Shown here piece by piece: positions 1 through 45,672 of a stretch of DNA of 45,672 nt. The stretch spans positions 1 to 45,672 of the forward strand of contig JAKAHE010000001.1 of NCBI GenBank assembly GCA_021815285.1, in the 5' to 3' direction. Origin of the DNA: Nitrospirota bacterium (GTDB lineage Bacteria; Nitrospirota; JACRHJ01). The notes beneath the pieces are model-generated. The model did no database searches and was not told the origin of the DNA. It saw only the letters and a list, made by a program, of their open reading frames with translations. The position numbers and the translations under genes were made by a program. Each line of letters begins with the position of its first letter. Within the stretch, counting starts at the first letter, position 1.

Positions 1-1280
1 GTCTTCGGCGCGTCTTTAAGCCCAAGCTTCTTCCTCTGGGCCTTCGACGGCTCGCCAAGGCGTCCGGTCTGGGAAAACATATCCATGGCCTTCGCCGTGG
101 CGGACTGGACATATCCGCGCTCGATTGCCATCTGCTTCAACTGGTGGAACACCTTCTCCATCCCGAAACACTGCGGGCAAAGCTCGATGCAGGTATGGCA
201 CTCGACGCACCGCCAGATGTCCGGGGATTTCAGAAGCTCGTCTATGTCCTCCGTAACGACCCGCTTCATCATCGAGTGCAGGTTTACGCCTTCGAGCAGG
301 AGCGTGACCGGGCAGTCGTTCGTGCAGGCCGCGCAGCTTATGCAGCGCTCTATGGACGCGATGTCGAAGGCGTCCTTCGTCTTTGCGAGTCTTCCGGTAT
401 TCTTCTCCCATTTTTTCATGAACGATTCCGTCTCTATCTTGTGCATGTCCATGCCTATCTCGGCGGGGGAGAATCCCATCGCAAGGGCGAGGAGTTCCTG
501 GTAGGAGATTACCGGCAGGTTGTATTTCTCTCCCGTGCGCGCGAGCATGAACTGCTGCGTGTCGTACTGGGAAAAACACGACGGGCAGACGGTGGTAATG
601 GCGTCCGCTTCGAGGCCTTTAAGCTCCTGAAGCTTCCGGCGCATCAAGTCCTGGCCTTCGGAGACGTTCCCGACGTTGCTGAGTCCCCCGCCGCAGCATA
701 GCATCTTCGTGGTGTAGTCGATGCTCTTCGCGCCGATTGCGGCGACAAGGGCGTCGAACTTCACGGGGTGGATTGGGTCGTCGAAGTTCAGGACCTTCGC
801 CGGGCGCATCATGTGGCAGCCGTAATGCACGCCTATTCTCATGCCTTTCAGGGGCTTTTTCACGTATGTGGCAATCTTCGCCGGGGATATTACGTCGTGG
901 AAAAGCTCCAGCATGTGGAGAACCTTAATCTTTCCGGTGTATTTCAGGCCGATTTCGGCCAGGCTTTTGTTTACCCGGGCCACGAGTTTCGGGGATTTGT
1001 GAAGCTCTGCCTTCGCCCCTTTAAGCGTGCCGTAGCAGCCGTTGCAGGGCGTAACGAGCGGGAGGCCGGTCGCCTCGGCAAGCGCGAGGTTCCTGGCCGC
1101 CGTCAGGAGCCAGAGATCATTCCCCATGCTCTTTACCAGCTCTTTCTCAGGGCAGCAGGTGAAACCGTCCAGGTCTACTATATCTATTCCCATACGCTCC
1201 GCGACCAGCCTTGCGGCCTTTTCCTGGAAGGCGAATCGGGCGGGTATGGTGCATCCCCAGAAAAAAACATAACTTTGCAT
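1..1280 (-). CDS. Heterodisulfide reductase-like iron-sulfur protein: HdrB-type N-terminal part (two CCG cysteine-rich repeats) fused to an HdrC-type 2x[4Fe-4S] C-terminal part; 3' end lies beyond the left edge
   Basis: Absent from the ORF track because no stop lies in the window. Hand translation from the ATG at 1280-1278 gives MQSYVFFWGCTIPARF..DGFTCCPEK..TPCNGCYG..KMLCCGGG..TVCPSC, then CISCAACTNDCP and CVECHTCIELCP. The frame stays open to base 1. Confidence 0.8.
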   Translation of the reverse strand, partial: MQSYVFFWGCTIPARFAFQEKAARLVAERMGIDIVDLDGFTCCPEKELVKSMGNDLWLLTAARNLALAEATGLPLVTPCNGCYGTLKGAKAELHKSPKLVARVNKSLAEIGLKYTGKIKVLHMLELFHDVISPAKIATYVKKPLKGMRIGVHYGCHMMRPAKVLNFDDPIHPVKFDALVAAIGAKSIDYTTKMLCCGGGLSNVGNVSEGQDLMRRKLQELKGLEADAITTVCPSCFSQYDTQQFMLARTGEKYNLPVISYQELLALAMGFSPAEIGMDMHKIETESFMKKWEKNTGRLAKTKDAFDIASIERCISCAACTNDCPVTLLLEGVNLHSMMKRVVTEDIDELLKSPDIWRCVECHTCIELCPQCFGMEKVFHQLKQMAIERGYVQSATAKAMDMFSQTGRLGEPSKAQRKKLGLKDAPK

Positions 1281-1502
1281 TTAATAAATCTCCAGAATCT
1301 CTACGGCGAAAAAAGCCGCCTTTTCAAAGGCGGATATTGATGCTATAAAAACGCGCATTTAATGTCAAGGATTTTTTCCGGAACACGGAATGTTTCTATA
1401 TCAGGAATTATATCTGTTATCAAGCCCTTAGTCCAGAAGAATTAATTTTGTTTAATAATTTTAAAATTAACATAAAAGGGTTATAATATTTATATTCATG
1501 GT

Positions 1503-1970
1503 ATGGTCATGGTCAAGAAAGCTTTAAAATTTGCACTACTGAAATCAGCCGCGGTCATCACCATCGTCCTGGCCGATTGGGGCAGCGCATGGGCTGTGCA
1601 GCAGCACCCTGGCGACGAGGGCTTCGACGCCCACATGATGGCCCACGTCTTTCTGATAGCGTCCATGGTCTATCTCTTCGCCGTGCTCGGGAAACCGTCC
1701 CTCAGGCTCTCCGGATGGAAGCTCATACGCCTGGCCGCGCTCTTTTTCCTGCTGTGGAACGTGGACGTCTCCATTACGCATATCACCGGGCTGCTCATGG
1801 CGCCGAAAGAGCATTATTTCAAGGGTTCCTGGATGCTCGTGGAAGACCTGAAAACCGAGCTTTATTACGTCACCCGCCTGGCAGAGTATTTCTTCCTTGT
1901 GCCGGCCTTTCTTTTCATGGCCCTGGGCTTAAGGCGCCTGGAGACGGAACTCAGACGGGAGAAGGAATGA
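1503..1970 (+). CDS. Hypothetical integral membrane protein
   Basis: 155-aa ORF with several hydrophobic helices (VITIVLADWGSAWA, HVFLIASMVYLFAVL, LAALFFLLWNV, YFFLVPAFLFMALGL). Its stop overlaps the next start (ATGA at 1967-1970). No family recognised. Confidence 0.6.
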   Translation: MVMVKKALKFALLKSAAVITIVLADWGSAWAVQQHPGDEGFDAHMMAHVFLIASMVYLFAVLGKPSLRLSGWKLIRLAALFFLLWNVDVSITHITGLLMAPKEHYFKGSWMLVEDLKTELYYVTRLAEYFFLVPAFLFMALGLRRLETELRREKE

Positions 1971-3046
1971 CGAGCCTCGAACCCGTATGGACTATAGACA
2001 TAGTCTCCAATCTCCTGCTCGTGGCAATATCCGCATACATGATCTCGGAGGTGCGCCGGATACGCGCGCTCAGGCCGCACGCGCCGATATGGATGTATCT
2101 GTACTGGCAGGTCGTGGCGCTTGCGGTCTTCGCCATTTCCCATTCCGTCGCGCATATTGTCCAGCACATCCTCTCGGAGATGGGCTGGGGAGAAATATGG
2201 GAATACTTGAGGCCCTTTACCGGCGCAACCAACACCCTGACGTTCATGGTAATCGGCATACTGGCGTTCCTGTACCGGGACCTGGAATACGTGAGCGAGC
2301 GGTTCGGCACGCTTGCCGAGGCGAAAAAAGAGCTCGAGCAGTCGATGATGATGCTTAGGGAGTCCTCGAAACAGATGGAGCGCGACGCCGAGGAGATATT
2401 CCAGAAAAACAGGGAACTCGCCGCCCTTTACAAGATCGCGGTGGAAATAGGGAGGTCGCTTGAACTGGACAGGGTCATGTCTGCGACTATAAAGGAGGTG
2501 AAAGACCTCGTCTGGGCGGATTTCCTTTGTATTTATCTCCTGAAGGGAGACAATCTTGTCATGCAGGTAAGCGAAGGGCTTTCGGAGGCCGCCCTCGAAA
2601 AAACGTCTGTCAGGAGCGCCCAGGAGCCGTGGATAAAAAGAGAACTGCTGCACGGCAGGATGTTCTTTGCGCAGGAGCGCCCGTCAGATAAATTAGGCAG
2701 GATAGACAAAAACCTTAAAAGCGAGGGTATGCAGGCATGGGCGGCCATACCGCTCATGGCAAAGGGGAAGGTTGCCGGCGCGCTCGCGGTCGGTTCGAGG
2801 AATTACGACGGCATAGACCAGCGCCGGATAAACACGCTTATGACGATAGGCAGGTATGTCGGGATTGTCATCGAGAATTCCATGCTCTATGGCGAGCTCA
2901 AGCAGAAGGTGGAAGACCTGGAGCGTTTTTCAAAGTTCTCCGTCGGCAGGGAGATGCGCATACTCGAGATAAAGGAGGAACTGAAGAACCTTACGGCCAG
3001 ATGCCGCCCGCTGCTTGAGCAGAATGGGGATGCGCCGGACAAATGA
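1967..3046 (+). CDS. Membrane-anchored GAF-domain protein with no recognisable output domain
   Basis: Track ORF 1577..3046 trimmed to the in-frame ATG at 1967, because the upstream part overlaps gene 1503-1970 in another frame. Has N-terminal hydrophobic helices, a coiled-coil linker, a GAF-like core (LYKIAVEIGRSLELDRVM...AIPLMAKGKVAGALAVGSR...IVIENSMLY) and a short helical tail. Confidence 0.75.
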   Translation: MTSLEPVWTIDIVSNLLLVAISAYMISEVRRIRALRPHAPIWMYLYWQVVALAVFAISHSVAHIVQHILSEMGWGEIWEYLRPFTGATNTLTFMVIGILAFLYRDLEYVSERFGTLAEAKKELEQSMMMLRESSKQMERDAEEIFQKNRELAALYKIAVEIGRSLELDRVMSATIKEVKDLVWADFLCIYLLKGDNLVMQVSEGLSEAALEKTSVRSAQEPWIKRELLHGRMFFAQERPSDKLGRIDKNLKSEGMQAWAAIPLMAKGKVAGALAVGSRNYDGIDQRRINTLMTIGRYVGIVIENSMLYGELKQKVEDLERFSKFSVGREMRILEIKEELKNLTARCRPLLEQNGDAPDK

Positions 3047-3129
3047 AATCGTTTCCTGATCTCCCAGAAGACTTCCTCACCGACTTTTATCAGTAAAGTT
3101 ATATTACGCGAAACAGTAATCGGCAACCG

Positions 3130-4290
3130 CTACCTGTACACCGGCAGGTAGACCGTGAAGGTCGTGCCCTTGCCGGGAACGCTGTCCACCTTTATCATCC
3201 CGCCGTGCTCCTCGATGGTCTTCAGCGCGAGCGCGAGGCCCAGGCCAAGCCCGCCGCCCTTGGAGGAATAGAAGGGATTGAATATGTCCTTGAGGGCGTC
3301 CGGCTCTATGCCGCACCCGGTGTCGGAAACGGTAACGGCGAGCATTGTCTTCTTGCCCTTCTCGGTCTTTATGCTGGAATAGAGGAAGTCGGACGGGATG
3401 CCGGTTCCGAGCGTGAGGACGCCGCCCTGGGACATTGCCTCCACGGCATTTTTTATGAGGTTTAAAAACACTCCCTGGAGGCTCGGTTCGTCCCCCTCTA
3501 TCTCCGGGACGGACGGGTCGTATTCCCGCTTTATCTTGAGTTTGAGTTTTTTTATGTCGGGGGCGAGCAGGGTCAGGGATTCGTCAAGGAGGCTGTGCAG
3601 GTTCATCTTCGCGGTCTTCGGAAGCCCTGGCCGGGACAGGCCCCGAAGCGACTCGAGTATACCCGTTAGCCGGTCAACCTGCTTTATGATGACGCCCAGG
3701 TATTCGGAGAGGGACTCCTCCACAGGCAGGCCCTTTATCTCCTCCATCAGGAGCTGCGAGGCGCCTTTTATGCCGCCAAGCGGGTTTCGGAGCTCGTGCG
3801 CGACAGAGGCCGCCATTGTGCCCAGGTATGCAAGCCGCTCGGATTTCTTTATGGCCTCCTCGAGCTCCCTTAAGCGCGAGGCCTCCCGAAGCGACAGCGC
3901 GACTCCGAGCGTCTGGCCGTCCGGCCCTTCGATGGGCGAAGCGGAAGCCTCCACGGGGATGCCGGTCGCGTCCGGCCTTACGAACTCCGTCGTAAAACCG
4001 GTATGCGGCCTGCCGGAGGCAAGCGTGCGCATGGCAAGCTCGGCCAGCCCCAGGTTGCCTTTGTCGAAGGTTTCCATGGCAGTCCTGCCGATCGCCTCCG
4101 CCGAGAGCATGGCGAGCTCGTGTGCGGCGCGGTTCGCGCTTATCAGCTTCAGATCCCCGTCGAAGATTATTACGCCTTCCGGGATTGCATAAAGTATCTC
4201 CTCGTAATACTCCCTGCTTCCGGCCTTGGGAAGGGCGGCCTTGGCCACGACCGGGGTTTCAGGGTTCTGCGATTTACGTGTCTTCGGCAT
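3130..4290 (-). CDS. Cytoplasmic PAS-domain sensor histidine kinase (NtrB-like), no partner response regulator in the window
   Basis: H-box SVAHELRNPLGGI; ATPase N/G boxes LNLIKNAVEAM, DTGCGI, GGGLGLGLAL..GKGTTFTVYLP; N-terminal PAS-like segment; no transmembrane segment. Confidence 0.9.
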   Translation of the reverse strand: MPKTRKSQNPETPVVAKAALPKAGSREYYEEILYAIPEGVIIFDGDLKLISANRAAHELAMLSAEAIGRTAMETFDKGNLGLAELAMRTLASGRPHTGFTTEFVRPDATGIPVEASASPIEGPDGQTLGVALSLREASRLRELEEAIKKSERLAYLGTMAASVAHELRNPLGGIKGASQLLMEEIKGLPVEESLSEYLGVIIKQVDRLTGILESLRGLSRPGLPKTAKMNLHSLLDESLTLLAPDIKKLKLKIKREYDPSVPEIEGDEPSLQGVFLNLIKNAVEAMSQGGVLTLGTGIPSDFLYSSIKTEKGKKTMLAVTVSDTGCGIEPDALKDIFNPFYSSKGGGLGLGLALALKTIEEHGGMIKVDSVPGKGTTFTVYLPVYR

Positions 4291-4973
4291 TATAGCAGGA
4301 GGGCTTCCAGGTTCCCGAAATGTTCGACGGTTATTATATGCCCGGAGGGCGGAAGGGCGGTATGCTCGTGCTGCCAGGTCATGGAAAAAGGGATAAAGAC
4401 GGAACGCACTCCGTTTTCCACCGCAGGGAGAATATCCGAACGCGGCGAGTCCCCTATCATCCAGGTCTCGTGCGCCTTAAGCCCCAGTTCTTCAAGAACG
4501 CCCCGGAAAGAATCCCTGTCTTTCTCCGGCACGACCCGGACGTGATGGAAATACTCCCTGAGCGGGGATTTTTCGATCTTCCCAAGCTGCTCTTCCGCGT
4601 TGCCCTTCGTATACATCACCATCTTATACCTGTCTGCGAGCTTCGGCACGGTCTCTTCCACGCCGGGAAGGAGGCAGACCGGGTGATGGAATACGCCTTC
4701 CCCTATCTCCTCGATTGTTTGCAGGATTTTTTCTTCCGGCTCGGGTTCGAGCAGTCCGTATACGTCCGCCATGGACATCGCCTGGCTCCTCGCCCCGTAG
4801 CCGTAGCGCGGGACGTTCTCCATTTCCAGCCGGAGAAGCAGGCTGTCCGCCCGCTCGCGGGAATAGCCTTGCGCCTCCATGAGGGACACGAACTTCTCGT
4901 GCGCGTCCAGGAAAAAACGGTTGTTTTCCCAGAGTGTGTCGTCGCAGTCGATTATGAGGTTTTTCGGGAACAT
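4290..4973 (-). CDS. HAD-superfamily hydrolase (phosphatase-like)
   Basis: Track ORF 4290..5282 trimmed to the ATG at 4973-4971, because the upstream part overlaps the radical SAM gene. HAD motif I IIDCDDTLWE, motif III lysine (YTKG), motif IV GDSPRSD. Its stop overlaps the kinase ATG by 1 nt. Confidence 0.8.
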   Translation of the reverse strand: MFPKNLIIDCDDTLWENNRFFLDAHEKFVSLMEAQGYSRERADSLLLRLEMENVPRYGYGARSQAMSMADVYGLLEPEPEEKILQTIEEIGEGVFHHPVCLLPGVEETVPKLADRYKMVMYTKGNAEEQLGKIEKSPLREYFHHVRVVPEKDRDSFRGVLEELGLKAHETWMIGDSPRSDILPAVENGVRSVFIPFSMTWQHEHTALPPSGHIITVEHFGNLEALLL

Positions 4974-5023
4974 GCGGGAAATTCTACCAGAGGCTTCCGG
5001 GCAATACAAGCTATTTGAGGAAA

Positions 5024-6406
5024 TCAGTAGTGGACGTCCCGTTTCCCTTTTTCGACCGTCTCCAGCTTCCTTTTTACGTCTTCCCTGAGCTTGCCTTTGA
5101 ATTCCTCCAGAAAACGGTTCAGGGAAGCTTCCATAATCTCCCGACCTTCGGGGCTTGCGTCGAGCAGATACTCCTTGAGCGAAAGAAGCGCGTTCGCCGT
5201 GCAGAGTTCGTTCAGATTCCCGGACTGGGCGGTGTGGAGATAGCTGCTCCCCTGTCTTCCGCTCCTGTAGCAGGCGGTGCATAAAGACGGCAGAAGCCCC
5301 ATCTCCGAGATTACCCGCGCCATCTCAGGGAGCGGCCTTATGTCGGAGAGGTCGAACTGCGAGGTGTTCTTTTCGCGCCCGTCGTATCCGCCGGGTTCCG
5401 TGGAGGAGCCTGCGGAAATCTGCGACGCCCCGCACAGAAGGCATTCCTCCCGGAGCCTCGCAGGTTCGCGCGTGGAAACAACGACTCCCGCCTGCGGCAC
5501 GGACAGGCGGTATACCGCGACAATCTTTTTGAAATCCTCGTCGCTCACGGGATATGGGGCCTTCTTAATCTCCGCGCCCTCGGCGGATTTGAGCCGCGGG
5601 ACGGATATGGTATGCGCGCAGGCGCCGAATTTCGCCTCAAGGTGTTTCGAGTGCGCAATCGCGGCAAGGGCGTCGTAATGGTAATCGTAAAGACCGAGGA
5701 GCGGGCCGATGCCCACGTCCCCGAAACCCGCCTGAAGACCCCTGTCCATGACGGACAGCCTGTAGAGGAAGTCGGACTTTCTGCCGGTGGGGTGCAGGAC
5801 CTTGTAGCTCTCTTCGTGGTATGTCTCCTGGAAGCACTGGTATACGCCGTAGCCTGCGGACTTCAGCTTCCTGAAGTCCTCCACGGAGACTGGCGCGGAG
5901 TTCACGTGCAGGATCCTGACGTCGGTGCGGGAATAAATCTCCTCCGCAATTTTTATAAGGTAATCCACCCCCGAGTATCGCGGGTGCTCGCCTGCGACGA
6001 GTATAATCCGCTTGAAGCCCGTCCGCGATAGTATCTTCGCCTGCTCCACGGCCTCGTCGGGTGAGAGCGCCTTCCTGCGGGCAGTGGAGTTTGATTTCCT
6101 GAAGCCGCAGTACAGGCAGTCGTTAGAGCAGTAATTGGAGAGATAGAGCGGGGCGAAAAGCACTACCCGCGGGCCGAACACGGCGGACTTCACCTCCGCC
6201 GCCTTTTCATATATCGCGCGCAGTGAGTCTTCTTCTTCGACCATCAGGAGCTTCGCGGCATCGGAAAGCGGCAGGCCCTTTAACTCTCCAGCGCGTGAAA
6301 GTATATCGTCAAGCTCGGAGGAAGACGGCGCCTTCGCATTCCCAAGCGCGTCCTCCACGTCACGCAAAAAATCTGTCAACAAAACCTCACTCTCCCGGCT
6401 CGCCAA
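5024..6406 (-). CDS. hydG: Radical SAM tyrosine-lyase family protein (ThiH/HydG family), HydG-type with a C-terminal CX2CX22C cluster motif
   Basis: Radical SAM motif SNYCSNDCLYCGF. Family-typical FQETYH, HTISVPRL, QISAGSSTEPGGY and QFDLSD. C-terminal PSLCTACYRSGRQG..(22 residues after the second Cys)..C followed by LKEYLLD. At 460 aa it is longer than typical ThiH. Confidence 0.75.
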   Translation of the reverse strand: MASRESEVLLTDFLRDVEDALGNAKAPSSSELDDILSRAGELKGLPLSDAAKLLMVEEEDSLRAIYEKAAEVKSAVFGPRVVLFAPLYLSNYCSNDCLYCGFRKSNSTARRKALSPDEAVEQAKILSRTGFKRIILVAGEHPRYSGVDYLIKIAEEIYSRTDVRILHVNSAPVSVEDFRKLKSAGYGVYQCFQETYHEESYKVLHPTGRKSDFLYRLSVMDRGLQAGFGDVGIGPLLGLYDYHYDALAAIAHSKHLEAKFGACAHTISVPRLKSAEGAEIKKAPYPVSDEDFKKIVAVYRLSVPQAGVVVSTREPARLREECLLCGASQISAGSSTEPGGYDGREKNTSQFDLSDIRPLPEMARVISEMGLLPSLCTACYRSGRQGSSYLHTAQSGNLNELCTANALLSLKEYLLDASPEGREIMEASLNRFLEEFKGKLREDVKRKLETVEKGKRDVHY

Positions 6407-7196
6407 GCAGAATCCTCAGCACGCAGTTCGCCTGGTGATGCGCCGCTATGCCGACCCTGGGCGCCATCAATCCCATGCCGGTCGCGGCCTCGGTCTCCTG
6501 GTCTCCCACTATGAAATATTTCCCGAACGGCATGGTCTTTATGGAGTTTGACGGCCCGTGCCCGGCGACCCCGGATGCCGTGACGACCGGCACTTCCGGA
6601 CATCGCTCTGCCATGATATTGAGGAGCATGGCCTTCGACTCCGCCTTGTCGAGAGCCTCGACAAGCGCGCTTACCCTGTCGAAATACTGCGGAATGTTTT
6701 CCTCGTTAAGGACGGCCTTATGCGAGGTTACCCTCACGTAAGGATTTATCCTCCTCAAGTTGTCCTCCATGGCCTCCGTCTTTGGCTTGCCTATCTGGTC
6801 TATGAAATACTGCTGGCGGTTTAAGTTGCTCGGCTCCACGATGTCGTAGTCCACAACCACCAGCTCGCCCACGCCGAGCCTCGCAAGCGCGACGGCCACG
6901 GCGGAGCCTAAGCCCCCCAGGCCCGCAATCCCGATGCGGGCCTTCTTCACCACCTCGTGCACGCCGGGCGTATGCCGCGCCATCATCAGGGACTCGAGCT
7001 CCTCCCTCGAGGGCATCGCCCCCTTCCTGATGAAGATAATATTGTCCCCGTCGTTCAGGAACGGATTGTCCTTGGTCGGGAAACCGTTTAAAATCGTGAG
7101 GTCCGATCCGGGCTTGAACTTGGCCCTGACCTCCATGAGCTTCGGCGGCTCGCCAAACTCGACGAACCGCTCGTTGATTTTTATGCGGATAGCCAT
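6387..7196 (-). CDS. thiF: ThiS-like beta-grasp domain fused to a ThiF/MoeB-type E1-like adenylyltransferase (ThiF family 2 type)
   Basis: N-terminal ~65 aa are ThiS-like (MAIRIKINERFVEF..LNDGDNIIFIRKG). Then a nucleotide-binding GIAGLGGLGSAVAVALARLGVGELVVVDYDIVEPSNLNRQ. Overlaps the downstream radical SAM gene by 20 nt. Confidence 0.8.
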   Translation of the reverse strand: MAIRIKINERFVEFGEPPKLMEVRAKFKPGSDLTILNGFPTKDNPFLNDGDNIIFIRKGAMPSREELESLMMARHTPGVHEVVKKARIGIAGLGGLGSAVAVALARLGVGELVVVDYDIVEPSNLNRQQYFIDQIGKPKTEAMEDNLRRINPYVRVTSHKAVLNEENIPQYFDRVSALVEALDKAESKAMLLNIMAERCPEVPVVTASGVAGHGPSNSIKTMPFGKYFIVGDQETEAATGMGLMAPRVGIAAHHQANCVLRILLGEPGE

Positions 7197-7236
7197 TTGA
7201 TAAAATTTTAAGACAACGGCCCCAGGAAGTCAATCC

Positions 7237-8019
7237 TCAGGCGGCCCTTCTGAAGGATAAATTCGCAAGGACGGCGGTCACGACCAGAAAACCCGACACG
7301 ACGGCAAAATCCACAATGGCCGGATATTCAGGCCCCATCGGGGTTCCGGACGCGCCCGCCAGCAGTATGTTCTTCAGTCCGTCCACGCCGTAAGTCAGTG
7401 GATTTGCGTATGCTATCTCCCTCAAAAACGGCGGCATGAGCCTTACCGGATACATCGCCCCCGAGAGGAAGAACATCGGCATGACGAGGAAGTTCATGAT
7501 TATGTTGAAGCCCTCGTAGGAGCTCATGCGGGACGCCACGAGTATCCCGAAACACGTAAGCGAAAAGGCGAGCATCCCCGATGAAAGAAACAGCAGCAGG
7601 AACTGCGGGATATTTATTTTTATCCCCAGCACGGGCACGAAAATTAGTAATATCAGCACCTGGAGCATGGAGATGGATGTCCCGGCCATGGCCTTGCCGA
7701 CGACGACGGAAAGCCTGGAAATGGGCGCCACGAGTATCTCCTTTAAGAACCCGAACTCCCTGTCCCAGACGATGGAGATTGCGGAGAATATCGACGCGAA
7801 AAGTATCGTCATGCCTATCATGCCGGGGAAGATGAACTGGATGTAGTTTACGCCTCCCACGGGCCTTACGAGCCTGCTCATCCCGCCGCCCACGACAAAA
7901 AGCCACAGTATTGGCCTGGCCATCGTGCCCAATATGCGGCTTTTCTCCCGGATGAACTTCCGAAGCTCGCGGTAGGAAATTACGTATATCGCCTTGGTCT
8001 CATGCGCGAGGTTCGCCAT
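7237..8019 (-). CDS. ABC-2 type transporter permease
   Basis: Track ORF 7237..8478 trimmed to the ATG at 8019-8017 (MANLAHETKAIYVISYRELRKF...), which overlaps the ATPase stop by 1 nt. Six hydrophobic helices typical of ABC-2 (DrrB/NatB-like) permeases. Confidence 0.8.
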   Translation of the reverse strand: MANLAHETKAIYVISYRELRKFIREKSRILGTMARPILWLFVVGGGMSRLVRPVGGVNYIQFIFPGMIGMTILFASIFSAISIVWDREFGFLKEILVAPISRLSVVVGKAMAGTSISMLQVLILLIFVPVLGIKINIPQFLLLFLSSGMLAFSLTCFGILVASRMSSYEGFNIIMNFLVMPMFFLSGAMYPVRLMPPFLREIAYANPLTYGVDGLKNILLAGASGTPMGPEYPAIVDFAVVSGFLVVTAVLANLSFRRAA

Positions 8020-8996
8020 CAATGCCCTCCGTGGTTCTTGCGGGCGTAAGAGCGCATCGGGCCGTACGGGTCGCCGTTTTCCTCGCGTATGTTCTTGCCC
8101 GTCAGGGATAGAAACACGTCGTTTAACGTCGGTCTCGTCATACTGACGGCGGTTATGCTCGTCGAGAGTCCTTTTATAAGCGCGGGAAGTATCTCGTCTC
8201 CCTGTTTTACCGTAAGCGTAATGCCCCCGTCGGTAATCTTCGGCTCCATGCCGAATTTTTCCCGTATCTCCGCCTCGAGGCCCTTCGGGTCGGTCGCCGA
8301 GAGCTTCAGGGTGTCCCCCTGAAGCCCGGCCTTGAGTTCCAAAGGCGTGCCGGACGCGATTATCTTTCCCAGGTCGATAATCGCAATCCTGTCGCAGAAC
8401 TCCGCCTCCTCGAGGTAATGCGTCGTCATAAAGACGGTAATGCCGGTGTTTTTCTTGAGCTCGCGTATGAATTCCCATATCATATTGCGTGTCTGCGGGT
8501 CGAGTCCTATCGTCGGCTCGTCCATGAAGAGCACCCTGGGGTAGTTCAGTATGCCCCTGGCTATCTCAAGCCGCCTCTTCATCCCGCCGGAGAACTTCCG
8601 GACAAGCTCGTTTTTCCTTGCGGAAAGCCCCACCAGTTCGAGCGCGTCCTCTATCCTTTTTTTTGCCGCGGCGCGGTCCATCCCGTAGAGATAGGCGTGG
8701 AAGAGCAGGTTCTCGTAGGCCGTAAGGCCGTTGTCGAGCGTCGGGTCCTGGAATATTATGCCTATGCTGCGGCGCACGGCGTCCGCGTCCCTCACGCAGT
8801 CGAACCCGCCGACGGACGCCTCTCCCGAAGTGGGGGAGATAAGCGTGCAGAGGATTGATATTGTAGTGGATTTCCCCGCTCCGTTCGGCCCCAGGAATCC
8901 GAAGACCTCGCCCGGATCGACAGAAAACGAGATGCCGTCCACGGCTGTCACGGCGCCGAATTTCTTAACCAGGGAATTTACGGAAATATTGGACAT
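8019..8996 (-). CDS. ABC transporter ATP-binding protein, DrrA/ABC-2 exporter type
   Basis: Walker A GPNGAGKSTT, signature SGGMKRRLEIA, Walker B LFMDEPTIGLD, H-loop TTHYLEEA, plus a ~100-aa C-terminal accessory domain. Confidence 0.9.
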   Translation of the reverse strand: MSNISVNSLVKKFGAVTAVDGISFSVDPGEVFGFLGPNGAGKSTTISILCTLISPTSGEASVGGFDCVRDADAVRRSIGIIFQDPTLDNGLTAYENLLFHAYLYGMDRAAAKKRIEDALELVGLSARKNELVRKFSGGMKRRLEIARGILNYPRVLFMDEPTIGLDPQTRNMIWEFIRELKKNTGITVFMTTHYLEEAEFCDRIAIIDLGKIIASGTPLELKAGLQGDTLKLSATDPKGLEAEIREKFGMEPKITDGGITLTVKQGDEILPALIKGLSTSITAVSMTRPTLNDVFLSLTGKNIREENGDPYGPMRSYARKNHGGH

Positions 8997-10592
8997 TTAC
9001 CGGTACCACTCCGCCCGGTTCCTCGGCACGTACCATTCCCTGAGATTATACGTTATCCCGATCGGCGCTTTTTTGACCCCCTTGAAGCGCCTGCTGATAA
9101 TCGGCAGGGCGTCCGGGACGTAAAGGAACGTGCATGCCGCGTCGTCGGATATTATGGCGTGGATTCTGCGGTATATCTCCTGCCTTTTTTTGAAGTCGAA
9201 CGTCTCCCGCCCTTCGACAAGCAGCTTGTCAACCTCCGGATTTTTATAGCTTATAAAATTGAACTCCCCTTCCTTGGTCTTGGACGAATCCCATATGTCG
9301 TAGATGTCCGGGTCTCGCCCGAGCGCCCAGCCCATGATGAGCGCCTCGAAGCGCTTCTTGTCTATGAAGTCGTGAAGGAGCGCCTGCCACTCGAGCGCAG
9401 TTATCCCTACCTTCACGCCGACCTTCGCCAGGTCCTGCTGGATAATCTCCGCCGCCATCTCGCGCTGCTTGTTGGACTGGTTCACAAGTATCGTAAACTC
9501 GAACCTCCTGCCGTCTTTTGTCAGGACTCCGTCCGGCCCGGGCGTCCAGCCGGCCTCCTTAAGCAGGGCCTTCGCCTTTTCCGGGTCATACGGGTATCCC
9601 TTAACGTCCTTGTTATACGCCCAGGACTCCGGCGGGAACGGCCCGGTGCAAGGCGTGCCGAGGCCCAGGAGCACGCCCTGGATTATGGATTTCTGGTCTA
9701 TCGCATAGGAGAGCGCCTGCCGCACGCGCCTGTCCTGGAAGAGCGGATTCGTCAGGTTATAGCCAAGGTAGTCGTAGGCGAACGCGGGATAGCGGAGTTT
9801 TCTGAAGCGGCGCTCTATATCCGGCGTGTCCGTCTCCCTGGAATACTGCAATGGGGTCAAGTCCATCATGTCTATCCCGCCCGTCTTGAGTTCCAGGAAC
9901 TGCGTCGCCTGGTCGGGGATAATCCGGGAGACGTATTTGTCGATATGAGGCCCGCCCCTGAAATAGCCGCTGTATGCGTCCAGGACGATCCTGTTGCCGG
10001 TAATCCACTGGCCGAATTTGAAGAAGTTCGTGCCCACCGGATGGCGGTTGAAGGGGTCGTTGTTTATGTTCTTCCCCTTAAGGAGGTGCTCCGGGATTAT
10101 GCCCATCCCCCAGGCCTCAAGCGCAGGCGCGAAAGGCTTCTTATACGTCACCTTCACGGTATATTCGTCCGGGGCCTCGACCTTCTCAACCGGGCCAAGG
10201 TCGTCGCTGTAGGGCGTGGCGGTATTCGGGTCCCTAAGGACCTTGTATGTAAAGAGCACGTCGGCGGCTGTGAATGGCGCGCCGTCCTGCCACTTTACGC
10301 GCCTGTGGAGGTGAAAGGTTATTACAAGGCCGTCTTTTGATATATCCCAGCTTTTCGCCAGGTCCCCGACGATTTTTATGTTCTTGTCGTATTTCGTAAG
10401 TCCTTGAAATATCAGGCCGGATATGTCTCCTGAGGCGGAGTCAGTCGCCAGCATGGGGATGAGTCTTTTGGCGTCCGCCCCCATTGCGACCTTCAGGTAG
10501 TCCGGGTCCCTGACTAATCCGCCCTCAGGCCTTCTGCCACACGCGGAAACGAGGATAAGCGCGCAAATGGCCGATATTGCAATCTTTTTCAA
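8997..10592 (-). CDS. Lipoprotein, ABC substrate-binding protein family 5 (peptide/nickel/opine type, DppA/OppA-like)
   Basis: Lipobox signal MKKIAISAICALILVSAC. Length and overall sequence are typical of SBP_bac_5. Its stop TAA is immediately followed by the ATPase ATG (TAAATG at 8999-8994). Confidence 0.85.
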   Translation of the reverse strand: MKKIAISAICALILVSACGRRPEGGLVRDPDYLKVAMGADAKRLIPMLATDSASGDISGLIFQGLTKYDKNIKIVGDLAKSWDISKDGLVITFHLHRRVKWQDGAPFTAADVLFTYKVLRDPNTATPYSDDLGPVEKVEAPDEYTVKVTYKKPFAPALEAWGMGIIPEHLLKGKNINNDPFNRHPVGTNFFKFGQWITGNRIVLDAYSGYFRGGPHIDKYVSRIIPDQATQFLELKTGGIDMMDLTPLQYSRETDTPDIERRFRKLRYPAFAYDYLGYNLTNPLFQDRRVRQALSYAIDQKSIIQGVLLGLGTPCTGPFPPESWAYNKDVKGYPYDPEKAKALLKEAGWTPGPDGVLTKDGRRFEFTILVNQSNKQREMAAEIIQQDLAKVGVKVGITALEWQALLHDFIDKKRFEALIMGWALGRDPDIYDIWDSSKTKEGEFNFISYKNPEVDKLLVEGRETFDFKKRQEIYRRIHAIISDDAACTFLYVPDALPIISRRFKGVKKAPIGITYNLREWYVPRNRAEWYR

Positions 10593-10706
10593 CCTTGCTC
10601 TCCCTTAAAACAAAAGAGGCCCGCAAAGGAGCCCCCGGAAATACTGAATTTGTCGCCCCCATGAAAACGGGGGCCCAGCGACGTTCAATTCTAAATGCCA
10701 CCCCTC

Positions 10707-11138
10707 TTATTTTCCGCCATTCTTTACCGGCGCGGGTTTCGCCTGAGCCGGAGCAGTCGCCTTGCCGGTCGCGGGCGCGGCGGGCGCAGCTGCCTGGGAG
10801 GCGGGCTTGCCTGCCGGAGCCGCCGGGACGAAAGGCGCGCCTTTCTGCGGTATTGCGGGCATCGTGGCCGTGTTTGCGGCGGGCGCCTTTACGACCGATG
10901 ACGTTGAGACGCGGGACTCGATTTTAGCCAGAAGAATGGATGTTATCATGAATATCGCGCCGGCGGTAGCCGTAAGCTTTGTAAGGAAATTGCCCGAACC
11001 CCTGCTCCCGAAGATCGTCTGGGAGCCGCCGGAGCCGAATGTCGCGCCGATATTGGCCCCCTCGCCCTGCTGCAGGAGCACGACGAGGACGACAGCCGCG
11101 CAGACTATTACGTGGATTATTACAAGAAAAATCATCAT
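10707..11138 (-). CDS. secG: Preprotein translocase subunit SecG with an Ala/Pro-rich C-terminal tail
   Basis: MMIFLVIIHVIVCAAVVLVVLLQQGEGANIGATFGSGGSQTIFGSRGSGNFLTK matches the SecG core. Sits in the conserved position after tpiA. Confidence 0.9.
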   Translation of the reverse strand: MMIFLVIIHVIVCAAVVLVVLLQQGEGANIGATFGSGGSQTIFGSRGSGNFLTKLTATAGAIFMITSILLAKIESRVSTSSVVKAPAANTATMPAIPQKGAPFVPAAPAGKPASQAAAPAAPATGKATAPAQAKPAPVKNGGK

Positions 11139-11142
11139 TTAC

Positions 11143-11904
11143 CTATACCTCCGAATAATTTACGAGGGCGGAGAAAGACTCCGCCTTGAGGCTCGCGCCG
11201 CCCACAAGCGCCCCGTCTATGTCTTCCATTGCCATTAAATTCTTTATATTATCAGGCGTTACGCTCCCGCCGTATAATATCCTGATACCGTCTGCCACAT
11301 CCTTCCCGAACGCCGCTGAGAGCTTTTCCCTGATAAAGGCATGGACTTCCTGCGCCTGGGCCGGAGTCGCCGTCCTGCCAGTCCCTATCGCCCAGACAGG
11401 CTCGTAGGCGACAATAATCCGCTTCGCCTCATCGGGCGAAAGGCCTTTAAGTCCGTCATTTAATTGAGTTTCTATCACCCTGAACGTCGTCCCGGCCTCG
11501 CGCTCATCAAGGCTCTCCCCTATGCACACAATAGGGAGCAACTCAGCCGCGAGCGCCGCTTTAACCTTCTTATTCACGCCCTCGTCCGTCTCGCAGAAAT
11601 ACTGCCTGCGCTCGGAGTGGCCGACGATGACATGGGTGCATCCGGCGTCCTTCAGCATGGCCGCCGAGATCTCTCCGGTGAAGGCGCCCTTCGGCTCGAA
11701 ATGCATGTTCTGTGCGGCGAGGCCTATGTATTTCCCCTTTATTTCACAAGCAGTTGCGTGTAGCGCGGTGAAGGGCGGAGCGACGATTACCTCGACCGCC
11801 TTCCTGCCGGAACGCGAGGGCATAATCCCGCGCACAAGCTCCAAGGCTTCCGGCACGGTCATATGCATTTTCCAGTTTCCGGCTATGACTGCTTTACGGG
11901 ACAT
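11143..11904 (-). CDS. tpiA: Triosephosphate isomerase
   Basis: IAGNWKMH, VGHSERR, AYEPVWAIGTG and GGASL motifs. Confidence 0.95.
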   Translation of the reverse strand: MSRKAVIAGNWKMHMTVPEALELVRGIMPSRSGRKAVEVIVAPPFTALHATACEIKGKYIGLAAQNMHFEPKGAFTGEISAAMLKDAGCTHVIVGHSERRQYFCETDEGVNKKVKAALAAELLPIVCIGESLDEREAGTTFRVIETQLNDGLKGLSPDEAKRIIVAYEPVWAIGTGRTATPAQAQEVHAFIREKLSAAFGKDVADGIRILYGGSVTPDNIKNLMAMEDIDGALVGGASLKAESFSALVNYSEV

Positions 11905-12292
11905 GACTCTTCAGTTTATTGGTTTTACAGGCTTCTGTCAAGAAAAAAATTCCTTGATTTTCAATCGGTTGCAAAACGACTTTTTATTTATCAATTAATA
12001 TTTATATAACGCATAACCCGTTACGGAATAACGGGAATTTCCTGGCATGGCGCAAAAAAAGGGCGTGTCCCCGCGCCGTGTTTTCTGCGCAAAACGGCTT
12101 GTTTCAGGGCATTTTTGCGCTGTTACCGATACCGGCGTAAAAACGCATTCGATACGTATTTTTATCTTAATAATCGGCATCTTCCAAAAACAATCCGGAA
12201 CTGCTCTGGATAGTGATTTTTCCCGACCAATGATATTTGCTCCTTATGGTTATTACATGATATGAGTTAACCACATCTGCCATTCCCGGTTT

Positions 12293-12350
12293 TGTAGCTG
12301 CCCCATTTATGGGGCGGTTTAAAGTCGCCCGATGAATCGGGCAGCTACAA
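12293..12350. repeat. Repeat family A copy 1: outer inverted repeat tgtagctgccc/gggcagctaca enclosing two small hairpins
   Basis: tgtagctgccccatttatggggcggtttaaagtcgcccgatgaatcgggcagctacaa; near-identical copy at 25038-25096. Confidence 0.85.
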
Positions 12351-12357
12351 AAGCAGA

Positions 12358-12390
12358 AAGCAGATTCTTCGCGTTGCTCAGAATGACAGA
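12358..12390. repeat. Repeat family C copy 1
   Basis: aagcagattcttcgcgttgctcagaatgacaga; second copy at 12572-12604 differs at a few positions. Confidence 0.75.
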
Positions 12391-12394
12391 CAAA

Positions 12395-12426
12395 ATTCCT
12401 GGATTCCCGCCTTCGCGGGAATGGCG
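12395..12426. repeat. Repeat family B copy 1 (inverted orientation): palindrome attcccgc-N4-gcgggaat
   Basis: attcctggattcccgccttcgcgggaatggcg is the reverse complement, with 2 mismatches, of the copy at 25475-25505. Confidence 0.85.
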
Positions 12427-12454
12427 ATCTTAAGCTGATACGGGAATGACGGGC

Positions 12455-12483
12455 GGGTGGACAATTCGGTTTACCTTCATCCC
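12455..12483. repeat. Repeat family D copy 1
   Basis: gggtggacaattcggtttaccttcatccc; copy 2 at 12606-12634 differs at 2 positions. Confidence 0.8.
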
Positions 12484-12571
12484 TCGTCTCCTGCAATAGT
12501 TTTCACCTCATTAATTACCCTCTCCCGCCACTGGGAGAGGGTGGCCGAAGGCCGGGAGAGGGATAACGGAA

Positions 12572-12604
12572 AAGCAGGTTCTTCGCTTCGCTCAGAATGA
12601 CAGG
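12572..12604. repeat. Repeat family C copy 2
   Basis: aagcaggttcttcgcttcgctcagaatgacagg. Confidence 0.75.
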
Positions 12605-12605
12605 T

Positions 12606-12634
12606 GGGTGGACAATTCTATTTACCTTCATCCC
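12606..12634. repeat. Repeat family D copy 2
   Basis: gggtggacaattctatttaccttcatccc. Confidence 0.8.
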
Positions 12635-12730
12635 CCTCTTAAGATAAGAGGGGGACAGAGGGGGCGTTATGAACAGAATGACAGGCGTGAGAGCTTGGAC
12701 GAGAACAGGCCGGGGGCGGGAGGCGGGCCA

Positions 12731-13309
12731 CTATTCCTTTTTCAGCGCTTTCCCGGCGCTGAAGGCCTTGCCTGCAATTTCGCCCAGGCGGCGGTAGTTC
12801 CTGTCCGGGACGGTGAAGATGAGCGGGTCTATCTTCGCTGCGTCGGGGCGTCCGTTTTCGTCCAGGACGTCCTTGTCCGCATGGACTTCAATAATCTGGC
12901 CAATAACGAGGTGATGGCTCCCGAGCTCAAGCGTCATGACCACCCTGCATTCGAGGTTCACGGGGCACTGGGCTATCAGCGGCGCGTGTTCGGTCTTGCC
13001 GTAAAAAACCTCGAACCCGGCGGTTTTCGTTTTGTCCGGCTCGTTCTTTCCGGAGTACATCCCGCAATAGTCCGCCGCATCCATGAGCGCGACATTCGGG
13101 ACGTTCACGGAAAACGCCCTATGCTCCTTGATTCCTTTAAGCGTGTGCCTGTGCGGCTGGAAGGCGACGGAAATCATCGGCGGCTCGGAACACGCAATCC
13201 CGCTCCATGCCGCCACCATGAAGTTGGCCTTGCCATCCACGTCCGCGCCGATTAAAAACGCGGGCATGGGGTATATCGTAGTTGAAGGACCGAGGGTTAT
13301 TTTGTTCAT
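12731..13309 (-). CDS. Flavin reductase-like (FMN-binding split-barrel, flavoredoxin-type) protein
   Basis: 192 aa. The N-terminal pattern TIYPMPAFLIGADVDGKANFMVAAWSGIACSEPPMISVAF...AFSVNV is typical of the flavin reductase-like domain. Its ATG overlaps the hicB stop (ATGA). Confidence 0.7.
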   Translation of the reverse strand: MNKITLGPSTTIYPMPAFLIGADVDGKANFMVAAWSGIACSEPPMISVAFQPHRHTLKGIKEHRAFSVNVPNVALMDAADYCGMYSGKNEPDKTKTAGFEVFYGKTEHAPLIAQCPVNLECRVVMTLELGSHHLVIGQIIEVHADKDVLDENGRPDAAKIDPLIFTVPDRNYRRLGEIAGKAFSAGKALKKE

Positions 13310-13770
13310 TTTGTCCTCTTGTATTCGGGTTTGGGCTCCCTGACGGAGCGGGCGGGCTTCTTTTGTTCTTTCGTGCCGGATTCGCTCAAATACCTCTTGG
13401 CTGCGCTCTGGAGCAGTCCGGAGCGGCTTGTGCCGAGCCTCTCGCTTTCCCTGTCTATCTTTGCCAGGAGCCGTTTCGGGAACGTTACGTTGACACGTTC
13501 GGACTGGCCTGCGAACGCGGAGGCATCCACCTCGACCAGCGCGGCGATGCCGCCCTCATTGAGATGCTTTTTATAATCGTCAATCCTGCCCTGCTCCGGG
13601 ATTTCAAGACCGTCCTCAATCAGCCCCTCAAGGTGCAGCTCGATTGCCTCTTTCGAGTTCGCTATCGCCTCGTCGAGGGTTCCGCCCGCGGAGTAGCACC
13701 CTGGGAGCCCCGGGACGATTACGCCGAAGTCGCCAGTTTTCTCCTTGAATATGAAAATCGGAAAGAGCAT
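13306..13770 (-). CDS. hicB: HicB-family antitoxin with a C-terminal ribbon-helix-helix (CopG-like) domain
   Basis: N-terminal FGVIVPGLPGCYSAGGTLDEAIANSKEAIELHLEGLIEDGLEIP is the HicB/UPF0150 fold signature. C-terminal VNVTFPKRLLAKIDRESERLGTSRSGLLQSAAKRYL is RHH-like. Confidence 0.85.
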   Translation of the reverse strand: MLFPIFIFKEKTGDFGVIVPGLPGCYSAGGTLDEAIANSKEAIELHLEGLIEDGLEIPEQGRIDDYKKHLNEGGIAALVEVDASAFAGQSERVNVTFPKRLLAKIDRESERLGTSRSGLLQSAAKRYLSESGTKEQKKPARSVREPKPEYKRTK

Positions 13771-13780
13771 GTCTTAATTA

Positions 13781-13851
13781 TACACATTGATACACATTTT
13801 TCAAGTGTTATTGATTATCACGTGATGGTATGCATGGTATACATATACCAT
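13781..13851. promoter_or_regulatory. Operator-like repeats in the divergent hicB/hicA spacer
   Basis: Direct repeat tacacatt at 13781-13788 and 13791-13798 (10-bp phasing). Perfect palindrome atggtata-ca-tataccat at 13834-13851, preceded by a half-site atggtat at 13825-13831. Confidence 0.45.
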
Positions 13852-13918
13852 AATTAAATCAATCGGTTATGACATTTTTATATTGACGAAATGAATTGAA
13901 TATGCTATTTCTGAGGAT

Positions 13919-14110
13919 GTGAAAATCCGCGACATCATTAAATTGCTTGAGAGCGGCGGCTGGCATCAGGTGCGGAGCAAAGGCGGCCACAGGCAATTAA
14001 AACACCCTGCCAAAACCGGGCGGGTAACCGTGCCATTTCACGGCGGGAACGAAGACCTGCCTACTTATGTTGCCGATAGTATTTTAAGACAGTCCGGAAT
14101 CAAAGAATAG
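13919..14110 (+). CDS. hicA: HicA-family mRNA interferase toxin
   Basis: (GTG start) KIRDIIKLLESGGWHQVRSKGGHRQLKHPAKTGRVTVPFHGGNEDLPTYVADSILRQSGI matches the HicA/YcfA pattern, including the catalytic-region GxH. Confidence 0.85.
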   Translation: MKIRDIIKLLESGGWHQVRSKGGHRQLKHPAKTGRVTVPFHGGNEDLPTYVADSILRQSGIKE

Positions 14111-14115
14111 TTCCT

Positions 14116-14319
14116 ATGAAAAAGAGACACGACAACTTCGGGGGTTTCGGGTTCAAGTTGAAATCATGTTCCGGTAAAAAGAGGTATGCCTCCCGGGCGG
14201 AGGCGATGACCGCGCTTGGAATTCAGAGGAGTTACGGGCAGAAGATAGACGGCATCCGACCGTATGAGTGCGTCTTCTGTCAGGGCTGGCATTTAGGCCA
14301 CGAAATGGTGGGCGAGTGA
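14116..14319 (+). CDS. Small hypothetical protein with a C-terminal zinc-ribbon-like motif (YECVFCQGWHLGH)
   Basis: 67-aa ORF starting 5 nt after the hicA stop. Possible metal ligands are C18, C52, C55 and H58/H61. No clear Shine-Dalgarno sequence, so translation is probably coupled to hicA. Confidence 0.5.
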   Translation: MKKRHDNFGGFGFKLKSCSGKKRYASRAEAMTALGIQRSYGQKIDGIRPYECVFCQGWHLGHEMVGE

Positions 14320-14338
14320 TTGTTTCGGGGGCCGAGGC

Positions 14339-14815
14339 TTATCCCGCCAGTCTTCCCGCCAGCTTCGCCACGCGCTCGCCAAGGGAGCGGCACTGCTTCA
14401 TCACTCGCTCGTCGGGTGCGCCGATGGATACGGGGCCGTAGTGGTCGCCCTTCGGGACGCCCTGGATTACCATGCCGTGCACAAGCATGGCCTCGAGGAT
14501 GGCGAGTATGACGGTCTCGTTCCCGCCGCCGATGTTGGCCGCGGACGAGAACGCCGCGCCGACTTTGCCTTCGAGCTTGCCGTGGAACTTCACGGAGTCG
14601 TCGAGAAATTTTATTATCTCCGCGGCGGGCAGGCCGTAGTAGGTGGGTGAACCGATGATTATGCCGTCGAAGCCCTGGAGGTCTTCCGGCGCCGCGCCGG
14701 GGATTGTCTGGAGCGAGACTTCCGCCCCGGCGGACCTGGCGCCCTCTTCGACCAGCCGGGCCATTTTTTCGGTATTGCCCGTCCTGGTGTAATAGAGAAT
14801 AAGAATGCGCGGCAT
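14339..14815 (-). CDS. Flavodoxin-like FMN protein (WrbA/flavodoxin family)
   Basis: Track ORF 14339..15001 trimmed to the ATG at 14815-14813, preceded by aaagaggc. MPRILILYYTRTGNTEKMA is a flavodoxin phosphate-binding loop; IIIGSPTYYG is also present. Confidence 0.8.
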   Translation of the reverse strand: MPRILILYYTRTGNTEKMARLVEEGARSAGAEVSLQTIPGAAPEDLQGFDGIIIGSPTYYGLPAAEIIKFLDDSVKFHGKLEGKVGAAFSSAANIGGGNETVILAILEAMLVHGMVIQGVPKGDHYGPVSIGAPDERVMKQCRSLGERVAKLAGRLAG

Positions 14816-14886
14816 GGCAGCCTCTTTAAAATAACAGGGCTTATATGCGCCCCCTGTATGCGCCCCGGTCATCCCCACGGCCCGGT

Positions 14887-15258
14887 TTATTTGCGGAGCT
14901 TCTCTTCCTCTTCCTGGGCGGTCTTGCAGTCTATGCAGAGCGTCGTTACGGGCCTTGCCTGGAGGCGCTTGATGCTTATCTTCTCGCCGCAGGATTCGCA
15001 TATGCCGAACGTGCCGTCCTCTATCCTCTTGATGGCCTCGTCTATTTTCTTGAGCAGCCTCTGCTCCCGGCCACGTAGCCGAAGCAGAAGGTTCCTGTCG
15101 GATTCCGCGCTGGCCTGGTCTCCAAGGTCGGCGTAATTTTCCTTTTCCGGCTTCAGGCCCCCGCTGATGGTCTCGCCCGCCTCCGCCAGAAGCTCCGCCC
15201 TCTGCTCTTCGAGTTTCTTCTTTATATCGCCGATATTGCGGTCCATCTCTATGGCCAC
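14887..15258 (-). CDS. DksA/TraR-family C4 zinc-finger protein
   Basis: Coiled-coil N-terminus, then CESCGEKISIKRLQARPVTTLCIDC. The track start at 15258 is a GTG directly abutting gagagg; the ATG at 15246 has better spacing and may be the true start. Confidence 0.8.
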   Translation of the reverse strand: MAIEMDRNIGDIKKKLEEQRAELLAEAGETISGGLKPEKENYADLGDQASAESDRNLLLRLRGREQRLLKKIDEAIKRIEDGTFGICESCGEKISIKRLQARPVTTLCIDCKTAQEEEEKLRK

Positions 15259-15344
15259 CTCTCAGGCTGCTCTTTGGGTTAACTTGTTATAAATTAAATG
15301 CGAAGTTTAACAAAAAGGGGGGACATAGTCAATTCTTTTTAAAC

Positions 15345-15369
15345 AAAAAAGGGGTGAATTAATCACCCC
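15345..15369 (-). terminator. Intrinsic terminator downstream of hsp20
   Basis: On the minus strand ggggtga-ttaat-tcacccc is followed by tttttt. Confidence 0.65.
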
Positions 15370-15404
15370 TTGGAAACAATCTTCGATTACAAGGAAACGC
15401 TTCC

Positions 15405-15890
15405 TTACGCCGCCTTTATCTTCTTCGGCTCTTCCCTCGTCTCTATCTCTATCTTCCTGCCCTTTATGGCCTCGGCGGCAGGCATCCTGATTTCAAGCAG
15501 GCCCTTGTGGTATTCGGCCCTTACCTTGTCGGTATTCACGTCCACCGGAAGCGTAATGCTCCTCTCGAAGCTCCCGTAGGAGATTTCCCTGGAGAAATAA
15601 TCCTCCTTTTTGTATTCCTTCTCGCTCTTACGCTCGCCCTTGACGGTGAGCAGGTTCCCGGTTACGTTGATTTCGACGTCTTTCGGGTCCACGCCGGAAA
15701 GCTCCACGTGGGCGACAAGGTCGTTCCCCTCTTTTATGACGTCGATGGCCGGGAAATTAATATCGCCGATCATCGAAGGCATCGGGAACCAGCGCTCGCT
15801 GCGACCGAATATCCTGCTGAACAGGTCGTCCATGTCCCTGTGCAGGGACATAAGGTCCCTTGACGGATTCCATCTTGTCAACGGAAACAT
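15405..15890 (-). CDS. Small heat-shock protein, Hsp20/alpha-crystallin family
   Basis: 161 aa. N-terminal RDLMSLHRDMDDLF, an alpha-crystallin core, and AEYHKGLLEIRMP near the C-terminus. Confidence 0.9.
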   Translation of the reverse strand: MFPLTRWNPSRDLMSLHRDMDDLFSRIFGRSERWFPMPSMIGDINFPAIDVIKEGNDLVAHVELSGVDPKDVEINVTGNLLTVKGERKSEKEYKKEDYFSREISYGSFERSITLPVDVNTDKVRAEYHKGLLEIRMPAAEAIKGRKIEIETREEPKKIKAA

Positions 15891-15981
15891 ACAGCACCTC
15901 CTTGTGCTAACCCGGAATTTTAATCCGGGAGACCGACAGGATTAAAGGGATTTAATCCCGCCACTCGTTTTTCCATATTTA

Positions 15982-16009
15982 ATTATAGCTCGTTTCCGCC
16001 AGAAATCAA
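15982..16009 (-). promoter_or_regulatory. Candidate sigma70-type promoter for hsp20
   Basis: On the minus strand TTGATT-N16-TATAAT, about 90 nt upstream of the ATG. Confidence 0.35.
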
Positions 16010-16155
16010 ACGTCAACAAATTGATTTAATTACGTATTTTATAAATTATCCAATATCTTGCGCGCGCCTTTAAACCTTTTCCGCGTGAAATACGTCTTGA
16101 TTTGAGAGAGGGATTTTCTCTATCCTTAAGCATTCTCAAACAGGAGGTCGTTCAA

Positions 16156-16599
16156 ATGAAGAAACGTCTGCTGGCAGCCGCATTCATGGCGGCGGTATTT
16201 TCGTCCGCACCCGCGTTCGCGGGAGTAAACATCTTCATCAGCCCGCCGCCCATACCGATACCCGTCCCGCCGGTGCCGCCTGCGCCCGTGGTAGTCCTTC
16301 CCCCGCCGCCGCCGGGCGTGGTCATCGCCCCCGGCCCGCCGTCAGACTGGTTCTGGAGTCCCAACCGTTCGGAGTGGTTCTACTACGACAGGTATCGCCA
16401 TCCGCACTTCGTCCGGGGGCACGTATTCAGGGACGACGGCAGGCACTTCTATGTCTCGCACGGCAGGTGGATGCGCGCAAGACACGATATGAGGCCGGTC
16501 AACCGGGGGCGGCACAGGGGCTGGCGCAGGGAAAGACGCGAGGACAGGAGAGAATGGCGCGGACGCGACCACGGACGCTGGAGAAGGGACGATAATTAA
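16156..16599 (+). CDS. Secreted protein with a proline-rich segment and an Arg/Trp/His-rich tail, unknown function
   Basis: Track ORF trimmed to the ATG at 16156, 8 nt after aggagg. Signal peptide MKKRLLAAAFMAAVFSSAPAFA, then PPPIPIPVPPVPPAPVVVLPPPPPG, then RGRHRGWRRERREDRREWRGRDHGRWRRDDN. Confidence 0.65.
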   Translation: MKKRLLAAAFMAAVFSSAPAFAGVNIFISPPPIPIPVPPVPPAPVVVLPPPPPGVVIAPGPPSDWFWSPNRSEWFYYDRYRHPHFVRGHVFRDDGRHFYVSHGRWMRARHDMRPVNRGRHRGWRRERREDRREWRGRDHGRWRRDDN

Positions 16600-16603
16600 A
16601 TGC

Positions 16604-16627
16604 GGGGACGCAATTTTATTGCGCCCC
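16604..16627 (+). terminator. Possible intrinsic terminator
   Basis: ggggacgcaa-tttta-ttgcgcccc forms a 9-bp stem with one bulge, directly after the stop. The downstream T-run is poor (tatagatt). Confidence 0.4.
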
Positions 16628-16651
16628 TATAGATTGCAACGTCGCCGGGGC

Positions 16652-17488
16652 TCACAGTTCCGCCTTCTCGACCTGTGGGATTTCGTATCCCAGGAAACGC
16701 TCCCCGATGGCCTTGAAACGCTCCGGGGCGTCGGTCACGTAATATTTTATAAAGCCGGTCGAGCCTGACCGGCTTTCTCTTTCGCCGGCAGGCCGGCCTC
16801 GGTCGCCGGGATTCAGGAGAGCGTTTTTCGTCAGCACGCGCATGACCTCACGCGCCGTTTCGTCCGCCGAGTCTATTAGCGCAACGGACGACCCCATGAC
16901 CCCGCCGATTACGGGTTTCAAAAGCGGGTAGTGCGTGCATCCCAGGACGAGCGTGTCGATTTCCTTGTCCTTTAGAGGCGCGAGGTACTCCTTTGCGACA
17001 AGCGCGGTAATCTCTCCTGTAAGCCTCCCCTCCTCCACGAGCGGCACGAAGAGCGGACAGGGGAGCGCGAAAATCTCAGCGCCGGGCCGGATGTTCCTTA
17101 TGAGCCTGTCGTACGCGCCTGAGGCTACGGTTGACTCCGTGCCTATGACGCCGATTCTGCCGGTATGCGTGGCGCGGGATGCGGCATACGCGCCGGGCAT
17201 TAGCACCCCGACCACGGGGATTGGCAGGCTCTCCCTGAGCGAGTTGAGCGCGGCGGCGGAAGCGGTATTGCAGGCCACGACGAGCATCTTAATATCATGG
17301 CGGACAAGGTAGTCCGCAATTTCCAGCGAGAAGCGCCGCACCGTCTCGGCGGACTTTATCCCGTACGGCACGCGCGCCGTGTCGCCGAAGTATATGAGGT
17401 TCTCGCCCGGAATCTGCCGATGGATTTCCTTCAATACCGTCAGCCCGCCGATGCCTGAATCGAATATGCCGATAGGGTTAAGATTCAT
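16652..17488 (-). CDS. murI: Glutamate racemase
   Basis: IGIFDSGIGGLTVL, VVACNTASA and LVLGCTHYPLL motifs. Confidence 0.95.
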   Translation of the reverse strand: MNLNPIGIFDSGIGGLTVLKEIHRQIPGENLIYFGDTARVPYGIKSAETVRRFSLEIADYLVRHDIKMLVVACNTASAAALNSLRESLPIPVVGVLMPGAYAASRATHTGRIGVIGTESTVASGAYDRLIRNIRPGAEIFALPCPLFVPLVEEGRLTGEITALVAKEYLAPLKDKEIDTLVLGCTHYPLLKPVIGGVMGSSVALIDSADETAREVMRVLTKNALLNPGDRGRPAGERESRSGSTGFIKYYVTDAPERFKAIGERFLGYEIPQVEKAEL

Positions 17489-18093
17489 TACTCCCTGTTC
17501 AGCGCGGTTCGGGGCGCGAAGGGGCGGGTGATGTCGATATGTCCGGCGAGGGAGCTCTCGACGTTGCCGTCTATGAGTATCTGCACCCGTTTGATGTCCG
17601 GGAAGTCCTCCGTCAACGTATTGACGACGGAGTATATCGCGAGCGTCTCCGTCCAGGCGCCGCCGGGGAACTGCGTCTGGACGTCGCGGGAGAAATCCAC
17701 GTACGCCGTTCCGGTGGAAGGGTCTATGAACGCGCTCTTTACCTGCGCCGCGGCGGGCAGGGCCGGGGCAAGGTTCGCCGAGAGCGGCCCGCGGATGAGT
17801 TCGGCCATGACTTCCTTCACCTCTTGCGTCTCGTCGGTTGACTGAGCGACCTGCCTCGTCTCCGGCGAGAGGCCGCTTCCGTCCTGGAGCGGGAAATAGA
17901 CCTTGGCGGTTATCGTCGCCCCACGCACGGCGCTCACCTCCTTGAAGGCGGGCGCGGCGGGCATTATTCTCTTTGCCGGGCGGCTTGTCGCCTGGAAGAA
18001 GTAAAAAGTGCCCACGGACAGCGCGGAGGCGAGTATCGCCGCGCCGACTATCCAGAGCCAGGATGCCCCGTCGCCCTTCACTCTCTCTTTCAC
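17488..18093 (-). CDS. GerMN-domain protein (GerM-like), membrane anchored
   Basis: N-terminal transmembrane helix, then a GerMN-like pattern VKEVMAELIRGP...AYVDFS...LAIYSVVNTLTEDFPDIKRVQILIDG. GTG start overlaps the amidase stop; its own stop overlaps the murI ATG. Confidence 0.75.
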   Translation of the reverse strand: MKERVKGDGASWLWIVGAAILASALSVGTFYFFQATSRPAKRIMPAAPAFKEVSAVRGATITAKVYFPLQDGSGLSPETRQVAQSTDETQEVKEVMAELIRGPLSANLAPALPAAAQVKSAFIDPSTGTAYVDFSRDVQTQFPGGAWTETLAIYSVVNTLTEDFPDIKRVQILIDGNVESSLAGHIDITRPFAPRTALNRE

Positions 18094-19166
18094 TTTACCA
18101 CCCCCCTGGCGAAATCCTCTATGCCCTGGGCCAGTTTCGCCGCAATCATGTCCCTGTACGCCTCGTCCATAAGCCTCTGGGCCTGGGCCGGGTCGTCCAG
18201 GTCTCCAAGCTCCGCCATAACGGCGGGCATTGCCAGGCCGTCGAAACCGGCAAGCCTCGTCTGGTGCAGCACGGGGGCGCGTCCGCTGACGGCGCCCATT
18301 TCGAGCATCAGGCTCCTCGCCAGCCTGAGGTCGTCCGGCAGGTACGGCGCGTTCTGCTCGTCCCAGACCATCGGCCCTCTGGATTTGGCCCCTGTGTCAA
18401 GCTCGCCCGCGCCAAGGGTAAAGAACTCCGGTCCCTGACCTTTTGTCCCGTATGAGCCGGAGGCGTGTATGGATATGAAAACGTCCGCTCTTGCCGCGTT
18501 GGCTATACCCGCGCGGTCATTGGAACTCGCCTCTGTATCGCCCTCCCTCGTCAGGACTACCCTGAAGCCCATTGCCGTCAATGCCTTCCTGAGCCTGAGA
18601 GCCTCGTCCATCGCAAGCTCTTTCTCGGACATGCCGCCTATTGGCGAACTGCCGAAGAAGCGCCCGCCATGACCGGGGTCTATGGCCACCGTTCGAACCG
18701 GCCTGACAATAGGCATAAAACCGGCTTTGCCGCTCTTGCCGCTGTCGTAGAAATCAAGCGCAATCCTGTTCGGCTCATTCAAGTATGACACCCTGTACCC
18801 CGGAGCGGCGGCGGACGAAAGCGTTACGACTATCGCCGGCTGGTTGTTTACCTGCGTGAAGCTGATCTCCCGGACGATGTCGCTTACAGCCTGGACGGGG
18901 GCGAAAGACAAAGACATTGTCCCGGACTGCGGATACAATATAACCCGTTTCCCTGTCGGGTCGAAGTTTATCCTGAAGGTTTCAGGACTCAAGTCGCCGG
19001 TATTGAAGACTACCCGCGTGAAGGCGTAGTAGTTCCCCGCGCCCAGGTATTTCACCTCAACCGGCCCGGCATTGCCCTGGCCGAGCGCGGCGGAGGCCGC
19101 CAGAACGAATATCAGGAGCGCGATTAGTCTTGTGGACAATAATTTCATGGAGGATAAATTTAACAT
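18090..19166 (-). CDS. N-acetylmuramoyl-L-alanine amidase (Amidase_3, AmiC-like) with an N-terminal AMIN-like domain
   Basis: Signal peptide; VAIDPGHGG and FISIHASGS catalytic-region motifs. The alternative start at 19148 (MKLLSTRL...) cannot be excluded. Confidence 0.85.
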   Translation of the reverse strand: MLNLSSMKLLSTRLIALLIFVLAASAALGQGNAGPVEVKYLGAGNYYAFTRVVFNTGDLSPETFRINFDPTGKRVILYPQSGTMSLSFAPVQAVSDIVREISFTQVNNQPAIVVTLSSAAAPGYRVSYLNEPNRIALDFYDSGKSGKAGFMPIVRPVRTVAIDPGHGGRFFGSSPIGGMSEKELAMDEALRLRKALTAMGFRVVLTREGDTEASSNDRAGIANAARADVFISIHASGSYGTKGQGPEFFTLGAGELDTGAKSRGPMVWDEQNAPYLPDDLRLARSLMLEMGAVSGRAPVLHQTRLAGFDGLAMPAVMAELGDLDDPAQAQRLMDEAYRDMIAAKLAQGIEDFARGVVK

Positions 19167-19309
19167 AAATGCGCGGTTATTTAAAGAGTTTGCTTGTATT
19201 TTTATCGCGGTGCGCGTTTATTTTACAGCTTTTCCAAAAAACCCGCCCTATTTCTGCTATAATGTTCCCAAAAGTCGCCCTGGCCTTAACAATTCGAGAT
19301 GGAGGGGTA

Positions 19310-19957
19310 ATGAGAGAGCGCCATGCACTTGCGGGATGGTTGGCGGCGGTTATGACTCTCTGCGCGGCTTCGGCCCTGGTCTCTGCCGTCCCGGCCCTTG
19401 CGGCGGTGGACACCAGTTTCTCCTGCTACCAGTGCCATTCAAAGAAAGAAATCACGCCCTGGATCGCCGAGACCTGGCTTGAGAGCGCACATGCTAAGGC
19501 AGGCGTAAAATGCCCGAGCTGTCACGGCAATCACGACAAGGGATTCGATTCGCCGCAGTTCATAGCGCACCCCGGGCAGGACGTGTGCATGAAATGTCAT
19601 CCGATAAGGGTAAAGGAGACGCTTGCCGGGGCGCACGCCGGGAAGGCGAAATGCACCTCGTGCCACCCATGGCACACCTTCTCTCTCGACGTCGCCCGCG
19701 ACCCGGAGATCTGCCGGACGTGCCACGACTCCGAACACGCAAAAAGCTATTTCCGCTCGAAGATGTACGTGGTATACAAGGTCATGGGGCCGAAATACAG
19801 CGCAACGTGCCAGAGGTGCCACATGCCGGACGGCGACCACAACGTAAGCGATACCATCTCCTCGAAGGAACTCATGCTCAAGGTATGCAACCGATGTCAT
19901 TCGGCGTCCTTCGCCGGCAATGTGCTCTCCAAGGGAGAGCTTAAAACGCACTGGTGA
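19310..19957 (+). CDS. Periplasmic heptaheme c-type cytochrome
   Basis: Trimmed to the ATG at 19310, after ggagggg. Signal peptide, then seven CxxCH motifs: CYQCH, CPSCH, CMKCH, CTSCH, CRTCH, CQRCH, CNRCH. Confidence 0.85.
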   Translation: MRERHALAGWLAAVMTLCAASALVSAVPALAAVDTSFSCYQCHSKKEITPWIAETWLESAHAKAGVKCPSCHGNHDKGFDSPQFIAHPGQDVCMKCHPIRVKETLAGAHAGKAKCTSCHPWHTFSLDVARDPEICRTCHDSEHAKSYFRSKMYVVYKVMGPKYSATCQRCHMPDGDHNVSDTISSKELMLKVCNRCHSASFAGNVLSKGELKTHW

Positions 19958-19961
19958 TGTT

Positions 19962-20270
19962 ATGCTTCCGATAAGGCTTGACGACGAGATAGAGTTTAAC
20001 CCGGAGCGGGCGCGGACGAAGATGCTTTTCGACTCCCCGGCCTTCCGGGTCGTGCTCTTCTGCCTTGAAGAAGGCCAGGGGGTTCCCCGCCACGTATCGC
20101 CGGCGGAAGTGGTGATGTTCGTCTACAAAGGCAGCGGGAGTTTTATCGTCGGGGAGAGCGAATTAAGGCTCAAGGAAGGCGATATGATAACCTCGCGCCC
20201 GAACGAGCAGCACGGTTTCCGTTCGGACGGCGAACGCATGGTAATCCTTGCGCTGGTTATAAACCCTTGA
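19962..20270 (+). CDS. Cupin-domain protein
   Basis: Trimmed to the ATG at 19962, 2 nt after the cytochrome stop. VPRHVSPAEVVMFVYKGSG...GDMITSRPNEQHGF resembles the two cupin motifs. Confidence 0.65.
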   Translation: MLPIRLDDEIEFNPERARTKMLFDSPAFRVVLFCLEEGQGVPRHVSPAEVVMFVYKGSGSFIVGESELRLKEGDMITSRPNEQHGFRSDGERMVILALVINP

Positions 20271-20487
20271 AAACCTCCCCGAACCTCGCCCTTATTTTTT
20301 CCGCCTGAGGGATGCCTATGAAAAGCTTCACCATTCCCTCGACACGCTCGGCGGCCTTTCTAAGGGCCTCCGGGTCCGCGCCGGCGTCGTCTATGGCCTT
20401 GTCTATCCTCGAAAGGAAAATGCTGCTCGGCATATCCCCAAGTATATTCCGGATGTCCTTTTTCAGTATCTCGGCCTGTTCCGGCAT
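20257..20487 (-). CDS. Small soluble hypothetical protein (76 aa)
   Basis: ORF 8 nt downstream of the second membrane paralogue. Helical, charged composition. Its 3' end overlaps the convergent cupin gene by 14 nt. Confidence 0.5.
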   Translation of the reverse strand: MPEQAEILKKDIRNILGDMPSSIFLSRIDKAIDDAGADPEALRKAAERVEGMVKLFIGIPQAEKIRARFGEVFKGL

Positions 20488-20495
20488 CTGAATCC

Positions 20496-20792
20496 CTATA
20501 CCCCAGCTTCTTCAAGTATCATCTGGAACAGGTTTATGACGATAACAGCGAACAGGGCCGCGAAGAGAAACATTACACCCGTCAATACCTGTCTGGAATA
20601 CTCCGGGAGCATGGTATAAAAAGGCACGGCGAGGTAGCCCGCGAAGAAAAGACCTATAAGTTCGGAGAGTATATTGCAGGCGGTCTTCATAACGCCGCCC
20701 GGTATGCGCCTCCTGAGGCGGTATACGCGAAACCACGCGTACCCCATCAGCGCTATCGGCGCCAGTTCCATTATTTTCTCCCATGTCATCAT
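20496..20792 (-). CDS. 98-aa three-helix membrane protein, paralogue 2
   Basis: Trimmed to the ATG at 20792, 1 nt after the upstream stop. Shares R-x-IPGG, FxAGYL-x2-PF, LP and VIVINLF with the upstream gene, aligned without gaps. Confidence 0.65.
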   Translation of the reverse strand: MMTWEKIMELAPIALMGYAWFRVYRLRRRIPGGVMKTACNILSELIGLFFAGYLAVPFYTMLPEYSRQVLTGVMFLFAALFAVIVINLFQMILEEAGV

Positions 20793-20793
20793 T

Positions 20794-21090
20794 TCAGAAC
20801 CCCATCTCGGATACAATCCTGTAAAAGAGGTTGATAACGATTACGACGAATATCGCCCCTAATAAAAATATTACGCCCACGACTGTGTCTTTTATCAACT
20901 GCGGCAGGTAAGGAAAGAAAGGCGTTGTCAGGTAGCCTGCCGCGAATATGACTATAATCCATGACAGCGCCTTCCATGTATCCTTGACCGTCCCGCCCGG
21001 TATCTTGTTGCGGAGCGCAAATACGCGGTACAGCGCATAGAGCATTACGCACGTGGCGGAAACGGACAGTATCAGAAAAAGCGGGTTCAT
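20794..21090 (-). CDS. 98-aa three-helix membrane protein, paralogue 1
   Basis: Trimmed to the ATG at 21090, preceded by aaggaggcgcc. MNPLFLILSVSATCVMLYALYRVFALRNKIPGG... Confidence 0.65.
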   Translation of the reverse strand: MNPLFLILSVSATCVMLYALYRVFALRNKIPGGTVKDTWKALSWIIVIFAAGYLTTPFFPYLPQLIKDTVVGVIFLLGAIFVVIVINLFYRIVSEMGF

Positions 21091-21210
21091 GGGCGCCTCC
21101 TTAAAAACTTGAGGAAACACATTATCAAAACCGCTAATAAATGTCAACGGCTTAAATAAGTAAGCCCGGAAGAAAAATTCTTCCGGGCCAAAATAATAAA
21201 CTCTAAGTCA

Positions 21211-21237
21211 CTGGGTTCCCGCTTTCGCGGGAATGAC
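21211..21237. repeat. Repeat family B copy 2
   Basis: ctgggttcccgctttcgcgggaatgac is the reverse complement of the 25475-25501 copy with 1 mismatch. Lies between the por operon end and the small-gene operon start. Confidence 0.85.
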
Positions 21238-21264
21238 GGCAAAAGTTAACTCTCACCCATTAGC

Positions 21265-22248
21265 TTACCAGCTTTTCCCCTCTTCCGGGTCTATCGTCTC
21301 GCCTGGGTGCGAGGCGTTGTGCATACCCACGACAGAGCGCCAGTTCTCGTCCACGAGTTCCTGGAACTTCGCCAGCATCCACTCGTTCTCCGGTTTGAAG
21401 AGGTGTTTGAAACGCCCCTGCGGTTTCAGCCATTCCACTATTGGCCGACGGTTCTTCTTCGGGTTATACGTAACCGTGGCGACGCCATTTACGACCTCGT
21501 AGAGCGGCCAGAAGCACGTGTCCACGGCAAGCTTCGAGAGCGCAATCGCGTCGTTCGTCTGCGTGCGCCAGCCCCTGTTGCAGGGCGCTATGATGTTCAT
21601 GAACTTCGGGCCTTCTATGCTCATGGCCTTCTGAACCTTTGTAATAAGGTCTTTCCAGTTGTGAGGCGAGGCCTGGGCCACGAACGGCACCCCGTGGGCA
21701 AGTGCTATCCTCGTCAGGTCTTTTCGCTTCTGGGTCTTGCCCTGGAGCACTTTGCCCGCTGGCGAGGTCGTCGTGTCCGCGCCGAAGGGCGTCGCCGAGC
21801 TTCTCTGGATGCCTGTATTCATGTATGCGCCGTTGTCGTAGCAGACATACATGAAGTCGTGCCCGCGTTCAAGCGCGCCTGAGAGAGCCTGGAGGCCGAT
21901 GTCGTACGTCCCGCCGTCGCCGCCGAAGGCGAGGAATTTTATCTTCTGGTCGGCAGGTATCTTTCCCTGGCGTTTCAGGGACTGGTACATCGCCTCCACG
22001 CCGGAGATGGTGGCCGCCGCGTTCTCGAACGCGCTGTGTATCCAGGGGAGCTTCCATGCCGTATACGGGTAAATCGTGGTGGCGACTTCCAGGCAGCCGG
22101 TCGCATTCGAGATTATCACCGGCTCGTCTATGGCCATCAACACCTGCCTGACGACGATTGGCGCTCCGCACCCTGCGCACATCCTGTGCCCGCCGGTTAA
22201 GAGGTCCGGCTTCTTTGAGAGTTCCTTGAGTTTAATTGCAGCCATCAT
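21265..22248 (-). CDS. porB: 2-oxoacid:ferredoxin oxidoreductase beta subunit (TPP-binding; POR/VOR type)
   Basis: GHRMCAGCG cluster-binding N-terminus; TPP motif GGDGGTYDIGLQALSGA...CYDNGAYMNTG. Confidence 0.9.
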   Translation of the reverse strand: MMAAIKLKELSKKPDLLTGGHRMCAGCGAPIVVRQVLMAIDEPVIISNATGCLEVATTIYPYTAWKLPWIHSAFENAAATISGVEAMYQSLKRQGKIPADQKIKFLAFGGDGGTYDIGLQALSGALERGHDFMYVCYDNGAYMNTGIQRSSATPFGADTTTSPAGKVLQGKTQKRKDLTRIALAHGVPFVAQASPHNWKDLITKVQKAMSIEGPKFMNIIAPCNRGWRTQTNDAIALSKLAVDTCFWPLYEVVNGVATVTYNPKKNRRPIVEWLKPQGRFKHLFKPENEWMLAKFQELVDENWRSVVGMHNASHPGETIDPEEGKSW

Positions 22249-22256
22249 CGTCTCCT

Positions 22257-23435
22257 TTATTCTCTTACCGTTATATACTCGTAAAGGGATTTCGGGCCTT
22301 TATCCACGATTGTCGTCAGTTCCTCGAAGACCTTTCTCAGGTCGTCAAGGCCAAGGTCCCGCCCGCCAAGCCCGAAAATCTTGTTTATAGTAACCGGCCT
22401 CTTCTGGAGGTCATATAATGCGCTTCTGACCTCTATGAAGAGCGGGCCGCCCGCCGCGCCGAAACTGTCCGCACGGTCCAGCACGCACAGGGCCTTCAGG
22501 CCCTTCAGCGCGTCGGCAATCTCAAGATACGGGAACGGCCTGAAAAGCCTGGGCTTCAGCAGCCCCGCCTTTATGCCCTTCGCCCGGAACTCGTCCACGA
22601 CGACCTTCGCCGTGCCGGCGGCGGAGTTAAGCGCTATAAGGCCAATCTCCGCATCATCCATTTTATACGTCTCGAACAGCCCGTAGCTTCGCCCCGAGAG
22701 CTTCCCGTATTCCCTGCCGACCTCGATGACGACGTTCTTCGCCCGTTTGTGCGCCTCGTGGAGCTGTCTTCTGGACTCGATGTAGTAGTCCTGGAGGTGC
22801 AGCGCGCCGTATGTAACGGGATTGGCCACGTCGAGGAGCGGGTATGCCGTCCCATTGTAAGGCCCGACGAAATCCCTGACCTGCTGGTCGTCCAGGAGAT
22901 CAAGGTTCTCGATGGAGTGGGAGATGATGAACCCGTCCATGCAGGACATGACAGGCAGGTGGATATCCGGGTGCTCGCCTATGCGAACCGCCTGGATTGT
23001 ATTGTCATAGGCCTCCTGTGCGTTCTCGGCGTATATCTGAACCCAGCCGGAATCCCTGGCGCCCATGGAGTCGGAGTGGTCGCAGTGGATGTTTATCGGG
23101 GCGGAAAGCGCCCTGTTGACGCAGGAGAGGACTATCGGCAGCCTGTTTCCGGCGGCGATATAGAGCATTTCCCACATGAGCGCCAGGCCGTTTGCGGAGG
23201 TGGCGTTCATGACGCGCCCGCCGGCCGCCGCGGCCCCGATGCACGCGCTCATGGCGGAATGCTCGGATTCGACCGTAACAAGCTCCGTGTCCACCTGCCC
23301 GTTTGCGACGAACGTCGAGAACTGCTGCATTATCTCCGTGGATGGGGTAATGGGATATGCGGCGCAGACGTCCGGGTTTATCTGGCGCATGGCATTGGCC
23401 ACGGCCACGTTTCCAGTCATAGCGACTTTTTTCAT
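22257..23435 (-). CDS. porA: 2-oxoacid:ferredoxin oxidoreductase alpha subunit
   Basis: 392 aa. N-terminal MTGNVAVANAMRQINPDVCAAYPITPSTEI is typical of PorA. Sits in the G-D-A-B gene order. Confidence 0.9.
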   Translation of the reverse strand: MKKVAMTGNVAVANAMRQINPDVCAAYPITPSTEIMQQFSTFVANGQVDTELVTVESEHSAMSACIGAAAAGGRVMNATSANGLALMWEMLYIAAGNRLPIVLSCVNRALSAPINIHCDHSDSMGARDSGWVQIYAENAQEAYDNTIQAVRIGEHPDIHLPVMSCMDGFIISHSIENLDLLDDQQVRDFVGPYNGTAYPLLDVANPVTYGALHLQDYYIESRRQLHEAHKRAKNVVIEVGREYGKLSGRSYGLFETYKMDDAEIGLIALNSAAGTAKVVVDEFRAKGIKAGLLKPRLFRPFPYLEIADALKGLKALCVLDRADSFGAAGGPLFIEVRSALYDLQKRPVTINKIFGLGGRDLGLDDLRKVFEELTTIVDKGPKSLYEYITVRE

Positions 23436-23803
23436 GCCTTCACCGCCTTCTTTTCCCCGGCCATCTTGACGGCCTTCGCCTTTGCCTTCTCAAGCGCGTC
23501 GGGCTTGGCCCCTTCGGCCTCTGACATCATGACTATGGATTTCACCTTCGACGGGCATTCCAGCGCGCAGATGCCGCATCCCTTGCAGTGCAGATAGTCG
23601 AAATCCCCGCGCTCCCCGTTTTCGTCTACGGTAATCGCCGCATCCGGGCAGAACACCCAGCAGAACATGCACTGTATGCAGTTCGCCTGTATCCATATCG
23701 GACTACAGCTTCTCCATGCGCCGGTATTGTATTCCTCGGCGTTGCCCGCTTCCTTTATCAGCCCGCCTTCCGGCAGGTCCTTCCATCCCTTTGGTTTGCT
23801 CAT
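23432..23803 (-). CDS. porD: 2-oxoacid:ferredoxin oxidoreductase delta subunit (2x[4Fe-4S]) with a Lys/Ala-rich tail
   Basis: CIQCMFCWVFCP and CKGCGICALECP. Confidence 0.9.
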   Translation of the reverse strand: MSKPKGWKDLPEGGLIKEAGNAEEYNTGAWRSCSPIWIQANCIQCMFCWVFCPDAAITVDENGERGDFDYLHCKGCGICALECPSKVKSIVMMSEAEGAKPDALEKAKAKAVKMAGEKKAVKA

Positions 23804-24376
23804 TTAAGACTTCACCTCCTCGTATGCCCTGCTCGCGGCGTCCAGGTTGCTCTGGATTATTTTTTCGGCGAACTTCTTGCCGAAGCTCGCCCGAATGTCG
23901 GCAAGCAGGGTGTCGAGCTTTATAACCCCCGTCGCCTTCACGACGGCCCCAAGCATCGGCGTATTCGGCATGACGCGCCCGATGGTTTCAAGGCTTATCG
24001 CGTTCGCATCCACGCAGAACACCTTCTGGGAGGACTTCAGCTTCATCTTCTTCCGAAGTTCGTCCGGTTCTTTCGGACTGTTAATGACGAATACCGCGTC
24101 GTCCGTCGCCCCCTCGGTCACGTCCACCGTTTCGATGAGCGTCGAATCCACCACTGCCACCACCGCAGGGTTGGTAACCTGGCAGTGGATAGTCATCGGA
24201 GAATCGCTTACACGGTTGTACGCCCGAAGAGGCGCGCCCATCCTCTCCGGACCGTATTCCGGAAAGGCCTGGACGTTCTTCCCTTCGGCCATGACCGCTT
24301 CGGCCAATACCTTGGCCGCCGTGACGGTTCCCTGACCGCCCCGGCCATGCCATCTTACTTCGAGTATGCCGGCCAT
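23804..24376 (-). CDS. porG: 2-oxoacid:ferredoxin oxidoreductase gamma subunit
   Basis: EVRWHGRGGQGTVTAAKVLAEA is the typical gamma-subunit N-terminus. Confidence 0.9.
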   Translation of the reverse strand: MAGILEVRWHGRGGQGTVTAAKVLAEAVMAEGKNVQAFPEYGPERMGAPLRAYNRVSDSPMTIHCQVTNPAVVAVVDSTLIETVDVTEGATDDAVFVINSPKEPDELRKKMKLKSSQKVFCVDANAISLETIGRVMPNTPMLGAVVKATGVIKLDTLLADIRASFGKKFAEKIIQSNLDAASRAYEEVKS

Positions 24377-24423
24377 AATTTGATTACCCCCTGTGTTGCT
24401 TTAAATTGCCTGAAAACGCGCCA

Positions 24424-25017
24424 TTATTCAACTATCGTCCTTCCTTCCAGCGCCTTCGTAAGCGTCCCGGCGTCGGAGTATTCGAGTATGCCGCCGACCG
24501 GCACGCCGTATGCTATCCTCGTGAGCTTCACGCCGAGCGGCTTCAGCTTCTTCGCCACGTAAAGAGCCGTGGCCTCGCCTTTTAAATTAGGGTTCGTGGC
24601 GATGATTACCTCCTCCACGCCGCCCTTTTCCACAAGCTTCACAAGACCCCCGACCTTAGTGTCCTCCGGCCCGACGCCGTCGAGCGGCGAGAGCGCGCCC
24701 ATCAGGACGAAATACCTGCCCTTGTATGAACCCGCGGCCTCCACGGCCATGAGGTCTGATATTTCCTCGACGACCATGAGCTTATGGGAATCGCGCTTCG
24801 GGCTTGCGCAGATTGGGCATAGCTCTCCGTCGGCGATGTTATTGCATATGCTGCACGGGCGGGACTTCTCGCCGAGGTCGGTAAGCGCCTTCGCAAGAGA
24901 GGCCGCCGCGCCTTTGTCGGACTTCACGAAATGGAGCGCGAGCCGCATGGCCGTCTTCCTGCCGATGCCGGGCAGCTTCGTGAATTCCTCTACTAATTTA
25001 TTTAGTGATTCGGACAT
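24424..25017 (-). CDS. recR: Recombination protein RecR
   Basis: LVEEFTKLPGIGRKTAMRLALHF (HhH), C4 zinc finger CSICNN..CPIC, Toprim region. Confidence 0.95.
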   Translation of the reverse strand: MSESLNKLVEEFTKLPGIGRKTAMRLALHFVKSDKGAAASLAKALTDLGEKSRPCSICNNIADGELCPICASPKRDSHKLMVVEEISDLMAVEAAGSYKGRYFVLMGALSPLDGVGPEDTKVGGLVKLVEKGGVEEVIIATNPNLKGEATALYVAKKLKPLGVKLTRIAYGVPVGGILEYSDAGTLTKALEGRTIVE

Positions 25018-25037
25018 TACTTTATTGCCGTGTATTC

Positions 25038-25096
25038 TGTAGCTGCCCCATTTATGGGGCGCCTTTAAAATCGCCTGATAAATCGGGCAGCTACAA
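25038..25096. repeat. Repeat family A copy 2
   Basis: tgtagctgccccatttatggggcgcctttaaaatcgcctgataaatcgggcagctacaa, in the recR-ybaB spacer. Confidence 0.85.
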
Positions 25097-25108
25097 AGAA
25101 ACCGTCGA

Positions 25109-25456
25109 TTAAAACAGCCCCGGAAGCCCGCCGCCCATGCCGCCCAAGCCGGGCAGACCCAGGCCGCCGGTAATCTTCCCCATCTCCTCGTTCATCATCT
25201 CCTGGGCCTTCCTGAGCGCCTCGTTCACAGCCGCGGCGACAAGGTCCTGGAGCATCTCTATGTCGTTCGGGTCTACCGCTTCTTTCTCGATCTTTATGGA
25301 AAGGATTTCCATTCTGCCGTTCGCGGTAACGCTTACCATGCCGCCGCCGGAGGAGGCCTCGACGGTCCTTGCCCCCGCTTCTTCCTGGGCCTTCTGCATC
25401 CTCTCCTGCATCATCTGGGCCTGTTTCATCAGGTTGCCAAGAAGTTTTTTAGACAT
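25109..25456 (-). CDS. ybaB: Nucleoid-associated protein YbaB/EbfC
   Basis: GNLMKQAQMMQERMQKAQEE...VDPNDIEMLQDLVAAAVNEAL. Confidence 0.95.
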   Translation of the reverse strand: MSKKLLGNLMKQAQMMQERMQKAQEEAGARTVEASSGGGMVSVTANGRMEILSIKIEKEAVDPNDIEMLQDLVAAAVNEALRKAQEMMNEEMGKITGGLGLPGLGGMGGGLPGLF

Positions 25457-25474
25457 TTATTCTCTCCCTATGGC

Positions 25475-25505
25475 GTCATTCCCGCGAAAGCGGGAATCCA
25501 GGAAT
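25475..25505. repeat. Repeat family B copy 3
   Basis: gtcattcccgcgaaagcgggaatccaggaat, in the ybaB-dnaX spacer. Confidence 0.85.
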
Positions 25506-25515
25506 TAAACCCCGG

Positions 25516-25540
25516 GTCCCCGATTAGAACATTCGGGGAC
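25516..25540. repeat. Palindromic hairpin adjacent to the family B copy
   Basis: gtccccga-ttagaacat-tcggggac (8-bp stem). Confidence 0.6.
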
Positions 25541-25567
25541 GACGAAAATAAATTAATGATTGCTGTT

Positions 25568-27235
25568 CTACTGATCCTGCTTAGGCTCCTCCACCTCGAC
25601 CGACTCTACGCCGAAAAGATCTACCGCCGCTTTGACTAACGGGTCCGAGAGCGCCTCCTGTCGCGTTTTTTCCCTGCGTGTGTGCTCCTTATCTTTCTTG
25701 TGGTCGGCAAGCGTCTTCTCCCTGCCGCTCCCGTTTATTACCTTTACCTTGAAACTGCCCAGAGCCTCCGCCACGCCATTTATAGCCTCAAGTTCTTCGG
25801 GCTTGAAGGGTATGCTGGAGTCGGTAACGGTCAGGATATTGCCCTTAAGCTCCTTCGGCGCGGCGACCTTCATCTTAGCCGCCAGGGGCATCTTCCCGGA
25901 GTCCTTTATAACCTCACGTATCCTGTCCCAGAGGTCTACGGCGGAAAGCTCGCCTTGAGGCTTCTGCGGTTTTTCGGGGTTTCTGTAATACGCCTCGGCC
26001 TCAGCTGCTTCGACAGCCCTCGATTTCCTGCCGCCAGGCGCATCTGCTGTCTCCGGTCTCCCGGAACCACCTGTCAGAATCCTGTCCGCCAGCCCTTTAT
26101 CCTTCAATTCCCGGACGCCCTTTATGACGTCTTCCACCGTCCCTATGGGGCGGGAGGCAGCCTTTACAAGGGCAAGCTCCAGGGAAATCCTCTTGTTTGC
26201 CGCATCCTTTATGTCCTCCACTGCGCGGGTAAGGAGGTTCAAGAGCCTAATCAGTTCCTCCGGGTGAACCCGCTTTGCCATTTCACGGTATTCGGCGACG
26301 TCCTGCGCGGGGAGGTCGAGCGTCCGCTCCGGATTCTTGGATATGCGGCAAATCATGATGTCGCGGAAAAACCCGGCAAGCTCTGCGGCGAATCTTCTTA
26401 AGTCGTGTCCTTTGTCAACGAGCGAATCGACGAGTTCTATGGCCCTGGCCGGGTCCTGGGCGATAATCGCCTCGCCAGTCTCACGGACAGCCGCGCGTCC
26501 GACGAGACCCAGGGTCTCGTCTATGTCGGCTTCTTTTATGCCTTCCGCGCCGCAGAATGAAATCACCTGGTCGAGCAGGCTGAGCGAGTCCCTGACGCTC
26601 CCTTCCGCCAGCGCCGCGAGACGTACCATGGCGCCGTCCTCAGCCGTAATTCCTTCCTTGTCGCACAGACTGCGCAGGTGCGCCTGTATGACGGTCTTCG
26701 GCACCCGGCGGAAGTCGTAGTGCTGGCAGCGGGAGAGTATCGTCGCCGGGAGCTTGTGCGGGTCGGTAGTCGCCAGGATGAACACGACGTGGGCGGGCGG
26801 CTCTTCCAGGGTTTTAAGGAGCGCGTTGAACGCCGCCCCGGAGAGCATGTGCACCTCGTCGATGATATATACCTTGTAACGCCCGCGTGCGGGCGCGTAT
26901 TTCACGTTCTCGCGGAGCTCCCGGACGTTGTCCACGCCGGTATTGGAGGCCGCGTCTATCTCCATCACGTCCACGGAAGAGCCCGCCGTAATCTCGCTGC
27001 ATGAGGCGCATTCCCCGCAGGGCGCGGGAGAAGGCCCTTTTTCGCAGTTAAGGGCCTTGGCGAGTATCCTTGCCGTGGTGGTTTTGCCCACCCCGCGCGT
27101 TCCGGAGAAAAGGAACGCGTGCGCTATCCGTTCCATGGACAGCGCGTTTGTCAGGCTCCTGGTCACATGCCCCTGCCCGACAACATCCTCGAAGCGCTGC
27201 GGACGATATTTGCGGGCAAGAACCGTGTAACTCAT
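25568..27235 (-). CDS. dnaX: DNA polymerase III subunit gamma/tau
   Basis: MSYTVLARKYRPQRFEDVVGQ, Walker A GTRGVGKTTTARI, zinc module CGECASC, DEVHML. Confidence 0.95.
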   Translation of the reverse strand: MSYTVLARKYRPQRFEDVVGQGHVTRSLTNALSMERIAHAFLFSGTRGVGKTTTARILAKALNCEKGPSPAPCGECASCSEITAGSSVDVMEIDAASNTGVDNVRELRENVKYAPARGRYKVYIIDEVHMLSGAAFNALLKTLEEPPAHVVFILATTDPHKLPATILSRCQHYDFRRVPKTVIQAHLRSLCDKEGITAEDGAMVRLAALAEGSVRDSLSLLDQVISFCGAEGIKEADIDETLGLVGRAAVRETGEAIIAQDPARAIELVDSLVDKGHDLRRFAAELAGFFRDIMICRISKNPERTLDLPAQDVAEYREMAKRVHPEELIRLLNLLTRAVEDIKDAANKRISLELALVKAASRPIGTVEDVIKGVRELKDKGLADRILTGGSGRPETADAPGGRKSRAVEAAEAEAYYRNPEKPQKPQGELSAVDLWDRIREVIKDSGKMPLAAKMKVAAPKELKGNILTVTDSSIPFKPEELEAINGVAEALGSFKVKVINGSGREKTLADHKKDKEHTRREKTRQEALSDPLVKAAVDLFGVESVEVEEPKQDQ

Positions 27236-27251
27236 TTAAAACTCCAATTTA

Positions 27252-27396
27252 CTTCAGCTATCGCAAGGACCGCCGGGCCAGGCTTTCCTGCGGCGCCCAG
27301 GAAGCTCCGCTTACCGCTGCTTCCTTCCGGACCTGACGGGGTTCACGGTTTCCTGCCGCGCAGAACCCGGCCCGGCGACCCGTATGATAGCTGAAG
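27252..27396 (-). ncRNA. ffs: Signal recognition particle RNA (small bacterial type)
   Basis: The minus strand contains cccgtCAGGTCCGGAAGGAAGCAGCggtaag, the conserved domain IV with GGAA tetraloop. The ends pair (cttcagctatc / gatagctgaag). Sits in the conserved position upstream of dnaX. Ends are approximate. Confidence 0.85.
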
Positions 27397-27442
27397 AAAC
27401 CCCGCCTTTTCCCCATTTAATAAGGCTGGGCGGGGGGATTTA

Positions 27443-27535
27443 TGGCGGAGAGGGTGGGAGTCGAACCCACGGTACACCTTTTGGGCATACACGCGATTTC
27501 CAGTCGCGCACCTTCGGCCACTCGGTCACCTCTCC
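27443..27535 (-). tRNA. tRNA-Ser (anticodon GGA)
   Basis: Minus strand GGAGAGGTGACCGAGTGG...CGCGA-CTGGAAA-TCGCG...long variable arm...GGTTCGACTCCCACCCTCTCCGCCA. 7-bp acceptor stem; CCA is encoded. Confidence 0.95.
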
Positions 27536-27552
27536 GTTAATTTGTAAATTCG

Positions 27553-27582
27553 TTACTTTTCTTTCGCGGGAAAGAAAAGTAA
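27553..27582. repeat. Perfect 13-bp hairpin in the tRNA-tRNA spacer
   Basis: ttacttttctttc-gcgg-gaaagaaaagtaa. Confidence 0.8.
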
Positions 27583-27616
27583 TCAAAAGAAAGCGAAACT
27601 GTACGGCTTTTCTTTG

Positions 27617-27648
27617 GTTACTTTCTTTTCACTTGAAAAGAAAGTAAC
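27617..27648. repeat. Perfect 14-bp hairpin abutting the 3' end of tRNA-Ser(CGA), related in sequence to the hairpin at 27553-27582
   Basis: gttactttcttttc-actt-gaaaagaaagtaac. Confidence 0.8.
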
Positions 27649-27738
27649 TGGCGGAGAGAGAGGGATTTGAACCCCCGGTGGAGTCACCCCCACAGTTGAT
27701 TTCGAGTCAACCGCCTTCGACCACTCGGCCATCTCTCC
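27649..27738 (-). tRNA. tRNA-Ser (anticodon CGA)
   Basis: Minus strand GGAGAGATGGCCGAGTGGTCGAAGGCG-GTTGA-CTCGAAA-TCAAC...variable arm...GGGGGTTCAAATCCCTCTCTCTCCGCCA. Confidence 0.95.
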
Positions 27739-27751
27739 CGAGGAATCTGTT

Positions 27752-27781
27752 TTTATAATATATAACAGGTATGAAAGTCAA
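27752..27781 (-). promoter_or_regulatory. Candidate sigma70-type promoter for the tRNA-Ser genes
   Basis: Minus strand TTGACT-N18-TATAAA (or N17-TTATAA), ending about 13 nt before the mature tRNA 5' end. Confidence 0.5.
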
Positions 27782-28025
27782 CTGCCAAAAGCGGGATATA
27801 CTAAAAAAAACAGGACCGGCCTGCGCGGCTGATAAACTGGGGGCAGGATGGTCCGGATGATTAATGATTCAAACGGCTGCCGCAGGCCGAAAACATGCGG
27901 CTTTAAACCTGATTATCTCTACAAACTACGTTATTTTACCAGTAGTACGGGTTTGTTGCAAGAATAATTATCATTAGATGCCACTGCATAAGACCGTATT
28001 CATTTTTAATATTTTTTCCATTGAC

Positions 28026-28076
28026 AGCGTAAAAAAAATACATTAAGCTTCGCCTTTATAAAAATTTTTTTACGCT
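28026..28076. promoter_or_regulatory. 12-nt perfect inverted repeat bracketing the likely promoter of the Mor-like gene
   Basis: agcgtaaaaaaa (28026-28037) and tttttttacgct (28065-28076). TTGACA at 28021-28026 lies immediately upstream; the ATG is at 28094, after aaaggagg. Confidence 0.4.
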
Positions 28077-28093
28077 AAAAGGAGGCTCTGGCA

Positions 28094-28372
28094 ATGGCAA
28101 TACAACAGTACGAAGACCTGCCGGTATCTTATCTTCCGGAAATCTACCGCGACGTTGTGGATAAGGTGGGGCTTGAGGCGGCCCTTGCCCTGGGCGAGGA
28201 GTTCGGCGGGATGTCGCTGTACCTGCCTAAGATTGAAACAGCCCTGAGGCGTTGGCGCGACAAGAACATCCGTACTGAGTTCGACGGCACAAACGTCGTC
28301 AAACTGGCCCGGAAATACAGAATAACTCCTTCCAGGATAAGACAGATACTGGGGGCGAGAGAGGAAAAATAG
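28094..28372 (+). CDS. Mor-family (phage Mu middle-operon-regulator-like) small HTH transcription activator
   Basis: 92 aa. The C-terminal FDGTNVVKLARKYRITPSRIRQIL matches the Mor-family HTH pattern. Strong Shine-Dalgarno sequence. Confidence 0.6.
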   Translation: MAIQQYEDLPVSYLPEIYRDVVDKVGLEAALALGEEFGGMSLYLPKIETALRRWRDKNIRTEFDGTNVVKLARKYRITPSRIRQILGAREEK

Positions 28373-28461
28373 CTTGACAAACCTGGGGGCCTAACCTATT
28401 ATTCTGGTTAGTTTCGGGGCGGTTTTTGCCGCCCCGCGCCCCATTTTCAAGGCCCCCGGGA

Positions 28462-29436
28462 ATGACCATCACCGACGTCTTCGAGAGCTATAAAAGCGAC
28501 CTCCTGCGGGTCGAAAACGAGATACAGGCGGGTCTTCAGTCAAAGGCCGTCCTGATCAGGCAGGTCGGAAACTACCTCCTCCAGGGCGGCGGGAAGAGAA
28601 TCCGTCCGCTCCTGCTGATGATATCCGCAAACCTCTGCGGCAATCCAGGCCCCCAGGCGGTCAACATGGCCGCCATGGTGGAGTTTATCCACACCGCGAG
28701 TCTGCTGCACGACGACGTCGTGGACGGCGCGGAAATCCGCCGCGGCCAGCCCGCCGCCAACAACCTCTGGGGCAACCAGGCCACCGTACTGATAGGCGAT
28801 TTCCTTTACTCGAAGGCCCTGCACGACTCCGTAAAGCTCGAGAACCAGGCCGTGCTCGAGTCCATCTCCTTTGCCACCCAGACCATGTCCGAGGGCGAGG
28901 TGCTTCAGCTTCTGAAGACCGGCGACCCCGACACAACCGAAGAAGAATACATGGAGATAATCGAGGCCAAGACCGCCGCCCTCATATCCTCCGCCTGCCG
29001 GATAGGCGCCATCCTGGGCGGGATGCCGATGGAAAAGGAAGAGGCGCTGGCAGGCTACGGCATGGACATCGGGCGCGCGTTTCAGCTTCTCGACGACACG
29101 CTCGATTATACCGCAAAAGAGGACAAGCTGGGCAAGGCCCTCGGAAAAGACCTCGGAGAAGGAAAGCTCACCCTCCCGCTCATACACCTGATAAACAGTT
29201 CCTCGCCCGAAGAGATGTTGCGAATAAAAAAGATAATACATGAGCAGTCCCAGAACAGGGAAGACCTCGAATATATCCTCTCGCTCATGCGGGAGCGCCG
29301 CTCAGCCGAATACGCGGTTGACAGGGCAACGAGCTATATCGAGCGCGCCAAGGGCAGGCTCTCCGTCTTCCCCGCCTCCCCTCACAAGGACGCCCTTTAC
29401 GCCGTCGCGGACTACGTGGTGGAAAGAGAGATGTAA
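28462..29436 (+). CDS. Long-chain polyprenyl diphosphate synthase (IspB/HepT family)
   Basis: Trimmed to the ATG at 28462. First Asp-rich motif [15 protein letters not shown], second [10 protein letters not shown]. Confidence 0.9.
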
Positions 29437-29437
29437 C

Positions 29438-29992
29438 ATGGCGCCGCCATCTGCCGGACTGTCCTCCTGCCGCAACCGCCACGGGCATCACCCCCTGGTA
29501 AAACTCGCAATAGAAGCAATCGAGGCATACGTAAAGGAACGCCGCGTCATAGAGCCGCCAACGGAAACCGTGCCTGAAATGTCCGAAAAGGCCGGCGTCT
29601 TCGTATGCCTGAAAAAGGGCGGGGAGCTTCGCGGATGCATCGGGACATTCATGCCGACGACACAGGATGTTGCGCACGAGGTAATACAGAATTCAATATC
29701 CGCCGCCACGGAAGACCCGCGCTTTGCCTGCGTGGACTGCGCCGAGCTTCCAGGCCTCGATTATTCCGTGGACGTCCTGAGCCCTCCTGAGCCTGTAAAG
29801 AGCCTCTCCGAACTCGACCCGAAAAAATACGGCGTCATAGTCTCATCCGGCGGCAGGCGCGGGCTTCTCCTCCCCGACATCGAGGGCGTAAACACAGTGG
29901 AGGAGCAGATTGCCATAGCCAAACACAAGGCCGGGATCGCCGCTACAGAGCCGGTCATACTGCACCGGTTCGAGGTAAAGAGATACGAATAG
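29438..29992 (+). CDS. AMMECR1-domain protein
   Basis: Trimmed to the ATG at 29438, 1 nt after the upstream stop. Contains LRGCIGTF and GLLLPD motifs. Confidence 0.85.
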
Positions 29993-29994
29993 CC

Positions 29995-30510
29995 ATGGGA
30001 AAAAATCCGGCGGAACTTATACAGGCATCGGGGGCGGACAATAATGTCCGCCCTGTTGGTTCGCGCCGGGATTTTCTGAAGGCCGGCATACTGGCCGCCT
30101 CAGGCATTATCGCGGCGGCGGCGGCCTGGCCACTGGCAAGGCTTGCCATGCGGAAAACGCCATGGACTCCGCCGGTATTCGTCGATGCGGTAATGCTCGC
30201 CGATATGCCTGAGGTCGGCGTCAAGATGGTCGATTTATCCCTGACAAAGGGCGGCAGGCCGGACGCCCGCGTGTTCGTAAAGAGAACCCCTGATGGCAGC
30301 ATAATCGCGCTATCCGCAGTATGCTCGCACCTGGGCTGCATAGTGAACTACGACAGGCTGAAAGACCAGTTCGTCTGCCCGTGCCACGGCGGGAGATACG
30401 ACGGAAACGGAAAGAACATCTCCGGCCCTCCGCCCGCGCCGCTTGCGAGGCTCCCCGTTCGCATCGCCGGCGCTTACATACAGGTGGGGATAAGAAGGCC
30501 GCCCGTATGA
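29995..30510 (+). CDS. Rieske [2Fe-2S] subunit of a cytochrome bc/b6f-type complex, Tat-exported
   Basis: Twin-arginine signal SRRDFLKAG; Rieske boxes CSHLGC and CPCHGG. Confidence 0.9.
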   Translation: MGKNPAELIQASGADNNVRPVGSRRDFLKAGILAASGIIAAAAAWPLARLAMRKTPWTPPVFVDAVMLADMPEVGVKMVDLSLTKGGRPDARVFVKRTPDGSIIALSAVCSHLGCIVNYDRLKDQFVCPCHGGRYDGNGKNISGPPPAPLARLPVRIAGAYIQVGIRRPPV

Positions 30511-31172
30511 ACAATCCCTTTTCCATAATCGACAGCCGTCTGAACTTAAGCCGCCACTACCGCAGGATATTCGAGCGGCCCCTGCCTGAAGGCGTTACGT
30601 ATTTCTACTGCCTTGGCGGCATAGCGTTCTTTTTTCTGCTTGTCCTGACGTTCACCGGCGTCGTCCTTTCCTTCTACTACGTCCCCTCTGCGTCTGAGGC
30701 GTACAAGACCATCCGCTTCATAGACGGCGGGCTCCCCGGCGGGGCATCGATGCCCGGCGGGTGGCTTATGCGCGCGCTGCACGTCTGGGCGGCCTCGGGG
30801 ATGGTCGCGGCGGTGACTGCGCACATGCTCCGCGTATACATCACCGGCTCGTATAAGCCGCCGAGGGAACTTAACTGGATCGTCGGCGTGACGCTCTTTG
30901 TCCTCACGATGGCGTTCGGTTTCTCAGGGTATCTTCTGCCGTGGGATCAGAAGGCATACTGGGCGACGACCGTCGGCACGGCCATGCCATCAACTATTCC
31001 TCTTGTAGGCCATTTTATAATGCAACTCCTCCGGGGCGGAGACGACGTAAGCGGTATAACGCTTCTCCGCTTCTACGTCATGCACGTGTACATACTTCCT
31101 CTCGTTTCGATATTTTTATTGTGGGCGCATTTCCACATGATTCGAAGGCAGGGCATAAGCGGGGGGCTGTAG
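30507..31172 (+). CDS. Cytochrome b6-type (N-terminal half of cytochrome b)
   Basis: Trimmed to the ATG at 30507 (ATGA overlap with the Rieske stop). Heme ligand pairs are H-x13-H (LHVWAASGMVAAVTAH) and H-x14-H (MHVYILPLVSIFLLWAH); the x14 spacing is the b6 type. Confidence 0.9.
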   Translation: MNNPFSIIDSRLNLSRHYRRIFERPLPEGVTYFYCLGGIAFFFLLVLTFTGVVLSFYYVPSASEAYKTIRFIDGGLPGGASMPGGWLMRALHVWAASGMVAAVTAHMLRVYITGSYKPPRELNWIVGVTLFVLTMAFGFSGYLLPWDQKAYWATTVGTAMPSTIPLVGHFIMQLLRGGDDVSGITLLRFYVMHVYILPLVSIFLLWAHFHMIRRQGISGGL

Positions 31173-31552
31173 TGGATAAAAATCAGAAAAAATTCTACCC
31201 GGATTATCTGTTCGAGATTCTGCTCGTCTGCCTCTTCGCGCTGGAGGGCGTGCTGATAATCTCATATATATTCCCGCCGGTGACGGGAAGCCCCGTGGAC
31301 TTCTCGCGCAACTTCCTGCCGCGCCCCGAGTGGTATTTCCTCGCGCTCTACCAGATGTTCAAATACTTCCCGGGGCCTCTCGCGTTCCTTGGTGTCGCGG
31401 TTATTCCGGCGGCGATTTTATTCCTTATTTTTGCGCTCCCGTTCCTCGAAAAGACGCATTCCAGAAGGCTTCGGGACAGGAAATTTTCCGCGCTTGTTGC
31501 GGCTGTCCTTCTCGTATCCGCCGTCGTCCTGACCGTCCTGTCGTATTTCTGA
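31172..31552 (+). CDS. Cytochrome bc complex subunit IV-like (C-terminal half of cytochrome b)
   Basis: GTG start at 31172 overlaps the TAG of the b6 gene. Has the Qo-site PEWYFL motif and three hydrophobic helices. Confidence 0.8.
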   Translation: MDKNQKKFYPDYLFEILLVCLFALEGVLIISYIFPPVTGSPVDFSRNFLPRPEWYFLALYQMFKYFPGPLAFLGVAVIPAAILFLIFALPFLEKTHSRRLRDRKFSALVAAVLLVSAVVLTVLSYF

Positions 31553-31630
31553 TTTTCTGCTATACTCTCTTGATACAGCAGGCGGGAGCGGGGCATTTCC
31601 TCCCGCGGGGATTAACACAGGAGGTGCATC

Positions 31631-31954
31631 ATGCCGGTATATGTGACGCTTTACAAGTTCACCGAGCAGGGCATAAGGAACATGAAGGATTCGCCGAAGA
31701 GGGTGGAGAAATTAAAAGAGGAATTCAAAAAGGCCGGAGCTAACATCAAGGAGTTCTATGCGCTGATGGGCCAGTACGATACCATGATCATCGCCGAGGC
31801 GCCTAACGAGGAGGTCATCACGAAGCTGAACCTCATGATAGACGCGACGGGAAACGTGACTTCCCAGACGATGCGCGCCTTCAGCGAAAACGACTGGAAG
31901 AAGATGGTCCAGGAGGCGGCCCAGTGGACATCTGAGCTTGCCAAGGCCGCGTAA
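31631..31954 (+). CDS. GYD-domain protein
   Basis: MPVYVTLYKFTEQG...LMGQYDTMIIAEAP matches the GYD family pattern. Shine-Dalgarno sequence caggagg. Confidence 0.8.
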   Translation: MPVYVTLYKFTEQGIRNMKDSPKRVEKLKEEFKKAGANIKEFYALMGQYDTMIIAEAPNEEVITKLNLMIDATGNVTSQTMRAFSENDWKKMVQEAAQWTSELAKAA

Positions 31955-31980
31955 AAGAAGGGGCTATCGCCCCTTCTTTT
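31953..31980. terminator. Bidirectional intrinsic terminator between convergent genes
   Basis: aaaagaaggggc-tatc-gccccttctttt forms a 12-bp stem with A/T runs on both sides. It overlaps the last codons of the DUF2304 gene. Confidence 0.6.
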
Positions 31981-32320
31981 CCAGTTCCTCTATCCTCTGC
32001 TTCAGGAGCGCGACTTCCTGGCTCAGCGTCTTGTTCCGCTCCGAGAGCTTTGATATTACCACGGAAAACTGGAGCGCGATGAGCGTCAGGAAGAAAAACG
32101 CGAGAATGAAAAAAGCCGTAGGAGAGTAGTATATGCCCATGGCATGACCAAAGGAATCCAGAAGCCCGGGAATAGTCGATACGGCAAACAGGGCAAGCGA
32201 CGTGAAGAGCCAGACGAGCGAGTATTTTTCCTTGAGCCGCCTTCTGCGCACAAGCTCGAATATCAGTATCAGAAGACCAACGCTGCCGATGACGGAGAAT
32301 ATCTGAATCCTTTCATGCAT
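31964..32320 (-). CDS. DUF2304-family small membrane protein
   Basis: Trimmed to the ATG at 32320 (8-nt overlap with the upstream GT2). VRRRRLKEKYSLVWL, then hydrophobic helices and a C-terminal coiled coil, as in DUF2304 proteins that accompany GT2 genes. Confidence 0.75.
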   Translation of the reverse strand: MHERIQIFSVIGSVGLLILIFELVRRRRLKEKYSLVWLFTSLALFAVSTIPGLLDSFGHAMGIYYSPTAFFILAFFFLTLIALQFSVVISKLSERNKTLSQEVALLKQRIEELEKKGR

Positions 32321-33038
32321 CCCGACCCTCCAGTTCCGGCTTCTTCCGGACAAGCCATATAAAAAGCACCATCATTACCTTGACCATATAGTAGACGGAT
32401 TTTATCGGCGTAATGGAGGAATGGCCTCCGCCCCTCGCCCTCATCTTCACAGGCTCCTCGGAAATCCTGAAGCCGGCAAGATGTGCCAGGAGCAGGCTCT
32501 CCACCTCCGGGTAATCGTCGGGATATTCCTGTGCGAAAAGCCTTATAGTCTTCCTGTTGCAGGCCCTGAAGCCTGAGGTCGGATCAGTGAGCCTGTGCCC
32601 GGTCATGACGGATAGAACACGGGCAAAGAGGGAGATACCTATCCTGCGCATTCTCGTTGATTTGAATCCATCGGAGTCGGACCGGCCAATAAACCTCGAT
32701 CCGACTACTATCTCGGCATTCCCGGCCATTACCGGCCCGATTATCACAGCTAATTCGGAAGGGTCGTGCTGGCCATCGCCGTCCACCTGCACCGCGATGT
32801 CATAACCTCCCTGCTCCGCATACCTGTAACCGGCCTGGACCGCCGCCCCGATCCCCATATTGAACGGGAGGTTTACGACAGCGGCGCCGGACGCCGCCGC
32901 GACGGAGGCGGTGGCATCTACCGAGCCGTCGCTTATGACCACGACGTCCGCCTCCGGCATCGCCGAATGAATCTCCGCCACGACCTTCCCTACCGTGGCC
33001 TCTTCGTTATATGCCGGGATTATCGCAATGAGCCTCAT
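32313..33038 (-). CDS. Glycosyltransferase family 2 (small, soluble type)
   Basis: IAIIPAYNEEATVGKVV...VISDGSVDAT...VQVDGDGQHDP. Confidence 0.85.
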   Translation of the reverse strand: MRLIAIIPAYNEEATVGKVVAEIHSAMPEADVVVISDGSVDATASVAAASGAAVVNLPFNMGIGAAVQAGYRYAEQGGYDIAVQVDGDGQHDPSELAVIIGPVMAGNAEIVVGSRFIGRSDSDGFKSTRMRRIGISLFARVLSVMTGHRLTDPTSGFRACNRKTIRLFAQEYPDDYPEVESLLLAHLAGFRISEEPVKMRARGGGHSSITPIKSVYYMVKVMMVLFIWLVRKKPELEGRDA

Positions 33039-34021
33039 TTCATACCCATTATGAAGAAGCGGATGAAACCTTTAAGCATCCCGATACCCCTCGCATAACT
33101 CCTCAAGAAACCGACAGGCGCGAAAACGAGGTATGAAACTTCTTTCTTTCTCAGCGCTATCTTGACAGCCCAGGGCAGTTGAATGGCGAACAGCACCGCC
33201 GCAGATAAAACAAACGGGGGCGCGTAAAACGGAAGCGCCGCAATAGACAGCAGATTCAAAAGCGAAAGCGGCGGCTCTATTATGTCCTTCTTTTTTGTAT
33301 AGTCGTCCCCGCCGCGCATACCCGGGTGCGCCTTGTAAAGCTTTATACGCCAATACCCGTGCGTGTATTGCTCTCTCAGGTATTTCTTAAGTGAAACGGT
33401 ATGGTAATGCCCCACAAGCGCGCCGGGCGCAAAGGCTATCTTGTAGCCCAGCTTCTGCACCCTGTAGCTAAGGTCGTTGTCCTCGCCCGATGCCCTCCTG
33501 TAGGATTCATCGAAACCGCCGGTCTTCTCCAGGACTTCCCTTCTAATAGCCACGTTATACGAGCCGAAGAACCGGATTAACCGCCCGTAGCTCTCATGCC
33601 GCTCCTTTATCTCCTCGTGAATCAGCCTCGGCAGAATCCTGTCCCCGTTGGCTATGTCGTATGAGCCTGTCACCGCTCCGATTTCTCCCCCGTCCGGCGA
33701 ATCAAAACCAGCCAGAAGAGCCTCCGCCCATCCTGGGCGAGGCACGCAGTCGGAATCCGTAAATATAACAACGTCGGAGGATGATGCCTTCCAGCCGGTA
33801 TTCCTGGCGGCGGCAGGGCCGGCATTTTTCTGATAGATATATTTAACCGATGGATACTGCTTTACAACTTCAGCCGTCCCGTCAGCGGAGCCGTCGTCGA
33901 CTACTATAATACTGTCCGCCGACATACCATCGGCGAGCAGGGCGGAGATGGTCCGGCCTATGGTATTCTCCGCGTTATAGGCCGGTACGACGACAGCAAG
34001 CTGATTCAAATCCGGCGTCAT
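33035..34021 (-). CDS. Glycosyltransferase family 2 with C-terminal membrane helices
   Basis: VVVPAYNAENTI, DDGSADGT, FTDSDC, GEDNDLSYR, plus two C-terminal hydrophobic helices. Confidence 0.85.
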   Translation of the reverse strand: MTPDLNQLAVVVPAYNAENTIGRTISALLADGMSADSIIVVDDGSADGTAEVVKQYPSVKYIYQKNAGPAAARNTGWKASSSDVVIFTDSDCVPRPGWAEALLAGFDSPDGGEIGAVTGSYDIANGDRILPRLIHEEIKERHESYGRLIRFFGSYNVAIRREVLEKTGGFDESYRRASGEDNDLSYRVQKLGYKIAFAPGALVGHYHTVSLKKYLREQYTHGYWRIKLYKAHPGMRGGDDYTKKKDIIEPPLSLLNLLSIAALPFYAPPFVLSAAVLFAIQLPWAVKIALRKKEVSYLVFAPVGFLRSYARGIGMLKGFIRFFIMGMK

Positions 34022-34028
34022 AAAGTTA

Positions 34029-34514
34029 TTATTCCCGCGCTCTATTATCTATAAAATTCCCAATGGCTGTTATTATCCCGGCTCCCTTTTCCTGAGGTCT
34101 GAACTTTCCTTTCTGGCCCAGGAGCCTTTTGAGCGCTATCTCCAACTCCGCCGCGTCATAAATTACCTCCACTCCTGGCCTGCCAAGGACCGCCTCCGCT
34201 ATCTCCATCTGATGGTCGTTGAAATGCTCACCCAGCTTCTCGCGCCTCGGCATTATTATAATGGGTGTACCTGAATGGAGCGCGCCTATAATGGTGCCTA
34301 TTCCGGCATGAGAGATTATAACATCGGCTTTTGCCTGCATGGCTTCCGCCTCAGGAAACGTAAGAAAATCCTTGTAAGCGGCATTTACAGGGGTGAACCC
34401 GGAGCTCCCGGTCTGAATGAATATATCCTCATTGATAACGGCCGCAAGAGAGTCTACGGCTTTTATCAACCTGTCGAAACCGAGCGGCATCTTCCCGACC
34501 GTCGCGTATATCAT
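34029..34514 (-). CDS. Alg13-like glycosyltransferase catalytic subunit (Glyco_tran_28_C; PssE/EpsF-like)
   Basis: Trimmed to the ATG at 34514 (ATGA overlap). MIYATVGKMPLGFDRLI...VIISHAGIGTI...PRREKLGEHFNDHQ. Confidence 0.8.
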   Translation of the reverse strand: MIYATVGKMPLGFDRLIKAVDSLAAVINEDIFIQTGSSGFTPVNAAYKDFLTFPEAEAMQAKADVIISHAGIGTIIGALHSGTPIIIMPRREKLGEHFNDHQMEIAEAVLGRPGVEVIYDAAELEIALKRLLGQKGKFRPQEKGAGIITAIGNFIDNRARE

Positions 34515-34957
34515 ATTAATCCGCCCTCGTACCGGGCCTTTTTGCCGTAGAATTTTAAAAGGCCCTCCCACTGCACCAGGAAGAGGTCTGCCGCCCAATA
34601 TATAAGCCTGCCGGTAAGAGAAGGACTTATCACCTGCGCGCTGCACTCCACGTAAACGGTAGGCAGGCGGAACAGGAACTTCCCGATGTAAAATACGGGC
34701 AGGGCTACTTCTGCACCCGTTGAAACAAGCGCGGCAGGCCTTTCCTTAAGAAGTATCCTCAGCTCCTGCCACGCGGTAACTAATACCTTTAGCGGGTTCT
34801 TCACGAAACTCGCAACGTAGTAAACGCAGTCTTCCCCTCCTACGGGAAGCGCGCTGTCAGTTATAAAAAAGAGCTCGTGGCGGCCTTTCAGTCCGTCGGC
34901 GATTACCTTCGCCTCTGCCAGATGCCCGCCGTGCGAGCAGACGAAGCAGATTTTCAT
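34511..34957 (-). CDS. Alg14-like glycosyltransferase partner subunit (PssD/EpsE-like)
   Basis: MKICFVCSHGGHLAEA...LVSTGAEVALP...VECSAQV is the typical Alg14/PssD pattern. Confidence 0.8.
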   Translation of the reverse strand: MKICFVCSHGGHLAEAKVIADGLKGRHELFFITDSALPVGGEDCVYYVASFVKNPLKVLVTAWQELRILLKERPAALVSTGAEVALPVFYIGKFLFRLPTVYVECSAQVISPSLTGRLIYWAADLFLVQWEGLLKFYGKKARYEGGLI

Positions 34958-35913
34958 TGTTTGCCTTTTCGCATCACGAATATCCTGGAGCTCGCAAGGC
35001 CGCTGTATTTTTCAACAAATGCCACCGGTAGGGCAGCTAACATTGCAACCGCGCCGGCAAAACGCGTCGCCATGGCGACAACAGGTTTTTTACCATAAGC
35101 ATCCGAAGCAACCGAGGCCGGGACAAGCGTTTCCGCCATGATATGGGCAAGGTTCGCAACGCTCACAGGGTTTGAAACCACTTCTTTAAAACCGGAGCGC
35201 GCGCCAAGAGCCTCCATACCGTTTGTGCTTGGTATGGTAATATGCCGCGGCATCTCTGCAATCTCTATCCATCGTCTACCGAAAACCCTCGGCATAAGAC
35301 CGTCCATCACCGGGACGAATATATATGCTGCGCCTCCGGGTTTAAGAAGCTTCAAGGTTCGCTCCGCAGTCTCGGCAGGGTCAGGAAGATGTTCGAACAC
35401 GTTAAAAAAAGCTATCGCGTCAAACGAGTGCTCATCAAAATCAAGTCCCGTCAAGGTACCGAGGCGCGCCTTAATTCCCATCGAATTGGCATATTCCACA
35501 TCGGATTGTGAAGTTTCTATCCCTTCGGCGTCATAGCCGTAATTAATGAATTCCTTTATCCGTCTGCCGCTCCCACAGCCGACGTCAAGGACTCTGCCTG
35601 AATATAAGCCCGTATGTTTACGAAATTCACGAATATGCTTTCTGTACATCAGGTCGTAAAAAAACGCCATCTCGGCTTTCGTCCAGAGCCTGAAAAACCT
35701 ACCCTGTCTTCTGGCATCCTTGACAATATAGTGATCCGGATATAGCCCATCCAGTTCGGCCAGAGAAGGCGTCTCCGACAGCATGGCGCTGCCGCACGAG
35801 TCGCAGGAAATAACGTCAAAATTCCTTTTATACAGACCGAGCCTGTCTTTCATCCCGCTGTAAAAAATGCTGAATGCGCCGCCGCCGCAGAAATAACATC
35901 TTTCAGGCTTCAT
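34954..35913 (-). CDS. Class I SAM-dependent methyltransferase with an N-terminal zinc ribbon
   Basis: CYFCGGG...CDSCGS zinc ribbon; SAM motif I VLDVGCGSGRR; post-I acidic residue; FFNVFEHLPDP. Confidence 0.85.
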   Translation of the reverse strand: MKPERCYFCGGGAFSIFYSGMKDRLGLYKRNFDVISCDSCGSAMLSETPSLAELDGLYPDHYIVKDARRQGRFFRLWTKAEMAFFYDLMYRKHIREFRKHTGLYSGRVLDVGCGSGRRIKEFINYGYDAEGIETSQSDVEYANSMGIKARLGTLTGLDFDEHSFDAIAFFNVFEHLPDPAETAERTLKLLKPGGAAYIFVPVMDGLMPRVFGRRWIEIAEMPRHITIPSTNGMEALGARSGFKEVVSNPVSVANLAHIMAETLVPASVASDAYGKKPVVAMATRFAGAVAMLAALPVAFVEKYSGLASSRIFVMRKGKQ

Positions 35914-36891
35914 CTATTCCTGCTCCTTCGCCACGCGCCAGACAGGGTTTGTCGCCGCGTAAGCAAGAAACATAAAGCTCGAAAAGATCACCCGTACAGC
36001 CACTATCAACGCGCCCACTTCCCCCTCGTAGCCGAAATGTTCGAGCACAAGCGCAAAGCTCAGGTCCGCCACGCCGAGCCCGCCGGGTATGGGAGCAAGC
36101 GCCGCCGCCAGAGAATAGACCATAATCGAGGCGACCGTTACCAGCAGTCCAGTCTGCACATTCATCATCTTGAAGAGAGCAATCCAGCAGGCCATGTCAA
36201 ACGCCCAGCACATAAACGTCAGGACGAGGTTGTAAAGAGAAAACCGGACAGTGAAGTAGCTCCCGGTAGCCTTGTAGAACTCGTCCAGCCCGCCCGTCAG
36301 CCCCTGGAGAAAGCGCCTGAGCGCGGCGGCTATTTTCCGTCCTCCGATAATTACAAGCAGTCCGTCCGCCCATCCGTAGACTTTCTCGCCCGCCTCCCGC
36401 GCCACAAGAAAAAAGATGAATACGCCGAGCGCAGCGAATATGCCTGCCAGCACAAATCCGGAGCGCATACCCCAGAACGTCCCGTAGAAGAGAAAGAAGA
36501 CGGCTGTGAAGACTATAAGGCTCTGAAAGGTTTCTATCACCCTGTCGTAAAGTATTATGGATAAGAGGTTTCCCTGCTTATTGTCGCGGAGGACTGCCGG
36601 GACTACCTCACCGCTCCTCATGGGCGAGACCATCCCCCAGAACTTGCTGGAGAAATAGGCCGATCTGAGTTCGGAGAAAGTTAATGGTGAGTGTACCCTG
36701 TCCCGCATCAAGGTCCACTTGTATATCCGCAGATAAGATGACAGCAAGTAAAATACACCGGTTACGAGAATCCAGCCGGGCCGGACGCGGGAGAGGGCCT
36801 GCCATGTTGCCCCTATGCCGATAGAATAGAGAACCCCAACAAATATCAGCGCGCCTGCTGCGGGCAAGACATATCTTTTGAAAACCTTCAT
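35914..36891 (-). CDS. Flippase-like polytopic membrane protein (LPG_synthase_TM / UPF0104 family)
   Basis: 325 aa with about 8 hydrophobic helices. N-terminal pattern with YLRIYKWTLM resembles the lysylphosphatidylglycerol-synthase transmembrane region family. Confidence 0.6.
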   Translation of the reverse strand: MKVFKRYVLPAAGALIFVGVLYSIGIGATWQALSRVRPGWILVTGVFYLLSSYLRIYKWTLMRDRVHSPLTFSELRSAYFSSKFWGMVSPMRSGEVVPAVLRDNKQGNLLSIILYDRVIETFQSLIVFTAVFFLFYGTFWGMRSGFVLAGIFAALGVFIFFLVAREAGEKVYGWADGLLVIIGGRKIAAALRRFLQGLTGGLDEFYKATGSYFTVRFSLYNLVLTFMCWAFDMACWIALFKMMNVQTGLLVTVASIMVYSLAAALAPIPGGLGVADLSFALVLEHFGYEGEVGALIVAVRVIFSSFMFLAYAATNPVWRVAKEQE

Positions 36892-36894
36892 GCG

Positions 36895-38319
36895 CTAAAA
36901 CCGGAACACGAGATAATAAAAGCGTTTCACGTAATGCGGGATGTTTTTTGCGAACAGGCCTGCGACCGCAATGGGATTTTTCAGGAAAAAACGCGCGATC
37001 AGCCTGTACCGCATTCCGCGCAGAAGACTCCTGCCCTTTCCGAAGACCTTCCTAAATTCCTCCATAGAAACATCCGTGAGGGTCGGGTGTTCCACGTTCT
37101 GATGGGACATCAGGTCTTCCCCTTCCCAGTCGGCATCATCCCTTACCTTCCCCCTCCGCTTGGCCACTTCCCAGAACTCCGTCTTCGGGAAAGGAGTGGC
37201 CACGAACGACCACAGGTAGTCCGCCTTTTCTTTTTTGGCGAAACGGATGAAATCCAGGGTCTTCTCCATGTCCTCGATGGTTTCGCCGGGGCTGCCGAAC
37301 ATCAAGCTCCCGTAGACGACGAGTCCGTGCCGCTTGCATGTCCTGATAGCGTCCTTGTTTTTCTGGACGCTGGTGGAGCCGACCTTAAGGTACTTAAGCA
37401 TTCTTTCCGAGCCGCTTTCGAACCCGAAATTCAGGTTCCTTACGTTCAGGCTTTTCAGGATTTCGCACATCTCGTCGTCTATGTGGTTCGACCGCGCGTT
37501 GCATGTAAAGGTAGCCTTGCCGAGCAGGCCTTCTTGCCCGAGCTTTGCGTGCAGTTCCTTCAGCCTGTTTTTATTGACGATAAACATGTCATCCAGGATG
37601 TTTATTATTTTTATGCCCAGGTCATGCACGAGGTAGCGGATGTTCCCGACGACGTAATCCACTGAATGATTCCGGTGACGGTCCCAGAAAGTCGAGGTTG
37701 AGCAGAACACGCACCTGTACGGACAGCCTCTGGCTGTCATCAATGGCGCGCATGGCCCTATCATCCTTAACCCCACCTCTTCCCTCGGCAACAGATAATT
37801 GGGATTTATATATTTAAAATCCGGCCAGGGTATATCGTCAAGGTCCTTAACCAACGGCCTGGGAGGCGTTAGCATAACCTTCCCGTCATTACCGAAATAA
37901 GCCACTCCCTTGATATCTTTCAGAGTCTCTTCCTGTAGCGGCCCTTTTTTTATAAAATGCTCGACTATCTCACGCAGAGTCTCCTCGCCCTCTCCCAGCA
38001 CGGCAAAATCAAAAACGTCTTTCAGGGATTCCGGCATGGTCGATATATGAACACCGCCAATGATTATCTGGCCTGTGTAATAATTCCTTATCTCTCTTGC
38101 AGTCTTAATCGCGGTTCCATACCGAAGCGACATCGCGGAAATGCCTATCAGGTCTGGATTCTCCTCCTTCAGGCGCTCGTGAATGTCCTCGAATACATTA
38201 TCTACGATTACCGTATCCTTTATTCCAGACTTCTTTTCAAGGTAAGTCGCCAGATATGCCAGACCTATCGGTGGAGTCCTCGAAAGTCCGTCTTCCAACG
38301 AGACAAGCGCTAATTTCAT
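36895..38319 (-). CDS. B12-binding-domain radical SAM enzyme
   Basis: N-terminal Rossmann-like cobalamin-domain pattern (LVSLEDG...PPIGLAYLATYL...IGISAMS...IIGGVH). Radical SAM motif ARGCPYRCVFCS. Confidence 0.8.
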   Translation of the reverse strand: MKLALVSLEDGLSRTPPIGLAYLATYLEKKSGIKDTVIVDNVFEDIHERLKEENPDLIGISAMSLRYGTAIKTAREIRNYYTGQIIIGGVHISTMPESLKDVFDFAVLGEGEETLREIVEHFIKKGPLQEETLKDIKGVAYFGNDGKVMLTPPRPLVKDLDDIPWPDFKYINPNYLLPREEVGLRMIGPCAPLMTARGCPYRCVFCSTSTFWDRHRNHSVDYVVGNIRYLVHDLGIKIINILDDMFIVNKNRLKELHAKLGQEGLLGKATFTCNARSNHIDDEMCEILKSLNVRNLNFGFESGSERMLKYLKVGSTSVQKNKDAIRTCKRHGLVVYGSLMFGSPGETIEDMEKTLDFIRFAKKEKADYLWSFVATPFPKTEFWEVAKRRGKVRDDADWEGEDLMSHQNVEHPTLTDVSMEEFRKVFGKGRSLLRGMRYRLIARFFLKNPIAVAGLFAKNIPHYVKRFYYLVFRF

Positions 38320-39746
38320 TTTATTTCATTCTTGCCGAAATAATTAAGGAATGCCTTCAACCCGTATAATTTTCTCTTTAAGTCCGCCATGCTCCTGATG
38401 TTGAGGAGCATCCGCGCCATCTGTCTGGGCCTTAAGTAAAACCCCTTCAGCCCTTCGTCGATAAGCTGGTCAATCCGTTCCTTTGTTAGCTGTGGATATG
38501 AAAGTAGCGTGACCTGCTCGTAATCCTTGCTTACCCATTCCCGCCAGTCGTCCGCGACGACATAGCCATGCTCTTTAGCCCAGGCGTAAAGCTCCGTTCC
38601 CGGATATGTGCAGATGCCCGAGACCTGGATGGTGTCCAGCGGGAGCGAGCGGGCGAACCTTAGCGTCTCACGGGCGGTGTCCTCCGTCTCGCCGGGCGCG
38701 CCTACCATAAAGCATCCGTGTATGACGAAACCGAGCCTTGCCGCCTCCTCAGCGAATTTCCTTGACTGCTCGACTGTTACACCTTTCTTCACGGAATCCA
38801 GCCCCGTCTGCGTCCCGAATTCGAAACCGACCATCAGCATCCTGCACCCTGCCTTCTTCAGAAGAGGCAGGAGCGCAAGGTCGATGTCAACGCGGGAGTT
38901 GCACGACCAGGATATTTTAAGGCCGCGCCTCAATATCTCATCGCAGACCCCATGGGCATGTTGGCGGGAGGCGGCGAAGGTATCTGTCTCGAACATTATT
39001 TCGTTAAGCTGCGGGAAGAGCTTCACGTCGTATTCCATCTCGTCCACGACCTGTACCGGGTCCCGGTAGCGGAGCTTCCTCCCGTACATTAGCTGGGTAT
39101 CCCTGCAGAACGTGCACTTCCCGAAACAGCCGCGCCCGGAGATAAGCGTCAGGAACGGAAACTTTTTCCCGGCATCGTAATACCATTCAGGCTTGATATG
39201 ATGCCATGCCGGGAAAGGAAGCTCTTTCACGTCCAGCGGCTCCCGGTCGGGGTTATGCCGGACGGTTTCACCGTCCAGCCAGTCTATTCCGGCCACGTCG
39301 GACAGAGGCGTTCCCGACGCGATGTCGCGGATTGTGTAATCATACTCTCCGCGCGCCACGGCGTCTACCGCGCCTTTATCTATCATTAGCGTATCTGCCG
39401 GCAGGGCGCTGACATGCGGGCCCACCAGCGCTGTCATGGCCCCGGTGAGGCCCTTTATTGTTTTGGCGTAATCGATGTCGTTGTATATGGAAGGAGTCGT
39501 GGTATGCAGTACCGCAAGCTCCGGGCGAAACTGGCGGGCTATGTCTTCCACGTCGGTTTTTTTCATGTTCAGCGCAGCCCCATCCACAAACTTCACCTGA
39601 TGGCCCGCCTTTTCCAGCACGGCTGTAAGTATCAGCAGCCAGTCAGGGTGTCTTTGCACGCGGCCCCTTGATTTCGCCGCCCACCTTGCGCTCCTGCAGA
39701 AGTCGTCTACGTATGGAGGATTAAGAACAATTATCTTCAAAATCAT
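38316..39746 (-). CDS. B12-binding-domain radical SAM enzyme; the N-terminus resembles HpnJ-type hopanoid-associated enzymes (from memory, unverified)
   Basis: IIVLNPPYVDDFCRSARWAAKSRG...HPDWLL...LHTTTPS; radical SAM motif SGRGCFGKCTFCRD. 4-nt overlap with the next gene. Confidence 0.8.
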   Translation of the reverse strand: MILKIIVLNPPYVDDFCRSARWAAKSRGRVQRHPDWLLILTAVLEKAGHQVKFVDGAALNMKKTDVEDIARQFRPELAVLHTTTPSIYNDIDYAKTIKGLTGAMTALVGPHVSALPADTLMIDKGAVDAVARGEYDYTIRDIASGTPLSDVAGIDWLDGETVRHNPDREPLDVKELPFPAWHHIKPEWYYDAGKKFPFLTLISGRGCFGKCTFCRDTQLMYGRKLRYRDPVQVVDEMEYDVKLFPQLNEIMFETDTFAASRQHAHGVCDEILRRGLKISWSCNSRVDIDLALLPLLKKAGCRMLMVGFEFGTQTGLDSVKKGVTVEQSRKFAEEAARLGFVIHGCFMVGAPGETEDTARETLRFARSLPLDTIQVSGICTYPGTELYAWAKEHGYVVADDWREWVSKDYEQVTLLSYPQLTKERIDQLIDEGLKGFYLRPRQMARMLLNIRSMADLKRKLYGLKAFLNYFGKNEIK

Positions 39747-39765
39747 TCTCCTGAAAACTTTTCAT

Positions 39766-41241
39766 TCAGTAATAATACCTCAGACCGATGTACCATGTAG
39801 CAAACGAGAGCGCCACGGCCATTACGGCCCCGACAAATAGAGGACCTCGGAACACCTTGCAAGCAGTGGAATCAAACGCGTCTATTCCCAAATGACTCAC
39901 CGCCGCCAGCGCCAACGGCGCAATCGGCGTGAAATACCTGCCCTGTAGCCCGATTATGGTATCTGAACCAACCGGGTTAACAAGATACATGGATGTGGCA
40001 ACACCGACCGCAGTGGCCAGAGATGTGAGAAACATAATGGCCCGGCCCCTCGGAAGAATATGCGGCAAACCCTGCGAAAAAAGGACTTGCGCCAACAAAA
40101 AGAATCCCAGGAAATAGTAGAAAAAGGCCGGGAAGACGAGGTCGAGCCAGCCGAGCAGCCCCAGGAACTGCCGGATCAGCCCGCGCCCCTCTCCCTGCAA
40201 TCTGTAGTGAAATATACCGTTGTACAGAGCCGAGAGGTAGTCAAGCGGGTGGGTCGCGATGAAGCCGACCTGGCCAATCGGATTGCCGATAAGCGAAGGC
40301 CCGGTATCATGCCTGTATGCGGTAGTAATGGCTATGGCGGGGATATTCCATGCCGCGGAAACAGCCAATGTAAAAAGCAGGGCCGATGCGACAAACAGGT
40401 AGCGGGAACTACGTTTCCTGAACCGCTCGGCAGGCACGGCCAACACCAGAAGCGCAAGCACTAAATATGGCTGTTTTAGCAAGGCAACCACGGCGAGAAG
40501 CCCGAATACCGCGGCAATCCTGCCCCTGGTTAACGGCTGACCCGTGTCCGCCAATGAAAGCCTGAGCATATATGCCGTAAATAAAAACACTACGCCGGTC
40601 GTGATTGCGTCCGCGCCGACCGATACGGACAGGGCCACGCTCATGGGCAATAGCCCCACTATCATGAAAAGGTTTTTGCCGACCGGTGTAGTTTTCACGG
40701 CCAGAAAGACCAGCAGGGCGTAAGCCAGCATCACCGATATCCGGGCAAGGTAATAACATATGAGCGGACCTGCGCCGAACGCCCTGCCGGCTATGATTCC
40801 AACCGCCTGCGGCAGATAGGGGATAGGCGAATACATTTCCGCGCTGGTCTTCGCGAAAACCCTCTGCGAGTAATCTGGCTTCATTTTGAAAGACCTGCCT
40901 ACGAACTCCCGGAAAAGGCTGAAATCGTACTTCCGGTACGGATTTCTCCGTATCATGCGAGCGCCCATAGCATCTGGAAGCTCGACCACATCGACGGGCA
41001 TGTACCCCCCAGCGGTAAGCTTACCATCCGGGCCTTTCACGGTTTTGATAAATAGACTGCCGTCGGATAACGACCATGCTCGGATGAAATGCGACTCTTC
41101 GTCCGGAAGCTGGAAAGGCGGTATCAGAAACACCCACAACAGGCCAAAGAGAAGCGCCAGCGCCAGGAATACGTGCTCTTCCCTTATCCTGCTCGCTAAC
41201 CCTGCGGCCTGCACACCGCTTTTTTGTTTATTACTTGCCAT
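39766..41241 (-). CDS. DUF2142-family polytopic membrane protein (GT-C-like putative glycosyltransferase)
   Basis: 491 aa, more than 10 hydrophobic helices. N-terminal loop motif PPFQLPDEESHFIRAWSLSDG is characteristic of DUF2142. Confidence 0.7.
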   Translation of the reverse strand: MASNKQKSGVQAAGLASRIREEHVFLALALLFGLLWVFLIPPFQLPDEESHFIRAWSLSDGSLFIKTVKGPDGKLTAGGYMPVDVVELPDAMGARMIRRNPYRKYDFSLFREFVGRSFKMKPDYSQRVFAKTSAEMYSPIPYLPQAVGIIAGRAFGAGPLICYYLARISVMLAYALLVFLAVKTTPVGKNLFMIVGLLPMSVALSVSVGADAITTGVVFLFTAYMLRLSLADTGQPLTRGRIAAVFGLLAVVALLKQPYLVLALLVLAVPAERFRKRSSRYLFVASALLFTLAVSAAWNIPAIAITTAYRHDTGPSLIGNPIGQVGFIATHPLDYLSALYNGIFHYRLQGEGRGLIRQFLGLLGWLDLVFPAFFYYFLGFFLLAQVLFSQGLPHILPRGRAIMFLTSLATAVGVATSMYLVNPVGSDTIIGLQGRYFTPIAPLALAAVSHLGIDAFDSTACKVFRGPLFVGAVMAVALSFATWYIGLRYYY

Positions 41242-41243
41242 AG

Positions 41244-42182
41244 TTACTTCTTATCCGTTTTTTGCCAGGACAGCTCGCGCTCGACGCCGTCCTCGTGTTT
41301 TGTATAGCTGAGCGACGTCAGCATCTCTCCAAGGAGCCCGGTGGAGATGAACTGGATTCCGAGTATCACGAGCAGGACGGCCAGGGTGAAAAGCGGCCTG
41401 CCGCCAATCCACCGGCCCATTAGCCAGCCTATAGCCAGGTAGGCCAGCGTGCATCCGCCCGCCAGCAGGAGCACCAGTCCGGGTATGCCGAAGAAATGCA
41501 GAGGCTTTTTTATGTAGCGCGTTATGAAGAGCACGGTGAGGAGGTCGAATATGCCCTCCATGAACCTTTTCGCGCCGAACTTCGTATGGCCGAATTTCCG
41601 GGGATGGTGATGAACCTTTACCTCGCCTACCTTGAAGCCGCTCGCGTGGACAAGGGCCGGTATGAACCTGTGCTGTTCTCCGTAAAGGGATAGGCCCTTC
41701 ACAACCTCGTTTTTATAAGCCTTCAGGCCGCAGTTCATGTCGTGGATATTCACTCCGGTGAGCTTTGCCGTCAGCCAGTTTATGACCTTCGACGGAATCC
41801 GCTTGGACAGCGGATCCCGGCGCGGGAACTTCCAGCCGGAGACGAGGTCGCATTCGTCGAGTTTCGCTATCAGGCTCGGAATCTCCGCCGGGTCGTCCTG
41901 GAGGTCCGCATCCATCGTCACGACATATTCGCCCTCCGCCTTCTCGAACCCCGCCGCGAGCGCGGCGCTTTTGCCGCAGTTGCGGCGGAAGGAATGCACG
42001 CGAACGCGCGGGTCTTCCGCAAACAGCCTTTCAAGGACTTTCAACGAGCCGTCCGTCGAGCCGTCGTCCACGAATATAATTTCGTAGCTCCCGATGCCCG
42101 GCAGCACCTCGCCCAGCCGCCTGTGCAGTTCAGGCAGGCTCTCTTCTTCGTTATATAGCGGTATGACTACGGAGATGTCCAT
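41244..42182 (-). CDS. GT2 polyprenyl-phosphate sugar synthase (GtrB/ArnC/CsbB-like) with two C-terminal membrane helices
   Basis: SVVIPLYNEEESL, FVDDGSTDGS, TMDADLQDDP, then a C-terminal pair of helices. 312 aa, typical for this subfamily. Confidence 0.85.
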   Translation of the reverse strand: MDISVVIPLYNEEESLPELHRRLGEVLPGIGSYEIIFVDDGSTDGSLKVLERLFAEDPRVRVHSFRRNCGKSAALAAGFEKAEGEYVVTMDADLQDDPAEIPSLIAKLDECDLVSGWKFPRRDPLSKRIPSKVINWLTAKLTGVNIHDMNCGLKAYKNEVVKGLSLYGEQHRFIPALVHASGFKVGEVKVHHHPRKFGHTKFGAKRFMEGIFDLLTVLFITRYIKKPLHFFGIPGLVLLLAGGCTLAYLAIGWLMGRWIGGRPLFTLAVLLVILGIQFISTGLLGEMLTSLSYTKHEDGVERELSWQKTDKK

Positions 42183-42185
42183 ATG

Positions 42186-42917
42186 TCACAATATTCCCAA
42201 TATCGATTTTATCTTCAGGAGCCAGACCACGACGAGCGCCTCGAATATTATCCCCTTGTTCATCTTGGAGATGCCGGCCCTCCTGTCGGAGAACACGATT
42301 GGGATTTCCTTCAGTTTCAACCCCTTCTTCTGGCAGAGGAAGTTCATCTCTATCTGGAACGAATAGCCGTCCGACTGAATCCGGGAGAGGTCGAGCTTCA
42401 AAAGCGCCTCCCGCCTGAAGCACTTGTAGCCGCCGGTCGTGTCGTGGAGCTTGAGGCCCGTTATCGTCCTCGCGTATACGCTTGCGAAGTATGACAGCAT
42501 AAGTCTTTTCAGAGGCCAGTTCAGAATCCGTATGCCGTCTACGTAGCGCGAGCCTATGACGACGTCTGCCTCCTTCGCCGCCTCGAGGAACTTCGGTATC
42601 TCCGCGGGGTCGTGAGAGAAGTCCGCGTCCATCTCGAATATGTAGTCGTAACCCTTGTCGATGGCGTAACGGAATCCCTCGATGTATGCCGAACCGAGCC
42701 CCATCTTGCCCGCCCTGTGCAGAACGTGGACGCGCGGGTTGGCCTGGGATATTCTGTCGGCCTCCGCCCCGGTGCCGTCCGGGGAGTTGTCGTCTACAAT
42801 CAGCGCCTCGGTAATATCCGAGACGCCGAGAACCGCGTCGATGATCTTCCCGACGTTGCTTATCTCGTTGTATGTCGGTATGACGACAAGGGCTCTCAAA
42901 CCGTTACCTCCGCGCAA
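42186..42917 (-). CDS. GT2 polyprenol-phosphate mannose/hexose synthase-like (DPM1/Ppm1-like), soluble
   Basis: VVIPTYNEISNVGKII, VDDNSPDGTG, EMDADFSHDP, GYKCFRREAL. Confidence 0.85.
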   Translation of the reverse strand: MRGGNGLRALVVIPTYNEISNVGKIIDAVLGVSDITEALIVDDNSPDGTGAEADRISQANPRVHVLHRAGKMGLGSAYIEGFRYAIDKGYDYIFEMDADFSHDPAEIPKFLEAAKEADVVIGSRYVDGIRILNWPLKRLMLSYFASVYARTITGLKLHDTTGGYKCFRREALLKLDLSRIQSDGYSFQIEMNFLCQKKGLKLKEIPIVFSDRRAGISKMNKGIIFEALVVVWLLKIKSILGIL

Positions 42918-45426
42918 GCCTGAACCGCCAGGCGAATACCGACGCTATGAACGCCAGCGCCATGAGGGAAAGGGCCACGCCTATGTGATACGTCCCCGGA
43001 GAGAATTTAAGCGCCAGCTTGTGATTTCCCTTCGGCATCGGTATCCCGCGGAGGACGTAGTCCGTGCGGTATATACGCGTCCTGACGCCGTCCACATAAG
43101 CCTTCCAGCCCGGATACCAGACCTCGGAGGCCACGAGGAACGAATTAGCCGGTGCGGACACATTTATGTCCATCTCGTCCGGGGTGTATTTCGTAACCCT
43201 GACGCTCTGGCCTGCGAGGTCTGCGGACGGGTTTATATAAAAGTCAAGCTTCCCGTTTCCGGAGACCACCGCGGCGTCGAACGGCGGGAAGCGCGGGTCG
43301 GATATTATGCCGAGCGCCTGTTCCGTGTCGTCCACCTTTATTAGCCTGTCCACGAGCCATGCGCGGGGCAGGTTGATTTTTCTTTTATAGAAATAGCAGT
43401 CCGAGTTGTCCAGGAGCTCGTACCTGTCCATCATTTCCTTCCTTGCCGCCGGGTCCGGTATCGCGCTGAAGTCGTATTCCGGCTGCTTCGGAAGAAGCAG
43501 ATAGCGCGCGTTCAGGAGATCGAGTATCGAGTTGTTCAGGGTTATGCTGTCCACCGTGTTCATGTAGTATTCGAGCGGCGCGGCATGATAGCCCGTCAGA
43601 CTTTCGATTCCGCGGATAAGAAGAAAGTTGTTGAGATTCGGCGCAAACACCCTGAAGGGTTTGTCCTTGTCCGCTTCGAGCGCCTTTATCTGCGGCGTCT
43701 GCTTGTAGAATACGCTGTCCAGCTCCGAGACCGGGACGGTTTTTATCATCGACCAGTCCACGGGCCAGAGGTCGGCGATTATAATCACGGAGACTATCAG
43801 GGTAAGATATTTCCTGTTCAGCCAGCCCTTCCTGTATATCGCCAGGAGCGCAAGCGAGACCGCCAGCACAAACGAGAAGACGAACATGTTCTTGATAAAA
43901 TAAGAAAGCCTCTCCGGCGCGTCGTCGAACTCTCCCCAGAGCATATCCCGGACCCACTGATGGTCAAGCCACCGGTTCACCGCTCCGAATATGTCCGAAT
44001 TCCAGTAAAGCGCCGTCCCGAGGACAAAGACGAGCACGGCGGCGCCCGCGGTTATGAAATAGAAAAGAGGGTCTCTCCCGGATCTGTGCGCGGCCTTCGC
44101 CTTGCTCTTTGTCTTGCCATCCAAGGCTGTCCTGGCCTTGTAATCCAGGAGATACTGCATCCCGTGCGCCGCGAGGACGCTCCCGCAGATGGGCGAGAGT
44201 ATCATTATCGCGTAAGGTATGCGGAAGATGGAGAATCCGGGGACGTATTTGTATATGTAGTAGTAAAACGGGTTGAACCCGCCCAGGGCGAGGAAGCCGG
44301 TGAGCACACCCATCCCGAGGAAAAACCACGTGCAGCGGCTCCGCCTGAACAATGCGCCGATACGACCCAGGACGACGCCCAGGACGCCGAAATAGTCCAG
44401 GGAGAGCTTAAGCCCCATCCTTCCGCGATAGAATATCCTGTCCGTAGTCGTCCCGAGGAGCCTTGCCAGCCATGGAGCAGTGGGCTCTATGGTAGGCACA
44501 GTCGGCCCGTAGTCCTTGCCCCAGCCGAACGGGTCGTGCATTATGGTATAGAGCATGTCCTCGGGCGGCATGGAAAAGGACGTGGCGAACTGGTATGAGG
44601 ACGCAGATGTCATCGTCCCGCCCTGGCCGCGCTCCGTGAACTTCTTATACTGAAACGCGGGGATGAGCACCGCCGCATAGAGAAGCGTCCCAAGCCCGAA
44701 GGCGAATACGAAACCGCCAATACCCTTAAGCGCCCACTTCCAGCCCCTGCTTCTCGAATCTGCGGCCAGCCTCATGACGAGGAACAGGACAAGCGTTATA
44801 CCGCAGTAAAACATTATCTGGATGTGCCCGCCGTAGAACATAAGCCCGACGAAAAGGCCCATCAAGGCGATGTTGAACAGGAACTCGCCGTCCAGCGCCC
44901 GGTCGAGAAACAGTAGCGCCAGCGGCAGCCAGGTCATGGTGTATATCTTCCCGCCGTGGCCGGGATATACGAGCGTAACGAGGTGCGGCGCGGACATGAA
45001 TATCAGCCCGCCGACAAACGACGCCTGCTTCGACAGTCCAATTTGCCTGAAGAACGCGAAAAGGAAGCACCCCATGAGGATGAAATGGATTATGTAGAGA
45101 TAGCCGGTTGCGAATTTCTGCGAGAAGATGAAATATATCCAGCTTCCCGGATAAAGGACATGAAAAGAGAAGCTTGCAAGGAGCGGCATCCCGGAGAATA
45201 TGTACGGGTTCCAGAGCGGCATGTAGTGATATTTGAATATGTCCTTCATCCCGATTACCTGCATCGGGTAGCTTGCCGCGATGGTATCCGTGCCGTAGGC
45301 GAAGTTCCCCGGCACGAGATATTTCCAGAAACATGCGTGCGCGATGACAATGTAAAGCAGTATGTAGACGAGGCTTGTGAAGCTTCCGTCTTTATCGTCT
45401 ATGAAATAAGACTTGATTCTCGGCAA
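42904..45426 (-). CDS. YfhO-family large polytopic membrane protein (GT-C-type glycosyltransferase)
   Basis: 840 aa. N-terminal MPLWNPYIFSGMPLLASF motif, more than 12 hydrophobic helices, a large C-terminal extracytoplasmic domain and a final transmembrane helix. Confidence 0.8.
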   Translation of the reverse strand: MPRIKSYFIDDKDGSFTSLVYILLYIVIAHACFWKYLVPGNFAYGTDTIAASYPMQVIGMKDIFKYHYMPLWNPYIFSGMPLLASFSFHVLYPGSWIYFIFSQKFATGYLYIIHFILMGCFLFAFFRQIGLSKQASFVGGLIFMSAPHLVTLVYPGHGGKIYTMTWLPLALLFLDRALDGEFLFNIALMGLFVGLMFYGGHIQIMFYCGITLVLFLVMRLAADSRSRGWKWALKGIGGFVFAFGLGTLLYAAVLIPAFQYKKFTERGQGGTMTSASSYQFATSFSMPPEDMLYTIMHDPFGWGKDYGPTVPTIEPTAPWLARLLGTTTDRIFYRGRMGLKLSLDYFGVLGVVLGRIGALFRRSRCTWFFLGMGVLTGFLALGGFNPFYYYIYKYVPGFSIFRIPYAIMILSPICGSVLAAHGMQYLLDYKARTALDGKTKSKAKAAHRSGRDPLFYFITAGAAVLVFVLGTALYWNSDIFGAVNRWLDHQWVRDMLWGEFDDAPERLSYFIKNMFVFSFVLAVSLALLAIYRKGWLNRKYLTLIVSVIIIADLWPVDWSMIKTVPVSELDSVFYKQTPQIKALEADKDKPFRVFAPNLNNFLLIRGIESLTGYHAAPLEYYMNTVDSITLNNSILDLLNARYLLLPKQPEYDFSAIPDPAARKEMMDRYELLDNSDCYFYKRKINLPRAWLVDRLIKVDDTEQALGIISDPRFPPFDAAVVSGNGKLDFYINPSADLAGQSVRVTKYTPDEMDINVSAPANSFLVASEVWYPGWKAYVDGVRTRIYRTDYVLRGIPMPKGNHKLALKFSPGTYHIGVALSLMALAFIASVFAWRFRLARR

Positions 45427-45441
45427 AGGACTCTCCTTTTG

Positions 45442-45672
45442 CTATTTCCCCAGCAGGTATTCCGCGCCCATTACGAATAGCTCACGCGCCGCCGGAACCG
45501 CTCCCAGCGGGGAGCGCCTCGTTTTCCAGCCGTAGCGTATTTCGTGCGACGGGCTGAAAAGATAATGTTCCTCCGCGAGTATTTTCAGCCCGGCTGAGGC
45601 TGCCAGCTTCCTGAAGCCCGAAATCGTCATCCGGCACTGTTTCAGTTCCGCTATCGCCGCAATCGCCTCCGC
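45442..45672 (-). CDS. 3' part of a gene whose start lies beyond the right edge; function unknown, C-terminus reminiscent of a methyltransferase
   Basis: The track lists only 45442..45630 from an internal Met. Reading upstream gives AEAIAAIAELKQCR with no stop up to base 45672. Confidence 0.4.
   Translation of the reverse strand, partial: AEAIAAIAELKQCRMTISGFRKLAASAGLKILAEEHYLFSPSHEIRYGWKTRRSPLGAVPAARELFVMGAEYLLGK

What the first reader, a model, noticed from the sequence alone, without database searches (positions are those of the whole stretch)
36895..39746. Two tandem, overlapping B12-binding radical SAM enzymes inside a glycosylation operon
Seen: the proteins are 476 and 474 aa. Each has an N-terminal cobalamin-domain-like region and a CX3CX2C motif (GCFGKCTFC, GCPYRCVFC). 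The genes overlap by 4 nt. The two are clearly different from each other and not recent duplicates. Established: class B radical SAM enzymes perform methylation of unactivated carbons, ring contractions and related rearrangements. From memory, the first protein's N-terminus (LNPP...D.F......) resembles HpnJ, which remodels a lipid-linked amino sugar in hopanoid side-chain biosynthesis downstream of a GT2 (HpnI). A membrane GT2 with a GEDNDLSYR motif is also present in this operon. Inference: the product probably carries a C-methylated or carbocyclic (cyclitol-like) sugar or lipid moiety. Two such steps in one sugar pathway would be unusual.
Basis: partly seen in the sequence, partly recalled or inferred. 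Interest (0 to 1): 0.7.

Follow-up and report, generated by a model that had tools for sequence, protein, structure and literature searches.

The report
HpnJ-like radical enzymes in glycan operon
Two overlapping radical-SAM genes lie inside a 13-gene operon for a membrane-anchored sugar polymer; one belongs to a highly conserved, uncharacterised sister family of the hopanoid enzyme HpnJ, found across many uncultivated bacteria and archaea, which probably remodels a lipid-linked sugar.

Summary
There are two minus-strand genes: rSAM-A (38316-39746, 476 aa, CFGKCTFC) and rSAM-B (36895-38319, 474 aa, CPYRCVFC). Each has a B12-binding-type domain and a Radical_SAM domain. They share an ATGA overlap and are 26% identical.

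rSAM-A aligns with HpnJ over its full length but is not HpnJ. It scores 361 bits on TIGR03471 against a cut-off of 577.6, and it is 32% identical to authentic HpnJ. It sits in a separate tree clade, and no shc, hpnH or hpnK gene is in the window.

Its own family is very tightly conserved, at 57-70% identity from Elusimicrobiota and Nitrospirota to Asgard and DPANN archaea. It occurs in at least 299 species genomes. In its closest subgroup it is linked to a GT2_328-type membrane glycosyltransferase (21/24 loci) and a GacI/GacJ-like polyprenyl-P-HexNAc synthase (20/24). Natural rSAM::GT2 and rSAM::methyltransferase fusions also exist.

rSAM-B is a lineage-specific accessory enzyme. Elsewhere other class-B rSAM subfamilies take its place, with up to five rSAMs per cluster.

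The most likely role is radical tailoring of a lipid-anchored sugar before flipping and GT-C transfer. Whether the chemistry is ring contraction or C-methylation is untested. This is a new variant of a known kind, of moderate to high interest.

The parts
38316..39746 (-). rSAM-A: 476-aa class-B-type radical SAM enzyme. It belongs to a tightly conserved HpnJ-like sister family. The [4Fe-4S] motif is C207/C211/C214.
   Evidence: ORF. Pfam B12-binding at residues 33-142 and Radical_SAM at 202-365. TIGR03471 HpnJ scores 361.5 bits over the full length, against a cut-off of 577.6. 32% identity to authentic HpnJ. Family alignment A1 has 71% mean column identity. AF2 model has pLDDT 83, and its best PDB fold matches are AprD4, TsrM and MgmA.
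36895..38319 (-). rSAM-B: 474-aa class-B-type radical SAM enzyme. It is a lineage-specific accessory partner, with [4Fe-4S] motif C199/C203/C206. It is translationally coupled to rSAM-A through an ATGA overlap.
   Evidence: ORF. Pfam B12-binding, Radical_SAM_N2 and Radical_SAM. Best curated models are BchE at 165.8 bits and HpnJ at 148.9 bits, both far below their cut-offs. Best PDB sequence match is MgmA 9ccb, E 2e-12. Only 4 relatives are >=59% identical; the rest are 41-50%. Relatives lie in glycan clusters L084, L085, L088, L089 and L091.
35914..36891 (-). Flippase-like polytopic membrane protein (LPG_synthase_TM family), a candidate lipid-linked-sugar translocase.
   Evidence: PF03706 scores 98.4 bits. 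TIGR00374 flippase-like domain scores 64.5 bits, above the 43.2 cut-off. About 8 hydrophobic segments. Kept next to rSAM-B in L084 and L091.
34954..35913 (-). Class I SAM-dependent methyltransferase (319 aa).
   Evidence: Methyltransf_23/11/25 hits. Methyltransferases recur beside rSAM-A orthologues in Brachyspira and Lawsonia, and are fused to the rSAM in P0242, P0252 and P0339.
34511..34957 (-). Alg14-like subunit (148 aa) of a two-part GT28-type glycosyltransferase.
   Evidence: ORF. The orthologous 148-aa gene in L084 and L091 carries PF08660 Alg14.
34029..34514 (-). Alg13/PssE-like catalytic subunit (161 aa from the ATG at 34514).
   Evidence: Glyco_tran_28_C scores 53.5 bits. PssE/Cps14G scores 95.6 bits and WelK 100 bits, both below their cut-offs. 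The start was chosen by the ATGA overlap with Alg14 and by the 161/159-aa orthologues.
33035..34021 (-). GT2_328: membrane-anchored family-2 glycosyltransferase with the GEDNDLSYR motif. It is the most constant partner of rSAM-A.
   Evidence: Pfam GT2 models, including Glyco_transf_21 at 25.4 bits against a 21.7 cut-off. Best curated model is MftF at 148.8 bits, below its cut-off; HpnI scores only 26.9 bits. A homologue is present in 31/81 loci, and in 21/24 close, well-flanked loci. It is 36% identical (E 3e-48) to the GT2 half of the natural rSAM::GT2 fusion P0272.
32313..33038 (-). GT2_241: small GacI/PpgS-like polyprenyl-phosphate sugar (HexNAc) synthase.
   Evidence: PF00535. PpgS scores 108.7, AglJ 94 and dolichyl-P hexose transferase 74 bits, all below their cut-offs. 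Small GT2 homologues occur in 20/24 close loci.
31964..32353 (-). DUF2304 small membrane protein (GacJ/Rv3632-like activator of the adjacent GT2).
   Evidence: PF10066 scores 95 bits. GacJ and Rv3632 stimulate GacI and PpgS respectively (bioRxiv 10.1101/180810). The same GT2-DUF2304 pair lies directly upstream of rSAM-A in L003, L010, L011, L012 and L081.
39766..41241 (-). DUF2142 polytopic membrane protein (GT-C-type glycosyltransferase or polymerase candidate).
   Evidence: PF09913 scores 189 bits. About 10 hydrophobic segments. DUF2142 proteins are taken as GT-C-like WpsI/WpsJ (PMC12599335). A DUF2142 gene is also present in the Lawsonia plasmid cluster.
41244..42182 (-). GT2_312: ArnC/PgfS-like polyprenyl-phosphate glycosyltransferase with two C-terminal TM segments.
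   Evidence: PF00535 scores 108 bits. ArnC-type PRK10714 scores 186 bits and PgfS 140 bits, both below their cut-offs. TM segments.
42186..42917 (-). GT2_243: small Dpm1/AglJ-like GT2.
   Evidence: PF00535 scores 108 bits and AglJ 75 bits.
42904..45426 (-). YfhO-like large polytopic membrane protein (GT-C candidate), the first gene of the operon.
   Evidence: PF09586 YfhO C-terminal match at 35 bits, and PgfM1 at 38 bits. About 11 hydrophobic segments.

Best explanation
The two genes encode cytoplasmic radical-SAM tailoring enzymes. They sit in a 13-gene operon that builds, decorates and exports a membrane-anchored glycan or glycolipid.

**Proposed pathway (all steps inferred)**
1. GT2_241 plus DUF2304, a GacI/GacJ- or PpgS/Rv3632-like pair, loads a HexNAc onto polyprenyl phosphate at the inner face of the membrane.
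2. The membrane-anchored GT2_328 and the Alg14/Alg13-like pair add sugars to a lipid-bound acceptor.
3. rSAM-A uses the cluster on C207/C211/C214 to cleave SAM. The resulting 5'-deoxyadenosyl radical abstracts a hydrogen from the lipid-anchored sugar. I commit to HpnJ/Cds-type chemistry as the single most likely outcome. Under the published Cds/HpnJ proposal the C5 radical opens the pyranose and C1-C5 re-closes to a cyclopentitol. This is a mass-neutral isomerisation that turns an acetal link into an ether.
4. rSAM-B, a lineage-specific accessory class-B enzyme, most likely C-methylates an unactivated carbon. MTase319 adds an O- or N-methyl group.
5. The LPG_synthase_TM-type protein flips the product. 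The GT-C-type DUF2142 and YfhO-like proteins, fed by the ArnC/GtrB-like GT2_312 and GT2_243, complete or transfer the glycan outside the membrane.

**Shown versus inferred**
- Shown: the gene structures, domains, family placement, co-localisation statistics and fusions.
- Inferred: substrate identity, order of steps, cobalamin use and reaction type.

**Sub-probabilities**
- Acts on a lipid- or membrane-anchored sugar: about 0.6-0.65.
- Given that, ring contraction or rearrangement about 0.4, C-methylation about 0.4, other chemistry about 0.2.
For: **Architecture and cluster motif.**

**HpnJ is the nearest curated family by a wide margin.**
- rSAM-A scores 361.5 bits on HpnJ, against 122 bits for BchE and 98 bits or less for every other curated model in the list, the known methylases included.
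- The alignment to authentic HpnJ is end to end: 32% identity, E 1e-80.
- Fourteen positions are invariant in both family A and the HpnJ clade but rare in other class-B paralogues. Examples are R21, P85, W280, R302, H343 and Y381.

**The canonical hpn locus has the same logic.** It runs GT2 (hpnI) - rSAM (hpnJ) - hpnK - LPG_synthase-type membrane protein.

**Linkage to glycosyltransferases.**
- GT2_328 homologues are present in 21/24 close loci, small GacI-like GT2 in 20/24, and DUF2304 in 10/24.
- The same module occurs in Elusimicrobia and in Altiarchaeota.
- Rosetta-stone fusions exist. P0272 joins an HpnJ-like rSAM to a GT2_328-type GT2 (36% identity, E 3e-48). P0242, P0252 and P0339 join the rSAM to a class I methyltransferase.

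**Published function of the partner types.**
- GacI/GacJ make GlcNAc-P-undecaprenol, which a GT-C enzyme uses.
- DUF2142 proteins are GT-C-like.

**One transcription unit.** Gene gaps are -41 to +19 nt.

**Fold.** The best fold match is AprD4, a radical SAM enzyme that acts on an aminoglycoside sugar.

**Strong constraint.** rSAM-A has a median 65% identity, against about 44% for the GT2 partners in the same loci.
Against: - No member of family A, and not even HpnJ itself, has been reconstituted in vitro. HpnJ's function rests on a knock-out.
- At 32% identity, reaction type is not safely transferable.
- Published similarity networks place the methylases Fom3 and MoeK5 close to HpnJ.
- Most characterised class-B enzymes are methyltransferases.
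- The operon has no HpnK-like deacetylase.
- A carbocycle attached to polyprenyl phosphate could not serve as a GT-C donor. Ring contraction would therefore have to occur on a residue that stays on the final product.
- In 45 more distant loci (Omnitrophota, Planctomycetota, some Desulfobacterota) and on an Asgard contig, the orthologue is not next to glycosyltransferases. It sits beside housekeeping genes and a ferredoxin.
- The Brachyspira and Lawsonia clusters use GT2s that are only generically related to GT2_328.
- Cobalamin binding is unproven.
Confidence: 0.45

Rival explanations
1. rSAM-A is a cobalamin-dependent C-methyltransferase, like GenK, MoeK5 or Fom3. It would add a methyl group to an unactivated carbon of the lipid-linked sugar, and rSAM-B would add a second one. 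The cluster would then make a heavily C- and O-methylated glycan.
For: - Both proteins carry PF02310 above threshold together with Radical_SAM.
- Most characterised class-B enzymes are methylases, and Fom3 and MoeK5 co-cluster with HpnJ in published networks.
- These clusters are rich in methyltransferases: Brachyspira has 3, Lawsonia has 5, and rSAM::MTase fusions exist.
- Up to five class-B rSAMs per cluster suggests iterative decoration.
Against: - Every other curated model in the list, the known methylases included (ladderane rSAM 98, HpnR 87, PhpK 67, MJ_0865 74 bits), scores far lower than HpnJ at 361 bits.
- rSAM-A shares HpnJ-specific invariant residues that the other class-B paralogues lack.
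- The extreme conservation and the constant presence of rSAM-A, against variable accessory rSAMs, point to a signature step rather than one decoration among many.
Confidence: 0.3
2. rSAM-A is a cobalamin-independent radical enzyme of the AprD4 type. Its Rossmann-like N-domain would bind no B12. It would carry out dehydration/deoxygenation, epimerisation or oxidation of a sugar.
For: - AprD4 is the best PDB match by sequence (E 3.8e-17).
- AprD4 is also the best match by fold (TM 0.73-0.76, E 6e-23).
- AprD4 acts on an amino-sugar, and AprD4 and ArsL sit inside B12-rSAM networks without binding cobalamin.
Against: - The AprD4 curated model scores only 72 bits against a cut-off of 500.
- No AprD3-like reductase partner is present in the operon.
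- TsrM, MgmA, OxsB, CysS and TokK, all true cobalamin enzymes, follow closely in the fold search.
Confidence: 0.1
3. rSAM-A's true substrate is not a glycan. It could be a membrane lipid chain, a polyprenol or a cofactor. Its linkage to glycosyltransferases in some lineages would then be secondary.
For: - In 45 of 80 species loci and on an Asgard contig, the orthologue lies away from glycosyltransferases, next to aconitase/leuCD, heme O synthase and a ferredoxin.
- A polyprenyl synthase lies 2.5 kb beyond the operon, and this synteny is conserved in L091.
- Curated lipid rSAM models (the ladderane-type TIGR04072 and HpnR) give weak hits.
Against: - GT2_328 linkage holds in 21/24 close loci, across bacteria and Altiarchaeota.
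- A covalent rSAM::GT2 fusion exists.
- The Omnitrophota synteny is phylum-internal, so it may reflect vertical inheritance and says little about function.
Confidence: 0.1
4. rSAM-A is genuine HpnJ, making bacteriohopanetetrol cyclitol ether in a hopanoid producer.
For: HpnJ is the top curated model, and one public record names a 64%-identical relative (P0116) 'HpnJ'.
Against: - rSAM-A scores 361.5 bits and P0116 scores 321.6 bits, against a cut-off of 577.6.
- Authentic HpnJ is only 32% identical and forms a separate clade.
- The window holds no shc, hpnH, hpnI or hpnK.
- Family A occurs in DPANN and Asgard archaea, Omnitrophota and Brachyspira.
- HpnJ at the TIGRFAM level is reported only in shc+hpnH genomes.
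Confidence: 0.02

Closest known systems
HpnJ (TIGR03471; hopanoid side-chain radical SAM enzyme, Burkholderia/Mycetohabitans)
   Same: - Same length and three-part architecture.
- End-to-end alignment at 32% identity, and HpnJ is the best curated model.
- Fourteen shared signature residues.
- Encoded beside a GT2 and an LPG_synthase_TM-type membrane protein.
- Thought to act on a lipid-anchored amino sugar.
   Different: - rSAM-A is below the equivalog cut-off and in a separate clade.
- Its partners are not orthologous: GT2_328 is not HpnI, no HpnK is present, and the flippase-like protein is unlike the HpnL-type protein.
- The hosts are mostly groups not known to make hopanoids, including archaea.
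- Family A has its own invariant residues: V30-Q31-R32-H33, R215, D240, C268, C301 and C345.
Calditol synthase Cds (Saci_1489, Sulfolobus acidocaldarius)
   Same: A radical SAM enzyme proposed to contract a lipid-linked hexose into a cyclopentitol ether head group. That is the chemistry I favour for rSAM-A.
   Different: The sequence relationship was not tested here, because no Cds sequence was available. Cds homologues are reported mainly from acidic environments, whereas family A comes mostly from groundwater, sediment and digester MAGs.
AprD4 (PDB 6fd2; radical SAM 1,2-diol dehydratase of apramycin biosynthesis)
   Same: The best solved-structure match by sequence and by fold. It acts on an amino-sugar.
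   Different: Only 20% identity. The curated model scores 72 bits against a cut-off of 500. AprD4 binds no cobalamin and works with a reductase partner that is absent here.
GacI/GacJ/GacL and PpgS/Rv3632 three-component glycosylation systems
   Same: A small GT2 with an adjacent DUF2304 protein, plus GT-C-type membrane transferases and a flippase, all in one operon. The published function is HexNAc-P-polyprenol synthesis and extracytoplasmic transfer.
   Different: The known systems contain no radical SAM enzymes. GT2_241 is below the PpgS cut-off, at 108.7 against 370 bits. The flippase here is LPG_synthase_TM-type rather than Wzx- or GtrA-type.
Sugar-modifying class-B methylases (GenK, MoeK5, Fms7) and the computationally defined glycan-cluster family TIGR04295
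   Same: Class-B architecture acting in sugar pathways. TIGR04295 gives weak hits to both proteins, at 77 and 59 bits.
   Different: All are far below cut-off. Those enzymes belong to antibiotic pathways or to a different gene cassette. None shows the cross-domain conservation of family A.

Membership tests
HpnJ (TIGR03471 equivalog) | Whole-protein score at or above the curated cut-off of 577.6 bits | tested here: not met
   rSAM-A scores 361.5 bits and rSAM-B scores 148.9 bits. Family-A relatives score 322-352 bits. The next-nearest representatives score 267-450 bits.
HpnJ (TIGR03471 equivalog) | Full-length collinear homology to authentic HpnJ | tested here: met
   Residues 3-474 of rSAM-A align to residues 1-472 of Mycetohabitans HpnJ, with 32% identity and E 1e-80. 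The HMM match covers positions 2-468 of 472.
HpnJ (TIGR03471 equivalog) | Phylogenetic placement inside the clade of authentic HpnJ | tested here: not met
   In an NJ tree of 89 sequences, family A is a tight separate clade. Authentic HpnJ groups with P0305, P0268 and P0318 elsewhere in the HpnJ-like radiation. The tree is distance-based and has no support values.
HpnJ (TIGR03471 equivalog) | Genomic association with hpnI, hpnK and shc/hpnH | tested here: not met
   None of these genes is in the 45.7-kb window. GT2_328 against HpnI gives E 2e-4, generic similarity only. The canonical locus is shown. The rest of the genome could not be examined.
HpnJ (TIGR03471 equivalog) | [quoted passage not shown] | not testable with these tools
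   This is a biochemical property. Even for HpnJ it is known only from a knock-out.
Class B (cobalamin-dependent) radical SAM enzymes | CX3CX2C motif within a Radical_SAM (PF04055) domain | tested here: met
   rSAM-A has C207/C211/C214 and scores 62.2 bits. rSAM-B has C199/C203/C206 and scores 91.1 bits.
Class B (cobalamin-dependent) radical SAM enzymes | N-terminal B12-binding-type Rossmann domain | tested here: met
   PF02310 scores 40.2 bits for rSAM-A and 70 bits for rSAM-B, against a cut-off of 32.1. The rSAM-A model matches TsrM, MgmA, OxsB, CysS and TokK at TM 0.6-0.73.
Class B (cobalamin-dependent) radical SAM enzymes | Actually binds and uses cobalamin | not testable with these tools
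   The best fold match, AprD4, has the same domain but binds no cobalamin. No cobalamin riboswitch or cbi/btu genes are in the window.
GacI/GacJ- or PpgS/Rv3632-type polyprenyl-P-HexNAc synthase with GT-C transferase | Small GT2 immediately followed by a DUF2304 membrane protein | tested here: met
   GT2_241 (32313-33038) overlaps DUF2304 (31964-32353), which scores 95 bits on PF10066.
GacI/GacJ- or PpgS/Rv3632-type polyprenyl-P-HexNAc synthase with GT-C transferase | Score above the curated PpgS cut-off (370 bits) | tested here: not met
   108.7 bits. GT2_241 is PpgS-like, not an equivalog, so sugar specificity is unknown.
GacI/GacJ- or PpgS/Rv3632-type polyprenyl-P-HexNAc synthase with GT-C transferase | Polytopic GT-C-type transferase and a flippase in the same unit | tested here: met
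   DUF2142 scores 189 bits, with a YfhO-like protein and an LPG_synthase_TM flippase-like protein also present (TIGR00374 64.5 bits, above the 43.2 cut-off). The GT-C fold itself was not modelled here.
AprD4-type radical SAM diol dehydratase (NF033070) | Score at or above 500 bits | tested here: not met
   rSAM-A scores 72.3 bits and rSAM-B scores 54.5 bits.
BchE anaerobic Mg-protoporphyrin cyclase (TIGR02026) | Score at or above 481 bits | tested here: not met
   rSAM-A scores 122 bits and rSAM-B scores 165.8 bits. Some public annotations of relatives as 'BchE' are therefore over-calls.

The most novel reading that the evidence does not exclude
Family A is the universal carbocycle-forming enzyme of a previously unrecognised class of glycoconjugates. 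In this reading, lipid- or glycan-bound cyclopentitol ('cyclitol ether') residues are made by an HpnJ/Cds-type ring contraction. Such residues would be widespread in anaerobic bacteria (Elusimicrobiota, Nitrospirota, Omnitrophota, Planctomycetota, Acidobacteriota, Brachyspira) and in DPANN, Altiarchaeota and Asgard archaea. The variable accessory class-B rSAMs, up to five per cluster, would C-methylate these residues into glycosidase- and acid-resistant surface structures.
Probability: 0.2. Interest if true: 0.8.

Novelty: new variant of a known kind. Interest (0 to 1): 0.58.

Why it matters
- **No HpnJ-like enzyme has been reconstituted.** HpnJ's proposed sugar ring contraction is one of the unexplained non-methylating reactions of the more than 220,000-member B12-radical-SAM class.
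- **Family A offers many orthologues to try.** It is a soluble, very strongly conserved sister family with hundreds of natural orthologues. One is in a cultured spirochaete, and a more distant relative is on a Lawsonia intracellularis plasmid. This gives a direct route to that chemistry.
- **It points to unusual surface sugars.** Surface-glycan clusters of many uncultivated anaerobes and archaea carry one to five class-B radical SAM enzymes. Their cell-surface sugars may therefore be C-methylated or carbocyclic in ways no characterised glycan pathway predicts. That would bear on phage and host recognition, glycan stability and lipid or sugar biomarkers.
- **It corrects public annotations.** Family members are currently labelled 'BchE', 'YgiQ' or 'HpnJ' in public records.

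Tried and rejected
- **Genuine HpnJ or a hopanoid role: rejected.** The grounds are score, tree placement, context and host range.
- **Orthology of partners to HpnL and HpnI: rejected.** The flippase-like protein shows no significant pairwise similarity to the HpnL-type protein. GT2_328 shows only generic GT2 similarity to HpnI.
- **A fixed A+B functional pair: rejected.** rSAM-B orthologues are absent from all 80 species loci, where other subfamilies (sub0-sub4) take the place. The pair is kept only in L084 and L091.
- **GT2_328-type partners in Brachyspira and Lawsonia: rejected.** Their GT2s match only in the N-terminal nucleotide-binding region.
- **Exact look-up of the window's own contig: failed.** No gene with the rSAM-A product is on record. 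The cluster look-up gave no names or organism, so the source organism is unidentified. The best named relatives are Nitrospirota.
- **Literature searches: nothing on this family.**
  - 'radical SAM' with DUF2304 found nothing, and the cobalamin rSAM + polyprenyl + glycosyltransferase combination found nothing.
  - The B12-binding + O-antigen search returned one paper, not opened; by title and abstract start it concerns viruses of methane-cycling archaea.
  - The calditol synthase paper PMC6305003 is not held.
- **Cobalamin supply: no evidence in the window.** There is no riboswitch and no cbi/btu genes.
- **Promoter and terminator scan: uninformative.** Counts were near shuffle expectation.
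- **Structure model: no residue-level geometry.** It gives only fold class, so I could not test whether family-specific C268, C301 and C345 form an auxiliary cluster.

Full report
**1. The observation**

The window holds two minus-strand ORFs. rSAM-A runs 38316-39746 and is 476 aa. rSAM-B runs 36895-38319 and is 474 aa. Bases 38316-38319 read ATGA on the coding strand, so the stop of rSAM-A overlaps the start of rSAM-B.

rSAM-A carries CFGKCTFC at residues 207-214. rSAM-B carries CPYRCVFC at residues 199-206. Both match Pfam B12-binding (PF02310) and Radical_SAM (PF04055) above the gathering cut-offs. They are 26% identical, so they are not recent duplicates.

**2. The operon**

Thirteen genes on the minus strand, from 45426 to 31964, are packed with gaps of -41 to +19 nt. 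In order they are:
- a YfhO-like polytopic protein;
- a small Dpm1/AglJ-like GT2 (243 aa);
- an ArnC/PgfS-like GT2 (312 aa);
- a DUF2142 polytopic protein;
- rSAM-A;
- rSAM-B;
- an LPG_synthase_TM flippase-like protein;
- a class I SAM methyltransferase;
- an Alg14-like and an Alg13/PssE-like pair;
- the membrane-anchored GT2_328, which carries GEDNDLSYR;
- a PpgS/GacI-like GT2 (241 aa);
- a DUF2304 protein.

Published work shows how some of these part types function. A GT2 plus DUF2304 pair (GacI/GacJ, or PpgS/Rv3632) makes HexNAc-P-polyprenol. A GT-C enzyme then uses it outside the membrane. DUF2142 proteins are treated as GT-C-like.

The rest of the window holds housekeeping genes. These include dnaX, SRP RNA, tRNA-Ser, tpiA, POR, cytochromes and a polyprenyl synthase. 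There are no shc, hpn or cobalamin genes and no cobalamin riboswitch.

**3. What rSAM-A is**

The best curated model by far is HpnJ (TIGR03471). It scores 361.5 bits over the full length, against an equivalog cut-off of 577.6. BchE follows at 122 bits, and no other curated model in the list, known methylases included, exceeds 98 bits.

A tblastn against annotated plasmids and chromids recovered authentic hpnJ genes. They are 31-33% identical to rSAM-A. The Mycetohabitans locus reads hpnI-hpnJ-hpnK followed by an LPG-synthase-domain protein. Its HpnJ aligns with rSAM-A end to end at 32% identity, E 1e-80.

The window's flippase-like protein is not similar to the HpnL-type protein. GT2_328 is not similar to HpnI beyond family level.

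In the exhaustive search of 50%-identity representatives, rSAM-A's own family collapses to about five representatives at 49% identity or more. Below that lies a continuum at 30-45%, with 4171 representatives at E<=1e-30. None of ten near representatives reaches the HpnJ cut-off.

A distance tree places family A as a tight clade. It is separate from the authentic HpnJ clade, and both lie inside a broad HpnJ-like radiation. rSAM-B's family is far away.

A recent survey found TIGRFAM-level HpnJ only in genomes with shc and hpnH. I conclude that rSAM-A is HpnJ-like but is not HpnJ.

**4. Family A: conservation and spread**

The top 120 homologues are 62-100% identical. They carry names from Nitrospirota, Elusimicrobiota, Planctomycetota, Latescibacterota, Nitrospinota, Acidobacteriota, Bacteroidota and Deferrisomatales. 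Archaeal names include Promethearchaeota, Methanobacteriota and Altiarchaeota.

A scan of 185,579 species genomes used two family-specific peptides and found 299 carriers. The 80 loci fetched are mostly Omnitrophota, Planctomycetota, Elusimicrobiota, Nitrospirota, Acidobacteriota and Desulfobacterota MAGs. There is one cultured organism, Brachyspira catarrhinii. DPANN archaea are also represented, including a Nanoarchaeota single-cell genome.

The Asgard contig is convincingly archaeal, since its neighbours are actin, an Arf/Ras GTPase and a Hef-like helicase.

An 18-member alignment has 71% mean column identity. In shared loci rSAM-A has a median 65% identity, while GT2_328 and GT2_241 homologues are about 44%.

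**5. What travels with family A**

I clustered all neighbours within 8 kb over 80 loci plus the window, without prior assumptions. I then counted by subgroup.

Among the closest loci (L001-L035) with at least 3 kb on both sides:

| Neighbour | Loci |
|---|---|
| GT2_328 homologue | 21/24 |
| Small GacI-like GT2 | 20/24 |
| Extra class-B rSAM | 14/24 |
| DUF2304 | 10/24 |

The same module appears in two other settings:
- Elusimicrobia: PMT_2 - GT2 - DUF2304 - rSAM-A - rSAM - GT1 - GT2 - ... - MTase, inside a nucleotide-sugar cluster.
- Altiarchaeota: PMT_2 - GT2 - RGP - B12-rSAM ... epimerase - GT2 - rSAM-A.

Brachyspira has rSAM-A, then a GT2, then three methyltransferases.

A more distant HpnJ-like protein (36% identity) lies on Lawsonia intracellularis plasmid 1. 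Its neighbours are DUF2142, GT2, two DUF2304 genes, a second rSAM, five methyltransferases and heptose-type genes.

Fusion proteins give independent support. P0272 joins an HpnJ-like rSAM to a GT2 that is 36% identical (E 3e-48) to GT2_328 over its full length. P0242 (54% identical to rSAM-A), P0252 and P0339 join the rSAM to a class I methyltransferase.

There is contrary evidence as well. In the 57-62% identity subgroup the gene is not in a glycan cluster. This subgroup is mainly Omnitrophota and Planctomycetota. There the gene lies beside aconitase/leuCD and heme O synthase genes, and a 92-aa ferredoxin lies downstream in 22 loci.

**6. What rSAM-B is**

Its best curated models are BchE (165.8 bits) and HpnJ (148.9 bits), both far below cut-off. 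Its best solved relative is the glutamine C-methylase MgmA.

Only four relatives are 59% identical or more; the rest are 41-50%. The A-B-flippase-MTase-Alg14-Alg13-GT2 arrangement is kept in L084. In L091 an extra methyltransferase sits between rSAM-A and rSAM-B. L091 is also syntenic with the window down to the cytochrome b, AMMECR1 and polyprenyl synthase genes.

More distant rSAM-B relatives also lie in glycan clusters (L085, L088, L089), but not always (L090, L092).

Beside rSAM-A in other phyla, the accessory rSAMs fall into at least five other subfamilies. L003 has five class-B rSAMs in total. So rSAM-A is the constant element, and the second rSAM is a variable accessory.

**7. Structure**

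An AlphaFold2 model of rSAM-A has mean pLDDT 83 and pTM 0.86. It shows an N-terminal Rossmann domain, a partial TIM barrel and a C-terminal helical domain. The invariant loop 19-32 is modelled poorly.

Foldseek ranks AprD4 first (TM 0.73-0.76). TsrM, MgmA, OxsB, CysS and TokK follow. AprD4 has this fold but binds no cobalamin. Cobalamin use by rSAM-A is therefore likely but not established.

Family A and authentic HpnJ share 14 invariant positions that are rare in other class-B paralogues. Family A also has its own invariant set, including V30-Q31-R32-H33. The alignment also shows invariant cysteines C268, C301 and C345; in the pairwise alignment with authentic HpnJ these positions are not cysteine.

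**8. Most likely mechanism**

I infer that the operon assembles a lipid-anchored sugar structure at the cytoplasmic face. rSAM-A, rSAM-B and the methyltransferase tailor it. It is then flipped, and GT-C-type enzymes complete or transfer it.

For rSAM-A I favour an HpnJ/Cds-type radical rearrangement. The published proposal has three steps: hydrogen abstraction at C5, ring opening, and C1-C5 closure to a cyclopentitol.

I hold this only slightly above C-methylation, for three reasons:
- No HpnJ-like enzyme has been reconstituted.
- Known methylases lie near HpnJ in similarity networks.
- A carbocycle on polyprenyl phosphate could not be a GT-C donor.

rSAM-B is most simply a C-methylase.

**9. 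Novelty and verdict**

The parts are of known kinds: a class-B-type rSAM, and a GacI/J plus GT-C glycosylation system. The combination appears undescribed in the literature I could search. What seems new is the pairing of three things:
- an extremely conserved, cross-domain HpnJ sister family;
- its coupling to a specific membrane GT2 and a polyprenyl-P-sugar synthase;
- variable additional class-B rSAMs in the same clusters.

I rate it a new variant of a known kind, with interest 0.58.

Noticed in passing
L085:3287-5671; also proteins P0250, P0253, P0273, P0281: Several HpnJ-like or class-B radical SAM proteins are interrupted by an intein with a LAGLIDADG homing endonuclease. P0250, P0273 and P0281 hit both Intein_splicing and LAGLIDADG_3; P0253 hits only LAGLIDADG_3. 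In P0273 and P0281 the insertion lies between the B12-like domain and the rest of the radical SAM core.
   Followed up: partly
Proteins P0298 (2331 aa), P0357, P0367, P0368, P0290: These predicted polyproteins carry 3-5 tandem class-B radical SAM modules; in P0298, P0357, P0367 and P0368 a CX3CX2C motif recurs about every 460-530 residues. They may be real multi-enzyme fusions or gene-calling artefacts.
   Followed up: no
L087 (Lawsonia intracellularis plasmid 1, NC_008012, record 7091-26521): The 27-kb plasmid of this pig pathogen is largely a glycan-tailoring cluster. It holds DUF2142, GT2s, galE, two DUF2304 genes, a SIS-domain protein, an HpnJ-like rSAM (36% identical to rSAM-A), a second rSAM, five SAM methyltransferases, a HAD-IIIA hydrolase and a GHMP kinase.
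   Followed up: partly
L036-L080, e.g. L063:6050-6334: A 92-aa two-[4Fe-4S] ferredoxin lies just downstream of the rSAM-A orthologue in 22 loci, mainly Omnitrophota and Planctomycetota. It is a possible physiological reductant for the enzyme.
   Followed up: partly
L093:5664-10108 (Promethearchaeota contig): On an Asgard archaeal contig the rSAM-A orthologue sits between an actin gene, a BNR-repeat protein and an Arf/Ras-type GTPase. No glycosyltransferase is nearby.
   Followed up: no
window 28426-29992 (+) and L091/L092: A polyprenyl diphosphate synthase is followed by an AMMECR1 protein (AmmeMemoRadiSam system protein A). The order is conserved beside the operon in L091. In L092 AMMECR1 is preceded by a Memo/LigB protein and a MiaB-like radical SAM gene.
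   Followed up: no
window 5024-7196 (-): A ThiH/HydG-like radical SAM protein with a BATS domain (5024-6406) is followed by a ThiS-like/ThiF fusion protein (6387-7196).
   Followed up: no
window 27273-27738 (-): A bacterial small SRP RNA (27273-27372) and two tRNA-Ser genes (anticodons GGA and CGA) lie upstream of dnaX.
   Followed up: yes
window 23588-24562 (+): This 324-aa ORF has no Pfam match and lies next to the pyruvate:ferredoxin oxidoreductase genes. It overlaps shorter ORFs on both strands and may not be a real gene.
   Followed up: no
(public annotations): Public sources variously name members of both families 'anaerobic Mg-protoporphyrin IX monomethyl ester cyclase', 'YgiQ family' or 'HpnJ'. 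For the members scanned here, BchE and HpnJ scores fall far below the curated cut-offs and YgiQ barely registers.
   Followed up: yes
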